Source: Marsupella aquatica
Taxonomy: Eukaryota > Plantae > Marchantiophyta
Assembly: GCA_973895155.1 (NCBI GenBank)
Contig: OZ316893.1
Location: 4,012,490-4,076,489, forward strand
DNA: 64,000 nt
Direction of reading: 5' to 3'
Below the pieces are notes generated by a model. That model was not told where the DNA came from, made no database searches, and saw nothing but the letters and a program-made list of their open reading frames with translations. This document shows, piece by piece, positions 1 to 64,000 of the stretch (within the stretch, counting starts at the first letter, position 1; the number at the start of each line of letters is the position of its first letter). The position numbers and the translations under genes were made by a program.

Positions 1-19
1 GATTTTTCAATATCTGTAG

Positions 20-3000
20 TGGCAATCCCGGCGATGTTATCAACCATGAGGTAGGCTCAGACCAACTCAATAACAAAAGTCAAGAGATCCGAGACAGACG
101 CCGAAAGCTACGAAATAAACCTCTCAAAGACGATGCCGCTACGAACACACTGAGGTAAATTTTAAATATGACTAGTGTTCATCTTGATTCTCTTAAAATC
201 TTGTCTGTTTAGCCTGTTGTATTTCCCACGAGTTTCTTCTACATGTCCTTTGGCCGGAATCAAATCGCAGGTGGGAAAACGGCTTGAATTGGATGATCTT
301 AAACTGTGGACCACTGCCTTCGATTTCAGAATTGTTAGTAGTGTGGAATTCTTTACAAAATAGTACACCTTAATCTCTCTCGCAGGAGTTGGCTGGCTCA
401 GAACCAAGAATACCCATATGCCACTGATGACGAAACAGCTGAATTAGTGACGAAAACGGGCCTGACAAGCTATCAGGTTTTTTTATGGATAATCAGTCGT
501 CAATTGTGATTAACAAAAATTGTACAATTGTCCATTGTAACTCTTTTGGAACTTACTAGAGTACCTGATCAAGAGCGGGAATTAATTGAGGGCTGAAATA
601 AACAAAACGTTGCATGTAAAGTGGCTACCTGAATACTATTAGGGAACCTTAAGCATGAATATATAGTTAGTTCACCTAGTCAAATGGGTTGTACATAATG
701 ATCTATTCAACATTTGAAGTCGGCTATCAGAATGTCCGCTCTGAGCTTGTACATATCATAGGCCGGGTACAACAGCTAAAATTTTCAATGCTTTTACACA
801 GGTCAAGAAAGGCTTGCAGAGACTGCGGGAGGACGAATTCAAGGGATCAGTAAAATATGTTCAAGGGACCTATAAATGGACGAGGGATGAGATACTCCGG
901 ATGATTAGAAATACGGAACGACATTCAGTGGCGCCAATGAGTAGGTCTGTAGACGTAGTACTCAGTTCCTTTCTGTGTATCAAATCTAATTTTCGAATTG
1001 CTTTTCCTCGAAGCTCCTGTTCGCAGAACATGTTTAAAGTCAGAGCACTTTCAGACCTTTTGCTAGACTATACGTCGTAGTTCGTCTCTTCAAATTTATT
1101 GCTTCACATATCTGTGAATGCTGTTCGGGACTTCGAGGTGAAATGTACGCAACGAACCAACTCTCGAAGGTAGTCTTTTATGATCATATATGGTGGATAC
1201 ATATGCATAATTTTTGCTCCCTCCAAATTACTTCTGTAAGTTGGTCATAGGGGAACCCTGCAAGATCAATACAGGACCGACTTCATCTGATCTATCCAAT
1301 ATGGCTATATGTATGAGTCAAGAAATCACATCATGAGTTACTTTATAGACATCCATCCAAAACCCGGCAAATTTCCGAAGTGTGTGGATAGAAATATACC
1401 TTTCCTCGATGGAATCTCGTCACAACCAGTCAAAAGTATCTTTAAAGAAAAATGCACTGAAAGAGAAGCATGAATCAAGTTGCCTAATGTCACATTTCCA
1501 TACCTCATTGAATGACTTTGGCCACTTCCTCAAAAACATGTCTTACCCGGGATCTTACCTTCAGACTGCATTTTGCTCAGTGTCCTGAGCGCAGGCATAT
1601 TTCTTGGGAGCTCGTCGACCAAGGAATCAGCAAAATCAATAAAGTAAGGATACAATTTACTCTCACATAAGAATTCGCAATCAGGAGATTCCTCTGATCG
1701 ATGCTCAGATTTTGGGGTGAGAAATGGAAGAACTTGCTGACGCTTCGCTTTGATATCTATTCCCCTGTTGAAAATCTCCGGAATTTCGCCGTCCTCTGGA
1801 CTTTCTAGACATAGCAGGTTGTTTGCAACAAGATCTAGGATGACCCACAGACAGCTACAATTGTTCATTTTAATTCATTTCGAAATATTAATATTCAAAG
1901 AAACCTTAAACGTCGATTTTTACCATTGAATAGATTGAAATCCAAATTCTGCCATTATGACATTAGCATAGACAATAATTGGTTTGAAATGCTCTTCAGT
2001 AATGAACTTTCGGTGGCGAAACCTCAAGATGTGGGAGATTCATCTTCCGGCCCTGCTGATGAGATCCGATATATGACTATCCCTCACAACCCGATGGTCC
2101 CTGGTAAGAATGCGGTGCTGCGTTTTGGCTTCAAAGATAACAGGAAGGAGCTCATAATTAAATCAACAAAGTCAACAGAAAACAATAATTCTGCGTTGGT
2201 TTGACCCTGGCTTTGACCTCATAAATCTGAAGGGCCTTTAAGTAACCAAAGAACAGATGACATTCCAGAAACCGCTCAGAATATACGAGAATCTGGGAAT
2301 CCACTATATCTAGCAGGTTTTATTGCAGTTTTGGTTCAACATTAATTGATAGTTCTATTTTCACAGCACGGAGAAAAATTGTAGAGGAGGGCTAAGAAGA
2401 GAGATGCCATACTATTTCTCTGTCGTGCAAGTGAATGGCAAGTCTTAGAGCTGAGAGAACATCTGACCTAGTACTTTCTATTTTATATTTCCAAGAGGTA
2501 GACTGAAGTTGTAATTTCTCAAATACACAACCGTCACCAAATGCAGGAATTGAGAGCTTAGACGAGTTTGTGGGAGGAAACAATCCCGAAGACGATATAT
2601 TTGACAATGAAACACCGAATTCGCATGCACAGCCTCATGATACTAAAGTCACCGATCAGGAGAAGAGAGATATAATCGAGTAAGTTCTCAACTTGTACAA
2701 AATGTTCCAAAACATTTCACTTTTACATGTCTACGTTGTAAAGAGATTTTCAAACAAAAATCATCATCAGTTTCATGTTTTTCTTGGAAGTTCTAACTTA
2801 GACATGACACCGAGCACGACAGACTTCTCTAAATCCATCGTTGATAATGCGTTTGTGTACTGTTTATGATATGGTTAGTAAGATCTTCTGCTGGATGTTT
2901 ATCATATGCTGGTTTTTACTCTCGACGGAAGATGCCAGGAAAGATTTAGGATGCATGTTCTTTATCTCTGAGGAAAGCAGCCTCATGGTAGAAACCATTA

Positions 3001-4970
3001 TTAAAACCGTGTTATTTAAAGTCTTAACTTTCATCTTTGTCCATGCTCTACATATTCTGTTAGGTGGACCATCAATAGACGGCTAAAACTCCAAACTCAC
3101 ATGCAGTAATATGGATCCACTAAGACCCAATCTTCATTATGCGCATTTCTTCTCCTTTCATGAAAGTTAAAGTAAACTGTACGATACTTATTCTCTGAGA
3201 ACTTATGGAGAAGTTCGTATGGCGAAAGGTAGAACTGGAATCAAGCAAGAACGGCTGCATTCATGATTTTCCTTGCATCACAGAATTCGGCATGGAAAGG
3301 GCCTCAAAGAAAGAATCCAGTCTTATTGGACAAGAAATCAATGAGAAAACGAGAATTGTGTCGAGGCAGATGCAAACCAGTGCTCCTATTTCGAAAGAAA
3401 TAAATAATGATGATCTAATCTATCTATGTAGCTGGATATCTGAATATGTAGGAACTGGATGAAGAACCATCTGGACTATCCTTATCCTGAGTCTGATGAC
3501 CTCGTCCAGCTCGCAAAATCGATGGATGTAACCTTGCTTAGAGTAAGTATTTAATTCTCATGTAAATCTTGGAGGTAACTTTCCCAAACCAACATCTCCT
3601 CACTGGTATATATCTGACATTGTAGATTTCAACGACCAGTCACTTCTGTTGTCACTCTCAAATCCAGTAAAGTGGATTGTATGTGATGAGACATAATTTC
3701 ACTTCAAGCAAGCTTCTGCAGGTACAGGAGAGGTGCAAAAAATATCGGGCCACGCACAAACATTTATTTTCTGCAGAGGCATTAAAATACAAGCAGACTA
3801 GGCATAAAAAAGGTCAAAAACAGATTGAATTTGAGCTTACCGAGAACGAAAATGCTGGAAAACAAGTGCCACAAAACATAGAAACTAACAACAAGAGGAG
3901 AAGACCTAACACCGAAAGAAAGGAGAGTGAAGAAGCAATGCATAAAGTTCCAAGAACGGTAACAGAGGACACGCAAACCTATGAACAAAATAATCATGAT
4001 CGAATTCAGAGGTAAATTCACGCTTTACCAAATACCCGACACACAAGGACAAAACTTGGATGATCATCCATACATGAGTGAAGTGAGTGAGAATCAACTT
4101 CGGAAAACTCTCTTTAACAGTTAAAGGATACAATACTACAATTAAATAAACTACTCAGTGAACGTAATGTTGGAGATTAACGTAGTGGTGTCATACAATA
4201 GGCACTGAAAACCACTTCCACTCAAACTAGCAATTGCATCCAAGTTCATGATCTTTTATATTGTAGCATCATTTATACACATCTATCAAGTGAAGCCTTT
4301 CTATTTCTTTCCTAAGACACTTTCTTTCCTAAGACACTGCACACAAAGCTTAAAAACTTTTGCAAGATGCCCCACAGAAGGACCTGCTTTGCATTGTTCC
4401 ACGCTGGTATATATACACTCGAGTGACACAGCGCATCGCCTTCCAGAGAGAAAATATATGTTAAGACAAGTAACAAAAGAACCCGTTTTATGGGAGCTTA
4501 AACGTTTCTTATAATAATTTCATGTCGTATGATAATGGTATCCTTGAAAATGTTTCTATTAATAATTTCAATTTTAATATATCTTGGATTAATTAAAGTT
4601 GTTTCATGGTTGCTTGTTTTATATGTTGGAGTTATTAATTAGTCCTTTCACTCATGGTGTGCCATGTAATTCCTTGATCACCATTAGTGACATCATTGAC
4701 AAAGGAATGACGGATTTTCATGACGGAAGTTCAGCTCCATGTGAGCTGGGTGACGCTAGTCAGATACCCAAATTAAATCTGCTGATGGACGCCTCAGAAC
4801 CCTTATTTCAGATGACGGACGGTTCAGATCCGAACCAATTACAACCTATTGATTTCTCATTTCCCCCTGACGATGGTATCTCATATATGGACGATATGCT
4901 TTCCAGCATCCATATTGATGACTATTTAGCGCCAAGCAATCCTCTTGATCCAAATAATTATGGTAGATGA
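20..4970 (+). CDS. Multi-exon gene (5' end outside window) encoding two divergent TALE-class homeodomains and an acidic C-terminal tail
   Basis: Manually spliced, phase-compatible exons: 20-154, 386-476, 802-940, 1251-1310, ~1565/1596-1643, 2000-2103, 2233-2316, 2547-2679, (uncertain exon ~3107-3165), 3284-3365 (GC donor), 3452-3542, 3722-4011, ~4368-4407, last exon to stop 4970. HD1: RRRKLRNKPLKDDAATNTLR|SWLAQNQEYPYATDDETAELVTKTGLTSYQ|VKKGLQRLREDEFK. HD2: EKTRIVSR|NWMKNHLDYPYPESDDLVQLAKSMDVTLLR|VQERCKKYR. Spacing W..(P)YP..GL..QV matches TALE homeodomains. The non-HD exon boundaries are tentative. Confidence 0.75.
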
Positions 4971-5286
4971 TCATCTTTCACATTCCACCCTAGAGTGCAA
5001 ATCCTTGTTTAGGAATCAAAAGTCTGAATACATATTTTAATAAACCTAAGTCCCATGGAATTTTCATACATTTCCTGGAGAAATAATTTCTTGGTTATAG
5101 GCTTGGTATCTTAACTGCAAATCAAAATATGACATATACTGTGTAAGACATCCTTCCATACTATGATAAATCTTGTTTTTTTTCTTTAAATCTGAGCATA
5201 CCATAGATTATCATATTTTAATGTGTGATTACCAGCAATGCTTGGTACCCAGCTTGGTATGGCTGTCTCCAAGGGTAAAAAAACTC

Positions 5287-5881
5287 AGGTCCCTTGGGTT
5301 AGATACAGATAAATAAATTTAACAGTCTAACTTTTATGAGACAGTTTGTATGTTGATAATAGCGAATTTAAGCTCCCATAAATCTCCAAGGGCACAAAAG
5401 CAGGTCCCTTGGGTTAGGTAGATACACTGTTCACCTTAATTAGTGTGACTAACACTAATTCGAGAGTGCTCATTTTTAGGGTCTATTCGTGAATTAGTGT
5501 TAATCACACTAATTTTGTGCTAACACTATTTACACGCACATGAATTAGTGTTACTATGGTCTTAAGAGTGGCAAAATAGAGAGCAAAACACTATTTTGAA
5601 AAATACACAACAATTGTTCACTAAATACTATCCATTTTTTACAAGAAATTAAAACTAAAGTGAACAAAATCTGTTTAGAACACCGACAAAAATTAGTGTT
5701 ACTTGGACTCAAAATCAATTTTACCAAAATTAGTGTTAGTAACATTAATTTTATACTAACACTAATTCTTGCATAACACTAATTATGGTGAACAGTGTAG
5801 ATAAATAAGTTTAATGATCTAACTCGTATGAAACAATGTGTAGCTACGTTGATAATTAGTGAATTGCAGCTCCCATAAATC
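5287..5881 (+). repeat. Diverged ~115-bp tandem duplication; second copy interrupted by a MITE
   Basis: CAGGTCCCTTGGGTTAG...GATAAATAA...GTTGATAAT...GCTCCCATAAATC occurs at ~5287-5383 and again at 5401-5424 + 5798-5881. Confidence 0.75.
5425..5797. mobile_element. MITE with CACTG termini and subterminal AATTAGTGT repeats
   Basis: TIR CACTGTTCACC(T/A)TAATTAGTGT at both ends, flanked by TA/TA; many internal AATTAGTGT/ACACTAATT copies. Confidence 0.85.
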
Positions 5882-6160
5882 ATGATGTTTGACAAGGTGC
5901 TCGAATGGATGGACCCTAAACCCACATGGACTCCTTTGAAGTGTTACTTTCTACTCAGAGCACAGTCTTCCTTGGCATAAATATCCACCATAAATTATGT
6001 GTGTCAAAAAGTAATTGGAATAGGAGTTTCCAGGTCAAACGTTGTGGTTTATCCAAGCACCTTACTCACTTTGAAACGCAGCTTCAAACATGATATACAG
6101 GAACTAAAATCAAATAATCTTTATCAAGATTGATAGTACTCCAGAGGAGGTCTAGTCCTG

Positions 6161-9100
6161 ATGGATATTCATATGTTGCACACTATGCTAGGTGCAGAAA
6201 CATTCATTGCAGACCATTCTTTCCGAGTAGAGGACTTTGAGTCTCCAAAATCCATGGAGGCAATTGTGGTAAACACACCTCATCAGTCTGTACGTAAGAA
6301 GTTAATTTCGTCATGGTTGTCCTCTAGTCTAGTCTAGTAATAATCATGAGAAACCCTGCCGGTAATCACACATCAAAATGTGGCTGCATTCATTGATTGA
6401 AAGAAAAAAACTAGGATTATCACGGTATGCAGGGGTGTCGTACATAGTATATGTCATATTTTGATGTGCAGTTACCGAGACCCCATGAAAAATGATCATG
6501 GAACCACTTTCCAGGGAAGCTCGTAGGAGGATTGACTGGGACATGTTGACCCAGTTTTTGCAGGCTCTCTGTATTGCTTGTAAAGAGCTTCTTAATGTTT
6601 GACATTTTATTTTTATTTTTATTGTACATAAAAAATCAAATTGTGCAATGTGACAAGCATTCATCGTGAATAGATTGTCTTACCATGATACTTAGATGAT
6701 GTATATGTTTGATGTACCCCCAAAATGAATGTATTACTTGATGAGACCCCTCAGTGATAAGATCATCGATGTACCTTAAAATTAGTAACAAAACCTTATG
6801 AGGTTGATTGGGGAAAAAGGGTTGATTTGGGTGTACATCAAGCCAATATCTCATGACAAACACAATTTTATTTTATATCACCGAGTGTAGCTATTTCTAT
6901 GTATCTGGTGACAATATTTTGAAGTACAATTGCCAGGACCCCTTTCTAATAAGGTTTCTCGGCAGCTCAACTATCAAAAACAATTCAAACAAATGTGCAA
7001 TAGCATTAGAGCTCATATTCATGTATTGTACCATCAACTCTATATATTATACAAAGCCAAAGCTTTTTATTTACTTCCCAATACATTGCACACAAACAAA
7101 CCAATTTAGTTTTTTCCCCGAAAAATGCCTGTTGTGCAGTGTTGCCAAGCACTACAGGTAGTCCTTGAACATGACAAATATGTGCTTGTAGAAGTGAAGA
7201 GTGGTTGTTTGTCTATCTTGAGCGTATAGAAGTGGTCACCCTTCTGTTTATTCAAACCAAGCTGTTTGACATTGTTGGCCGAAAAAAGCTGCTCACCTTT
7301 GTCGGATGAAAGCTTCTCCAGGGATTTAAATACACTCGTGGCCTTGATTTCTCCACCGCTGTTCACATAATTAGAATTATAAAAGGTGCCTCACCTACGG
7401 GTGGGGTCACACTGTTGCCATCACGTAGGAATCAAGTACGGGTTGGTTTATTCATTTTGTGGAAAAGCTTAAAAATCCTGAGGAAGTAGATAAGGATGTA
7501 AGAATTCCAAAAGGTGGTCTACTGCCACATGTCAAATCCTCCTTCCTTTGAAGAGGCTGTCTAATTAGGGGTGTGGACAGACTTCATGATGTGACCCACT
7601 AGTCCTTAATTTGTTCTGCAGACAGAAAATGATATTGGAGGGTTGGCACAAGAAGAGGAAGCAGGCACCGATATGTTGGCTACCAATACCTCTTCCCCTG
7701 AACTCATTTCAAGTTTGCCATATGAGCTCCTTTCGAGGGAGATCGAGAGGGCCATGATTGGGGCGAGTGTGCAACCCCCTGGAGACTTATTTATACAGTT
7801 GTTCTTCATAGTAGGAGTTTACAAGGTGAGTGGTCAATGTACTCACTCAAAGGGGGGTCTTATCATGCGCAACATGTTTTCTAGGTTAATAACCTAGAAA
7901 ATAAGAGATAAATCTTTAAGCAGTTTTTCTACCCCTAACTGCATGGAATATTCTACACTAGATTTGGTGGTAAACCTTATAATTCTCAAAGTTTTATTAA
8001 AACACCCTAATTTTCTTCGACATAAATTTACAAGCTTCCCACTCAATCCAATATTAGGGTGTGATGGATCGGAAATAAGTGAGAACGAGGGGGGGAAGTG
8101 ATGAAAAATTTTCAAAGTGTCCCAGCCTTCCACTATAGTAGGGGGTCCATTGGCTGAGTTTCAGTCCAACAAAAACATGAGTGGAATCTAGTCTAGCTAA
8201 CTAGATAATGATCTTACAACATGATGATCCCTCTAGTTCTCAGAACCTTTATCAGGAATATTTGCTTCAGTCATGCTGCCCTTCTTTTACCCAAAGTTGA
8301 CTGAGAAAAGCCCACTTCTGGTTTAATCTTACAAGCTTGGGTTGCTTGTTGCCTGATACTGGACACAGTAGTTTGTCCCACTACTAGGATGTTTATCCAG
8401 GATGTGATTTTCCTACCAAACAGAATAATGCCCATAACATGACCTAGATTAGCTTGACCATTTAACTTTTTCTAACAAAAAGCTCCCTCAAAGCAGTCCT
8501 TCGAGAACCAGAAACCAGTTCACTGCAAACGCACTTGTGACTTATTCACAGATCCTCTACCATGCTGCTGGTCCAAAAAAATTGATGGGAAGACCCTTAG
8601 CACAGCCAAACTTGCCTTCCAAAAGGTATTTGTTGTTAAGCCAGCTAAATATATTTTCAGTTACTAGTAGTACTATGAAGAGACTAATTATGGCTTCTTA
8701 TTATTACTGAAGTCAATCAAATTATGGTGGGTTTTTTTTTTGGGGGGGGGAGGGGCGACATCTCACATATTTATTCCAGCCTTGGGGGATCATTGTATGG
8801 AGGGCCATACATCACATGTCAAGGTTTGGGTGGGGTTTATAACTCTCCTAAGTCACTTTATATATAATTGTATGTCACCAATCACATGATGAAATGTATG
8901 CATTTTGCAATTAAACAACCTTATAATTCCATTGACAACTAAATAAGTTTTTCTGAAAAGTAGTCAAAGGACCTATACTTTTCGCACATGATCAGGCACA
9001 TGATATGCCACTTCCAAGGATAATTCCTCATTATAGCATACTAAAATCTGTCTAGTTAGTTTGTCTGATAAAACCACCATTCAACTAGTCTCTTCCTCGG

Positions 9101-12100
9101 TCTCTTCTTTTGCAGGACATATGTGAAACCATCAATGCTTATATGTTTGAAAAAGGCCACAAAATCTACAAGTTTCCACAATTTGCAGTAGATATAATGA
9201 AGTGAGATTTCATTTCACAAGACCCAAAAACCTGTTTGGTCCCACCAATCTGTTGTGGCTCTATTTGTACATAAGGTCAACGGTGTTGTATGCCAGTCTA
9301 GATAGACATAGATTCCAAACCTTGTCAAGGCATCCAAGCAAACCAGATCATATATATGACAGGACTATAGAGATATCATTCTACATTCAAGTCCATCTGA
9401 CCTGGTCAAACCATGTTGGTGCTTCAGATAATTGCTTCAAAATTCTCTAAAGGTAAATGTTGTATGTCCAAGAATGAACGTACATTGAACTATTGTCATA
9501 AGAGATTTGTTCTGGGTCTTTTATAATGAATGTTGATTGGCCATTTGCTATATATGCTCCGACCAGTTTTCTTTCTTCCCAGTGATAGCATCACTTTTTA
9601 GCATTGCTAGTTGTGCTTTATAGTGCAGGGTTCATAGTTACTACAGTATTAAAAAAAATCACCCATACAGAAACTCTTATTCGGTAGTGCCATCCCTGTT
9701 CACCCTAAAAAATAAAGAATTATTCCAACCTTAGACATGACCGACAAAGTTTTTAAGAGTGCTTGGGAAACTCAAAAGAACTTTGCAAGGTGGAGTCAAA
9801 TTGTGTTCTAAGCAGCTTGATCTAAACACTCAATTTTCAAAGTACACCTTATTTTCAAAAATAAACTACATAATCTGGCGAAAATATTTAGGCATTGTGT
9901 ATTTCCTGAATATGAATTAATTAATAAGGTAGGGGGGGCGGAAGGTCATGCGTGCACTACCGTATATGGCCACCCTGCAATGAATGCTGTCCTGAGACTG
10001 TCTGGCTCTTAGTATTCTTCAACCAGCCATTTTCAACGTTGGGGCATTTTGTATGCTTGCAGCAAGTGGGCAACTTCCCACAGTGAAAGACCTCTAGCCA
10101 CACCAACAGATCTTTCGGACTTATCGTCCAGAATTGGATTACGACCAGATCAGGTGGGCCCAGATTTTTAACTAAGGAACTATTTCCACAAAATAGCAAG
10201 GTTGAACTACGCATATAATTATAATCATACACACTAAAAAAAATCAACCGTGCCTGAAGTAGAGCAGGAATTTTTACGTTCCAAGATGCCAATGACAGCA
10301 CACGCCTGTCATGTTTAATTTTCATTTTTATGTCTCGTTGCCTGTGTCTTTTCAAGAATTTTCAAATACGCTAAGTTGATAGACTAGGCCATTCATTTCT
10401 TCAGCAGCTTTCACCACTGACGGGGTTTCAGTGAGTCCCTAATATATTTGTTGTCAGTATTTGGGAAAACAAATCTAGCATCACAAGTTTACGGAATTCT
10501 TTTCCAAGTTATTGGGTGATCCTGTTCACTCAAATCCACGTTCCAAAACAATTTTATGTTGTGTAATTGAGCTTCAGCTTTACCTTGCTAATTATGTAAA
10601 GTTGGAGACTCACCAAACTTGAAGAAATATGGATCGTTCAGCTACAAGAACCTGAAGCTCCCATAGGTCACCACAATGTTGACAAGATCTTTGAATGGAA
10701 TGTTGCAACCGACATAGACCACTCTGAGATCTTGTCTTTCACTTAGACAACACTTTTCCTTTATATGGATGGCCCCATTTTTGGTTGTCACAAGGAGCGT
10801 GGTCAATCTGAGTCTTAAGAGATAGAAATTGTGGTCCATCTGTCTGACCACGGGTCTGAGCATCAATATCATGGCTACATTACTGGTGTCATCCAAAGGA
10901 AAATATATAAAATAATCAACAAGTCCACAAGCAATCTCAACTAGTTTCTACTGATATTTAGTGGCGCACTGTAGTTTCATGTCTCAAGGTTAAATTTGAA
11001 AGAACATCCCAAACCTTTGGGTCAGATTTAGATTTTTTTGACCGTAATTCATTTTGATTAAGATAATACAGTTAGAACGGCGACGTACATTCATACAAAG
11101 AACATTTTGGGATCCCATCGGAGCTAACCAGTTCGATAGATCCCTTCTAAGGCAAGCTGTTCATGACTTGCTGACGAAATGACTGAAATTCCTGACTTTG
11201 AGTGATTTTGATTGATTCCTAGATCAAAAGCTGGTTGCAATATTGGCGAAAATCTGTCTGGTACAAGGAAACTAACAGACCCAAGCTTGGGGTTGTAAAG
11301 GCAAAGTATGACAAAGATTTCAGCGACCCGATGATGTAATATACGAAAAACCCACCAAGAATATTTGAAACCGACGTTCTTACCTTTTTGTCACTTTACG
11401 AAAAGCTTGAATGGACTATTTTAACAAACCCCATCAACATTGGGCCATTTTCTTTTGTTTGGAAAGGCAAAAGTTATTTTTCATGGCAAATTAAAGTAAA
11501 CTTACACTATTTGATAAAGTTCTGCTTCTAGCCTGTCCCTCTGTTTTGAAAATACATAGGGATTGAGGCCATTGTCATGTAAATAAAGACTCGTGATCTT
11601 AGCCTGCTAGTTTTGACAATGAATTGTCATACTTATACCCCAGTTTTGGTCCTCGTGGCTTCTAGTGCCAGTGGTGTTAGAGAGGGCTCAGGCATTCATT
11701 ATCCTTGGTCGAGCCGAGGTGGTTGATTTAAGGGCCTCTCCTTAAAATTCTCTTTCTTGACCCTCGGGGGGGTCACTTCCATGGAAGTGGCATATCATGT
11801 GCGACGAAGTATAGGGCCATTTAAATGGTTTTGGCGGAAGACTTATTAAGTCTTCTATGGAAATATAGGGTTGTTTAATTGCAAAATGCATGTGTCATCA
11901 CACGATTGATGCCGTACAACTTTCTAGAAAGTGATTTAGGGGGGTCATAAATGACCCAAACTGTCGCACGTGATGTATGACTCTTCATATAGTGACCCCC
12001 CCCCCCCAAGTCTTGACCCTCCTATGCCGTTTACTCCAGAGCTCTACAAGGTTTTCATTTTGTTGCTCAGTAGGGCTTTAGTTCTTTGCCATTGTTTGGG

Positions 12101-14413
12101 AAAGTCTGGCTTGCTAGCTCTTTCACTTGATCTTCCTAGTGCCACCCCCCCCCCCCCCCCGCGCCTAAATTGGATTTCTTGCCTTTGGGGATCCCTGTGT
12201 TTGATGGATTTAGTCTTTGGCAATGTTATATATGTCAGGATAGGGATCATTCTTGGAGATGAGACATAACCTTGAATGTTATGTGCAGAAAATGGGTGTT
12301 CAAAAACAAGAAATATCCATACATAACAAAAGCAGAGGCTGCAGCAATGTGTGCTAAAACTGGAAAGCCCACCAAAATGGTAATAGTTAAATACTGATTT
12401 TTCCTTAGAAGCTGACTACTACTGGCTCACTAAATGATGAATAGTTCTTTCTGATGATCAATTGCACCAGCTGAGAAGCTCTCAAGAGTTACAACAAATC
12501 TTGGTCCTCACTTCTTTTCTTCTGACCCATTACGCGCGAAGAAGTTGGGGCTTTTCCATTCAATTCCGCAGAAGACTTTAAAAACAATTGTTGAAGAAAT
12601 TTAGCGGTGTTTTAATCCAATTTTGAGAATTACAATAACTATAGGGGTTTTTAGATACCACATGTGAGAATATTCCTAGAATATTTCATAAAGTGAGAGG
12701 TTAAAAATTGGAAAAAAACGGGGAAAAAAGCTACTTTCCTTAAGTTTTAAGGTGTTTATTACCTGAAAACTCTGCCCGTGATATGGGACCTCCCTTGGAG
12801 TGAGGCCCTCTTTCTGTTAGTATGATAAAGCTAAGGTTCAAAATAATGCCAACAGCTACACACAATTGTGTTGGGCAGTAATTATTTGAAAAATTACTGC
12901 CCAAGTGATGGTCAAAATTATACAAGCATACAAGCATACAGAGCAAACATATACTCAGCAATCATATTTCAAAAATTGATCTTGTGAAATACAAATTCGC
13001 CCAAGTGATGGTCAAAATTAAACCTCAAATTAAACATGAGTCCTTACCCCAAGGGCTGGACATGAACTCAAACAGTCATGTTGAATTGTGTGCTTCAGAT
13101 AAAGATGTGGCTAAGACTCTTCAGGAATCGGCACTGGGATGAGAAGGTCTTGGGGCCCCTTCCGCCGTATAAAGGATTATGCAAGGAAACCGAAGATGAT
13201 GTCAGCTCTACCAGCAGCGAAGAAATAGATGGAAAGGAACTCTTGAGGCCCATAACTGGGAAGCAGCGTGAATTGGGTAGTAAGCCAAAGAAAAGAAAAG
13301 TAGAGTCATTTCGTAACTTTATGAAGTTTCCCAAGCATTTTAAGGATTGGTCAAGTTATTGGGAAAGTGGAAAAAGAGAGCAAGATGAAAGAATGGCAAA
13401 AGAGGCTGCTGCAGTTACTAACCAGCCACAAATATCAAATCAGCCAATATCAGCCGACTATGCAAAGAGGTGTATCGCTGAAAGGAACGCTACAAAGAAA
13501 AAATTACAAGAAGTCCAAGAGATGGTTGAAGGTAGACAAAACTCTTCACGAAGGAAATAATTGTAAAGAAACAATAACAACATAATGAGAAGAGCAAGAA
13601 ATACATTTCAGGATATAAATTTATTCCCAACAGATTAAACCTCTGGCTGAGTCTGCACCTAAATAAACAATCTTCTTATTAGAGTATGATAGTACCCGAA
13701 GCAATTGAAGTAGATGGCTAGCGATCCACACCTACTGTGGACAGGTGATAAAGTTTGTCAAATAAAGATGTACTAAGGATTTCCTCTAGAGGAGCCAAGG
13801 GTTGATAGTCTTTCGAGTGCCAACAGCTACTGGTCTTTAGATACATAGATAGATATCACATGACTCAATTTGCTACAGATCCTCTGAATGATTAAACTGA
13901 GGTGTAGCCACATCTAGTGATGGACCCATCAAGCCAGCTGAAAAGAACTTACCAAGTGCAATTTCATCAAATTTTCTGCTCTTAGTTAAAGCAAAAATAT
14001 TGCAATGAAAATAGGAATTGTTGGAATTCTTTACCCAACAACTTTACCCACTATTTTTGTCACACATGTCAGAACTCTCAAGAACTGAATATCTGAGAAA
14101 TTCCTGCACAAACGTTCAATATATATGGATGCAACACAGATCACAGAGTGTTCAGGACTGGCTAGGACTAACATTTGAAAGTGCTACAGATCACAAACAA
14201 GGGGACATTAAGGAGGACATAAGCGTTGAAGACGGCTTTGCAGCAATGCTAGAAAATCAGTTGGACCAAAATGATGAAAACTTTGCACCAAAATTAGGTA
14301 CGGAATTGGAGGAGGAAGACGAAGCCTTTGCTGCATTTAAATTGCAAATGGAAAAGGAGGCACTTGAGGGGCACTTTATTGACCCTGATGAGTTCAAGGG
14401 TCTTTCACCTTAG
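6161..14413 (+). CDS. Multi-exon gene encoding one divergent TALE-class homeodomain protein
   Basis: Candidate exons 6161-6289, 7622-7825, (uncertain exon ~8256-8294), 8552-8625, 9116-9201, 12289-12379 (91 bp), 13099-13531, final acidic exon ending at stop 14413 (join uncertain). Spliced HD: GHKIYKFPQFAVDIMK|KWVFKNKKYPYITKAEAAAMCAKTGKPTKM|IKMWLRLFRNRHWDEK. A KPKKRK NLS-like motif lies downstream. Confidence 0.7.
8780..9020 (-). repeat. Copy of a dispersed short repeat family (inverted relative to the 11770-12000 copy)
   Basis: TGCATTTTGCAATTAAACAACC and ATGATATGCCACTTCCA here are reverse complements of GGTTGTTTAATTGCAAAATGCA and TGGAAGTGGCATATCAT at 11.78-11.9 kb. Confidence 0.7.
11770..12000 (+). 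repeat. Copy of the same dispersed repeat family
   Basis: Starts TCACTTCCATGGAAGTGGCATATCATGTGCGAC, nearly the same as the start of the 38307 insertion. Related AT-rich bodies lie at ~7900-8060 (-), ~12530-12740 (+) and ~41850-42100 (-). Confidence 0.7.
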
Positions 14414-15528
14414 ATACAAGAGAATAATTAAATTGATTCCAAGGTTTCCAGTTCCTGGACTTTACACAACTCAGGAACACAATTTTGGGCATATGAAATT
14501 GCTTAAATAAGTGGGTGTCTATCACTGAGTACAAGGGATTATTAGAAACTTTTGAAAAGTCATTCAGTGATACCATAAACTTGAGATAAATTAAAGTTTC
14601 TCTTAGATCTTACGTAAAACCGATCTTAGAGTAGAAAGGTCCAGGCAGCTGTGCCCATAAACACAAGGTATCTCTACCTGGCTCTCTACTTGAGGAGGGA
14701 GGAGGGGGGGGGGGGGGTTGGGACCCCCAAACACACCTAAGTAACACAAAGACATTTGACATTCAAGTGGCTATGTCTAGGGGGTGATGCTGCTATATGG
14801 TGAATGCACATTTCAGATTTTGTCTTATTCAGATTTTTGTGTCATATATTTTCATTTCAATCTGCCTTATCAAGGGGCAGCCTTTATATTCTATACATTT
14901 CTAATTAATTTTTAGACCCCTTTAGTTTAGGTATTCTAGAATATTTTGAACTTATTTTGGTAGCCCCCTTTCACACTATGTGTTTTCTTAGAGATGAAAC
15001 CAATGGCTCCACCACCACGAGTGAGAGAAATGATACTGAAGAGCATGAATGCATAGCCTCTGAAGTTCTCCTCATGTTTTTCTTTCCTAGGTTTATGGTT
15101 TTTATGACAGGAGTGTCATTCATAAGGCACCCTAAGTTAAGTGCACACATCGTAGCATCGTTTGACTGTACCTTTTCTTGGTCACTGTGCTTTTCTTGGC
15201 AGACACTTTACTTATATAACAACACTTCTATGCTCTCATATTTTATTTACTTTCAGATCACTACAAGACAAAAAATAAAGCATGTTCCATGATTTGAGCA
15301 TGCTATATCTAGGGGGTTACTTGGTGTAGAAAGGGCCCCGCTGCCCAAACTCCGTATGATAAGGTATAACTTTTCTTATTTGGGTATATAGTGAGAGCAA
15401 TTAGAATCTACTTGAATAGTACTAGGCCTTAGCAGCTTTTATAAGCTAAACGAAGCCAGGGACACTGGTCAGTAGTGAGGAGCTGAACAGCAGGAGGGAG
15501 CTACTGGAGGTATGGTCAGTGGTGGAGG

Positions 15529-16310
15529 TGTCATGCCCCGTGTCATTTTTGGCAACAGGAGGCCTTGCAAAGGAGGTCCGGGTGGAGGGCTGTACTGCTG
15601 CCTGAAGGAGTGGTGGCCAGAGAGCTGCTGGTCATTGACGCATAGGTGACAAGGCAGGGGGAGTTACCAGGGTGACAACAAGGAGATAACCAGAGTGGCT
15701 ACTGGATTGACAGCCAGAGAGAAGGTGCTCCAAAGTAGATTAGCTGGAGGGCCCAAAGGAGGAAGCTATGGATGAGTTCCAGGGGGGGGCCGGTGGCTAC
15801 ATTATCCTGGTTTGGACTTGCCTGGCAAATAGAGCCTTAAGAGCCTGTCAACCGACAAGTCATCACCTGGACCGCGGGCACCCAATGTCGACTGCCCGGC
15901 CCTTCCCATCCCAGCCCGGCCATGACTTCCCGGCCCGAGCCAGAGTATTCCTCGTCATCTTGGGCCGGGTGCAGGGCAGGGCCGGGGAATAACCGGGAAT
16001 ATCTGGCATTTCAAACAATTTCTGCCCAGCAAGTGACGACTTTATGTGCCCGAAAACTCGGCAAGTTTCCCGTAACTTCAAATGGGGTACATGGTAGACC
16101 AGACGAGAGCACACCTGGAGAAGAGGAGTGACCAAGAGTGACGGGGAGGTAAAGAGAAGGTCCATATTGGGGGCCCATACATGTACACCCCAAAAATGTG
16201 AAACTATGTACAGGAAGAGGATAGAAATCAAGAAAGCAGCCCATTTGTACTTTTGCCAGCTTGTGACTCCTCTCCCATTTTCTCCTAAGTTTTTGCTTTC
16301 AATCCGTCAA
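15529..16310. mobile_element. Possible LTR fragment
   Basis: Begins TGTCATGCCCCG (LTR-like terminus) and shifts to GC-rich composition. No matching end, PBS or TSD found; the end coordinate is approximate. Confidence 0.3.
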
Positions 16311-17756
16311 TGAGGAGCACATTGGTGGAAGCTTCTCAACCTTCTCTTTCCAAAAACAAGTATTGCCAATTTGACTTAGTTAGTAACAAAGTTAAGTATA
16401 GCTCCAAGAGTGACAGGGGTCCAAATTTGTTTGGCAATAGCATCTGGGTGTGTCATCCAAGTCTGTAGATTTTATTTTGGCATGCTATCCAATCTATGTG
16501 GGTGAATGAGTTTACCTAATTATAATGCTAACTCAGGTGAGCATATCTCTGTTATCTGAAGACCGTTCGATGAGCCATTTGCATGGATGGGTGCGGGAAA
16601 TCATCAGCAAGCAAATTCTGGTTACTTTCAATTTTTGGTGATGTTTGGTGACCATGTGCAAAAGATGGATCCAGCAGCACAAGAACCAGATTTGGAAGAC
16701 CCTTTCACATGAGGAGGACTCCTGTAGACTCTTACAGTAGTTGTGGTGGATTTAGATAGAGTAGTCTATGTAGAATTAGAGGTCGAGGCTCCTTGGAGTG
16801 ATTACAGACACTGGTCAATCTCATTTGGAAAGCACTAGGTTTGCACAAGTGTGCCACACGTGGTAGTATTTTCTCGAGGGGTTTTGGGTTGGAGGTGCCA
16901 CCAGGAGTATTTTCTTTTGAGTTCTGTATTTGTCCACTCTCGGTCTCCCTTGCCTTCACTCCATTTGTACTGTATTTGGCCCAATTTAGTAAATTAGTCC
17001 TTTCCTCGTTTTAGTGGTTAATTGTTTTGTTACTTTTGGACAAAGAACATGTTGGGATCCCATCAACTTAGAATTTTGCATGGAGAGTCCAAACTTGTGA
17101 CTCTGAAGATTGCACAATATGACAAGTGAGCTTCCCACTTGGTGCCCTATTTGATCATTGAGTGATCCTTTATGACCTTTTCCTCGCCCTTTTCCTTACT
17201 TTATGGCCAATCAACACAAATTGTCCATATTCAGATGGTATATGCTATGATTTCAATAACTTGAACACACGCCTTACATTAGCCCCGGCCAATAAGGTGT
17301 ATAAGTGCATGTTATAATATCCTCTATCATTGCGTGAAGGTACTCTACTCCGGGCTCCACTCAGAGCATATTCATTTTTGAATGGTGAAGATGTTACCGT
17401 TGGCTTTCAAAATCAGCTTTTTGTATATAATATTAAGAAATCAAGGATGACCAAAGCTCAGGTGGCCAGGGGTGACTTTGACCAGAAGTCTCAAATTCAT
17501 TCCCTATCTAAACAATTATGTTCCATAAAATTGTTCTGCATGTAATATGGGTTCTAGGCCAAACTGCCTTGAATGGGGCACTCAAATGCGTTATGTGCAC
17601 AGGTGCTAGTGTTGGTTGAAGGATTACATGAAATTTATATTTAAATCAGGAGTTTTCCATGGCTGCAACATAGTTGCTCAGCTTGCTCAAAGGCAGTTTT
17701 CCCTTGCAACAAAGATTTCCCTTCAGTCAAAGTAGTCCACAAAAATTGGAGCAATT

Positions 17757-19911
17757 GAGTATCTATGCTCCTAGTACCCCTAGAGAGCGGGCTATTCTGT
17801 GGCACGACTTAAAAATCACTTTACCTCAGGACAACTGGATCGTCTGTGGAGACTTCAACATGGTCGAAAGAAGTTCAGACTCCACCGGTTCTTCACCACT
17901 GCTCAAAGGAAGAGAAGCGGAATTTTGGAGGTTTTTCAAAATGAGATTTGATTTAGAAGATGCTGCCAACATCACACAAGCCTTTCGGGGTGCGGAATTT
18001 ACTTGGCGGCGTATCATCAACAGCAAACTAGTGCAATCTAGACTAGACAGGTTCTATTTTAGTGGAAAAAGCTGATGGACGGGAGCGGTGATCGACCTGC
18101 TACATGAAGGTGGAACGGCTCTATCTGATCATGACCCAGTTATTTTATGTTTTAGTCTCTCTCCTCCGGTTCTAGAAAGAAATGTGGCACGAAAATCCTC
18201 TTTCTTCAAGGCTAACGCCGGGCTACTCAAATTGAAAGGATTTACTGACAAACTAGCAGTGGCCTGGACTTCGAGTGGAGTCACGGTTTCAGACCCGCAC
18301 CTGCGCTTCTACCAAGCGAATCTACATTTGAGAGACACATACAAGGAAGTTCAATACACCCCGGGGGACCGCGAGAGGGACGTCTCCCTCCTGCGAGGAA
18401 AACTTCGAGTCCTGAAGGCTGCTCTTATAAACACTTTCACTGATATGGAGCTCAAAGATTATTCTACCATTGAGGACCAGGTGCGTGCAGCGGAACACGG
18501 TTTACTCGAGCGCTGGATACAAAGCAGTCTGAATGGTCTTCCCTATTTGAAGCGAATCTACGTCTGGCAAAATGGAGGAATCCGAAACACATTCGGCGGA
18601 ACAATTACTCTCTTTCCGATCTTTTATTACTCAGTTATCCTCTTTCCTTTGGCCGCCTTCACTACACAGGGGGTTTGTGGAAGGCTTGGGAATCACTGCG
18701 TTCTCATCTTATTTTCTCCCCGGAAGCATCTAGTGTCGCCAGCTGGTGGAGCATTGAGGACGTACTTAGATGTTTTGAAAACTTTCAGCAGCTGGATGAT
18801 CCTTCTCTTTGCTCTATGATTAAACTACTGGGAAGAATAGGTATCAGGAAAATAGCAGATCTTCGGGGAGAACATCACGTAGTCTTACATTACTACACTG
18901 GCAAACTATCACGTATCCGAGGTTTTGAGTGGAGGATTCGGGAGCTGTGTCTGCTTTTCATCGGGAAAATCCAGGGCACTTCAGATGCGAGAGGCCCTCT
19001 CAGGTGTAGAGCCACACAATGGCGCTGGTCGGACAAGGAGGAGCGGCTGAAAATTTTTCATTTGCCCAATGCACGGATGTACCATCTATTGAGACCTAAA
19101 GGCTCAGACTTTATCAGGCTCAATAGAATTTGGGGCCATTCATGCTCTGAACGGCAATGGAACAAGCTCTGAATCTTTTTATGGTCAACCGATCTTCCTC
19201 TCAAAGCTCGCACCTTTCTCTGGAGAATAATAGCACAGGGTCTTTTTACCGGAATTAGAGCTGTGAGGATCGGGAAAGGAGACGGCCACAGTTTGCTTTG
19301 CTCCAATGTTTTGGAGACGATCCCACATCTTTTTCTTTCCTGCTCTTTTGCTCAACGCTGCTGGTCTTTGGTTGGTCAAACATTTATGGGCACTCTCAAC
19401 TCGCAACAAGCTGATCTTTTTGCCACTCTGGAACTACGAGGTCAACAGGGAGTCCATAAATCCCTCAAAATCTTCATGATTTTCCACACAATGTGGACTT
19501 TATGGCTAGCTAGAAACGAACAGGTTTTCAACTCTAGACAGACTCGTACCTTCAATATGAACCTGATCTTGTCTGAACTTCTGGATTCTCTTCATGGTAT
19601 TTGTGAGGCCTCCGGCCCTAGCAGAAAACATACTAGAATTCTCAGGATTAAAGAATTAGTAGATATGGAAAAATTGAGATGGATCACGCGTTCAGATGCT
19701 AGGCTCTATAGTTAAACACACATCTTAGGTCGATTGGCAGTGGTCTGTTACTTTTTTTGGAGTGGTCCTCTTTGACCTGGAGTTTTGGCAGATACTGGCC
19801 CTCCGTTTTTGCTCTTTTCTGGCTTTGTGCGTTTGCCATGTATGGCTTTGGCCCCCCTTCCCGTGGGTTTTCGCGGGTTTTTTTCCTAAAAAAAAATTTA
19901 AAAAATAAAAT
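17757..19911 (+). mobile_element. L1-type LINE, 5'-truncated, reverse transcriptase domain absent
   Basis: APE endonuclease C-terminal motifs (SIYAP, WIVCGDFN, FTW, SRLDRFY, LSDHDPV) at 17757-18150; zf-RVT-like C-terminus (FLWRI...ETIPHLFLSC..A..CW, W.LWLARNEQVF) at 19180-19715; A-rich tail 19888-19911; 14-bp TSD AAATTGGAGCAATT at 17743-17756 and 19912-19925. Confidence 0.9.
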
Positions 19912-20520
19912 AAATTGGAGCAATTCCTGCATGGGAACTTAAATCACATGGCTGAACTTGTTCAGGGAAGGCAGAAAAGAGACGGCTCTAAAAGAGCTAG
20001 CTCATTATCTAACCATCTAACATAAACCCTTGGCACCACAAAGGCGGAGACATTTTAGTTTGCATTTTACTCAGTAATTTGCTTGATTATAGAATCTGTC
20101 TAAGCACTTCAATAACCCATCCCACGTCGTCGTTTACAAACTTGGGGATGGAGGGGAACAAAACTAAACGGTTAGATGGTTTTAAGGGTTTTTGGCACTG
20201 TTTGACTTATTAGGATACCTACTGGCAAGGGCTACATGGTAGATGTACTATACTTTTATGATGCCTTGCCAGGATCACGAAGTACTTAGTTAAGCCTAAA
20301 ATAATGGCTAAATAAAGATTAGGTAGATGGAATAAGGGAGGAATAAGGATCGAAGCCGATTGCAACATATTCAGGGGAGATTGTGATAGGATCGGATCCA
20401 ACGGTCATGATTAAGTGGGATTAGGGTTATGACCTAATCTGGGCTTGATCAGGTAAGCAAAGAGGAGGCGGCTTCGTAGGGAGGGGACCAACACTCTGTA
20501 CACTTGCTCATTTGCTTGTT

Positions 20521-20600
20521 CGATCAACCTAGGGAGGTGGAAGCAGCTGCCGATCGATCGGGGGAGGTGGAAGTAGCTGCCGATCGATCGGGGGAGGTGG
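20521..20600 (+). repeat. 30-bp tandem repeat, ~2.7 copies
   Basis: Unit CGATCGATCGGGGGAGGTGGAAG(C/T)AGCTGC. Confidence 0.85.
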
Positions 20601-22040
20601 TTAGGGAATTGCTCAAGCTCTTTTCTCTTTCGTTGGAATGACCACGGTGAATCAAGCGGCCAAGTTTTGGGGTTGTTTGCTTGAAGAAGCACGGCAGCTC
20701 ATACCGACTTACGAAGACGTTGAGCCGGAACGAGCAGCAAGGGAACGGGCGGAGCTCGCACGGTTAGGGGGAATTCATAAGACGGCTTTTGCAGGAACAG
20801 AAGAAGTCCTTGAGAAATTTTCATGGACTCCCACCAGTGCTGAGCTTGACGAATTGCTGATCCAATAGAATCGAGTCATTGGAATTTGGGAGGCAATTAA
20901 GAACGCTGGGCAGCCGGTGTGGGAGTTGAAAGGTCACACTTCAGCTTGGAGCAGGGAAGCCATTCTTGGAGAGTTCTCAGGAATGGAGGAGATGAAGCGA
21001 AAGGGTAGTTCGGCATCTGCAACACCAGCTAAGCGGAACCGGTCGGAGAGGCAGGCTAAGGCTGAATCCATGCCAGTTCGTGATAGGGCAGTAGAGGATA
21101 GGTTTATGGCGGGTTGGGCGGATAGGCTACCTGCCGACTTACAACTACAGTTTGCACGAGAAGAAGATGAGCCTGTCTTCTGTGCTATGCAGGATAACAA
21201 GTATTTGGGATACATGAACAACACTGGCTTAGAGGGATTCATCCGATTACCATGGCGGTTAAAAGAGATACCAGATGAGGATCTGTTGGACTTCGTGGGA
21301 TGCTGGGAGGCTTCTTCCAACACGACGCTGCTGTATGGAAAGGTGTTCAAACTAACACCTGCGCTTATCAAAGCCGTCTTCGCTTTACCAACAGGAAGGA
21401 AGACTAAGGTGGAGCAGAGGAAGACGTTGGCGGATGACCAGTTCAGGTCATTTCCAGGGCCTTCCACCAAGAATGGGTTCTTCAGGAATCAATGTACAAA
21501 TCCGCATATAGGGCAGTTGATTGATTTCCTGAGAGTCACGTTGCATTGTACTTTGCCGAGAGCAGAAATCGGCAAAGCCCAGGTATTTTTGGTGGAGAAT
21601 ATCAATTCAAGCCGAGACTACAACGACTATCTCTTAATGCAGTTGAAAAAGGCATTGAATGAAGAAAAGCAGAGCATTGGGGAAGGAGCGGTGTCTAGAC
21701 TAGGGTACCATCTGCAATTACTTTGCCGATATGCAAGAAGCCAGTCTTTTGCACCAGTGTTACCAATACAGGAGCGGATGCCGATCACTGCACCACTTGA
21801 GGAGGTGGCGGAGGACAAGCAACCCTGAACAAGCGACGGCTAGAGAAGAGGTCGGCAATACAGGCAGTCCAGGGACAGGAGAATTCCCCTCTCAAGAAAC
21901 CAGAGGTGGTAACATATGACGTGGTGAGAAATCCGCTGCGATGGCCTACTTGTAATAACCCATATGCAAGTATTCAACTGGCAGAGAGGAAGATGACTGC
22001 CAAAGAAAGAAAGAAATGAGATGAGCAAATGGATTCAGAC

Positions 22041-22680
22041 CACTAGTAGAAACCGGGGTGTTTTATGACTAAGTTTTATGACTGCCCATGACTCCTTGTG
22101 ACTAAAGTTTGGGGGTATCAAGCCAGTCATAATTTTGACATAGCGTCTTATTTAAAGTGACTGAAATCGAGTGGTCAGCTATGTGACTAGGGTTTAAGAC
22201 ACATTTTGTGACTAATAACGACCAAATCTGTACTTGGGCATTTTGGGATTTGGAGAAGGTGTAGTCTTACAAATGACTGCAAAGTAGTCATTTGTATGAC
22301 TCAAAATGAGGTATGAATTAGTCACAAACAGTCAGTGAGGAAGAGTTTCCTTTCGCATATATGACTGGTGCTATGGTTCAATAATGGAACACAGGCGACT
22401 GATTATGACTAGTTGGTCTTAAAAGTTTAGAGTGTATGGGCACATTAGTGACAGATGATGACTACAAATGACCAATCATCCTGAAAAATCTTAAGATTGG
22501 GCTAGACTGGTTGGTCTTATTGGGGACCACGATGTAATATATCACGGTCATATCTTAATGACCCAAAATGACTCATTAGTCTAGTTCACGACTGCATTCT
22601 TTGACCCTTTTGGTCAAAATTTAGACTCGACCTAAGGCAATTGCAGCCTGCACATAGCACTAGAAACATGACTAATAGTC
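22041..22680. repeat. CACTA left subterminal TGAC(T/C) motif array
   Basis: Many ATGACT/GTGACT/AGTCA motifs in both orientations; mirrored at ~37640-37900. Typical of TnpA-binding subterminal repeats. Confidence 0.8.
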
Positions 22681-22935
22681 AACTCAAGCATACAAACATA
22701 CATTCAAGCACTCAAGCATACAAATACACAAGTCTTACATGAAAACATGAGAGACAACATAGTTCTATTCGAATCTTAGAACTCATATTAACTATTGAAC
22801 ATACATGCATAATTTCATACAAACTGTGGATGATCCAGTGAATGGTCCAGTGAATCTCAATTCAACTCTGCATTATGAAATATCTAGGTAACATTTGGCA
22901 CCAATCATGCAGTTGTTTCTAAGTTTAGGCTAAAA

Positions 22936-25900
22936 CTACAAACCACACATTTCAGGTGTCCCTATGTAATCTGTTGGCCACAACACCACAGAGTTCAGAG
23001 CATCTGCAATAATTGTCTGTGGCGGGTCATCATTCAAATTAGGAACTGGTAAAGGGGTCTTTGGCTTCACAAGCTTTGTCAACAACACTACATAATACCC
23101 TGTTGGTACTTCTTTGCAATGAAATGTAATCTGCTCAGGGCGCAATTTTCCATACCCTACACACAACTCATTTTGCTGTGGTGAGAACAATACATACTCA
23201 GGATGTGCCTGAGTTTTCAATTCTGCATCAGCTTTACGCTTCTTTGCCGCTGCCACTCTACCACTTGCCCTGGCCCGACTCTTCACCTTCCGAATAGGTC
23301 TCCCAGCAGCTGAAAGCTCTACTTCTACTCCACCGTCTGTGGTCACACCCTGTATGTGATGGAATTTGGGTCTCCACCTGGCCCTCCGTTTCGCATCCAT
23401 TCTCACCGGCTTTGGCAACTTCTATGAACTCTTCATATGAATCCAAACTGGGGGTATTCAGTACATTGGTAACCTCTGCAATAACAAAATAGCAAGTCAA
23501 CAGCCTATCAGCATTTTTGCCTTATCTCCAATCATGGAAACATATAACAAAACACATTTTTTGCCTCATCTCCAATCATGGAAACATGATGAGAAACCTC
23601 ACCTTCCATTGCTGGGGCCATGGTACCCTCCACATCCCTTTCTATGGGCTCCACCTCCATTTGCTGTTCAATGTTACCCTCTGGATTCATCAAATTGGAG
23701 TAATGTGGCAGGTCTCTAGAACCTCCATTCCATATTGCATTCATTATACATTTGTATTGGTCTTCTTGCACACGAATAAGCTTCTGAACATCTTCCTTTA
23801 AAGCAGTCAACTCACTTGCCATTTCACTCAATTTCACGGTCACATCATTCTCATGAGACTCCATACATTTCACACGATCTGATAAATTGCTAAGAGAACA
23901 TGATCCACCTCCCTGCAAACACATATGTCCAACAGAGTCAATCCATTACACCTGGTAAATAATATATGGTCCCATTGTTCATGCAAACTAGGGAATGTGG
24001 ACCTCAAAGAACACTATCTGGTATGAGTACTCACTTGGTTTGAAGGATCACTCTGGCCAGATTGTTGCTTCTGTTTTCTTGCTTCAGCTCTCACCTCTTC
24101 TTTTGTAGGGGACTGTCCATTTTGTGCCTTCTGCATACATCATATTTTCACACATTATTTGCTCGGACACAAAAAACTCAAGTACACTGTAGAAGCTAGG
24201 TCTGCCAATCCAACGATTATTCATACCAGCTGCTCTACTATCGGAGCATTCCCTTTCCTTCCTGTCAAGTTAAGGTTCTGAACGTTGCCACGTGCATATG
24301 CCATCTGGGAACTCTTACTCTTGCCGGATTCACTCAAGAAGTGATGGACTAGCTTGCTCCATTGAAGAGGATCTGTCAATGGGGGAGCAGGCATTCTTTG
24401 GTCCTCTCCACCTTCTTGAAACAATACGTGCAATCTCCACCTCTCATTCTTCAGAATTGTCTTCGCATGAGCCTGAAGACACTCCATGGCTACTCCATCC
24501 AGATGGCCCACATATTTCCATTTTGCGGCTACATTGTCAACAACTTGTTGCCAATCCGCTGGATGCTGCTGCACAAAATTCACCACACTCAAATCCAGCC
24601 ATCGCAATATTTCACCTTTCAAGTCAGCCAACCAACGATTCTTCCCTGCACATGCACTGTTCACCCAACGGTTGCTCCCAATGTCCACTACTCCTTTCTT
24701 GGTTCTGTCAGGTCCTGCATTGCTTTCTGTGGTACTACTTGGTGTGACAGGTTTAGGGTTCGCTGGAACTTTTGTACTACCCTTTAGTGGACTTCTAATG
24801 CCCCCTGCATCATCCCACATCCATGTGACATCATACAATGGTAACATCAATACCTTTGTATATGTCAAATAGTGGATACCAATTGCAATCTAACTTGCAA
24901 TGTGACCATCTTCACAGAATGCCCATCTCCAAGCCATGTGACCAACTTACCAGATGCTTTGCCGACACTCTGTGGATAAGAGGCAGGCTCAACTACCTGT
25001 ACATCTTCCCCACCAGCCAACCAATCAGGCTCTGGCCATTGCTCAGAACCATAGGCTACAGTTGTCCCTTGTCCTGCCTCTACTTCAGGTTCATAGTAAA
25101 CCTCCTTGTCAGTTACTCCCCAATCAGGATGGACAGAATCTGCAGTCACATAATTCAGCACTTTAATTAGGTCTTTAACATCACACTAGCATACCCTTTA
25201 TATATTTCCAAAGTAATTTACATAAATGCCAGAATTGAAGGGCAATCTCTACTCACATCTCCAATCGTCTCCTGTTGCTCCATACTGCTCAGTATGTTGT
25301 GTTGGTCTACCTTGGCCCCGTGTAATGTGTGGTGGTGGTGGACCCGTAACATACACAACAGTGTGCCCAGCATATGGTGGTGGCCCATACCCATCCACTT
25401 GTGGGGTTGCTCTCCCCTGAGAGGGTGCACAGTGTGTTGGTGGTGCGCCATACACCACAGTGTACCCCTCGCTGCGTGGGGTTGCTCTAACCTGACCTGC
25501 ACCTGTGCTGTGGGTATGTGTTGTTGCTCTACTTGCAAAGGAGGGTGGGATGTGCCCACCATGTGGTGCAGCTCCATACACAACAGTGTGACCACCTACA
25601 CCAACAGTTGTTGTTCCATACCCACTGCTCTGTTGGGTTTTACCTGGAGGTGGAGGTGGTATGTGCCCAGCACGCCCCATTGGTCCGGACCCACGTGCAA
25701 TGTAATGCACTGTGCTTTGCCCTCCATATGTTGTTGTACTGTGCCCACGGCCCATACCCCGAGCAGCAAGTCCACCTCTCTTAGCCTGCAAGAACATATG
25801 TGCAAGGACAATAAACCTAAAAGAAGTATCTTCCTTTGACTTGCCACACTCACATGAGCCAAACATATCACTACTGTGATACACTACTTCAACACTTCAT

Positions 25901-26210
25901 TACCACAATTTTGTTGGGCTCCACGACATTATGCTTGCCCTGCACATATTCTTCATCATCTGCATCGGGCTCCTCCTCTAGATAGTACTCTACATCATCA
26001 AATTCCTTATGGTTTTCACCGGACCCAACATCTTGCCCATCATCTGCAGAATCTGCCATCGATGGAATGTCCTTCACTGCTAGTCTCTCACTGTGTCGCC
26101 GAGGTCCACTTGCACTGTCACTGATGCTTTGCCTAACCCTTTTCTGCACTACACTTCTCCTGTCTGGGAGCCTGCATGCCATCCAAAAGCAACATCCATT
26201 GAACAACTCT
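22936..26210 (-). CDS. TnpA-like / ORF2 gene of the CACTA element (multi-exon, probably decayed)
   Basis: 24221-24868 has Ptta/En/Spm (Transposase_24)-like W..LV.HF.S...K.KS.QM..AR.N.....TGRKG. 22936-23418 has a Tnp1/En/Spm-like C-terminal domain (VGYGKL...FHCKEVPTGYYVVLL...LPVP...IADALNSVVLWP). TGCAG acceptors at ~25787, ~24131, ~23913 and ~23476. Confidence 0.75.
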
Positions 26211-26423
26211 AGTAAACATAGCTACATTCATTCCAATTAATGAGCAAAGTCTGGATAGGTTCTGTGGATGATAATTGTTCCCTTACAAAGCGGAAAATCC
26301 CTGTCTGAGCTCAGCTCCCAAAGCTGCCAGCCTCTCATCAACATATGCTGCACGTATCATGGCTTGCTTTTCAGACTCACTCATCTCATCATCATCTTCT
26401 TCCATCCTATTCAATGACAAACA

Positions 26424-29400
26424 TTATTGCATACGCATGGTGTCAGGCTCAGCCTCTACAAATGGCTCCTCACCCTCCCAAGCATCCACCCGTGTTAGAG
26501 GAACATACTCTGTGCTTGTCTGAACAGTACCAACGTCTCCAGTACGTGGTTGTTCAAATGCACTATGTCTATCTAAATGGAACTCTAGCTTTGACCCTTC
26601 TACCCTACGATTTCTGGGCTGCTTATGACACACTACCCTCCAACCTGGGTTCTCTTCCACATCCAAGAAGAAGGCCTGCTCCACCTGACTGGGATACACA
26701 AAAGGCTGCTCCCATTCGGGCAACTTGGACTTGAAATTGGCAAGCAGAAAGCCATCCCGGTCTCTTTTCATACTGGCCCTGTTACCACGCCACACTTGTC
26801 TTACCCATTCACCCTTCATCAAAATTACAGGAGTGGATGTGGCTCCATAGTCAAGAAGCCAGATATCACTTAGTTCTCCTACATACCCCATCTGCAACAC
26901 TCCTCTACTTTCATCAGGGCTCTCATGCTGAAATACACAAATGAGCCCGCAATCATATGTTACCCTGGAAGAAGTTGTTTCATCTCTCACTCTATAGTGA
27001 TTGCCATATGCTGCCATCCATTTGTAAGACTTTACCAGCAACCGTGGAGGATTGGACAGGAGATAGACATCTGCATCCATATTAGGATGGCTTGCATGAT
27101 GCTCTCGAACTGTGCATCTCAGCCATTCTGACATGCATGGGAATGTGGCAGACGTGCTTGATTGAATAGCCTTTTGTGCCTCGTACTCTCTACACATACA
27201 AGTGCATGGATTTAGCAATCAGAGTACACATTTTATACATGTCTGAAATTTAGAAACCAAGGGTAGCAAAGAAAATTGAAAACAAGTTACATACAGGGAG
27301 ACCAAAGTAGGTACTCACTCCAGCCAGGGTTGCAATTCATCAGTGTTTTCTAGAACGTACTGATGAGCCAAGTCTCTAATTTCGATGGTCAGCTTCACTG
27401 TGGTTGCAGCACCTTGTAGGACTTCCCCAGACACCCCTTCTTCTTCATCAGAATTCCATACTCGCCTTGTCACATGCTCGTAATCTGCTAGGTACTCTGT
27501 GATGTAGCCTAGAGTTTCATCTTTTATATAACCCCGAGCCATACTTGCCTCTGGCCTATAGTAAGATCACACATGACCCTTCATCAACTTCATGTACCGC
27601 TCCAGGGGGTACAACTAGCGTGCTGTCACCAGCCCGTACTGGTCTATTTCTTCCACGACATGGATGAGCAGATGAGTCATTACATCAAAGAATGCAGGCG
27701 GGAAATATATTTCAAGATCACACAACAATAGTGCCACATCTTTCTTCAATTGGGGAAACTGTACAGCATCCCACACCTTCACACAAACTCTGCGGAACAC
27801 ATCACTCAGACGCAATATAACTTTACGCACAGGCTCTTGCATGAGGCCCCTCAGGCACAATGGCAGGACTTGTTGCATCATGACATGGTAGTCATGGGTT
27901 TTCATTCTACCAAATTGGAATTTGTTATCCTTCACATGCCTCTTGAATGCACTAGCATAATCTGTAGGAGCTCGGAGTGAACTCAGCCTTGATAAGAAGG
28001 CCTGCCACTTTGTGTCTGTGCAACAATATGGTGCTTGGTACTTCAAAAACACATTTGCCCTGCTCTGGTGTGTTGTAAGCCAAAGGTGGGGTCGAATTCC
28101 CTTGTCCTGTAGATCCATACGTACAGAGCCCGTGTCCTTTTCTCCACTCAAAAATGGGAGTAGACTCTCGCATATGTTCTTCTCTATGTGCATAACATCA
28201 ATATTATGTTTGTTTGGATCAAACTCCTGCAACTCCAAAACATCAAGCAGTGAGCAAATCTCAATCTTCATAATACATACATACTACTTCATACAATCTA
28301 ACAACTAAATTGACTGAATCACATATATGGGTTGTTGGGGAGAGGAGATTACTCGCCAATACTCCAGCTGCAAGTCCAAAATGGACTATCGTTTCACACC
28401 ATACAACCTTGCAGGATCTCGTACTCCATCCTTTGCTCCTCCATCTGCATCATACTGTGCCTTGGCAGCCCCCCAAGAACTTATTTGCTCCTTCTTCACT
28501 CGAGGGGGGGACTGCGGAGCTCCGTGCGCTTGTTAAAATGTGCTATAAGATTGGGTCTACGTCTGTATGGGTGATCAAAGGGCAGAAATCGACGGTGACC
28601 AAGGTATTTGATACACTTCAAGGACTTTGAATAGTCACTTGTCACATGGGGGCCACATCTTGTGCAAGCTAAATATCCTTTCCCAACCTGGCCTGCAATC
28701 ATGCTATGGGCAGGGTAATCTGCAATAGTCAACATTACAATAGCTCTAAGCAAGAATGGATTGGCTTCACCAATCCTCTGCAGCATATCATATGTGAGCA
28801 CTCCAGTGTACCATAGCTTTCTCAGTTCCTCTACTAGAGGAGCAAGATAGACATCTATATTGGCTGCAACAGCACTGTCTGGCCCTGGAATCAACAATGC
28901 CAACATTACAAAGAACCGCTTTGTAGTCAACCATGGGGGAAGGTTGTAATTCAAAAGGGTTACAGGCCAACAAGAGTACGCATTGTTCTTCTCACCAAAT
29001 GGGTTCACCCCATCCAATGATAACCCGAGCCTAACATTCCTTGTCTCCCTAGCAAACTCAGGATACACATCATCAATCAACTTCCATTGCTTTGAATCTC
29101 CAGCATGGCGTTGTAGCCCATCTCGACTTTTGTTCTTAGCTGTCCATGTCATCAACTCTGATATGGCACGGCTCCTGAACATTCGCTGCAGTCTGGGAAT
29201 TATAGGAAAGTGACGGAGTACTTTTGCAGGTTGCTTGGACTTCCCATTGTTCCGGTACCTGTGCTTCCCGCATGTAGGGCATGTCAACTTCTTCTGATGT
29301 TCGTTTCTGAAAAGAACATGCCCATCAGGACAGACATGTATTGACTCATAGTTCAGCCCAAGTTTTGATATCAGTCTCTTTGCCTCGTACATGTTTTTGG

Positions 29401-30168
29401 CAGTAGATTACCTCCTGGTAGCACTATTTTCTGCAAGAAGGCCAGAACCTCGGACACAAAGATGTTTGGCACATTGTGGTTCCCACAAATATTCAGAAAC
29501 ATTAGCACAAATGCTAATTTGGAACACTTGCTTCCTGGGAACAGCGAATTGAAGGCCTCCTGAACTTCGGTTGGGGAGCCAAACATGGTGTCCTCTCCAG
29601 CTGTAGCCTGTTGCCCAATCTCAAACTCATCTGAAGACTCGTGGTCATCACCCGGTGCGGTCTCAAACTCTTCTGCATCTTCCATGTCCTCCCGCATTGC
29701 ATCCATATCCTGGAAAATATCCTGCACCATTTGCTGAACATTGATCCCTTCGTCTGCAGGCTGCTGAAGGACTTCAGACCCACCCAGTTGAGTCATCACA
29801 TCTGCCAACCCACCAGTGAAGAACTGGTCTCGCCTTGCACTATTTACATTCTCAAAGTCAGCCCTCCATTCCTCATCTAAAGAATCAGCCTCATTCGGAT
29901 CGTTTGTAACACGCCAACGAGGGTGTCTCCCATGAATTGCCAAGTGCCCATGAATCTGCCTCAAGACATTGGTGTGGGAGCCATTGCATTGAGTGCAAGG
30001 ACATCTCATTCGTGAACTTGGACCTGACCGTGCCACTTTGGCCTGTTCCCGATTCCAGAGCTTCTGGTCGTGTTGGGAAACCCTCATTGGATGATGTAGA
30101 GGCAACCTGGCAGATGTTGGATGGGTCCAAGGGGGAGGGTGACCTACGGACACTCTTCTAGACTCCAT
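26424..30168 (-). pseudogene. TnpD-type CACTA transposase (transposase-associated domain, Transposase_21, DUF4218, DUF4216), disabled
   Basis: CPC..C...H...HG; IHVCPDGHVLFR...CPTCG..RY; LRHFPIIPRLQRMF; RNVRLGLSLDGVNPFG; YSCWPV..NYNLPPW; IDVMHIEKNICES; MKTHDYHVMMQ; FPPAFFDVMTHLLIH; EQPFVYPSQVEQAFF. Frameshifts near 29380 and 28500; TGG>TAG at 27615 and CGA>TGA near 27566. Confidence 0.95.
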
Positions 30169-30555
30169 CTTAGAGTTCAGAACACAGGCACTCAGATTTA
30201 ATTATCATTTCATTATGAAAGTGGAAAATACATTTCTTGTTTAGTTGTGTTCCGATGTTCACACTATCTACCAAAACATATGACATGATACAGTGTAATA
30301 AATCATGCATAGACTTTCTACAACCACCAACAAAAACAAGAAAGGTTCCTGAATCGTGTACCTATTCTCAGGTCACACTGTAACAAAATTCCTAACTGTC
30401 TCAGGGTGTCACCTCCTTTGCTGTCCTCACTTATACTGCCTCAGTCTGCAATGGCCAACCAAGCACGTACATCCATGACCATATCAGAGTCCAATCACCT
30501 ATAGTCATAGACAAACGTGCCTGGTGTGAGAGCAGTATGAGATCTCCTCACATTA

Positions 30556-31158
30556 TTACCAGAGTTCATCTGGATACCCACCCTGTTCTCGATGGTAGTC
30601 ACACCTGAGGTACACTGGCATGTACATCAGGTCATCCAGGAGTATGCCCTGGGCATACCAGGGTGGGGTTCGATCTGTGCCTACAAGAAGTGGTTCTAAT
30701 GCCCTCCACTGGGGGGAGCTAGCTACCAAGTCCCTCCATTGTGTGCTAATTAGTCTATATTTGCAAATGTCTTGTGCGGTTGACCACTGAAGAATTCTGG
30801 GCCACACATCCGACAGCATTATATCATCTGGCAAACCAGGCAACAAGGAAGTCCCCACAACATTCTGCTCTTCAATTTCATCTGCTGAAAAATAAGATTC
30901 ATCGTCTCTTGCATCCTCAGGCGGTGTTGAAATATGTTTCAACACCAACCCATGCAGGAGAGTCCAAACAGTGGCCAGCCATGTGGCAACCCGGAGGAGG
31001 AGCCTACATAGCGCCTGTTGATGTAGGAAAGGCAACATACCCACCAAAGTCTGCCGCCAAGATTTGAGCCCACCCAGTAAGTTTACAGTGACACCCCCAG
31101 GCCCAGCAAGAAACCACAATCTGCCAACAGTAAAATAAGTCCAACTGCGACCAACCAT
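30556..31158 (-). CDS. CACTA cargo: F-box domain protein (200 aa)
   Basis: LLPGLPDDIMLSDVWPRI...DICKYRLISTQWRDLVASSPQW fits the F-box consensus (LP.LP.D...I..RL......VCK.W..L); hydrophobic N-terminus; AACGTAG acceptor 6 nt before the ATG. Confidence 0.75.
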   Translation of the reverse strand: MVGRSWTYFTVGRLWFLAGPGGVTVNLLGGLKSWRQTLVGMLPFLHQQALCRLLLRVATWLATVWTLLHGLVLKHISTPPEDARDDESYFSADEIEEQNVVGTSLLPGLPDDIMLSDVWPRILQWSTAQDICKYRLISTQWRDLVASSPQWRALEPLLVGTDRTPPWYAQGILLDDLMYMPVYLRCDYHREQGGYPDELW

Positions 31159-31249
31159 AACAAGCTACGTTAGTTCAAATATCACATTTATTTCAAAGAT
31201 GTGATTTGTACACAAAGCTTGTCTCAAAACTGATGCTACTACGTACTCC

Positions 31250-31663
31250 TCACTCTGATTCAGAATCGCTAATAACCTCTTCCTCACTTGTTGTCACATA
31301 GTTTTCACTGTGAGGATCCTGACCCTTCCGTGGCCAGGCCTCAAAAAGATCATAGTCCATTGGGTTTTGACGCTTCCCAGCTGCTACTGATTCCACAAGC
31401 CAAGCATATGAAACCACAAACACATTATGGGACATGACATAAAAGCGAATGTCACCCTTCCCAAACTTGCGGCAGGCTTTGGGATATGACTTAGTAATGA
31501 CATGAGTGGTGTCCTCTGTTATATTCTCCTCCACTGTCCCACCTAGGTCAAGCACTGTGGACTTGTACACTTTGCACTTAACCTCTCCAATTCCCGCCTC
31601 CACAAAAACCATGCTCAGCCCTTTCAGAATGGGGGTTGGTTGCTTCATCTCCTCAGCCAACAT
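31250..31663 (-). CDS. CACTA cargo: BRCT domain protein 2 (plant Pol-lambda-like BRCT)
   Basis: LKGLSMVFV...LGGTVEENITEDTTHVI...VVSYAWLVESVAAGKRQNPMDYDL shows the BRCT hallmarks (GG, THVI, W...S); acidic tail. Confidence 0.85.
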   Translation of the reverse strand: MLAEEMKQPTPILKGLSMVFVEAGIGEVKCKVYKSTVLDLGGTVEENITEDTTHVITKSYPKACRKFGKGDIRFYVMSHNVFVVSYAWLVESVAAGKRQNPMDYDLFEAWPRKGQDPHSENYVTTSEEEVISDSESE

Positions 31664-31668
31664 ACTCT

Positions 31669-32121
31669 TCAGCCTTCTTGAGTTTGTCCTTTGTTGAGTA
31701 CAGGTCCATATTGGACATCAGCAAGCCGTGCCTTTGCTTCCCAGACTTCTTGTTCAGCCCAAGCTGATGCAGTAGCTTCTTCATCCTCCCACAGTTCATA
31801 TTGCTCAGTATCCTGTACAATCTGATGTGCTATGGAATCTGTGATCCAAGAGGCCTCAACTACTTTTAGGCCTCGCTCAGTAATTGCAGAATTCATGTAG
31901 GACCATGACCATTTCTTTATCACTGATAGCCATGTCCCTGCAACAACATGTGTAGTCTCTGGAGTGATGTCCTGCACTACAGTGCCATGGAGCTCAGAGA
32001 ATCGTTTTTGTACAGTTGGCCAATGCACTTTGGTCAACCCATGCTGGCCATGGACCAAAATGGCTCTGACCCCTGTAAACACTGCTGGGTGGTCACACTT
32101 TCTACGTTTCCCAGGCTCCAT
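31669..32121 (-). CDS. CACTA cargo: BRCT domain protein 1
   Basis: FTGVRAILV...LHGTVVQDITPETTHVVA...KVVEASWITDSIAHQIVQDTEQYEL; N-terminal KRRK NLS-like motif; CACGTAG acceptor 11 nt before ATG 32121. Confidence 0.85.
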   Translation of the reverse strand: MEPGKRRKCDHPAVFTGVRAILVHGQHGLTKVHWPTVQKRFSELHGTVVQDITPETTHVVAGTWLSVIKKWSWSYMNSAITERGLKVVEASWITDSIAHQIVQDTEQYELWEDEEATASAWAEQEVWEAKARLADVQYGPVLNKGQTQEG

Positions 32122-32717
32122 GTACACACACCCTACGTGATCAGAGTGAATATTGGAAGAGTGGGTTCACCTGCCAATAGAAGGACACCAAAATTCCTGC
32201 TTTTTAAGTTGATCCGGTCCCCTGTTGCTCAAGTCCAATTTTGATAGGTACAAGGGATATGTGAACAATAAGTACTAGGCACCTGCACCGATGCAGGACA
32301 TTGTTTGAGTATATACCAGGAAATCCATATCAAAGGTGAAATGAAGTGTAACCAACTTGTCATGGCCGCACATACATATTTTGTTGTAAAGGAGGATACA
32401 TTCAATGACAAACTTATAGGGCAATTTGATTAATTGCATGCCTGATAATTTATATGCTTACAACTTTGAAGTCCTGTTTTAATTTAGCAGTCTGATGAGA
32501 GTGTTTGTGAAAATGACCACTCAGCCTAAATACTTCCAAGAAGGCTTGTTAGGATAAGTTTTTATAGGCATGTACCCAGCCACTGACGCTATAGCATAGG
32601 ATAAGTGCTGCCTATACAAACTTGCCTACCCAACTCCTTTTCAAAATTGGAATCTCTGCAATCCCCCAAAAATAGTACACCCACATCAGGTGCCCTGTGC
32701 ATGTACAATGTTCAGCT

Positions 32718-33398
32718 TCATAGCCAAGATATGTGATCTCTCACAGGAGTGCGCGAGGTAGGATCAATGGCATGGCGATGACAATAAAATATCCATCGAT
32801 CAACACCATGTGCAGAGTGATCATAGATTTCTCTGTCACAAGCATAACCCTCTGCTTGACGATCTTTCAAGCAATGATAGTGCCACATAGTGGGACACCT
32901 AGCATAGTGGACTATGTCAGCCCAGTACTCATCATCATGCTCACCACATGCCTTGCACCTATGAAGTGGGCAAGCTGTGGCATGAGCAGGCAAACACTCA
33001 AAACAGAAAAACCTCACACAAAAACGGTCTGGACATTTCCTAACATCCGGTGCAGCATCAACAGAGCCCTCATAGGACCCCAACTTCCCACACTGTGCAC
33101 ACTTAGCTTGCTTCTCCAAACAATCAGTGCACATCCAGTCTCCCTGGTGTGTTGACGGGAGGCCCACCCCTGGACAATTGTTTTCTGCAGCAAGGTGAGA
33201 CTCCGGGTTGAGGTGGAAATGCCTCATGCAAGGGCCCTCACAGATGACCAAGCTCCCACCATCGTCACAAATGGCACAACAATGAGCTGCCTTCTGGAAA
33301 ATCTGACTTGCAGAGAAGTTAGTAACGTGTGGCCCAGGTACACCTGTGTTGCTCACCTCTATCACATGCTTTTTCGCTGGAATTTTGGGGCGTGCCAT
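32718..33398 (-). CDS. CACTA cargo: stand-alone EDM2-type composite PHD-finger protein (226 aa from ATG 33398)
   Basis: CAICDDGGSLVICEGPCMRHFH...C.DC......C..CGKLGS...C....C.RFF...C...CPLHRCKAC...RCP..WH..CL...IFYCHRHAIDP...TPVRDHI parallels the EDM2 PHD region as I recall it (CAICDNGG..CCEG.C.RSFH; CPLHKC..C; CRRCPKSYH.KCL; IYC.EH.ID....TPVRDH). Confidence 0.9.
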   Translation of the reverse strand: MARPKIPAKKHVIEVSNTGVPGPHVTNFSASQIFQKAAHCCAICDDGGSLVICEGPCMRHFHLNPESHLAAENNCPGVGLPSTHQGDWMCTDCLEKQAKCAQCGKLGSYEGSVDAAPDVRKCPDRFCVRFFCFECLPAHATACPLHRCKACGEHDDEYWADIVHYARCPTMWHYHCLKDRQAEGYACDREIYDHSAHGVDRWIFYCHRHAIDPTSRTPVRDHISWL

Positions 33399-33805
33399 GC
33401 CTACGCATGAGACAGACAGTACAATTAAGTAGACAATCAAGTAGTGTGACGAGGCTATGATAGTGAGACAAATAAGTTTGAATACGTGACTGTATGGGAT
33501 GTTTGCAGGTTATGACATGGCCCATTAATTCTGTCATATAATGTTACAATGTTGGCCAAGTTAAAGCAGTCATTCAAGCAGTCTTTCATTGGAGAATTTA
33601 AAGAGAGCTTGCTTAATTCTTACATTAGGATATTCCACTTAGTGCAGCCAAATTAGGATAAGTTATATACTATGGATCCTAAACCCTGCACCCAAAATTG
33701 CTCAAACTTCAAAATTTTAAATAATTATCCGCGGTGCTTAAGTCAGAGCATTAAGTTATAGGTCATTGCACTCTGGTCTGTGCATACAGTGTGACAAGTG
33801 CTCCT

Positions 33806-34255
33806 CTACAGCGTGTCATCCAAACATGTGTAGACACCAAACGCACCGGTGGTGGGGTCTGGGAGGCCAGGACAAGTGACATCGCCAGGCACACTGCAGG
33901 ATGGCGAGTGGTTCCAGATGATACATTGTGCTCTATGCAAAACTCGACACCCAAGAGAATGGTCATCCAACTCTGGGCTAGAAGCCCGACAGGCAGGACA
34001 GTCATATTGGCAGCTGTGTACACACCCTTGGGCCCTAATTTGTGGCGGGTCATGTACAAGAGACAGAAATACCAAGGATGTTGGGAAGGGTAGAGAAGCA
34101 GGTACAGGCCGACTGTAGTTATTCCTGGCAACAATAGGGTACTCAAAGTACCATGCAGACTGGGCAGGAAGGATCCCAAGTCTCACATACTCAAGGCGCA
34201 ACCTCTCTGCCTTGCGTGCAAGCCGCACATGTTCAGCATTGCGGGTGCTCACCAT
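33806..34255 (-). CDS. CACTA cargo: unknown Cys/His-rich protein (149 aa, possibly prematurely terminated)
   Basis: ATG 2 nt after a CAACAG acceptor; basic N-terminus; CVHSCQYDCPAC...H..GC..H..QC...H..SC......C. The frame stays open for ~20 codons (RSTCHTVC...) after the TAG. Confidence 0.5.
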   Translation of the reverse strand: MVSTRNAEHVRLARKAERLRLEYVRLGILPAQSAWYFEYPIVARNNYSRPVPASLPFPTSLVFLSLVHDPPQIRAQGCVHSCQYDCPACRASSPELDDHSLGCRVLHRAQCIIWNHSPSCSVPGDVTCPGLPDPTTGAFGVYTCLDDTL

Positions 34256-37099
34256 AACTGTTGCTTTTGTTCAGATGTCTTGTGTTCACGTCCTCTGACG
34301 TCCTTTGATCAGCAAGGTGAGCGGGAGCTGTACTTGCCTCACCAACAACAACCAACCTGAACTTATCAGTTCCCACTCACTGTGTCATTCCCTTGATTCC
34401 AACTAGAGGTCATAGTATAAACTTAGCATGAAACACTCCTAATCAACAATGTTGCAAACTACAATATCTAGAAACACTGAAAGTCTCTGCCTGCAGTGAG
34501 CAACAGAGAGGTAGTTCACTGCTTGCAAGAGTGACTGAGCAGGAGTGTAGGCAGACTGGCATTCAGTTGGCACAACTATATTGTGCATCAGCACAAAAGC
34601 TCTTATAAACATGATATGCATGAAACTCATCGATAAAATAGAAGGAAACTAAACAGTGGATGCAAAACAAAGCAAATTACAGCACAGGTCGGCACAGGGC
34701 AAAATAGAGCAAAACAGAGCATGGATCGAGAAAATGAACAACATGTAGTTCTTACGCAAGAAACTCAGTGACAGCAAACAAATTCACTAGCCCCAGGGAG
34801 TGAAGCAAATGAGTACCAAGCCAACCAACTAAGATTGACTATGAAATGCAAGTGACATCATTTCAACCAAAAAAAACAATAAAGCACTTAGGCAACATTA
34901 ATATAGAAGTGTAGTGGAATTATATCATGCGACAGATCATACTTGGTTCTACCTGAGGTGTACAGGCATACTGCCCTCAGGTAGAATGTGTATGCCCGCA
35001 CATATACAAGAGGATCCCCAACAAAGCATACAACAATATGATCTGAATTCCCAATTACTCTGTTCTGTCTATACCTATGTTCATCAAAAAATGTTATGAG
35101 CAGACATTGAGAAGCTAGCAAAATAGAGGAGCCAATTGAAGCCAAAATATTACATTGCAGGTTGAATACATCAGTCACTGCCAAGAATCTATGCATGAAA
35201 CAAACATGAAGGTATCGAATATGTATATGCATTACAGACTTTCATGCTAGACAGTGGCCAAAGTTAAAATGAACTAGTTTTGACTTTATGACTCTCTGAA
35301 TGAAAATATTTTATTTCAGAATTATATTCTATTTCAGAATGGGTTCAACTCTGTGGATTGTGAACTGTCCCACTTGGAATTCCACTATTTGGGCTATCTA
35401 AGAATGCAGTTCAAAGGACATACAGTGCAAGACAGTTAGAGATCATGTCTTCATTCCGACGTCCAATTGGACATTTTATGTCACAAACTGCGCAAGCAAT
35501 GAAGTCCATGGAATTTTCTCAAAAATGCAGCTTCTGTTGTTGGTAAAAGCAACTATGAGTTTCCTATTGAGTGCCCCCAATGCACAATACTACCAGAGGC
35601 CCACTTTAGACAACGATGGCTGTCATTACTTATTGGGAACTCGGATGCATATATATTGAAATGCTTCGCAGAGTGTTCCGACCACAGGCAAACCTAACAT
35701 CAATCTCAACATTCAGTCCCGTCTCAGAATTGATTTAGAGGAGGCTTAGCATTCAGTACAGTGTCAACAATCAGACTTGTCTTCACATTCAACATCCGAT
35801 TGCAAGGGGCTTCGATGAAAGCACAAGACAGAGCTATAGAAGAAGAGACAGAGGAAGGCACCTGTGTGTTTGGGGAAAATGTGAAGCTCCAAAGACCACC
35901 CTAAACTGAAATCGCAGCGCGAAGTTGGCCGGTCGTAGGTTGATAAAAGCAAAGCATAGAGCCACTTGGACGTCTGCAATGTTGTGAACTTGCTCCTTTC
36001 CTCACACTGTGACTGATGTCGCAAGGCACAACAGTCCTATCAATCCCCACAGAATGTGGAATCTTTCCGTCGCAGTTGAGGTCCTATGCCTGATGACATG
36101 ATCAAGAATGAGTAGCTACAATGTCCAGTCTCTCTTGACAGGGTGACATAGCAGCAATACATACATTGGATCAAAGCACGAGTCGGAGAAAAACAATGAG
36201 AGATAAAAATGGACTTTCGCTCACCCATGTGTTGGATGGAAGAATGCAGCTACGAGGGCCGGTCTCCAGCTACAGCTCCTTGATGGCAAACCGCAGGCTC
36301 TTCCCGGTTCTTCAACCAAAAACTGACCCGAAACACACTCTTGCAATGTAATGAGTCAGTGGCAACAACTCCAATGTAGGTTGCAGCTGCCAATCCGTTC
36401 CCTCCGCCCTCCTTGCCAATGCCAACTCCCGACAGCAATGAGGCTTGTTCAGTTGACCTCCTTTGTAGGAGCTCCCAACTCCCAAAGGAAAACTGTCACT
36501 ACTCAGCTAAAAAACGGCCCCTGGACCTTGTCGCTGCCAATGTGCGTCGTGCGCTCAGTTCTCCTGCCCACCAAGAACTTCAACTATAACTTCAACTCCA
36601 ATGCCCAAGAAGATTGATGAGCTCCTTAGTCAAAGATGTAGCTGGAAGGGTATGCACACACTTACAGTTCACTAAGCTCCAATGCCCGGGACGATTGAGG
36701 AGCTGGTCCTGAGACTGGTCGCAGCTTGCACTCTTCACCTCAGGAATCCCGCGACGTTGTTTGAGCTCACAATACGCTTGGAAGAGAAGGATAGCTGCAG
36801 TAGACTTCACCCTAAGTCTTTACGCCTCCCACACAGGTCCCGCATTAGTAAAGCTTGTGCAGTGCCTTCCGCAGCAGTAGCAAAACTCCCGACGGACTCC
36901 CTCCTTCCGCAGCAGTAGTGATCACCTCCCTTGGCGCAACTACAAATGCGCTCTACTTGCAGCCCAAGGACTAAAATATCCTCAGCACGCAGCGATGGAA
37001 GGTTGGCAATGGGAGAAGTTACATACGGGACCCACACCACCACAATGAGCTCATAGTTTTACGAGGGAAAGTGAAGGAAATGCGCACCCTAGCCAGCCG

Positions 37100-37400
37100 C
37101 AAGGATGCACTTCCGCCTTTGTGTCTGCACCTTCTCCCGTCTCCCGATCAAACGAAGCTCAGACATGTGTGACTAAACGGGACGTGCGACTAAACGGGAC
37201 GCGGGAACGGAAAAGTTTCACCTGATGGTGGCAATCAACTCCATCCAATGGTGCGTGTCCCCCGATTAACCCCCTCCCCCTTGAGATCGATATAACCCCC
37301 ACGCCCATGTCATATAACCCCCCTAAACCCCCTTTAGGTGTCTTGGTAAAACCCCCCTAAAACCCCCTTTAGGTGTCTTGCTACAACCCCCCCTAAACTC
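37100..37400 (-). promoter_or_regulatory. Likely CACTA promoter / 5' leader region
   Basis: GC-richer block upstream of all minus-strand element genes, with short direct repeats (GACTAAACGGGACG x2; ACCCCCTTTAGGTGTCTTG x2). Function inferred from position only. Confidence 0.4.
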
Positions 37401-38306
37401 TGGCAGGATCGGTTACATGCATGTGGATGAGTTAGCTAGGCCTAAACTACACTTCATGTAACACAAAACCCCAAAAAAGCCTCCCTAGCAAACCCTTATG
37501 CCCCTTGCATATAGTTCAGTCAATGGCTATGTAAAGCGTAATCCCATGGCTCAGAATGTGTATGGGATCGGGTAAATATCCTTTAACCAAGCATATGGTA
37601 CTACATTATTTTAAAAAGTGTTCAATGGCCACAATGAAAATGAATGGACAAGTCAATTTTGTTGACTAAATTGGACTTGGCTTACTATTGGCCATTGTCT
37701 TATGTTGACTAAGTATGACTATGTAGTCAGACCTGAATGACTCATTCAATAGAGCAAGATTCTTAAAAAGTTCAATTGTCTTAAGTAGTCATATACATGA
37801 CTACTAATGACTATCAAGTCTTGTGGGGTCTCAAAAATAAGACTGATGTTCAAAGGTTGCACTTGCGTGGTCACCCCAGTCACAAGTGGTTTGGTCACGA
37901 AATGCCCCGGTTTCTACTAGTGGAGTCAGAAGATGGAAGCCAAGGCCGAAGTCCGGAGAGGCCAGTCCTTAGAGCTTATAACCGGGCCCAAATGGAGGAA
38001 CTGGTGGATGTAAATCAACCTGTGGCAGCCCAACAATACTCAGAGGAGGAGATTGGGGGCTTTGTAGAAGAGACCAGCATGCTCGGTAGTCAGGTTAATG
38101 TGGATGACTACGACGATGAAGCTGTCGATCATGGGGCGAGACCAGTGCCGGGAGTGAGAACGTTGGGAAGGTTTTGTAGAAGACTTCCCTCAGTCTTTTA
38201 ATACAAGCCGGAGGATCAGAAAACCCCAAAGTCTCATCCACCGGACGTGACACCATTGGAATTTGACTGAATGAAGGAAGCCGAGGCAGGTCTGAAGCTC
38301 GGGGGT

Positions 38307-38530
38307 TTCACTTCCACAAAAATGGCATATCACGTGCGACAAAGGATAGGGTCATTTTATTGATTGTAAGGGAAGACTTAAGAATTTTTGTAGAAGAACA
38401 ATAGGGTCTTTTAAATTCAATTTTGAGACTTATAAGAACATTAGGGTCTTTTTAATCCAATTTTTGGAATATTCCAAGAATATTTCAACTTTATAGGGGT
38501 TAAAAAATAATATTTGTTTCTTACATTTTA
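38307..38530 (+). mobile_element. 224-bp AT-rich insertion of the dispersed repeat family
   Basis: Flanked by GGGGGT direct repeats (38301-38306, 38531-38536); removing it restores the host reading frame; 5' end matches the 11770 copy. Confidence 0.75.
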
Positions 38531-41500
38531 GGGGGTCCAAGGCCTAAAAACGTCGTAGGTGATGGGGAGGTCCCCATGTAGTGAGACCCCCGAGGTCTGA
38601 AGGAGAAACTCGACGAGTTGAGGTCCCAAAATGACATGCAGGAACGGCAGCTACCAGGCGGTGATTGGCCGAAGGAAATAAGACAGCTTAGTGAGAAGCA
38701 GGCCGAACCTCTCACTGACTTCGATCAATTACAAGCAGAAGCCTGGGAGAAACGGCCTCGTTGGCAGATGCTGGTATCACCTGGCAGATCAAAATATGCC
38801 AGGGATCAGGCTAGGGAGTATGGAGACATGTGTGGACTACTAGCCTTAGAAATCTTCGGCAATGAGTTAGAATCCGGACCATTTCTTAGAAAGGAAATGG
38901 TAGACCAGACAAGGTTGGAGGAGGCAATGACGTTGGAACGATTAAAAAAAGAAGAGGTAATCGCTTGGCTTTGCTCCATGGAAGCCGAAGTTGCTAAGAC
39001 AAAGTCTGATCAACCAACTCAGCAGGATCTCTTGGCTAAGGAGCAGGAATTGGAAGTGGCGAACAACCAATTCAAAAACTACCAATTGGATAACCAGCAG
39101 ATCAAGGAAAAATTGATGAAGGTAGAGCTGGAGTTAGCCGATTCAAAAGCAAAAGTATAGGGTCTAAATCGCCAAGTCAAGAGGCTCAAAAAGACGGCTA
39201 AGGATCAAGCCACCCAGTGCAAGAAGGCCTTGGCAGAAGCCCAAAGGAAGTATGACAAGTTACTCGACAGGTTGGAGGCCATGCGTGAGAAGCATGATGA
39301 CGCCATTTGCACAGCCGCCAATGATCACCTAAGCCGAGTCCAACAGATACGCAAGGAGCTTCAGGAGGAGCTAGTGAGGACAAAGCAGGCATGGACGGAT
39401 GAGGTCACAAAGCTGGAAAGCATCAACAATTCCTAGAGAGCCGCTTTGGATAAGCAGGAGTTTGAGATTGTGCAGATCTTAAACGAGGAGCTCAAGACGG
39501 CCAAAGAGGAGGCGCACCGGCTTAATGAGGAGGTTGAGGATTTATCCCAAGAGCTGGAGGAGGCCAAAGACAAGATGATCGGCTTGTAGAGGCGTGCGGA
39601 TAATCAAACAGAGAAGTTGCGAAAGTATGCCAAAGCAGGGCACGGATCACCAACTGGACGGTCTCCTACTAGTGGCGTGGTCGCTGGGAATACTGAAGTG
39701 CCGAAGCTGACATCTATATTGTCAAGAGTAACCGGGGGTAGGGCAATGCAGTTGGTTGTGGATCTGGCCAAAACATTCATGGGGCCAGCAGGTACTTCTG
39801 GGGTACCTCTTAAAGCCACGCCAGAAGAGGTCAAGAGTATGGCCGCCCACATTTGTGGGACTGTTGCTACAAAGGCAGCCATGGTAGAGATAAGTAATGC
39901 CGATGAACTTGGAGCTGCGGTAACAGGTTCATACACCGGTACAGCCACCATGGACTACCAGAATGTAAAGCCGTGGAAACTCAATACAGAACGTATTGGA
40001 GAGCGGGCTTGGATTGAGGAAGTGAAGGCCAACGCTATCGAAGCCATTTTTCAATAGGATGCCAATGCCGCAGCCGATGCCGAGGCCGACAAACCAGAAC
40101 CCAAAGTCGAGGAGGCCGGAGGGATCAAGCCGGAGCCGATGGCAGGAGAAGGTGCAGAGTCCGAAGATTCGGACTTACCCCCGGTCATCTGACAATTAAG
40201 GAGGGCCAGTTATCGGTTGGAAGGAGGACGTGGCGGCAGGAGAAGGGCTTGGGCCAGAAAGGCGCGGCCGTTGTAGGATGGGACAGGGCAAGTATCGCCT
40301 TGTCGGCTTACGTAGTATTAGATACTCGGTTCCCACAAGGTTCCGGGCTAGTCAAGTTTTTTAGGTAATAGTTTTTTTGTTGGATTATCGCGGTGAAAGG
40401 CCGTGAGTTGTGGTTAGGATTCCGTTTTTTCCCTTGAACGCGCTGCAAGGATAAAAACCTGGGCAGCGTGGCTCAGGGGGCTTTTTCTTAGTCAAGACTC
40501 TAGTGTAAACATCAGTATGCTAGCATACAGCTCTTGGCTAAATCTAGACCGCGGATTATCAGTAAACCACAAAATTCCATTTCTGTGCAATTGTTTGAAT
40601 TGAGTTGGCCTTGTTGCCTAGTTCACAGATTCTTGCAATCATGGCGTTGTGTGTTGTGATACTTGTCGCTTGATCAATTTAAGTCAGTTAGAGCGATACT
40701 GTGAAGCTATACAATCGAATTGTCTTGATTGGAGACTGCCAAACCAAACTCTGAGAGAAAAGTGAGGATTGAGAGTGTTTCGTTGGTTAAAGTGTGGGTT
40801 GAGTCGGTCTGAGAAAAACCTTCAGCCAGCTTAAGAGATTAAGCCATAGAGGTACATTCCAGGGGCGGAATACAAACATACCCGACGAAGTCAATTGATA
40901 ATTAGGTGTCACAGCAATGCACAATTCACAAGCCCAGTGAAAGAATCGTTCCAGCATAGACTTGTGGATCGAGAGTTGATCGCGTTTCCAAGCCGAATGG
41001 TAGCCAAACCACCATAAGCCGACCATAAGTAGGGGTTTATAGCAGCAGGCGGATGGTTCTTGGGGTTAGAGGTGTTGGGAAACGCGCCACAACTTTACCT
41101 AAATTGGACTTCAACGGTAACTCAACACCAACCCCAAGGGGTGTCGGCGCGATATTGCCACTTCCTCCCACCAGCCCCTGTGGTAGAGTCACCACTCTCC
41201 AATCCTGACATTATTCCTTCACCCCCCCCCCCCCCCCTTGCCACCTCCTCTTCACATACTTTGCATGGAACCTGCCACCCCCCCGACTAGACTACTTGAG
41301 GGAATGGAGAACCAACCCTTTGGCTCTCTGGTTGGCTCTCCGGCCCTACCCATTTAAGCCTTCCATCCCCTGCCTTCACCTTGCAACCATTTGACAGCAG
41401 AGAATTTTGTGAATTATTGGACATTGCATTTGTTAATGCCCCTCCCTGATTTATGTAAAGTACAGCCAATTTCTACATGTATTTAGTAGGTATACTAATA

Positions 41501-42929
41501 AGTCAAACAGTGCCTTGACCATGATTTCCTATGAAAAGTAAGTATAAGAAGAGATGCTCCATGGGCATAGGGAGAATGTACATGAGAGCAGGCAATTGTA
41601 TATGGCTTGGTATATGGTTACCGGCGTACAAGATGAGGGGTAACAAAGAACGTCATTTATATGATGAAATAAACCTAAATAACCATTCGATAGCCGACAA
41701 ATGTATCTGGTTACCGGTGTGCTACGTGAGGAATTTAACACAGAGGGAGCCCCCCCCCCCCCAAATCCTCCTCCTTTTCAGTTTTGTTGCCTCTCGGGTG
41801 GTAACTTAGTTCTGAGAAAAGACTTGAAAAAATTTGTGTAAGAATATAAGAATTCCAGTAATACACACCCTAAACCTTAAAAAAATACAATAATAATTTA
41901 CTATTTTAACCCCTCAGTTTATGAATATTCTTGAAATATTCCCCAATTTGGTCATTTTCCTCCAAATTTTGTACTAAAAACCTCTATAGTTCTTATAGTT
42001 TTCAAACCGGGATTAAAACACCCCTCTTGTTCTCCAACAGCAATTTTAAAGTCTTTGGCGCAATTGAATAAAAAACCCTAACTTATTTGCTCACGATGGG
42101 TTGGAAGAAAAGAAATGAGGATCCTGCAAGAATAGGGATCCACATAGAAGTCTTATAAGTTATTGTGTGTTTGGTAAGGCTACTATTTTGGGAGACTTCA
42201 TCATCGTTTTGATGGGGCCCTTGTGATATTCACATAAGTGCGGCTTCATAGGACCAGCAGATACTCTCGCCACCATTATCTGTTTTGACAACAGAGTTTC
42301 ACCAGCAGCTTTTGGTAAAGTTACACTCTGCTCAAGATTGAGCAATCCATCATATTTCTATAGAAATCAATACCCATATTTAGTGGACCATTAGTGTTAA
42401 ATTATGATGTTTTCCTTCTTGACGATCCAATCATTACTCATTCCATGCACACGTAATCGACACAATCTCTACGTGGTTCACCTCTTCTCTAAGGCTACGT
42501 CCACACAACACTCAAGCTTTACTTCAAGAGTAGACGTACACACATGCCCTCCCTCTTCCTAAAGTTGCTCTGTTACAATGAGTAACACACCAGCGGCGTA
42601 CACTAGCCCCGGTATATACAAGGTCAGACATGACTAACCTAACCTCAGCTAAGACCCTAACTGTGGTTAGCTTAAGTGCCATAACCTTTGAGTCACAAGA
42701 CTAAGAGCAATCCTTAATAAACTCCCCCTTGACTCTAGTCTTGGGGACTGCAATTTCTGCTATCCATATGAGATACTCAACGGGAAATTCTAGACAATCA
42801 CCTAAAATCATAGGTGTCCCCCTAAAAACCATTTAAGGTTAACTAAGGGTTAATAAACTAGAATTAAGCCGTAGCCATAACAAGATTGAGTAACCCGTAT
42901 ATAGAAATTACATATTGATAAGTTACTCT

Positions 42930-43056
42930 ACTAGTGCTGCAAATGCAAAACTTGCAAAGTAGCATGGTGTTTTGAGTAACTCTCCAAAGGAATCAATTTG
43001 GTAAAAGCATCAACTGGGTTGAGTTTTCCATCAATCTTGACTAGCTCAAACAGCCG
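42930..43056 (-). pseudogene. Copia RNase H C-terminal remnant
   Basis: RLFELVKIDGKLNPVDAFTKLIPLESY...LQVL* resembles the Copia pol end motif (VKI.T..NPAD.FTK.L). Confidence 0.75.
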
Positions 43057-43281
43057 GGAGCATAATGGCCCCGACTCTAAGCAACCCACTCTCGGTTCGC
43101 CCCACTGATGGTCAAGGGGCCAAGCACCCTTGGAACTAAACCTCCACGCCTACTTGGCCTTGCCTCCTGAATGCAAGCTCCCTTGGGAGACTGAACGCGG
43201 CTTGGCTGCTATTTTGGCAGGATTTGGCAAGCAGGAGAGCTAACACCCGCAAACCTCAAGAACCCATGGCACCCCCAGACC

Positions 43282-43312
43282 TAGGGTTTAGGGTTTAGGG
43301 TTTAGGGTTTAG
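43282..43312 (+). repeat. Interstitial plant telomeric repeat (TTTAGGG)~4
   Basis: TAGGGTTTAGGGTTTAGGGTTTAGGGTTTAG. Confidence 0.9.
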
Positions 43313-43951
43313 CCCTCCTTGAGATTTTTTCAACGCATCCAAGAAGTCCTCCAACAGACTTCCCGTTGGGAAGATATTGCCTTTTCCGTTTGGCGCTTTC
43401 CCTTAGTGTCGCGACCGCCACGGCTCACGACTTCGGCTCGCCCTTAGCACCCAGGGAGACACCACTCCCCTCATATATGCTTCTGGAGACCTGTCACCCC
43501 CAGACTAGCTTTGGTCCTTAAACATTTGGCCTCCAACCCGGATCCTATCGCGCAAACTAGGCGCGACACCAATTGGCAATGCCCATAACTTCTTCGTTAG
43601 GCGTCTGCAAGCGGATTTCCTTGGCCCGCTATGATCGGGCTGACCCAGTGCTCATGTCTAGGCCCTCGGGTCTCATCGCTGCTCAGGGTACCTGATCGGC
43701 TAAACCCGGATCGGGCCATAACTCACATCCCAAGCGTCCGTTGCCCATGGCGTCAACTCCATTGGCCTTGGGCCCAAGAGGATCTCACACTCAAGCCCTT
43801 AGAACTCAAAGTCCGTCTAGGGGTCCGGACAGTTGACCTTGAGTCCGGCCCCTTTTCCCCTTGACCCAACCAGCTCTCAGCTAGCCTAAGTCGTTAGTGT
43901 GAATCACCAGTTTGGCTCCTTGCCTTCGCTAGCGCCACGTTTCATTGCCCA

Positions 43952-44629
43952 TTAGTCTCCCCATGCCAAGTCCTCCCCGGATGGCGTATCCAGGCCTGGA
44001 CCATAACAGAGCTCGGTGTCGGAGCTAAGTGTTAAGGTAGTTGAGTTCCACGACTGTGCATCATCTAACAGCAAAGAGCTTATCACCTCATCATATAAAA
44101 TGGTTTTCAGGTCTCTATACAAGAGAACCTGCCTCAAACCCTGATACGATGGGGGTAAGGAGCTGAGAAGAAGCAATGCCTTATCTTCATCTTCCACTCC
44201 CTTGCCAAGATTTGACAAATCCACAGCTAGGCTGTCGAATTCGTCCAAGTGATCTCTAAGCTTGCCTCCTTCTTTGAGCCTCAAGCTCATCAAGAGAGAC
44301 TTCTTGTACAATTGATCTAAGGCATCCTCGTGGTAGTACTTCTCTCTTAGAGCCTTGAACAAGGATACACAATCCTTGTAGTCATCAAGTTTCTTGATTA
44401 TGTGCGGCTTCAGATACAACATCACCGCATTAATAGCGATCACTTGCTTCTGCCTCCATTTCCTCAATGGGATCTCCTCTTCATTGCTAGACTCCTCTCG
44501 AGTAGATAGCAGATGATCTAGGCCCATAGCTCGAAGAATTCTCTTGACTTGCTTCTCCCATAACAAGTAATCCGTCCGCCCATCATACTTTTTCACCTCA
44601 AACTTGACACCTCCAAACTTGGATGCCAT
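43952..44629 (-). CDS. gag: Copia Gag (Retrotran_gag_2/UBN2-type), truncated before the zinc knuckle
   Basis: KFEVKKYDGRTDYLLWEKQVKRIL...LKEGGKLRDHLDEF...L.NLG..VEDEDKALLLLSSLPPSY. Confidence 0.9.
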   Translation of the reverse strand: MASKFGGVKFEVKKYDGRTDYLLWEKQVKRILRAMGLDHLLSTREESSNEEEIPLRKWRQKQVIAINAVMLYLKPHIIKKLDDYKDCVSLFKALREKYYHEDALDQLYKKSLLMSLRLKEGGKLRDHLDEFDSLAVDLSNLGKGVEDEDKALLLLSSLPPSYQGLRQVLLYRDLKTILYDEVISSLLLDDAQSWNSTTLTLSSDTELCYGPGLDTPSGEDLAWGD

Positions 44630-44960
44630 CTTTGTCCTCCCGATGTTCTCCGTGTGCTATTGCTACGTTGCTTCCTATATCCTTTTGTCGCTTTTTCCTT
44701 TCTTCTGTCCTAGTGACTCAACTCAAATCATGGAAAAATGTCAAATTGTGAAATTTCTCAAAAATCTTGTAGCTTGTCACCGCCATGTAGCCCACCAGCC
44801 TAGCAAACCAACGCCGAAATCCAAAATCAAAACCAAGCTTCGACGGAAAATTTTTCATGTTTCGGTCGGGGTGGGTAAAACTAAAAAATTTCTCCCTCGT
44901 TTTGACCACCTCGGGGAATAACCAGAATGCCAAGTAAATGCAAATAGATTGGTGCACTGT

Positions 44961-45780
44961 GTTGCTAGCTTCAGTGCCTACGACCTTGCCAAAAAAGAAC
45001 CCAAAAAGTTATCATCTTTTGATCAGAATCTTTTACGAATGGCTGAAAATATGCTCTCCATATTTTTTGGAATATTCCTTGAATATATAGCAGGTCTCAC
45101 AGGGGGCCGTTCCCCCTATCCAAGCTGTTCAATTGGTGAGTCATCAGGCCCAAAATGTCGCTTAACTAATGAGGAGTCAGGAAAGAAATTAAAAAACCGG
45201 AGCTTAAGGGGGGTTTAAGCCCCTTAACTTGAAATATGGTATGTACAAGGGCGCAATGAGGGCGTATGGCCAGTACGTGTGACTGTTGCCGGTCCCAACA
45301 GGGCCGGCTGTCATGAGGAAAAAAGCATGCCATGAAGCGGCGATCAAGAAAAAATAGGGTCGGGAGGGGGAAATGGGATGCGAAGGGCCGGGCGGGAGAA
45401 CTTAGTCATGACTCTAACTAAACGGCAGCGGTAGGGCGGGTGATGGCAGGAAGCTGCAAAAATAAAACAACCGCCAGCCACTGAGGTGGCCGCGACCGCA
45501 AAATGGAGTAGTCGGGGAGGTGGAGGGGGTAATGTGTATGTGTCACGTTGCTAGCTTCAATGGCTACGATCTAACCAAAAAAGAACCCAAAAAGTTATTG
45601 TCTTTCATTTGGAATCTTTTTTGAATGGCCAAAAACATGCTCTCTGTATTTTTGGAATATTCTCTGACTGTGTAGCAGGTCTCACAGGGGGCTGTTCATC
45701 CTGTCCAAGCGGTTAAATTGGTGAGTCACCGGGCCCGGGATGCGGCACAACCAATGAGGAGAGGGAGGAAAAAATTAAAA
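44961..45780. repeat. ~230-bp diverged direct duplication in the Copia 5' leader
   Basis: GTTGCTAGCTTCA...AAAAAAGAACCCAAAAAGTTAT...GCAGGTCTCACAGGGGGC...AATTGGTGAGTCA at 44961-45195 and 45547-45780. Confidence 0.85.
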
Positions 45781-48131
45781 CCCCAATTAAAACCTGCCCT
45801 AAACGGGGTGCTAAGCTCCTTAACATGAAAATATGGCACAAAAAGGCGCACACCCGTTGCCTATATGCGTGACGGGCCAGGCACGGGTCGGGCAAGTATG
45901 CAAGGGCGGGCTAGTATGGGCAGCCGTGGTGGCTGCATATGCAGTCGAGGGCCGGGCCAGGGATGAAGCCGTCGCCACAAAGCAGCGGCCAACGAGGAAA
46001 AAGTAAAGGGTGATGTGGCGGGGCGTGATCAGCCAAGGGCTGGGAGGGCATATGAGCGCACGAAAAGCGCCGGCCGGCGCTGCACAGCTCATTGCCTTGG
46101 CGGGAGGCGGGCATACAAGGGGGTATTGTCGGGGATACAAAGCGCCGGAAGGGTGTGTACACACCCTTTGGTGTGTACACAAGTGGCCCTTAAAACCCCT
46201 TAAAACCAGAAAATGACCCCACAAATGAAAAAATGTCGCTACACACCTTGACGGCCGCTGTTTCAAATGAGTAAAGTAAACGCCACCGACGGGAAAAAAA
46301 TGTTCCCGGATTTTGCCTCCTTTGTCGTCTTGCCGTCAACAAATCCAGCAGCGTACAAATCTTCGCTGCAACTTGCTTGCTCCGCGTCAAGTGCCAATCC
46401 CAAGCTCAAAACGACTGCCTTGTCGTGATCTCTCCTTTAAGCCGTAGCACTTCACAAATCTTCCTCCAAGTCAAACGCAATGACAAGAAACCCGGTTCAG
46501 TCAAGGCTATTTCTCCATAGCCATAAACAAAACCAGAAACGACTCCGTCACTCGTACCGTCACACTCGATTTACCCTTTTACCACACCAGATATCAAAAC
46601 AACCAGCTTCGCCCAATCTATGATTTGAGCTATAGTATGTGACACCTTGCGCACCGCAAAGCTCACACCATCGAGTAAATGATCTCAGGTCCCTCCCACA
46701 AAAACTGTCGAAGAAAAAACCGTCGAACATGAATATTTTTACACAAAAAATCCAGAATGTCAGAAACTTGAATTCCTCCACACCATGAACTCCGCTCAGG
46801 GATTTCTTAGCACCATCGGAAAGCCCTTGGCCCGATCTATCCATTGAGCCCAACACCTCCAAGTTTGATGCGACGGAACTCCATGAAATCGGGTGTGAAA
46901 TCAACCAACACTAACCGCTGGAAAATCCGACCATCACAAAAATACCTATCGTCACAATAGGGTCACCTCCTAAGATTGCTCTGATACTAATTGTTGAACT
47001 ATGACGTCTTCCTTCATGACAATCCAATCATTACTCATTCCATACACACGTAGTCAACACAATCTCTACGTGGTTCACCTCTTCTCTAAGGCTACGTCCA
47101 CACGAACACTCAAGCTTTACTTCAAGAGTAGACGAACACACATGCTCTCTCTCTTCCTCAAGTTTCTTTGTTACAATGAGCAAGCACTACATACCAGCGG
47201 CTTACACTAGCCCTGGTATATACAAGGTCACACACGACTAACCTAACCTCAGCTAAGACCCTAACTGTGGTTAGCCTAAGTGCCCTAACCTATGAGTCAC
47301 AAGACTAAGAGCAATCCTTAACACACTGGACCTCTTTTGCTTTTACACCGTTGCACTTTGTTTGACATTTGTATCAAATTGGTCCCTTTCAGATCCACTT
47401 TCAGCAAGGTCAGCAAGGGTAGTCATGCACCAGGAAAACATAATGCTACTACAATGTTGGGAATAAATCTAGACTGAACAATCAACACATGTGAACAACA
47501 TCCATAGACTCCGACACTAAAGGTATGTGGCTCACCCCATCTGGGCTATGTCCACGAGCGGCCGTGCAAGAGATCTAGTAATACACAAAGATTACACTTG
47601 CTCCATAGCCAACGTGTTGGAGCTCCTCCTCTCACCTCCTCATTCTCTTTCCTAGAGAATGAACCTTCAAGTGTGAGCGCAAGTTTGTGTTCCCCTTGGG
47701 TATACCCCCTCCCATGGTCTATGAGAACCTGGAATTCAAACTAGTGTTATCCTAGTCTACTGAAGTCTAGCTAGTACTAGATATGGAAGTAAATAGGTTA
47801 TACTAATAACATAACCTAAAATACGAGAGATAGTGCACCAAAAGATTCTCCATGAAAATTTGTTGGCACCATCCAAGAATAGTTAGTGGCCATTAAAAAT
47901 TGTTGACGTTGAGTTAACCAGTGGGCACTTGTTATGACATGTCTCAAAGAAAAACTCCCCTGGATTAACTTAGTTTGCTAAAAAGTGTGTTGGGTTTTGA
48001 CCAGGGTCACGGACTTGTATTCCAGAGTGGCTGACTGACAAAAGACAGGAAAGAGTGGTTTGAGATACCATATTGGGTTTCCTGCCTTTGGGATTGTGTC
48101 TTCTTAGTCGAGGTTTAGTTCTTTTGCCTGT

Positions 48132-48350
48132 CCATTATTGGGGCTCTAGGGTCTTCTGGCTCGTTGGTCGTTGTGGATTTTTCGTTTGCCATTATTGGGA
48201 TTCTCAGGCTTTTTGGGTCTTAGGTCTTCCTGGGATTTTCTTTCAAGATTATTGGGGCTCTCAGGCATTTTGGCTCTTTGATCTTCCTGGGTTTTAAGTT
48301 TGCCATTATTGGGGTTCTTGGGCTTTTTGTCTCTTACTAGGTCTTCCTGG
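48132..48350. repeat. Degenerate ~57-bp tandem repeat, 4 copies
   Basis: Units begin (CC)ATTATTGGG and most contain TCTTCCTGG; probably part of an old retroelement remnant. Confidence 0.7.
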
Positions 48351-49208
48351 TTTTCCCCTTGTTTTGTCCCTTTTTAATGGGTAGCTGGGATGTGTCTCCA
48401 GCTTAGGCTCCTTTTGTTCCTTGGTGATGTGATACAGATGGATTGCCAAGGATTATGAGATCAAGGGTAAAATGGCTTTAGTTCTTTTGCTAGTGTTGGG
48501 GCTCTTTGGCTTTTTGAAACTTTGATTCCTGGTTTGCTCCCCTTTCTTGGGTTGCTAAGATCCTTCTCCAGGTCAGGCTCATTTGGTTCCTTGGCAGTGT
48601 AATAGGGTGTCTCAAACCTGCACATTCCCAAAGATTTTAGGGCAGCTGAAGGAGAATACCTGTCCACCGTCATGACCAAAACTTGGATTTTGGTCAAATT
48701 TATCCTACCAAGGTTTCAATTTGAGACGGGTCACACCATGCATCCAAGGAAGAGCACATATCATCAATCTCTTATGGGTGGCAGCTATGCTATAGCTGAA
48801 GGGCACTGGTGGGTTTCAAATTGTTGGTCAAATTGTTCTTATCTTGGAATTAGGGTTTATTCCTAATCAATGTTGGTAACACTAATTTGAGGGTGGGGTA
48901 CGTTTGAACAGGAAATAACACTATTTGTGGTAGGCTTTCTGGCTAAGGCTATTTCAGGTTGGAATTCCACTAACGAGAGCAAATCACATTCATGGTTATT
49001 TTGTGCTGCCAATTTTGGGCATGTAATGTAATCCTGCTAGGCTCCGTTCCCTAGCTATAACTTTGCTTTTTAAAGTGATCCAGGGTACACAAAGCAGACT
49101 TTGTTCCCTAGCTGCCAGAGGTGAGTGCAATTATGTCTTTGTACTTGTGCATTGACACAAGCATTCAGCTTTGAAATGTGGGTCCCACAATTATTTCAGT
49201 TGATTTTT

Positions 49209-49540
49209 TTTTGTCTTGAAACGGAAATGGGGAGGAAATACAATTACAATTAGACTCCCCCCATCCCAATGTGACAGTTTTTCTGTAGGGAACCCAGACC
49301 AGGGTGAGCCCCAACGGATCCGACATGGACCCGCACCAGGAAGGAGAGAGGATTAAATCAGGGCCACAAAGTAGACGACCAGGGGACAAGTAGATAATCA
49401 GAACTCCAATCCACTACCCACAAAACCCATCCCACCCACACACATATATCCTCCACACCCCGGTGTGTGGAGGGGGGATTGAACCCGGGACCTCTCAGTT
49501 CTAGGCAAATCCCCTAGCCAATTGACCTAAGCCAATTGGT
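49209..49540 (-). mobile_element. tRNA-derived SINE
   Basis: Minus-strand head with A-box-like TTAGGTCAATTGG and B-box GGTTCAATCCC; poly(A) tail (T-run at 49204-49212); TSD TTTCA(G/A)TTGATTTTT at 49194-49208 and 49541-49555. Confidence 0.8.
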
Positions 49541-49647
49541 TTTCAATTGATTTTTGGGGGTCTAAGTAACTCTCCAAATACTCAAATATAGTGTTATGCA
49601 CAAAATGAATTAACATTACAGTAATATTATTTAGTGTGCATTTATTA

Positions 49648-49948
49648 GGGGGACTCAAATATTGGGCAGGGAGAATTTTGCAACCACCCGAGTTAGGTTC
49701 GGGTGGACACGGCTTGAAAATGTGCGGGAGACCCTTAGGCTAGCCCACACACTCTGACCGCGGCATTTTGGAAACACCCGGGGACAGACTCCCGTAGCCA
49801 CTTTCTCCCCCTGGGAGTCTCACATTACAGACGTAAAAAAATTGCAGTTACAAAGATTCCTTCCCCCGTTATACTTGCCCGCATGGCACCTCACTGGCAA
49901 AAGTGAATTCCCGGGAATACACATGACAGCCCCATATTTGAGACCCCC
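49648..49948. mobile_element. Tourist-like MITE
   Basis: TIR GGGGG(A/T)CTCAAATAT(T/G)GGGC at both ends; TTA on the left flank only. Confidence 0.6.
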
Positions 49949-52501
49949 AATTAGAGTTAGTATATAATTAACATTGCAAGCATTATGAAATCAGGGGCAA
50001 AATAGGTCACCCTCGTCAATATTGCGTTTTAAAAGCTTTACAGCTTATGCTTATCTTGAGGCGCAGAGGACAAGATTAGGAGAGGATACGTCTGACAGTG
50101 AGTTACAGTACACCTCGAATCGCCACCTTCTGCTGGGGAAGGATGGAAATGAAGAATGGATGCGAACGGCACCTATCCCTTGTTGTTCCGCCTGCTACAG
50201 ACTACTTGTCACCCAATCGGTAGAGACTGGCAGTGCTATGTAATTATTGTGAACTTTTTCTGCGAGTTGGGACCGACTCTGACAGGAATCTGTGTAGTGT
50301 TGGGCACAAAGAGTTGTGCCGCATAATGGGGCAAATTCCATGGTGGAATCAATCCTGCTCACCGCCCACCGCCCACCAGCAGCCTACTCCAAAGCCTAGT
50401 GTACTAGCATGTGCAGGAGGAGGTACGGTTGCTTCAGAAGAGCGTTTTGGTGGGTGCCCACAACCGAGATTTTGAAATCACACTTTTGCTACAGCCGACT
50501 CCACTAGTCTGTGCGTGTCCATCGTTTTTTATTGCGATTCGGGGCCCGCGTCTTCTGGAAAGTCGTTCCCGTCATTGAAACCCATCGTTATCCCTCTCGT
50601 TCATCGCCGAATCCAGCTTCCCTGTTCTCACTAACGATAGAAAAGGATGCGTAACGTGCAGAGGTGGCGTGAGTCGTGACTTCCCACCTCCTTTCACTAC
50701 AGTACTGTGTACAGGAAAGAGGAGCTCAGCGCAGTCTTTTGCTGCTGGTAATTCATCATCTGAGATAGCATTTCATCGAACATACCTTCGAAGTGACTGC
50801 TGAGAAACGCACGGAGCGAGCAGCAGAATCGTTATTCATGAAAAGGCAGCGATCCGAAGACAGTGGACACAGTTCACGACAATTCGTCAGAAGACAAAGT
50901 TTCAGCCTTTAGGAGTCAACTTCCTGTGCCAAGTCGACAAGCTGAACCCTTTCGCTTGATATTACTTATTAGCCATCACTTGCACAGGAAAAACGGAAAC
51001 AGGTATTCAAACTGTTCACCTTGCATCCCGGGCCTTGCATGCCCTAAGCAGCAGGAGGCCGTCACCATTTCCGAAGGCCCGAGGCAGTCAGTCAACTGAC
51101 TAACTAATTGTACTCGCCGTTGGGTAGACGCAAGTTCACGGCTCCACTGTACCGTGCTACACCGTCGCAGAAGAAGCTATTACTATTTGAATAGGGTCAA
51201 GGTTCTCTCGGCTCTTGCGGATCGTGCCAGAAGCTAGGATAGATCCGATGAACATTCGAGTGAATCCCGTCACTTGAGAACAGATAAAAATATCCATAGT
51301 CCGCCAGGACAGATGGAAACGCGAGGCACGATTGAAATGCATACCTGGCAGAGAGATCACGACGGGGCAACAGATACAGTAATTTATAGCAAGACAACAC
51401 AACTGGCGCAACAACTTGTGAACTGTTGGAAAATACAGTAGTAATACTTTTGAACCAGACAGGAACAAGAAGAAATAAGAAGAAATAAGAAGAAATAAGG
51501 TTCGAATTCATCATTGATGCGCAGAAACATCGATGATGACTAGACGGCTCCATCGATTTGTTCGTTGCAAACAACACTTCCAGAGGACTGTCTTGAACTT
51601 CACGACAAGCGGCCAAACAGCTTCTGTACGCTAAGCGAAGCGACATCCTTCGAATTCAAAGGTTTGACATACTTCCCTCGGAGGTGCTCAAGGCACAAAG
51701 CCACACTCCGTATATTCGTGTGAAACTTGCATTGCAAGAATGATGCCGAAATAGACCCACCGCATCTGTGAATTAAATTAAAAATGATGGAGTGAGGTAA
51801 GTCACAGCCTCTACAGGCTCTATATTTCTCACTGAGGGTGTTTCATAAACAAAAATATTCTGCCAGGAAGCCGGAACTGGGCTGTACAGAACTACAGTTT
51901 CCAAACCGCTTAAACGCACGTGCCTGCAATTTGGACGGATGGAAACCACTGGCGGATGCTTCAAGCAATTTTTGAAAGACGAAGATCAAACTAGTGTGAA
52001 CGACCAAATTTCGGAAAGACGAAGATCAATATTGGACAGAAGCATGGAACGGTAGAAGAGAGTGCGCACCCACATCACGGCACTTCCAATTCCAACAAAC
52101 AGAACCGGGGATTGTTCGGACATTCAGAACAGAGGCACAAGAGAGTTGACGCATCGATTCTCTTTACTGGAAGCGAACGACATAACACTAGGAATTGCAA
52201 CGCTAAATATAATGTAGCAATTCCCTACGTGAAGTTGTAATGCTCATCTTTGGAGCTCCATCAACCTAATTATCTATGAAACGAGAAAGTATGTACATAA
52301 CCCAATAGAATACAAAGATAGATCAGCCCTATCTCTCCCGTGTGCCTGCTACATTTCTCCGTGAAACTCAATTCAGCAGTTCAACGCCGACCTGCCGCAG
52401 CAGCTGCCAAAACCAGTACAATAACGCTTCTCTCCAATCCAAAACTGTTGTCCAGGGGTTCAAACAGCACGAAAGTGAGTGCTAAACCACAACTTTTTCC
52501 A

Positions 52502-53686
52502 CTACACCTCCACCGCACAGGCCGCCCGGCCAATTCCACAAAACTCATCGTCGCGTTGTACGAGCTCCCATTTCCCCATCCCCTCTGACTCCAAAGGCCG
52601 TTTATGGACGAGAGAATTTTGAGGGTCTCCTGAACTGGGTAACGTCACGAGCATGAGGTTGTCACAAATCGCAGTGGCACAGGTCGCAACCCTGTCCTCT
52701 TGAGGAAGAGAGTCGATAACCGTCCACACATTCGTTTTGCTGCAGTACCGCACCAGATTGTCCCTTTGGATGGCATAGAGCTGCCCTCCATTTTGAGGTG
52801 TCATGACGAAAGGTCCCGGACTGACTTCCTCCTTCCACATGTTCTCGACCCTGGTCCAGCTCCCCATCCCGGGGTCGAAGATTTCCGCACTGGCCACGAA
52901 GTGTCCTTGAGAAGTGGTCGAGTATCCGCTGATGATGGCCAGCTTGGTGCCATTCTCCACAACCACGCCTCCGCACTCGTCCCGCTCCTCGCTCATGTCC
53001 GGCAGCGCTTCCCACCGATCCTCAGCGGGCAAATACACATCCGCGGACGACAGCCCATTCTTGTTATCGTCATGCCCGCCCGCGACGTAAACCTTTCCGT
53101 CAATCACCCCGCATGCAAAGAAGGAGCGGCCCCGGGGCATGTCCGCGCAGCGCCTCCATGTCTGCGACGAGAAATTGAACATGTACACATTCCGCAGCGC
53201 CTCGTAAGACGCCGGATGCCAACCTCCCATCAGCACGAGCTTGTCGTTCAACCCCACGATACGGCAGAAGACGGGCAGGCCGAGAGGGAAATCGGGGATT
53301 GGAGGCAGCCTCGACCAGGTCTGGCTTGGCGCATCGTACATGCTCACGCCGAAAGCGGGCGCCGTCTGGTGTATATGTTTTCCCCCCGGGGCAACGAGAT
53401 TGCTCTCCGGCAGTGCCTGCACTATGCACACGCAATTCCGCGTCGTGCCGACTCTCTTACGCTCCTCGTAGAAACTCTGCGTCGTGACGAGCTGCCCCCA
53501 CCGCTTGCAGACGCCCTGCAGCTGAGGAAAGGCCGTGTGCGAGATCCGCAGGAAACACTCCATAGCAATTTCCTCCGGCAGCCCTGGTAGCAAATCCTGC
53601 GGGTCGACCCGATCGCTCAAATCGATCTCGACGTAATCCATGAAATCCTCATCGCACTCGAGATCCCATATCATATTCATCGCCAT
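52502..53686 (-). CDS. F-box/kelch-repeat protein of the KFB/KISS ME DEADLY (At1g15670/At1g80440/SKIP20-like) family, intronless, 394 aa
   Basis: F-box LLPGLPEEIAMECFLRI...VCKRW; kelch motifs LPVFCRIV...LVLMGGW, ADMPRGRSFFAC, VYVAGGHDDNKN, MSEERDEC; GC-rich intact ORF. Confidence 0.95.
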   Translation of the reverse strand: MAMNMIWDLECDEDFMDYVEIDLSDRVDPQDLLPGLPEEIAMECFLRISHTAFPQLQGVCKRWGQLVTTQSFYEERKRVGTTRNCVCIVQALPESNLVAPGGKHIHQTAPAFGVSMYDAPSQTWSRLPPIPDFPLGLPVFCRIVGLNDKLVLMGGWHPASYEALRNVYMFNFSSQTWRRCADMPRGRSFFACGVIDGKVYVAGGHDDNKNGLSSADVYLPAEDRWEALPDMSEERDECGGVVVENGTKLAIISGYSTTSQGHFVASAEIFDPGMGSWTRVENMWKEEVSPGPFVMTPQNGGQLYAIQRDNLVRYCSKTNVWTVIDSLPQEDRVATCATAICDNLMLVTLPSSGDPQNSLVHKRPLESEGMGKWELVQRDDEFCGIGRAACAVEV

Positions 53687-53899
53687 CTTGGCAGCCGCTT
53701 TTTAGGAACCCTCGGCGGTGCAACAACTCCTGCCTCGGACACTTACACACGAAAACCTCTGAAAAATTCGGTTACACTCGTCCTCGTACCGCTCCCTACC
53801 TCCTAAAGCGCAAACCCTCACACCCAATCTTGACGAGCGAAAAAAATGGCTCCTGCCTTTTTCTTCAGAGGACGAGACGAAAGAAGGTAAGGTGTGCCG

Positions 53900-53911
53900 G
53901 GTATATATGTC
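53900..53911 (-). promoter_or_regulatory. TATA box of the F-box/kelch gene
   Basis: CATATATACCC on the minus strand ~215 bp upstream of the ATG, followed by a pyrimidine-rich leader. Confidence 0.55.
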
Positions 53912-56900
53912 TCTTCTCTCCGAAAGGTCGCCCTCCTCTCGGACCACCCGAGGCAGACGGTGAATTACGCCACCCCTAGCCCACGTTGAACAACTGTCCT
54001 AGGTAGCTCGTCGCAGAAATCGATGAGGGAGCACACGCAATCGAATTGCGCAGAGCAAAACGTCCCGTACCGGCACGACAAAGTGAAAGGTTTAAGTATT
54101 CGCCGCAGCAGCAGACACTTGTTTTAATGGGAGGAGATTAGGAGACTGACCACAACTCTAACAATTGGGAAAACACCACACACCTCAGAATTGCACCACA
54201 GTACTCTTTCCTCGTCAGCTTCTTCTTCAATTCGTCCCCTTGCTTAGCTATCAATCTGCTTATGCCTTCGCCAGGACGTCTGTGACTGACGGATCGATTG
54301 CTCTCGTTGAAACGCAGGCACGAGATAAGAGCAGAGGAAAGAGTCAGAGAGAGAGGGCGAGAGAGAAAGAACGCAAGAAGCCCTCCTCAGCTCTTTCGCA
54401 TCGGCGCAGTGTGATTCATGTTTCTAGAACGAGGGAACAAGAAAGAACAAGTACCCCCTCACTTTATCCAACCCGGGCAAAGGGGAAGCAGCAGTGGAGG
54501 AGTAGGAGGTGGGCAAACAAGAATGGATTGATCGAGAAGAAGAAGGAAGGAAGAAGGGGGAGGGACCGGATAGGGCGGGCAGTGGATGAAGAGAGATTGG
54601 TGTCCGGTGATCAAACTAAATGATGCCAAGTGCGGGCAAGTCGGAAGGATTTTATTCCATCTGGACGAGGGTGGCAGATGGGAATGTGGGATTGCTGAGA
54701 CGCGGCTCTTTTATCCACTGCGATTCTCCGTCCGTCACGGATCGAAGCTATTGCGATGCGATGTGGCGGTGGGCGAATTCGAGATACATCCTCCTGAAGA
54801 TAGGTCTTTGTTTTTGGAGGGGAAGATAAACTTGAGAGGCGGTGGGAGCATTCGAGATTCAAGGTCGCGGAGATTTGAGACTTTCTTTTTTTTGGTTTGT
54901 CGTCTTTCCTCCACCCAAAAGTACAGTGACTTAGTATTCTGCCCCAAAACTATTTTAATTATAAAGTTACCTCCCATTTCGAATGTGGGTTGCTTACGCT
55001 GACTTGATGACGATCTGAGCCATGTGGAAGCTTCTAATTTGTCCGAGCTAACCTCTTGCTTGTGTACAAATTGGGGAAAAGGAGGGGGATCAGAATGTAA
55101 ATTTTTTGCTTGTAAACAATACTAGTCACCTGCGTTCATTGAGTTTTGGATGGGGCAATGTGGTCCAGGGCGAAGGTATGGTTGGAGGGGGTTAGCAGTG
55201 GTGAATAAGCAACTTGACATATCCTAACTACTAAGTTCAGGGTAGGGACAGAAAAGGTTATGGAGTACAAAATTCATGATCCATAACCCCCCCCCCTATG
55301 GAAGAAATTCAACTTGTTGTGATGACAGTGTGGGGGGGGCTTGCGGTCCAAAAGAGAAGTACTGAAGAAGGTGTCACCTCTAAAATTCTGCATGTGAGCC
55401 ACACTGGTCTCCATGGCTATCCATGGAACAGCTGATGGGAACTAGGGCTGTTATATGTCATGGTTGCTGTGGCCCATCTGTGCGACCAGAATGAAGGCAA
55501 GACCAGGGTTTAAACCGCCATCCCCCTGTATGTATTACAGAGCATTATCTTCAGCATCTCCACTGTCCATTTTTTGAAGATCTAAAATTAAAAGGTTGTA
55601 ATTTGCAGATTAGCCCTCAGTCATTTGCAGAAACCGCCACAGCCCATACTTGGTGACACATGTTTGATTAATTCTAGGGGCCGACTCATGCTCTACTATT
55701 TGTAACATTGGTTCAAATATCAACTTGGGGATGAGAATATTTTCTGATTCGGTCTAAAGATTAAGGGATGACCTGGAGATATTGTGAATGTGTTTGTGCG
55801 ACTGGCATGGGATAAAGCTATGTCTAGTAAGCAGGAGTGCTGTAATACTACATAAAGCACTAGTCATGAATTTGGCCTGACTAAACGCTCCCAAGAATTC
55901 AAGGTTTCCTGCTATCACTCAACCTCCCAAATAAAGTTTTTCAGAATAGTATGGGAAATTTTATAGGCTCCAAGAAAAAATAGGGGGTACTAGGGGGGGG
56001 GGGGGGGGGGGGTGGCTTTCTAGTTTACAAAGACTGGGGTCAGGGACTCAACCCAGGGATCCAACAAATTCTGAAGAATCTGTCCAAATTTATGATGCAC
56101 ATCCCATGTCAATTCTATTTATCCCATAATCCTGGATCTTTCTAGCTCCTGAAATGTATCAGCACCAAAGCGGCCAGAACTCATTGTTGTGCTCTATGTT
56201 GCATTTTGGGCCTTGGTTTTTTTCAATAACTAAGGTATCATTGTGCATAAGTACAATCGAGCTGTTGATCTGCAAGGTTGCTTTTCATGAAGCACCACAA
56301 GGGTTGATCAAGGTAGCAAGGATTGCACAGGAAACAACAGGGAACCTCGTCCGCCACCAAGACTCCCACATATTATGTGTCTTGTTTTAATATCACATCC
56401 TCTTGATAAGTATGCTCAAACGTCCTAAGAACATGTGTGGAGCAAATCACACGCTTGCAAGGGGCAACTTGCAGGAATGATCACTTGCCCACCACACATT
56501 CATCATAGTCCACATCTCAAAATGAATGAAGAACAGTGTACGTAGAGAGCCATTGTATGAATGTTGCAAAGAGCAAACAAAATTTTTGTGACCTTGCATC
56601 CAAGGATGCTCTCTCCAAATGTTGACATATGAAGGTCATACGGTGGAAATCTAATTAAACATTATAATATGCAATATCACTCTTTCTTTCTCAAGGTGTG
56701 TAGATGTCATTCTAGCCGGAAGCCTCCTTAGGCTTTGGATTCTGGTGACAGTTTTCCCTAACCATGAGATGAACCTACCGTGGCACTATGCAACTTTTTC
56801 ATGCCCAACCCGTCACTTGCCTTGACTTGCACAATGTTTGAAATATTGTGCCAAGCTGAATCCTTGAAGAGTTCATTTGCCTGGTTCTCTCTCTTATGCT

Positions 56901-57039
56901 CACGTCATTTACTATCAACAATATTGTACATGCATGGACATTGGGCTACTGCTCAGTAATCATTGAATAGAGATGCTTCACAATAAAGAATGGGTAAGAG
57001 ATGTTTTATAATTACTATTTTTTTTAGTAAAGGGTGGGC

Positions 57040-58030
57040 TCCAGACCACTGAATTCTGTTTTTCACTGGGGTTTTTCATGGTGCCCCACTCAAATCACAA
57101 AGAGAAAAATCAAGAATGGCTATGAGTGTTTGGGTAATATTTTGTATACAAGTAACATTATGTTTACAGGGTATTGTGGGATCTACTGTAGTGCCCCCAA
57201 AGTGAAAGCTTCTACTCAAAGTTTCGAGGGGCTAATATTGAGCATTTTAATGTTCTGGTGACAAGATCTGTATACACTTACAGGTGAGGGTCAAGGGCAA
57301 GAAGATCAAGGGCTACGAAAGGAGGCAGGAAGGACTAGCTTAAAAAGGATATCCTGAAGATTTAGCTGAGCAAACTCAAAAAGAAAACTTCGACACTTAC
57401 AGAGATTGGGGACATTTTCAAAAATGTTGTGCACACCTTCCAAAAAGGTTGGGCACATTTATAGACTTCAGAACACTTGTAGACTTCCAAAATATTTGGG
57501 CACAAGTCCAAAGACTTGGCATGCAAGATCTAACCCACAGATCACATTTGGTCATTTAGAATCTTCTAAGAATCTGAAATAAATAATGGATACTTTATAT
57601 GGACAAAGTTATCATCTAGAATATTATAGGAATCTGTAAAAAAGAGAAGATCCGTTTGGTATCCCTCAAAGTTGCATTTGACCTGCAAGATTTTCTTTTC
57701 ACTCATTTTAGTACATATAAAGAAAAATCTTCATAATCAGTGGATCAAAATCCTGAGTGCACCTTTCTCTAATAAGAGCATCTCCAAGCCAACCTGTTTG
57801 GCTCACTAGGTAAATTGAGTACCCACTTTGATAATGTCATATGTTTAGTTCGCTGTGTATATCTATCATGGCCAACTGAAAAGCAGCCCAGGATTGACAG
57901 GATGATTTTCCTATGAGCATCTGATGACCCTAGATGTGGAAACCCCAGTAAACCGATAGCTACTTATACTCACTTCCATAGACAAGTCCAATAACGCAAA
58001 ATCCTGCAAAATAGAATTCAGTGGTCTGGA
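57040..58030. mobile_element. ~1-kb non-autonomous TIR element
   Basis: TCCAGACCACTGAATTCT(G/A)TTTT at 57040 and, as reverse complement, ending at 58030; no coding capacity; TSD not clear. Confidence 0.55.
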
Positions 58031-58111
58031 CCTGACTTATTGCATTTTTTTTTATTGGGTTTGGTTAACATCTGCTTACAATAACAAAATCCTTTAGGAT
58101 TGGAGATGCTC
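57776..58111. mobile_element. Tourist-type MITE
   Basis: Classic GAGCATCTCCAA TIR at both ends; TAA on the left flank, TGT on the right. Confidence 0.55.
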
Positions 58112-59982
58112 TGTTGCGCTAGAAGTCACTCAGGGAAAGAGCTTTGTCTAGACTCTGGTTTTACTCCGGAATCTTTCTTCACATTTGATGAGGGAGGAAC
58201 AGGCACAACCCTCATTGGCCAATGTATTTTGGGCATTTGATTTCCACATTCTAACCTGGAAGATGGATGGCAACTAGTAATTCAAAAAGAAACAATTTTG
58301 TCACAAATATCACAATTCTACCCAAAAGATCTTGCTACTGGGATTATTAATCTCCAGATTTAACTGTCTGAAAATGTAAAGAAGATTGGCAATTCATCAT
58401 CTACTAGCCCGACTACCTGTCCTTTGAACATGAATAGAGGTGAGCTATGGGAGCACTACACACAGCAACTCCAAAAACATGGTGAAGGAGCGCAGCATAC
58501 AGTGGCATTGCATGACTACAGTGCATTTTCAAAACCTTCACCTTAAACCCAATTTGCATTTTCAAACACACTTTTCTCACCATGCACACCCACAGCATCC
58601 CCAACTTAAGTGACTTCCTTAGAATTATAGTCTACAGGCTTCAGTCTAGATCCTGACCCTGGAAAGTAGTTAGCTTACTAATAAAGACTATCAAAACCCT
58701 ATCTAGAGTTAGACCCTAACCCACAAAGATAGCTTACTAATAAAAACTATAAAATCACTATTTAGGGCTACTATCTAAAGTGAAGTGTCTAGACACTCAA
58801 ACTGAATAAGTGAAACTGCCTACAAATGAACAGGGAAGGTGTGAGGCAAAGCTGAACAGGAAACGATCAGTAATCATTCATTGGTGCATTTGTTTTCTCT
58901 CTCATCTCGATTTACGTTCGAGTAACCATGCTAGTGTTTCAACAGTCTTTGTGACAAAATGTCACGACCTGACCTCATTCTCAGATTTATAAACAAAAAT
59001 CTATACTACTGTAGCGTCCCGTAATATGTAACTTCTGCATGCTTACCACTTGTGAAAGGGAATAGCATCATTCTGCTGACTGCAAGTCATAAGTCACCAC
59101 GACACTAATTACTGTCACAGAATCTCCTCCGTTCCACCTCTGACAATCGTCAGACCCGGCAATGTAAGGGTTGCACAATGCACATAGTTAAAATCGGACA
59201 GGACCAGAGGTACTAAATCCCCCCGTACTGTACCAAATTACCAAAGTCCTGAACGACGCCGACAACATATCTCGTCTGAACATTCAAAAAATTAATTAGC
59301 TTTCCAGTCCTGACTCTAATAAACTCACACGGGTGTTTCATCTCTTCTTCTTCTTGTTTCCGTCAATGTTATCTCTTCATTGTTATTATGATCGGTCAAC
59401 ACCGATGGACACATGGTGAACTGGAAGGCCTGAAGTACATTCCACGCGGGTGCCGTCTAGTGGACAGTGGATTGTGACTTGCTGTTCTATCAGCGCGTGT
59501 CCAATGAACTGACCGAATATGACGCCAAGCCCAACCCGCCGACCTCCCTGCTTACCCGTTACCCTCGTTGCCTGCCGGTGTCCCGGTAATCTGTCAGGCC
59601 TGAAGTGGCAGGAGTGCTCTACCGGCTTGTTACCAGTCACGGCAGTCGGCATCGTGTGATAAGGAACGCGGCGGCGGGCATGACTGTCCGATCGTCTACT
59701 ACCCTCACCTAGCTCTAAGAGTTGCGTTTGAAAACCAACGCCCATCATTTTCATTATTCTTGGAAAACTCATCTTACTTTATAAAGAGCTTTTCCCCAAT
59801 CTGCTCCACAATTCAAAATTATTAGCTTGCCCCCAACAAAATTTAATTATCAACGTGTCTTCCATTTCGCATATGAGTGATCGTCAACTTAACCATTTTT
59901 CAATATTTTTATTCTCATTGGACAGGTTACAAAATTTGGGTAGTCTGAGGACACAGGAGAGCAAAAAACTATATTTATAAAT

Positions 59983-60108
59983 TTGGATGAGAAGTTAAAG
60001 TTGGGGTCTAGGCTTCGAAAGTGAACCCTCTAGTAGATAGTGATCTTGGATGAGAAGTTAAAGTTGGAGTCTAGGCTTTTAGAGTGAACCCTCTTGGAGA
60101 TAGTGATC
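59983..60108 (+). repeat. 63-bp tandem duplication
   Basis: TTGGATGAGAAGTTAAAGTTGG...GTGAACCCTCT...GATAGTGATC twice. Confidence 0.9.
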
Positions 60109-63100
60109 AAAAAGTAGAGTTAAGGGCTGGGCGAGTGAAGCCTTCGTGACCACTAGAATTATGTGGATGGAAATAACAAGATGCTATGAATAGGATAATG
60201 TCCTGGTTAGAGGGCATTGTAGGATATAATACCTTGAAAATTGAGTGCAGTAGCCCGAGTTTTGAGGGCATTATTTTCATAATGCCCATAACTAGGACAT
60301 TAATGTACGTAAAAACTTGAGTGAATTTTTCGTAACAAACAAGAAAAAGTGAATCCATAAAATAGAAAATTCAAATTAAAGGGTCATCCAAGAAGTGGTT
60401 GCTATGGAATTGGCCAAAAATATACATTCTTTAGTTATAGAGATTTTGTTAGTATCACCATATAAGATTTGGTTATCATCTTGAGATGTTGACTAAATTT
60501 AATTATTATTTTTTGTATGGTAAAACTATATTTAATTTTTACTTTTACTATATTTATGGTGTTTTGTATAATCCCCTCCTCCAAAAAGGGGTGCATTGTG
60601 GAGAATTAATGCACTCAAATATACAAAGAGAAAGTCACGAAAGTCTTTACGCATATTTTCTTTAGGTATATCAAAATGATTATGGTGCTTGATAAACTTA
60701 ACATTAAGTTTCGGGCTGGTCTTTAAAAGAAAAAAAAACTTAACATTATTTCTATTTGTAATCTAAGAATGAGTGTTTGTAATCCCTTGGGTCCCACTCT
60801 CAGATGCTACTTGCATGCTGGTTTCTATCTAAGGGATTACAAGGTGAGCTCTAAATTTGATCTCCAAATTCTTTAATTGTAAGAGATTTTTGTTTGCAAA
60901 GGACTGTGATGAACTGCACTTGGACTGGATCTCACTGTCCACAATGAAAGATTGTTTCAGCTCGGCTAGGCTCACAGGAACAATTGAATTCTAGCAAATT
61001 TGCACTTGTGTGGATCAGTGCACCATATGTAGCTTTTGGGAATATGAAGATTTGCATCCTCATGTAGTTTACCTTATGTGCTTGATGGAGAGCTCAGGAT
61101 AATTGGCAACATTCATGGGATGGCGGGACCCAAGATATGAGTTTAGGAGGAACGCTTGCCCATAATTATTTTCTCTTTTGTTGTGGGTTGCAACCATCAT
61201 TTTTTCCATTATGCACAGAGTTTTTTTTGGGTCTGGAAGGGACAGATGGACAACCATGTTGGACTAACAGCCCGGAGACCAGAACAACTAGAATGTTCCA
61301 AAAGAGGGATTGATGGGACCAATGACATGTCTGGCGTGATAAGACATGACTCTGATAAGGATTTGATGGGGCTGGTGTTGATGCGGTTGCTTTAGGTTAA
61401 CAATGAACTACTAACCATGAGTCCTTAACCACAGAGGGCAGAGCAGCAGTGTTATAAAAACAATGTCACAGAGTCCATCCTGTTTATTAAGGGTTTAGTG
61501 CACACCAAAAGCAGAGGGGGAGGCTATGTTGCCCATCTACATGATTAGATTGAAGGCAAGCCTTTTTGACCAGATGGAACATTCCCCTTAATTAAATTGA
61601 GTAGTTGATTAAGATGGTGATCATTAGGGATAGAGTTGTTTTCTTCAGCAAGCTTTTCTTTAACCTAATTATAGCTATTATGGTGCAAAGGACATATTTG
61701 AGTTTTAGTGAATTGAATATGTAAAAAATACACCAAGGAGGCCTGAGAGTCTGCAAAGTCAGGAGAACCCAACCGGCCAACAAGCCCAACTGGCGCAAAA
61801 GCTATCCGCAAAAGCAAAATCCCACTGAATGGGATGTAGCCTAGAATGTTCATCCCGGGACTTGCTTAGTATTTACCTTGTAGAACTTCGTGAACTCCAG
61901 AAGCAACAACAGATTAGTTTTAGTGGAAAAAGAGCCAAATTTCACCTCCATGAGCATCATTCTCCAGGTTTGCCTAAGACTAATATAGCTGGTCCTTTCT
62001 AAGATAAAAGAAAAACCCGGATGGACTGAGACGTTGTCCCTACCCATCCCCATGGACTGCATAAAGCAATAGTCACATTTACACCCTAAAGAAAAATGAA
62101 CCCATCACTGATCGCAGTTGATGATTATGACTACCTTGGAAAGAAAGTAGTAAAGATTTCATGGTGGATCATCATAGTCAAGTTACCAAAGAAACCAGAT
62201 TGATAATGTAATTGAAACCTACTGTAATCCATAAGGGATAGTTTACAATGCTTCCTAGACAAAGTGGAGCTTCTCAGATATACTGTAGTTATTTGAACTC
62301 ATTCACTACAAGGACTATTATATCTTATTTTATTTTATTTATTAAAAGTGATGATTAATTTAACCAATTCATGAAACAAAAGCTATTCTACGATATTGAA
62401 ATAATTAAATGGAAACGTAAATGGAGAAAATAAAATATTTTTAATGGTAAAAAGATACACAATAGATTTGATTGGAAGGTATAATATTCTGGTTTTAAAA
62501 AAGTACGTTAACTTGAGTGTACCTTCATAATTTTTGGTTCCATTCTAAGAGATTCTCTATTCGAGTGACACCCACAAGGATCGGAAATCTTTTAAGCAAA
62601 GGAGACATAAGCTACAGTAGATGGATTGATTGGATTTGAGATGTATGCTTGAGGAGGTAAAAGCAATCCTTCTCATGTGAATGGAAGAGAACTCCCTTAC
62701 AAATATCTAGATAAGAAAATAAGGTAAGTTATCTCACAATCAAAAAGTGGATACAAGAACTAACACACCTAATAAAAAAATAAGGAATTAAAGAAATTAA
62801 TGGGGTTGGAATAAATTGAAGAATTAAAAATATCACAAAAGCATACACATTGCCTAGTAAGAACAGATGCACATGAAGGTATTAGGTATATAACAAACAA
62901 TTCCAATAAGACAAAATAGCAAGAAGGGGTCCCCACCATGTGGCAGAGTGAAAAGAATCTTTGATTACCCAGTTTTCCATCTAGTCACAGATCCCCATCT
63001 AGTCACAGATCCCATTAGCTAGAATCTCACACTTATTTTAGTCCAGGAAAATTAGATAAGACATATTTTAAGTATTTTCACACAAGGTGACATCCCCAAG

Positions 63101-63366
63101 GAAAGGAAACGGAGAAGCCTTCAAAGTTTACCGGAATGGGTCCTGACGACAAGTTGGAATCTGACATCCGGAACACATAACAGAAATTAATCAAGAGACG
63201 ACCATCCTGCTACAGTAGCGAACGAACAACAACAGTACCCATTTGACGGAGGATGCTCATTGCTCCATTGCTGTACCGTAACACTACGGTAGTCTGCACG
63301 AGATTTTCGAAACTGACAGCTAGCCTTCGTCACGGGTGCGAGTGAGCCAATCTCGACGGCGGTGCG

Positions 63367-63404
63367 ACCTTTCCTTTCCTTTCCTTTCCTTTCCTTTCCT
63401 TTCC
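63367..63404 (+). repeat. (TTTCC)n microsatellite in a CpG-rich, promoter/5'UTR-like block
   Basis: About seven CCTTT units. Confidence 0.8.
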
Positions 63405-64000
63405 TCGTCTAGACCAATCGACTGCGACTCCCGTTTCTCGAGGGAGGAAATGAAAGCTGCACCCCAAAATGAGAATCCCCTCTCATCGGACATCACAAGA
63501 TCACATCGTCGTTCCAGTTCATCGACGGAGATGACGGCGTACTGAACCCTTTCGACTAGATACGAGAACATCTTTCTCGATGTTCGGCTACTTTTTTGAT
63601 AGAGGGCACTTTTCTGGACAGTCTAGAACATTCGAGCATTCTGAGAACGATATGGAACTGGGGTATGGTGAGGACGATCAGGTTCGCTCGGAAATAAATT
63701 TAGAAAAATCCAGTGATTGTTTGTGAAATTGGAGAAGCATGGACGGACTTGAAGGTTGTCTCCCATATCCCCATGTACTATGACACATAAACTAAGCATT
63801 TTACACCTAATGATGAAAAAATTTAGAAAATGCCCGTGACCAAAGGGGTTTGGTCACAAAAGCTGAACTACTCTTTATAATTTGTGACCGATTAGTTATT
63901 GTCACCAATACACATGAATGTTTCATTAGTATAGTGATCACTCTCGCAAGGGGGAGGTCTCAGGTTCAAAACTCGGGTCCTGAAATGCTTTGACCCGAAT

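Follow-up and report, generated by a model that had tools for sequence, protein, structure and literature searches.

CACTA/EnSpm elements encode the transposase TnpD and TnpA, and the extra domains reported for them, Peptidase_C48/Ulp1 and Transposase_24, lie in ORF2 according to PMC8978399; their products are described as arising by alternative splicing or from tandem genes (PMC13547354). Among plant transposons, VANC and KIU (a Ulp1-bearing VANC) of the VANDAL Mu-like elements and TnpA of Spm are element-encoded accessories proposed to act against silencing and derived in part from captured host domains. They are sequence-specific, VANC and TnpA as DNA binders, and have been shown to cause hypomethylation (PMC13317346; bioRxiv 10.64898/2026.08.24.746577). 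In fungi, complete DNA transposons including EnSpm carry TET/JBP dioxygenases, a host-type epigenetic gene that moved between carriers within a shared stretch having no terminal signature at its borders (PMC12730594). Pack-CACTA elements hold recent fragments of host-type coding DNA between their TIRs (PMC8903248; PMC13317346). Among host proteins, plant EDM2 binds H3K9me2 and suppresses proximal polyadenylation (PMC7529245).

The window, that is, the whole 64,000-nucleotide stretch of Marsupella aquatica DNA analyzed here, contains a CACTA/EnSpm element which resembles those of PMC8978399 in its TIRs, 3-bp duplication, subterminal repeats and TnpD domain order (Table 1). It differs from them in that its extras are separate ORFs upstream of TnpD. 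There are four such cargo ORFs, three of which are supported as genes: an EDM2-type PHD protein, a tandem-BRCT protein and an F-box protein. Neither PHD nor F-box is mentioned in the main texts of PMC8978399 and PMC13547354, nor is BRCT in that of the latter. Our overall reading is that a dead CACTA copy carries a three-gene module of approximately 4 kb, likely composed of old host captures, likely selected in mobile elements and predicted to be spliced from a leader, whose products would be accessories for chromatin and repair; we give this reading about an even chance.

Table 1. Features of the CACTA element in the window, listed from its promoter side.
Feature	Position	Strand	Basis or remark
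Whole CACTA/EnSpm element, decayed copy	22041..37922	-	15,882 bp; TIR pair and empty-site joints
5' (promoter-side) TIR	37905..37922	-	TGAC(T/C) subterminal repeats on inward side
Presumed leader region	34253..37223	-	Donor-like sites 37223, 36225, 34381, 34343, 34253; pattern scan and inference
Cys/His-rich ORF, 149 aa	33806..34255	-	Unsupported as gene
Stand-alone EDM2-type PHD cassette protein, 226 aa	32718..33398	-	Pfam, relatives, tree
One tandem-BRCT gene, 290 aa	31250..32121	-	Split by 1-nt deletion near 31682
F-box ORF, 200 aa	30556..31158	-	F-box at 109-152
TnpD transposase	26424..30168	-	Transpos_assoc, Transposase_21, DUF4218, DUF4216, in expected order
Multi-exon TnpA-like gene, probable	22936..26182	-	ORFs at expected place
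3' TIR with subterminal repeats	22041..22058	+	

The 18-nt TIR begins with CACTA and has two exact occurrences, one at each end of the element and in opposite orientations, against a chance expectation of 0.02. The motif TGAC(T/C), which was picked by eye, occurs 12 times in 402 nt near the 5' TIR and 25 times in 700 nt near the 3' TIR, versus 47 times in 10 kb of the interior (30-36 per kb at the ends and 4.7 inside). In contigs from three of four sequencing runs, empty-site joints skip 15,885 nt. This length equals the element plus 3 bp, which means that a 3-bp target-site duplication was made; the triplets flanking the element, GAC and GAG, differ by one base. The copy was inserted within another high-copy repeat. 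The original prediction of a CACTA transposon with TIRs and TnpD was thus borne out by the TIR pair, the duplication, the subterminal repeats and the TnpD domains. A further joint, 25577-36818, was considered as an intron; its sense-strand ends are not GT..AG, and it is read instead as a deletion derivative.

In TnpD, Transposase_21 matched with E 1.7e-66 and DUF4218 above its gathering cutoff, and Transpos_assoc and DUF4216 matched below theirs. The frame is interrupted by frameshifts near 29395 and 28500 and by stops at 28386-28388 and 27615-27617; the base at 28388 reads differently in runs X2 and X3. The intact transposase frame of an autonomous copy is therefore lacking, TnpD being broken at four places, and this real CACTA/EnSpm element is a dead copy. 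Lesions are also present in the PHD and BRCT ORFs. The decay of the copy was not among the first observations made on this DNA. The ORFs downstream of TnpD gave no family match in Pfam or NCBIfam; from their position and resemblance, we take them to be a probable TnpA-like gene.

The cargo had been predicted as five co-oriented ORFs, each a whole domain with its own start. All are indeed minus-strand ORFs located between the promoter-side TIR and TnpD, but the number is reduced to four, because the two BRCT halves form one gene. The PHD, BRCT and F-box identities proposed earlier agree with the Pfam matches, that of the PHD being below gathering; NCBIfam gave no useful match. Near-identity of the cargo to a host gene fragment was not seen for any host protein found, and the same holds for the PHD gene among the host genes found. 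In contrast to Pack-CACTA elements, the copy possesses a full-length though broken TnpD, and its cargo appears whole, diverged and constrained.

The PHD ORF matches NSD/EDM2-type PHDs in Pfam (best E 1e-5), and its best PDB matches are NSD2 and NSD3. Consistent with the strong divergence from host-type sequences that had been proposed, over long matches its identity to EDM2 proteins of the grass type (loci L001-L006 and L008) is only 25-32%. It corresponds to the PHD cassette of EDM2 (PMC7529245) and of NSD-type proteins in the form of a stand-alone protein of about 220 aa with its own clade; the C-terminal methyltransferase-like (ELP) domain and the other EDM2 regions, acidic and proline-rich, are absent from it. 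The ORF ends at an EDM2-type tail motif, like its full-length relatives. This motif is present in 18 of 22 EDM2-like rows and in none of eight others; among 12 stand-alone members, seven possess it. In a first search, 5 of 38 candidates matched (217-245 aa, 97-100% coverage, 38-84% identity), and further searching brought the relatives to at least 17, diverged and many of them frame-broken. Residue 165 is Tyr here and Cys in all 14 relatives, so that one invariant zinc ligand has been lost in this copy.

In a tree of 42 rows, all 12 chosen stand-alone PHD rows fell on one side of a branch with 100/99 support, and in a tree of 152 rows, 18 such rows grouped at SH-aLRT 95. The clade is long-branched, and the 42-row tree gave no rooting of it in any EDM2 subgroup. 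The PHD ORF thus belongs, as judged from these alignments, to a well-supported and unannotated clade of stand-alone EDM2-type PHD proteins. None of the 19 relatives looked up has an annotated-genome accession, and 7 of the 15 shown have an apparent mid-frame loss, judged by eye, which is typical of transposon copies. A metagenome scan with the PHD alignment yielded 12 loci among 221 pattern matches; these are EDM2-type or unrelated PHD genes, none of which carries the cassette. Scans of viral contigs with PHD and BRCT gave no match.

Among relatives found by similarity, retention of Cys and Trp exceeded all 200 neutral simulations in seven of seven pairs; in the pair at 84% identity, 26 of 26 were kept, versus 21.6 +/- 1.8 under neutrality. 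In a mean-BLOSUM test, P0003 showed no signal (150 of 200) and P0005 only a slight one (24 of 200). The separate clade and the Cys/Trp retention beyond neutral expectation support the view that the PHD gene is not a recent neutral capture, and to this extent the predicted maintenance of the cassette finds support. It extends, on weaker grounds, to the BRCT gene, for which one intact relative and conservative changes are available.

That the BRCT halves are one gene is indicated by an intact 294-aa relative (P0006) spanning both, by an extra base at 31682 in part of the depth, seen in contigs of all four runs, and by the frame itself, which, when read through with X, is open for 290 aa and identical to the relative at 176 of 289 positions (61%). 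These observations rule out a separate BRCT2 gene. Pfam matches BRCT twice (E 1e-5 and 4.5e-8). Compared with P0006, the substitutions are of a more conservative kind than expected under neutrality (6 and 0 of 200), and Cys+Trp retention is not significant (61 and 79 of 200). Structure prediction gave no usable fold (pLDDT 35). As donors, ligase IV, BRCA1 and TdT all match weakly. An origin from Pol lambda, suggested by a resemblance, is not claimed here, its sole backing being the TdT match at E 0.06.

The F-box ORF consists of a moderately hydrophobic N-terminus, an acidic linker, the F-box and a short tail. The F-box matches PF00646 with 22.5 bits against a cutoff of 20.5 (E 1e-4); no second or substrate domain was recognized in Pfam, NCBIfam or Atlas, the Atlas searches giving nothing beyond the F-box. 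The Cys/His-rich ORF, which had been counted as a cassette gene, found no support as such: it has no Pfam match below E 0.12, no NCBIfam match, no relative among 29 candidates and no fold (pLDDT 37), and the pattern scan found no acceptor signature before it (Atlas recognition 1831). Within the cassette, depth is nonetheless greatest over the DNA of this ORF.

An acceptor-like CGTAG lies 2, 11 and 6 nt upstream of the ATG of the PHD, BRCT and F-box genes, respectively. As the nearest upstream AG within 11 nt, CGTAG precedes exactly these three of 454 sense ATGs, with the motif and thresholds chosen after inspection of the sequence; a looser rule (YAG with a 30-nt AG-free zone) is met by 19 of 454. 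This points to splicing of the three genes from the shared leader of the element, which is predicted as likely. It also bears on the explanation that the cargo is neutral and of the Pack type, in which case its relatives would be normal small genes of hosts from a poorly annotated plant lineage, and the captured copies would now be drifting. The lesions in PHD, BRCT and TnpD would agree with drift, as would the fact that the relatives are known as proteins without genomic context and that grass-type contigs (L002-L008) likewise encode short EDM2-like PHD proteins. However, many of the relatives are frame-broken and none has an annotated-genome accession, constraint is already evident at 84% identity, three unrelated genes have one acceptor-like motif in common, and depth is high in four runs. 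We regard neutral cargo as very improbable.

As for recurrence, contigs of all four runs of public sequence data cover the cassette, so that it is not unique to this copy. No RNA data set was listed among the matching runs, which has no bearing on expression. Depth in the cassette contigs exceeds that in element-specific contigs by a factor of about 5-25, although contig depth is not copy number. This excess suggests that the cassette is not confined to this CACTA subfamily and that other, more abundant carriers probably share the module. An unlikely alternative, and one that is directly concerned with depth, is that the cassette forms a mobile unit of its own with a high copy number, either a non-autonomous element or part of another transposon class, which was inserted into or recombined with an ancestor of the subfamily and whose genes serve the other carrier or their own spread. 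In run X2, mean contig depth at six cassette sites is approximately 4,300-9,200, versus 370-840 for long element-specific contigs; in run X5, the values are 27-32 and 5-7. Depth drops near 30460-30500 and again in the interval 34451-34654. On the other hand, no inverted or direct repeat of at least 10 nt joins the cassette borders, no cassette-skipping joint was found among the best 15 of 184 joints, the genes share the TnpD orientation, and contig depth gives no copy number. Moreover, a diverged TnpD contig (29288) is similarly deep (11,773 in X2 and 42 in X5), so that the deeper carrier may be nothing more than a sister CACTA family. We rejected a nested element bounded by termini of its own, as none were found at the borders. 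Movement between carriers, established for the TET/JBP cargo (PMC12730594), is here only hinted at; that fungal cargo is an enzyme with 5mC as its substrate, whereas the present plant cargo comprises three interaction modules, none of them enzymatic.

In the reading of an accessory module, the three genes would have been captured from host genes long ago, then kept by selection in mobile elements; transcripts from a single 5' promoter might be spliced alternatively to each of them, as they are to TnpA and TnpD in Spm. The miniature EDM2 would bind the element's chromatin where it carries H3K9me2 and, imitating host EDM2 in stripped-down form or competing with it, might affect the read-through of long transcripts to TnpD and TnpA. 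The BRCT pair may bind repair factors at excision or insertion sites, and the F-box may bind SKP1 as adaptor or decoy; the module would also be present in other, more abundant carriers. The roles in anti-silencing, end joining and SCF recruitment proposed earlier are candidate roles suggested by domain identity. In Pfam, the cassette matched only PHD, BRCT and F-box families, with no homology to VANC or TnpA detected; in contrast to VANC, KIU and TnpA (PMC13317346; bioRxiv 10.64898/2026.08.24.746577), the module is of the histone-reader type, with a putative function.

The genes might instead be selected passengers with another use, such as camouflage, siRNA effects, or target-site choice in which the PHD serves to tether integration. 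Transpososome tethering would be an equally fitting use for a chromatin reader and BRCT domains, and the copy resides in another high-copy repeat, but a single insertion site is uninformative on preference. Camouflage through captured sequence, a topic of PMC13317346 and PMC8978399, requires, however, DNA similarity to host genes, which the PHD gene lacks (about 30% protein identity), and it leaves the conserved zinc ligands unexplained. Such other uses seem slightly less likely than a separate mobile unit. Returning to the accessory module, a bolder form is possible but doubtful: an old, exchangeable counter-silencing module of plant DNA transposons, with leader splicing to several acceptors resembling that of viral late units, in which a miniature EDM2 reader with an H3-tail-mimicking N-terminus (MARxK), a tandem BRCT that binds repair factors, and an SKP1 decoy would allow transcription and repair inside H3K9me2 heterochromatin, and which would move between transposon families.

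If true, a selected, transposon-borne miniature of a host heterochromatin reader would represent a strategy distinct from those of VANC and TnpA, and its target would be the EDM2 pathway, which lets transcripts through H3K9me2 regions. The cassette proteins are small and can be assayed for binding to histone peptides and to SKP1 and for effects on poly(A) site use. Such cargo may be common yet hidden by repeat masking, given that annotated proteomes do not show the stand-alone PHD clade.

The transposon is a genuine CACTA insertion, placed within another high-copy repeat (Table). Its 18-nt terminal inverted repeat has two matches in the window, against 0.02 expected by chance, and TGAC(T/C) repeats reach 30–36 per kb at the element ends versus 4.7 per kb in the interior. 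The Pfam domain order of TnpD on the minus strand is the usual one. Furthermore, contigs from three of four public sequencing runs contain empty-site joints that skip 15,885 nt between the flanks, a span 3 bp longer than the element itself (15,882 bp), which has the triplets GAC and GAG at its two flanks. These features bear out the CACTA identity given in the original prediction. Two other joints, 22719–33872 and 25577–36818, probably correspond to internal-deletion derivatives and were seen in one and three of the four runs, respectively. Two outer inverted-repeat pairs enclose the element, which suggests nested TIR elements. On both sides the element borders directly on a high-copy repeat bearing two ORFs, of which the one scanned (38636–39160) gave no match in Pfam. 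Gene content marks the host as a land plant.

Features of the CACTA element and its surroundings (window coordinates)
Feature	Position	Strand	Detail
CACTA element	22041–37922	−	15,882 bp
Terminal inverted repeats	22041; 37905–37922		18 nt
TnpA-like region	22936–26182	−	
TnpD	26424–30168	−	
F-box ORF	30556–31158	−	
BRCT gene	31250–32121	−	
PHD ORF	32718–33398	−	N-terminus MARPK, 33384–33398
Cys/His ORF	33806–34255	−	
Outer inverted-repeat pair	20194–20223/41485–41514		30 nt, 97%
Outer inverted-repeat pair	12549–12654/41974–42078		77 and 35 nt, 75–83%
Flank ORFs	20869–21828; 38585–40057		
Short Copia-type element	42395–47327		direct repeats 91–93% identical, ~4.6 kb apart; gag ORF 43952–44629
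F-box/Kelch-like host gene	52502–53701	−	399 aa, intronless; CpG observed/expected 1.03 (element coding parts 0.16–0.41)

The copy in the window is dead. TnpD carries frameshifts near 29395 and 28500, both possibly assembly errors because each falls in a single-base run, and in-frame stops at 28386–28388 and 27615–27617. The base at 28388 differs from the window in runs X2 and X3.

Five cargo ORFs had been predicted between the promoter-side repeat and TnpD. All five exist as open frames; the two BRCT ORFs, however, are halves of one gene. A 294-aa relative, the one match among 797 candidates in a search for longer BRCT1 relatives, covers both halves (65% and 58%). Contigs of all four runs contain one extra base at 31682, at 16–63% of local depth. 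Read through with X at the lesion, the frame encodes 290 aa and matches this relative at 176 of 289 positions. The two BRCT repeats are alike (24%, E = 3e-11). The PDB matches of the protein are weak and mixed (ligase IV at E = 9e-4, BRCA1, TdT); therefore, the proposed end-joining role is a guess.

The Pfam score of the F-box ORF is just over the cutoff. It matches the Kelch F-box gene of the window at 33% across 64 aa, and no substrate domain was recognised in it. By eye, contig variants near 31090–31104 make a net 3-nt difference with the frame kept; a further variant, close to the 3' end, retains the Trp and double stop. For the Cys/His ORF, no protein family was found in Pfam or NCBIfam and no relative among 29 candidates of 81–261 aa; Atlas recognition was low and structure prediction gave no fold. 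A donor-like GTGAG directly continues from its ATG. The DNA of this unsupported ORF may serve the module as a leader or in regulation. It should be mentioned that 33621–34221 is the deepest cassette bin in three of four runs, despite the lack of a protein relative.

The PHD protein belongs to a family of stand-alone EDM2-type PHD proteins of ~220 aa, which have no other EDM2 domains. Five of 38 candidates were of this kind (217–245 aa, 97–100% query coverage, 38–84% identity). A profile search gave 547 matches; among the best 150 come further short members and then full-length EDM2. In a quick tree (152 rows, three fragments left out for low coverage), 18 short proteins were set apart at SH-aLRT 95. 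A more careful tree was built from 42 rows hand-picked by the author; there a 100/99 branch, ~1.1 long, separates the 12 stand-alone rows from the rest, with no sister group resolved. Any rooting of this clade would be tentative, the profile having been made from these same proteins and the long branches meeting within the clade. With group labels assigned partly by eye, the EDM2-type tail motif occurs in 7/12 stand-alone, 18/22 EDM2-like and 0/8 other rows. Cys or His makes up 80% or more of 26 columns, and 25 of these are retained by the window protein. Its residue 165 is Tyr where all 14 relatives have Cys, which is another private lesion of this copy. None of 19 stand-alone relatives looked up has an annotated-genome accession, versus all six long EDM2-like proteins (from Marchantia, Riccia, Calypogeia and Diphasiastrum). 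On inspection by eye, the frame appears to be lost in 7 of 15 short members. Such a pattern appears to fit repeat-borne genes.

Outside the stand-alone clade, the seed-plant-type EDM2 sequences likewise include short PHD proteins of EDM2 type that lack the C-terminal domains (metagenome loci L002–L008; relatives P0032, P0043, P0054, P0057 and P0135). It seems that EDM2 was cut down to its PHD cassette on more than one occasion. In addition, an M[A/T]RxK start is found in 9 of 19 stand-alone relatives (among P0001–P0172), the next 25 residues being barely alignable, and in 0 of 107 long proteins, 12 of which start MAR, including named liverwort EDM2-like ones. The histone H3 tail begins ARTK. 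The similar start of the PHD protein might mimic it, or might be no more than a basic signal for localisation.

Selection on the cargo was compared with 200 neutral simulations. PHD Cys+Trp retention exceeded all of them in seven of seven pairs. The signal was weaker in the mean-BLOSUM test, with counts of 8, 0, 150, 8, 24, 1 and 1 of 200. For BRCT, the BLOSUM counts were 6 and 0 of 200; retention of Cys+Trp was not significant. Among the rows listed (40 of 1,831), five of eight differences inside cargo ORFs are silent, a weak indication. Absence of stops in the relatives carries no weight as evidence, because the database contains open frames only. The PHD, BRCT and F-box genes are likely maintained as accessory genes, and we consider it probable that the cargo as such is selected.

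Three cargo starts share an acceptor-like signature. Upstream of the PHD, BRCT and F-box ATGs, the nearest AG lies at a distance of 2, 11 and 6 nt; the AG-free zone ahead of it spans 52, 36 and 51 nt, respectively. For TnpD, AAG immediately precedes the ATG (zone 20); the zones are 4 for the Cys/His ORF and 0 for the internal BRCT2 ATG. All three cargo sites are CGTAG, despite a CpG observed/expected ratio of only 0.16–0.41 in element coding parts. With criteria chosen after looking, the CGTAG rule picks 3 of 454 sense ATGs, exactly these starts, and a looser acceptor rule picks 19, or ~3e-4 for three of four starts. V-G or E-G precedes the conserved Met in two relatives, compatible with AG at the same place. 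We infer a model in which a common leader of the element would be spliced onto each cargo gene. In Arabidopsis EN/SPM3 and 7, as in maize Spm, a single gene yields the different products by alternative splicing (PMC13547354).

The whole element is covered in each of the four runs, and binned contig depth at 30616–34221 far exceeds that at the element ends and TnpA region. Depth was compared per contig, since fragmented contigs inflate sums, and is not copy number: ~4,300–9,200 at six cassette sites versus 370–840 in long element-specific contigs (X2), and 27–32 versus 5–7 (X5). In two cassette contigs of X5, 1/221 and 7/299 bases depart from the window sequence, and one diverged TnpD contig has a similar excess. 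No terminal repeats were found at the cassette borders, and no joint lacking the cassette among the 15 of 184 joints listed. The simplest reading, still a hint, is that a more abundant sister family may have the module nearly unchanged, with different ends and transposase. Such sharing would resemble that of the TET/JBP genes of fungal transposons (PMC12730594).

In full-text searches, no description of a PHD/BRCT/F-box cassette in a CACTA was found among the titles and abstract openings listed; Repbase entries and subscription papers could contain one. Three likely maintained accessory genes in one real CACTA, seen here in a decayed copy, are a combination without a match found in print. EDM2 is an H3K9me2-binding protein; within heterochromatic introns it suppresses proximal polyadenylation (PMC7529245). 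The transposase, 7–15 kb downstream of the element promoter and behind three cargo genes, would face the same read-through problem, and a stripped EDM2 reader could steer the EDM2 pathway or compete with it. The main functional rival is tethering for target choice. If the cargo is indeed selected, the chance that it serves anti-silencing or read-through would be about even.

Follow-up and report, generated by a model that had tools for sequence, protein, structure and literature searches.

The VANC and KIU genes of VANDAL MULEs are anti-silencing genes, of which KIU carries a captured Ulp1, and the counter-silencers of plant transposons described in one review are MULE factors that recognise DNA motifs; CACTA elements are described there as capturing host DNA (PMC13317346). 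On the host side, EDM2 is reported to bind chromatin marked by H3K9me2 and to favour polyadenylation at distal sites (PMC7529245; PMC7472560), and VRT and ART motifs are reported to act as competitors at the pocket of a PHD finger (PMC11187062). A literature search largely confined to papers outside subscription found neither an EDM2-type PHD carried by a transposon nor a transposon histone mimic, and the main text of an Arabidopsis transposon-product atlas contains no PHD, BRCT, F-box or EDM2 (PMC13547354). Here, an EDM2-type PHD gene located within a transposon is described from a 64,000-nucleotide stretch (the window) of the Marsupella aquatica genome.

The gene is a stand-alone, EDM2-type triple-PHD frame of 226 aa on the minus strand (33398-32718), ending in IFYCHRHAIDPTSRTPVRDHISWL, and its description draws on the ORF, Pfam, relatives and AlphaFold. 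A preliminary description of this DNA had pointed out a PHD array in the frame, and three NSD-type PHD models do match it in order, each below the Pfam cut-off: PHD-1st_NSD at residues 39-93 (E 1e-5), PHD_NSD at residues 96-140, and PHDvar_NSD at residues 148-180. PHD1 extends from C41 to C93 (33120-33278, minus strand), with an atypical H62...C75 spacing that is also seen in EDM2; PHD2, delimited by ligand alignment, from C100 to H146 (32961-33101, minus strand); and PHD3, a variant finger with a TPxRDH tail identified by Pfam and alignment, from C148 to H222 (32733-32957, minus strand). Three linked fingers, the wide gap between His and the next Cys in PHD1, and a C-terminal C-x2-H...TPxRDH make this a cassette of the EDM2 type; according to the preliminary description, the PHD arrangement of Arabidopsis EDM2 ends in TPVRDH, a sequence also found in row P0013. 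The protein is not an EDM2 ortholog, being PHD only, without the N-terminal RFD or the C-terminal methyltransferase-like domain; host rows carry DNMT1-RFD.

The start Met and end point of the ORF are identical in its relatives in the alignment, in agreement with the earlier view that it stands alone. Longer proteins containing the cassette numbered 0 among 157 candidates, in a search that also failed to recover known EDM2 proteins. The coding frame is intronless, as had been said of it, and an AG acceptor-like site, a candidate only from sequence context, lies 2 nt 5' of the ATG (33401-33402, minus strand); a spliced leader or upstream exon is thus possible. The substitution of Tyr for an expected Cys was also recovered: the codon for residue 165, a zinc-ligand position, is TAT (32904-32906, minus strand), and Cys occupies this position in 15/16 family rows and 23/23 host rows, identifying a lesion of this copy. 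In an AlphaFold2 model, residues 27-226 were confident (mean pLDDT 83), and residues 1-26 were disordered both here and in the intact relative P0002 (mean pLDDT 79); neither of these two models shows the tail docked on a PHD of the protein itself. Foldseek returned only partial PHD matches (PZP domains and NSD PHD-C5HCH), with TM-scores of ~0.2-0.3 over the query. When the cassette was modelled together with an H3 tail, without an alignment or control folds, the score was 0.06, which speaks neither for nor against binding.

The PHD gene lies inside a 15,882-bp CACTA element (22041-37922), which bears out the earlier proposal that it is transposon-borne. The terminal inverted repeats (22041-22072, plus strand; 37891-37922, minus strand) begin CACTAGTAGAAA and are flanked by GAC (22038-22040) and GAG (37923-37925), which form a 3-bp target duplication differing at one base, and six and seven TGACTA subterminal repeats lie near the two ends. 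Contigs in the public runs X1 and X2 join 22035-22037 to 37921-37923 and so represent the empty site. Additional joints in public runs (22719-33872 and 25577-36818) correspond to internally deleted forms of the element that do not contain the PHD gene. A TnpD-type transposase is spread over four frames (26424-30201, minus strand) with Transpos_assoc, Transposase_21, DUF4218 and DUF4216 domains; the CACTA termini, subterminal repeats, 3-bp duplication (one mismatch) and Transposase_21 domain assign the element to the CACTA class. Open frames at 22936-25896 (minus strand) occupy the position expected of a TnpA-like gene, a suggestion made from position alone, and have no Pfam match. The transposase has a stop at 27615-27617 where other copies have Trp, and is not that of an intact autonomous element. 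Because it bears three lesions (Cys165Tyr, a BRCT frameshift and the transposase stop), this copy is a decaying one.

The PHD gene belongs to a cassette on one strand, in the order ORF-x, PHD gene, two BRCT frames, F-box frame and TnpD-type transposase. ORF-x (33806-34255, minus strand) encodes a Cys-rich protein of 149 aa with no Pfam family and an Atlas recognition of 1831, under the useful mark; an AG lies just 5' of its ATG, a donor-like GTGAGC follows just after, and its summed contig depth is among the highest of the cassette. BRCT repeat 1 (31669-32121, minus strand) and BRCT repeat 2 (31250-31717, minus strand) were identified by Pfam, and match BRCA1, DNA ligase 4 and Rtt107 weakly (E 0.003-0.009). 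The Ser-Gly motif of the BRCA1 BRCT is phosphate-binding; in the alignment, BRCT1 reads His-Gly at this position. Most of the depth in runs X1, X2 and X6 shows one extra base near 31682-31684, which puts both BRCT repeats in one frame in other copies. The CACTA element also carries a tandem-BRCT gene (31250-32121) as cargo, broken in two here because one base is missing. The frame that follows (30556-31164, minus strand) contains an F-box (~30834-30703) by Pfam.

The end of the cassette and the start of the transposase are bridged by contigs, both here and in a diverged family (joint 30171-30480). In runs X1 and X2, summed contig depth, which is not copy number, is 1-2 orders higher over 30430-34500 than at the CACTA ends, rising near 30430 and dropping near 34500, such that the whole cassette is set apart from the CACTA ends and transposase. 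Since depth does not give copy number, this step is taken only as a hint that the cassette may also be shared with other elements. Among 110 short pairs, no convincing combination of inverted repeats and target duplication was found for a nested element around the cassette, and no Helitron ends were seen there by eye.

Several other repeats are present in the window. The CACTA element interrupts an outer element (20194-41514) with 30-bp, 97% inverted repeats beginning GGCACTGTTTG, whose frames (20869-21828, 38585-39160 and 39590-40057) have no Pfam match. A further outer inverted-repeat pair of 35 and 77 nt (12549-42078) suggests a third nesting level, and contains frames at 13066 and 14015 that likewise have no Pfam match. 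Additionally, there is a LINE remnant with endonuclease and zf-RVT domains (17674-19712), a short copia-type LTR element (42395-47327) with LTRs ~92% alike, gag at 43952-44656 and a 585-bp internal duplication, a 57-bp tandem repeat in three copies (48134-48336), and an intronless, host-type F-box/kelch gene (52505-53701).

Database searches identified 32 relatives of the ORF, 30-84% identical where measured, giving 33 family rows with the query. These came from 5/38 candidates, 14/230 matches of a profile search, six additions from cluster look-ups, and the best 150 of 225 representatives, among which family members held top ranks. For the 22 of 32 relatives whose source was established, all were from Logan, JGI or ENA, with 0 from NCBI or UniRef. 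The whole cassette is spanned by 19/33 rows; the other 14 are truncated or leave frame, which may reflect contig ends. This proportion and the sources of the rows point to a family that is repeat-borne, so that other members would be carried by transposons as well. Metagenomes yielded 12 loci whose best segments were 25-46% identical, and these were judged host-type because of that identity; a scan of viral contigs gave 0 out of 319 pattern matches.

Across the 16 full-length rows, each of the 24 zinc-ligand positions is retained in 14-16 rows although family identity falls to ~30-40%, so the family consensus retains the ligands, as the preliminary description would have it. Cys132 in PHD2 is found in 16/16 family rows at a position where the host has His, and the family PHD2 is without the ~20-aa insert of most land-plant EDM2s. 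Among the listed differences between the cassette ORFs and other copies, 8/13 are synonymous versus an expected fraction of ~0.28 (p ~0.02); the tables behind this count list only 40/1112 and 40/260 sites, with six in the 5' part of the F-box frame and one 5' of the BRCT Met left out. Family diversity is deeper than that among host land-plant EDM2s. For this subfamily, the gene is encoded by the element, its ligands are kept and synonymous differences are in excess; distant relatives are known from contigs of ~1-13 kb alone. Overall, the ORF probably represents a conserved gene family that, in this case at least, travels as stable CACTA cargo.

Phylogenetic analyses placed the family in one clade, with 9 family rows in a 62-row tree (SH-aLRT 99), 16 in a 49-row quick tree (SH-aLRT 99), and 8 in a 28-row tree (SH-aLRT 100). 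This clade is long-branched and apart from host EDM2, with which it does not group as an ortholog would; the separation of transposon copies from host EDM2 that had been anticipated is thus found. In the 62- and 49-row trees, in which long odd rows were present, the family fell outside the land-plant group. Once 21/49 rows had been removed, a liverwort EDM2-like paralog became its weakly supported sister group (SH-aLRT 87), a position not recovered in the two larger trees. This paralog comprises Calypogeia CAM6087769.1, Riccia KAL3685775.1, and Marchantia Mp1g03210 and Mp4g03050, and the best single-cassette profile scores were those of Calypogeia, Riccia and Marchantia Mp1g03210 (141.6, 137.1 and 131.3 bits, respectively); the next row after the paralog scored 127.5 bits, and P0014 sums two cassettes. 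The best non-family matches were EDM2-like, rather than NSD or other, unrelated PHDs, and NSD2 PHD1-3 matched only at E 2e-14 (profile positions 14-167). These scores uphold the EDM2-type label first given to the gene, and an origin from a liverwort-type EDM2-like paralog would be consistent with them.

PHD-only EDM2-like proteins are also encoded by hosts, including a Marchantia protein of 280 aa, grass proteins of 259-380 aa and a Cinchona protein of 241 aa, the grasses concerned being Triticeae, Miscanthus and Eleusine; in the trees, these host proteins lie outside the family clade. Rows P0045, P0058, P0042, P0053 and P0070 are proteins of this kind from annotated genomes (grasses, Marchantia and Cinchona). 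Given such host proteins, the absence of EDM2's other domains is not on its own a sign of a transposon decoy.

The PHD1 reader site is remodelled in the family. The stretch of seven residues leading up to the first Cys contains acids in 144/145 host rows and none in 28/29 family rows, in which the motif FSxxExxQ[KT][AS][AP]H precedes PHD1 in place of the acidic patch. AIRE-PHD1 is reported to grip unmethylated K4 through Asn295 and Asp297 and R2 through Asp312, and to touch R8/K9 with Asp304 and Glu307 (PMC2685098). When these positions were transferred by counting from the first Cys of the alignment, AIRE being a distant homolog, position 54 (AIRE Asp312) was Asp/Glu in 15/16 family rows, and an acid was present at position 46 (Asp304) in 12/16 and at position 49 (Glu307) in 11/16. 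The K4-facing positions 37 and 39 (Asn295/Asp297) are Ala/Ser and His/Gln in the family. Because the acidic patch is lost, H3K4 reading by the family is likely to differ from that of host EDM2; because the acids at 54, 46 and 49 are mostly kept, PHD1 would still engage the H3 tail. This natural loss of the acidic patch offers a comparison for how the EDM2 cassette reads H3.

The disordered N-terminal tail carries a motif resembling residues 1-10 of histone H3, identified by motif scoring and AlphaFold (residues 2-10, ARPKIPAKK; 33369-33395, minus strand), with H3 R2, K4, A7, R/K8 and K9 kept in register. Scored with H3 residues 1-10 taken from P0202, H3(1-10) was the best of 59 H3 10-mers against 21 family N-termini (z 10.6, which overstates independence because the rows are related); a shift of one residue gave z 7.6, all others were <3, and 0/400 permuted H3 motifs matched the H3(1-10) score. 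Among the 18 rows scoring at least 10, K4 is present in 18, R2 in 16, R/K8 in 15, A7 in 12 and K9 in 11, and position 3 (H3 T3) is Pro in 10/18. The linker varies among family members, yet the motif remains aligned.

A pattern picked after the data had been seen occurs in 15/29 family rows, 2/145 host pre-PHD segments and 0/145 host N-termini. The motif is absent or weak in 14/29 family rows, and in one subclade it is internal, without a free N-terminus. Scores of at least 15 at positions 2-11 were obtained for 6/16 family rows and for 5/164 other proteins, among them Marchantia EDM2, whose row P0016 begins with ART and scores similarly; across the window, 1/253 frames reached this score, namely the query itself. 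After Met removal, the free Ala-Arg-x-Lys end would be able to work as a histone mimic. The tail could also be a nuclear localisation signal, which would look much alike.

The reading that we favour, possible though short of probable, is that the ORF belongs to an accessory-gene family of predicted H3-tail binders whose own H3-like tail acts as a decoy. The gene would be an accessory gene of the CACTA element, drawn from an old family of small triple-PHD proteins that conserves its zinc ligands; its EDM2-type fingers, retuned, would bind histone H3 tails; the exposed H3-like tail would compete for or bait host readers and writers; and this decoy action would ease silencing of the element. If true, a second route of counter-silencing, at the histone level, would run through a host heterochromatin-reader module made into a transposon gene. 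A wider version seems unlikely, in which this CACTA lineage carries a chromatin toolkit of retuned reader with H3 mimic, tandem BRCT and F-box that would bind element chromatin, bait silencers and perhaps send them to be degraded; if true, the toolkit would amount to a transposon-encoded histone mimic. The same neighbours could instead form a targeting module, in which the PHD cassette and the tandem BRCT protein anchor the transposase at repair sites or in chromatin of a chosen state, the basic tail being no more than a signal for localisation or DNA contact. The position of the PHD, tandem-BRCT and F-box genes directly upstream of the transposase on its strand, the contigs bridging cassette and transposase in two families, and the weak BRCT matches to BRCA1, DNA ligase 4 and Rtt107 agree with such tethering, but BRCT1 has His-Gly rather than BRCA1's Ser-Gly, and we rate it as rather unlikely.

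The preliminary description had envisaged a truncated EDM2 that would bind H3K9me2 like EDM2, either compete with the host protein or bring in ASI1/AIPP1, and favour read-through of the transcript of the element itself. The cassette is of the EDM2 type, EDM2 is reported to be an H3K9me2 binder (PMC7529245; PMC7472560), and the positions whose acids face H3 R8/K9 in AIRE have mostly stayed acidic; yet the acidic patch is lost in 28/29 rows, the nearest host matches are the liverwort paralog rather than full-length orthologs, and bryophyte transposons also carry H3K27me3 and H3K9me1 (PMC10952607). Reading of chromatin in the manner of EDM2, and joint action with ASI1/AIPP1, are unsupported as they were written, and this model is quite unlikely. 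It is quite improbable, too, that the ORF is passive Pack-type cargo derived from the host and copied along with the element without helping it: capture of host DNA by CACTA elements is known (PMC13317346), three genes are broken in this copy and many relatives are incomplete, but ligands, family motifs, start and stop are conserved at ~30-45% identity, family diversity exceeds that of host land-plant EDM2s, and synonymous differences are in excess. A host family of intronless PHD-only EDM2-like genes in poorly annotated plants, of which only this subfamily was recently taken up by CACTA, would agree with the PHD-only host proteins and with distant members known from ~1-13 kb contigs alone. 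However, the annotated PHD-only host proteins fall outside the clade, many family members are incomplete, and 0 members come from annotated proteomes, though those searches also covered proteins of Marchantia, Riccia and Calypogeia; this explanation is likewise quite improbable.

Comparison with known proteins places the gene between host readers and transposon accessory genes. The PHD1-3 cassette of NSD2/NSD3 is homologous, but scores far lower than EDM2-like proteins, has H-x2-C in PHD1, and lies within a large SET methyltransferase. The liverwort EDM2-like paralog shares a C-terminal cassette, the top single-cassette scores and, in one tree, the sister position, and its row P0013 has FSxxE and TPVRDH as in the family; unlike the ORF, its proteins are annotated host genes of 280-770 aa that keep an acidic DDPP patch and the PHD2 His. 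EDM2, of the AAE complex, has the same three-finger cassette, atypical PHD1 spacing and TPxRDH end, whereas the ORF is without DNMT1-RFD and the methyltransferase-like domain, has lost the acidic patch, and has a PHD2 His-to-Cys change, an H3-like tail and a transposon location.

A short H3-like motif is also the hallmark of histone-tail mimics such as DPPA3, PAF15 (VRT on the UHRF1 PHD) and viral mimics; here, the putative mimic lies on a transposon protein that has PHD fingers itself, and its third position is mostly Pro. VANCs recognise DNA motifs and have been shown to work; the ORF, located in a CACTA element, encodes a module of the PHD reader type with a predicted function. Like VANC and KIU, it is an accessory gene in a plant DNA transposon, and KIU was likewise built with a captured host domain (PMC13317346).
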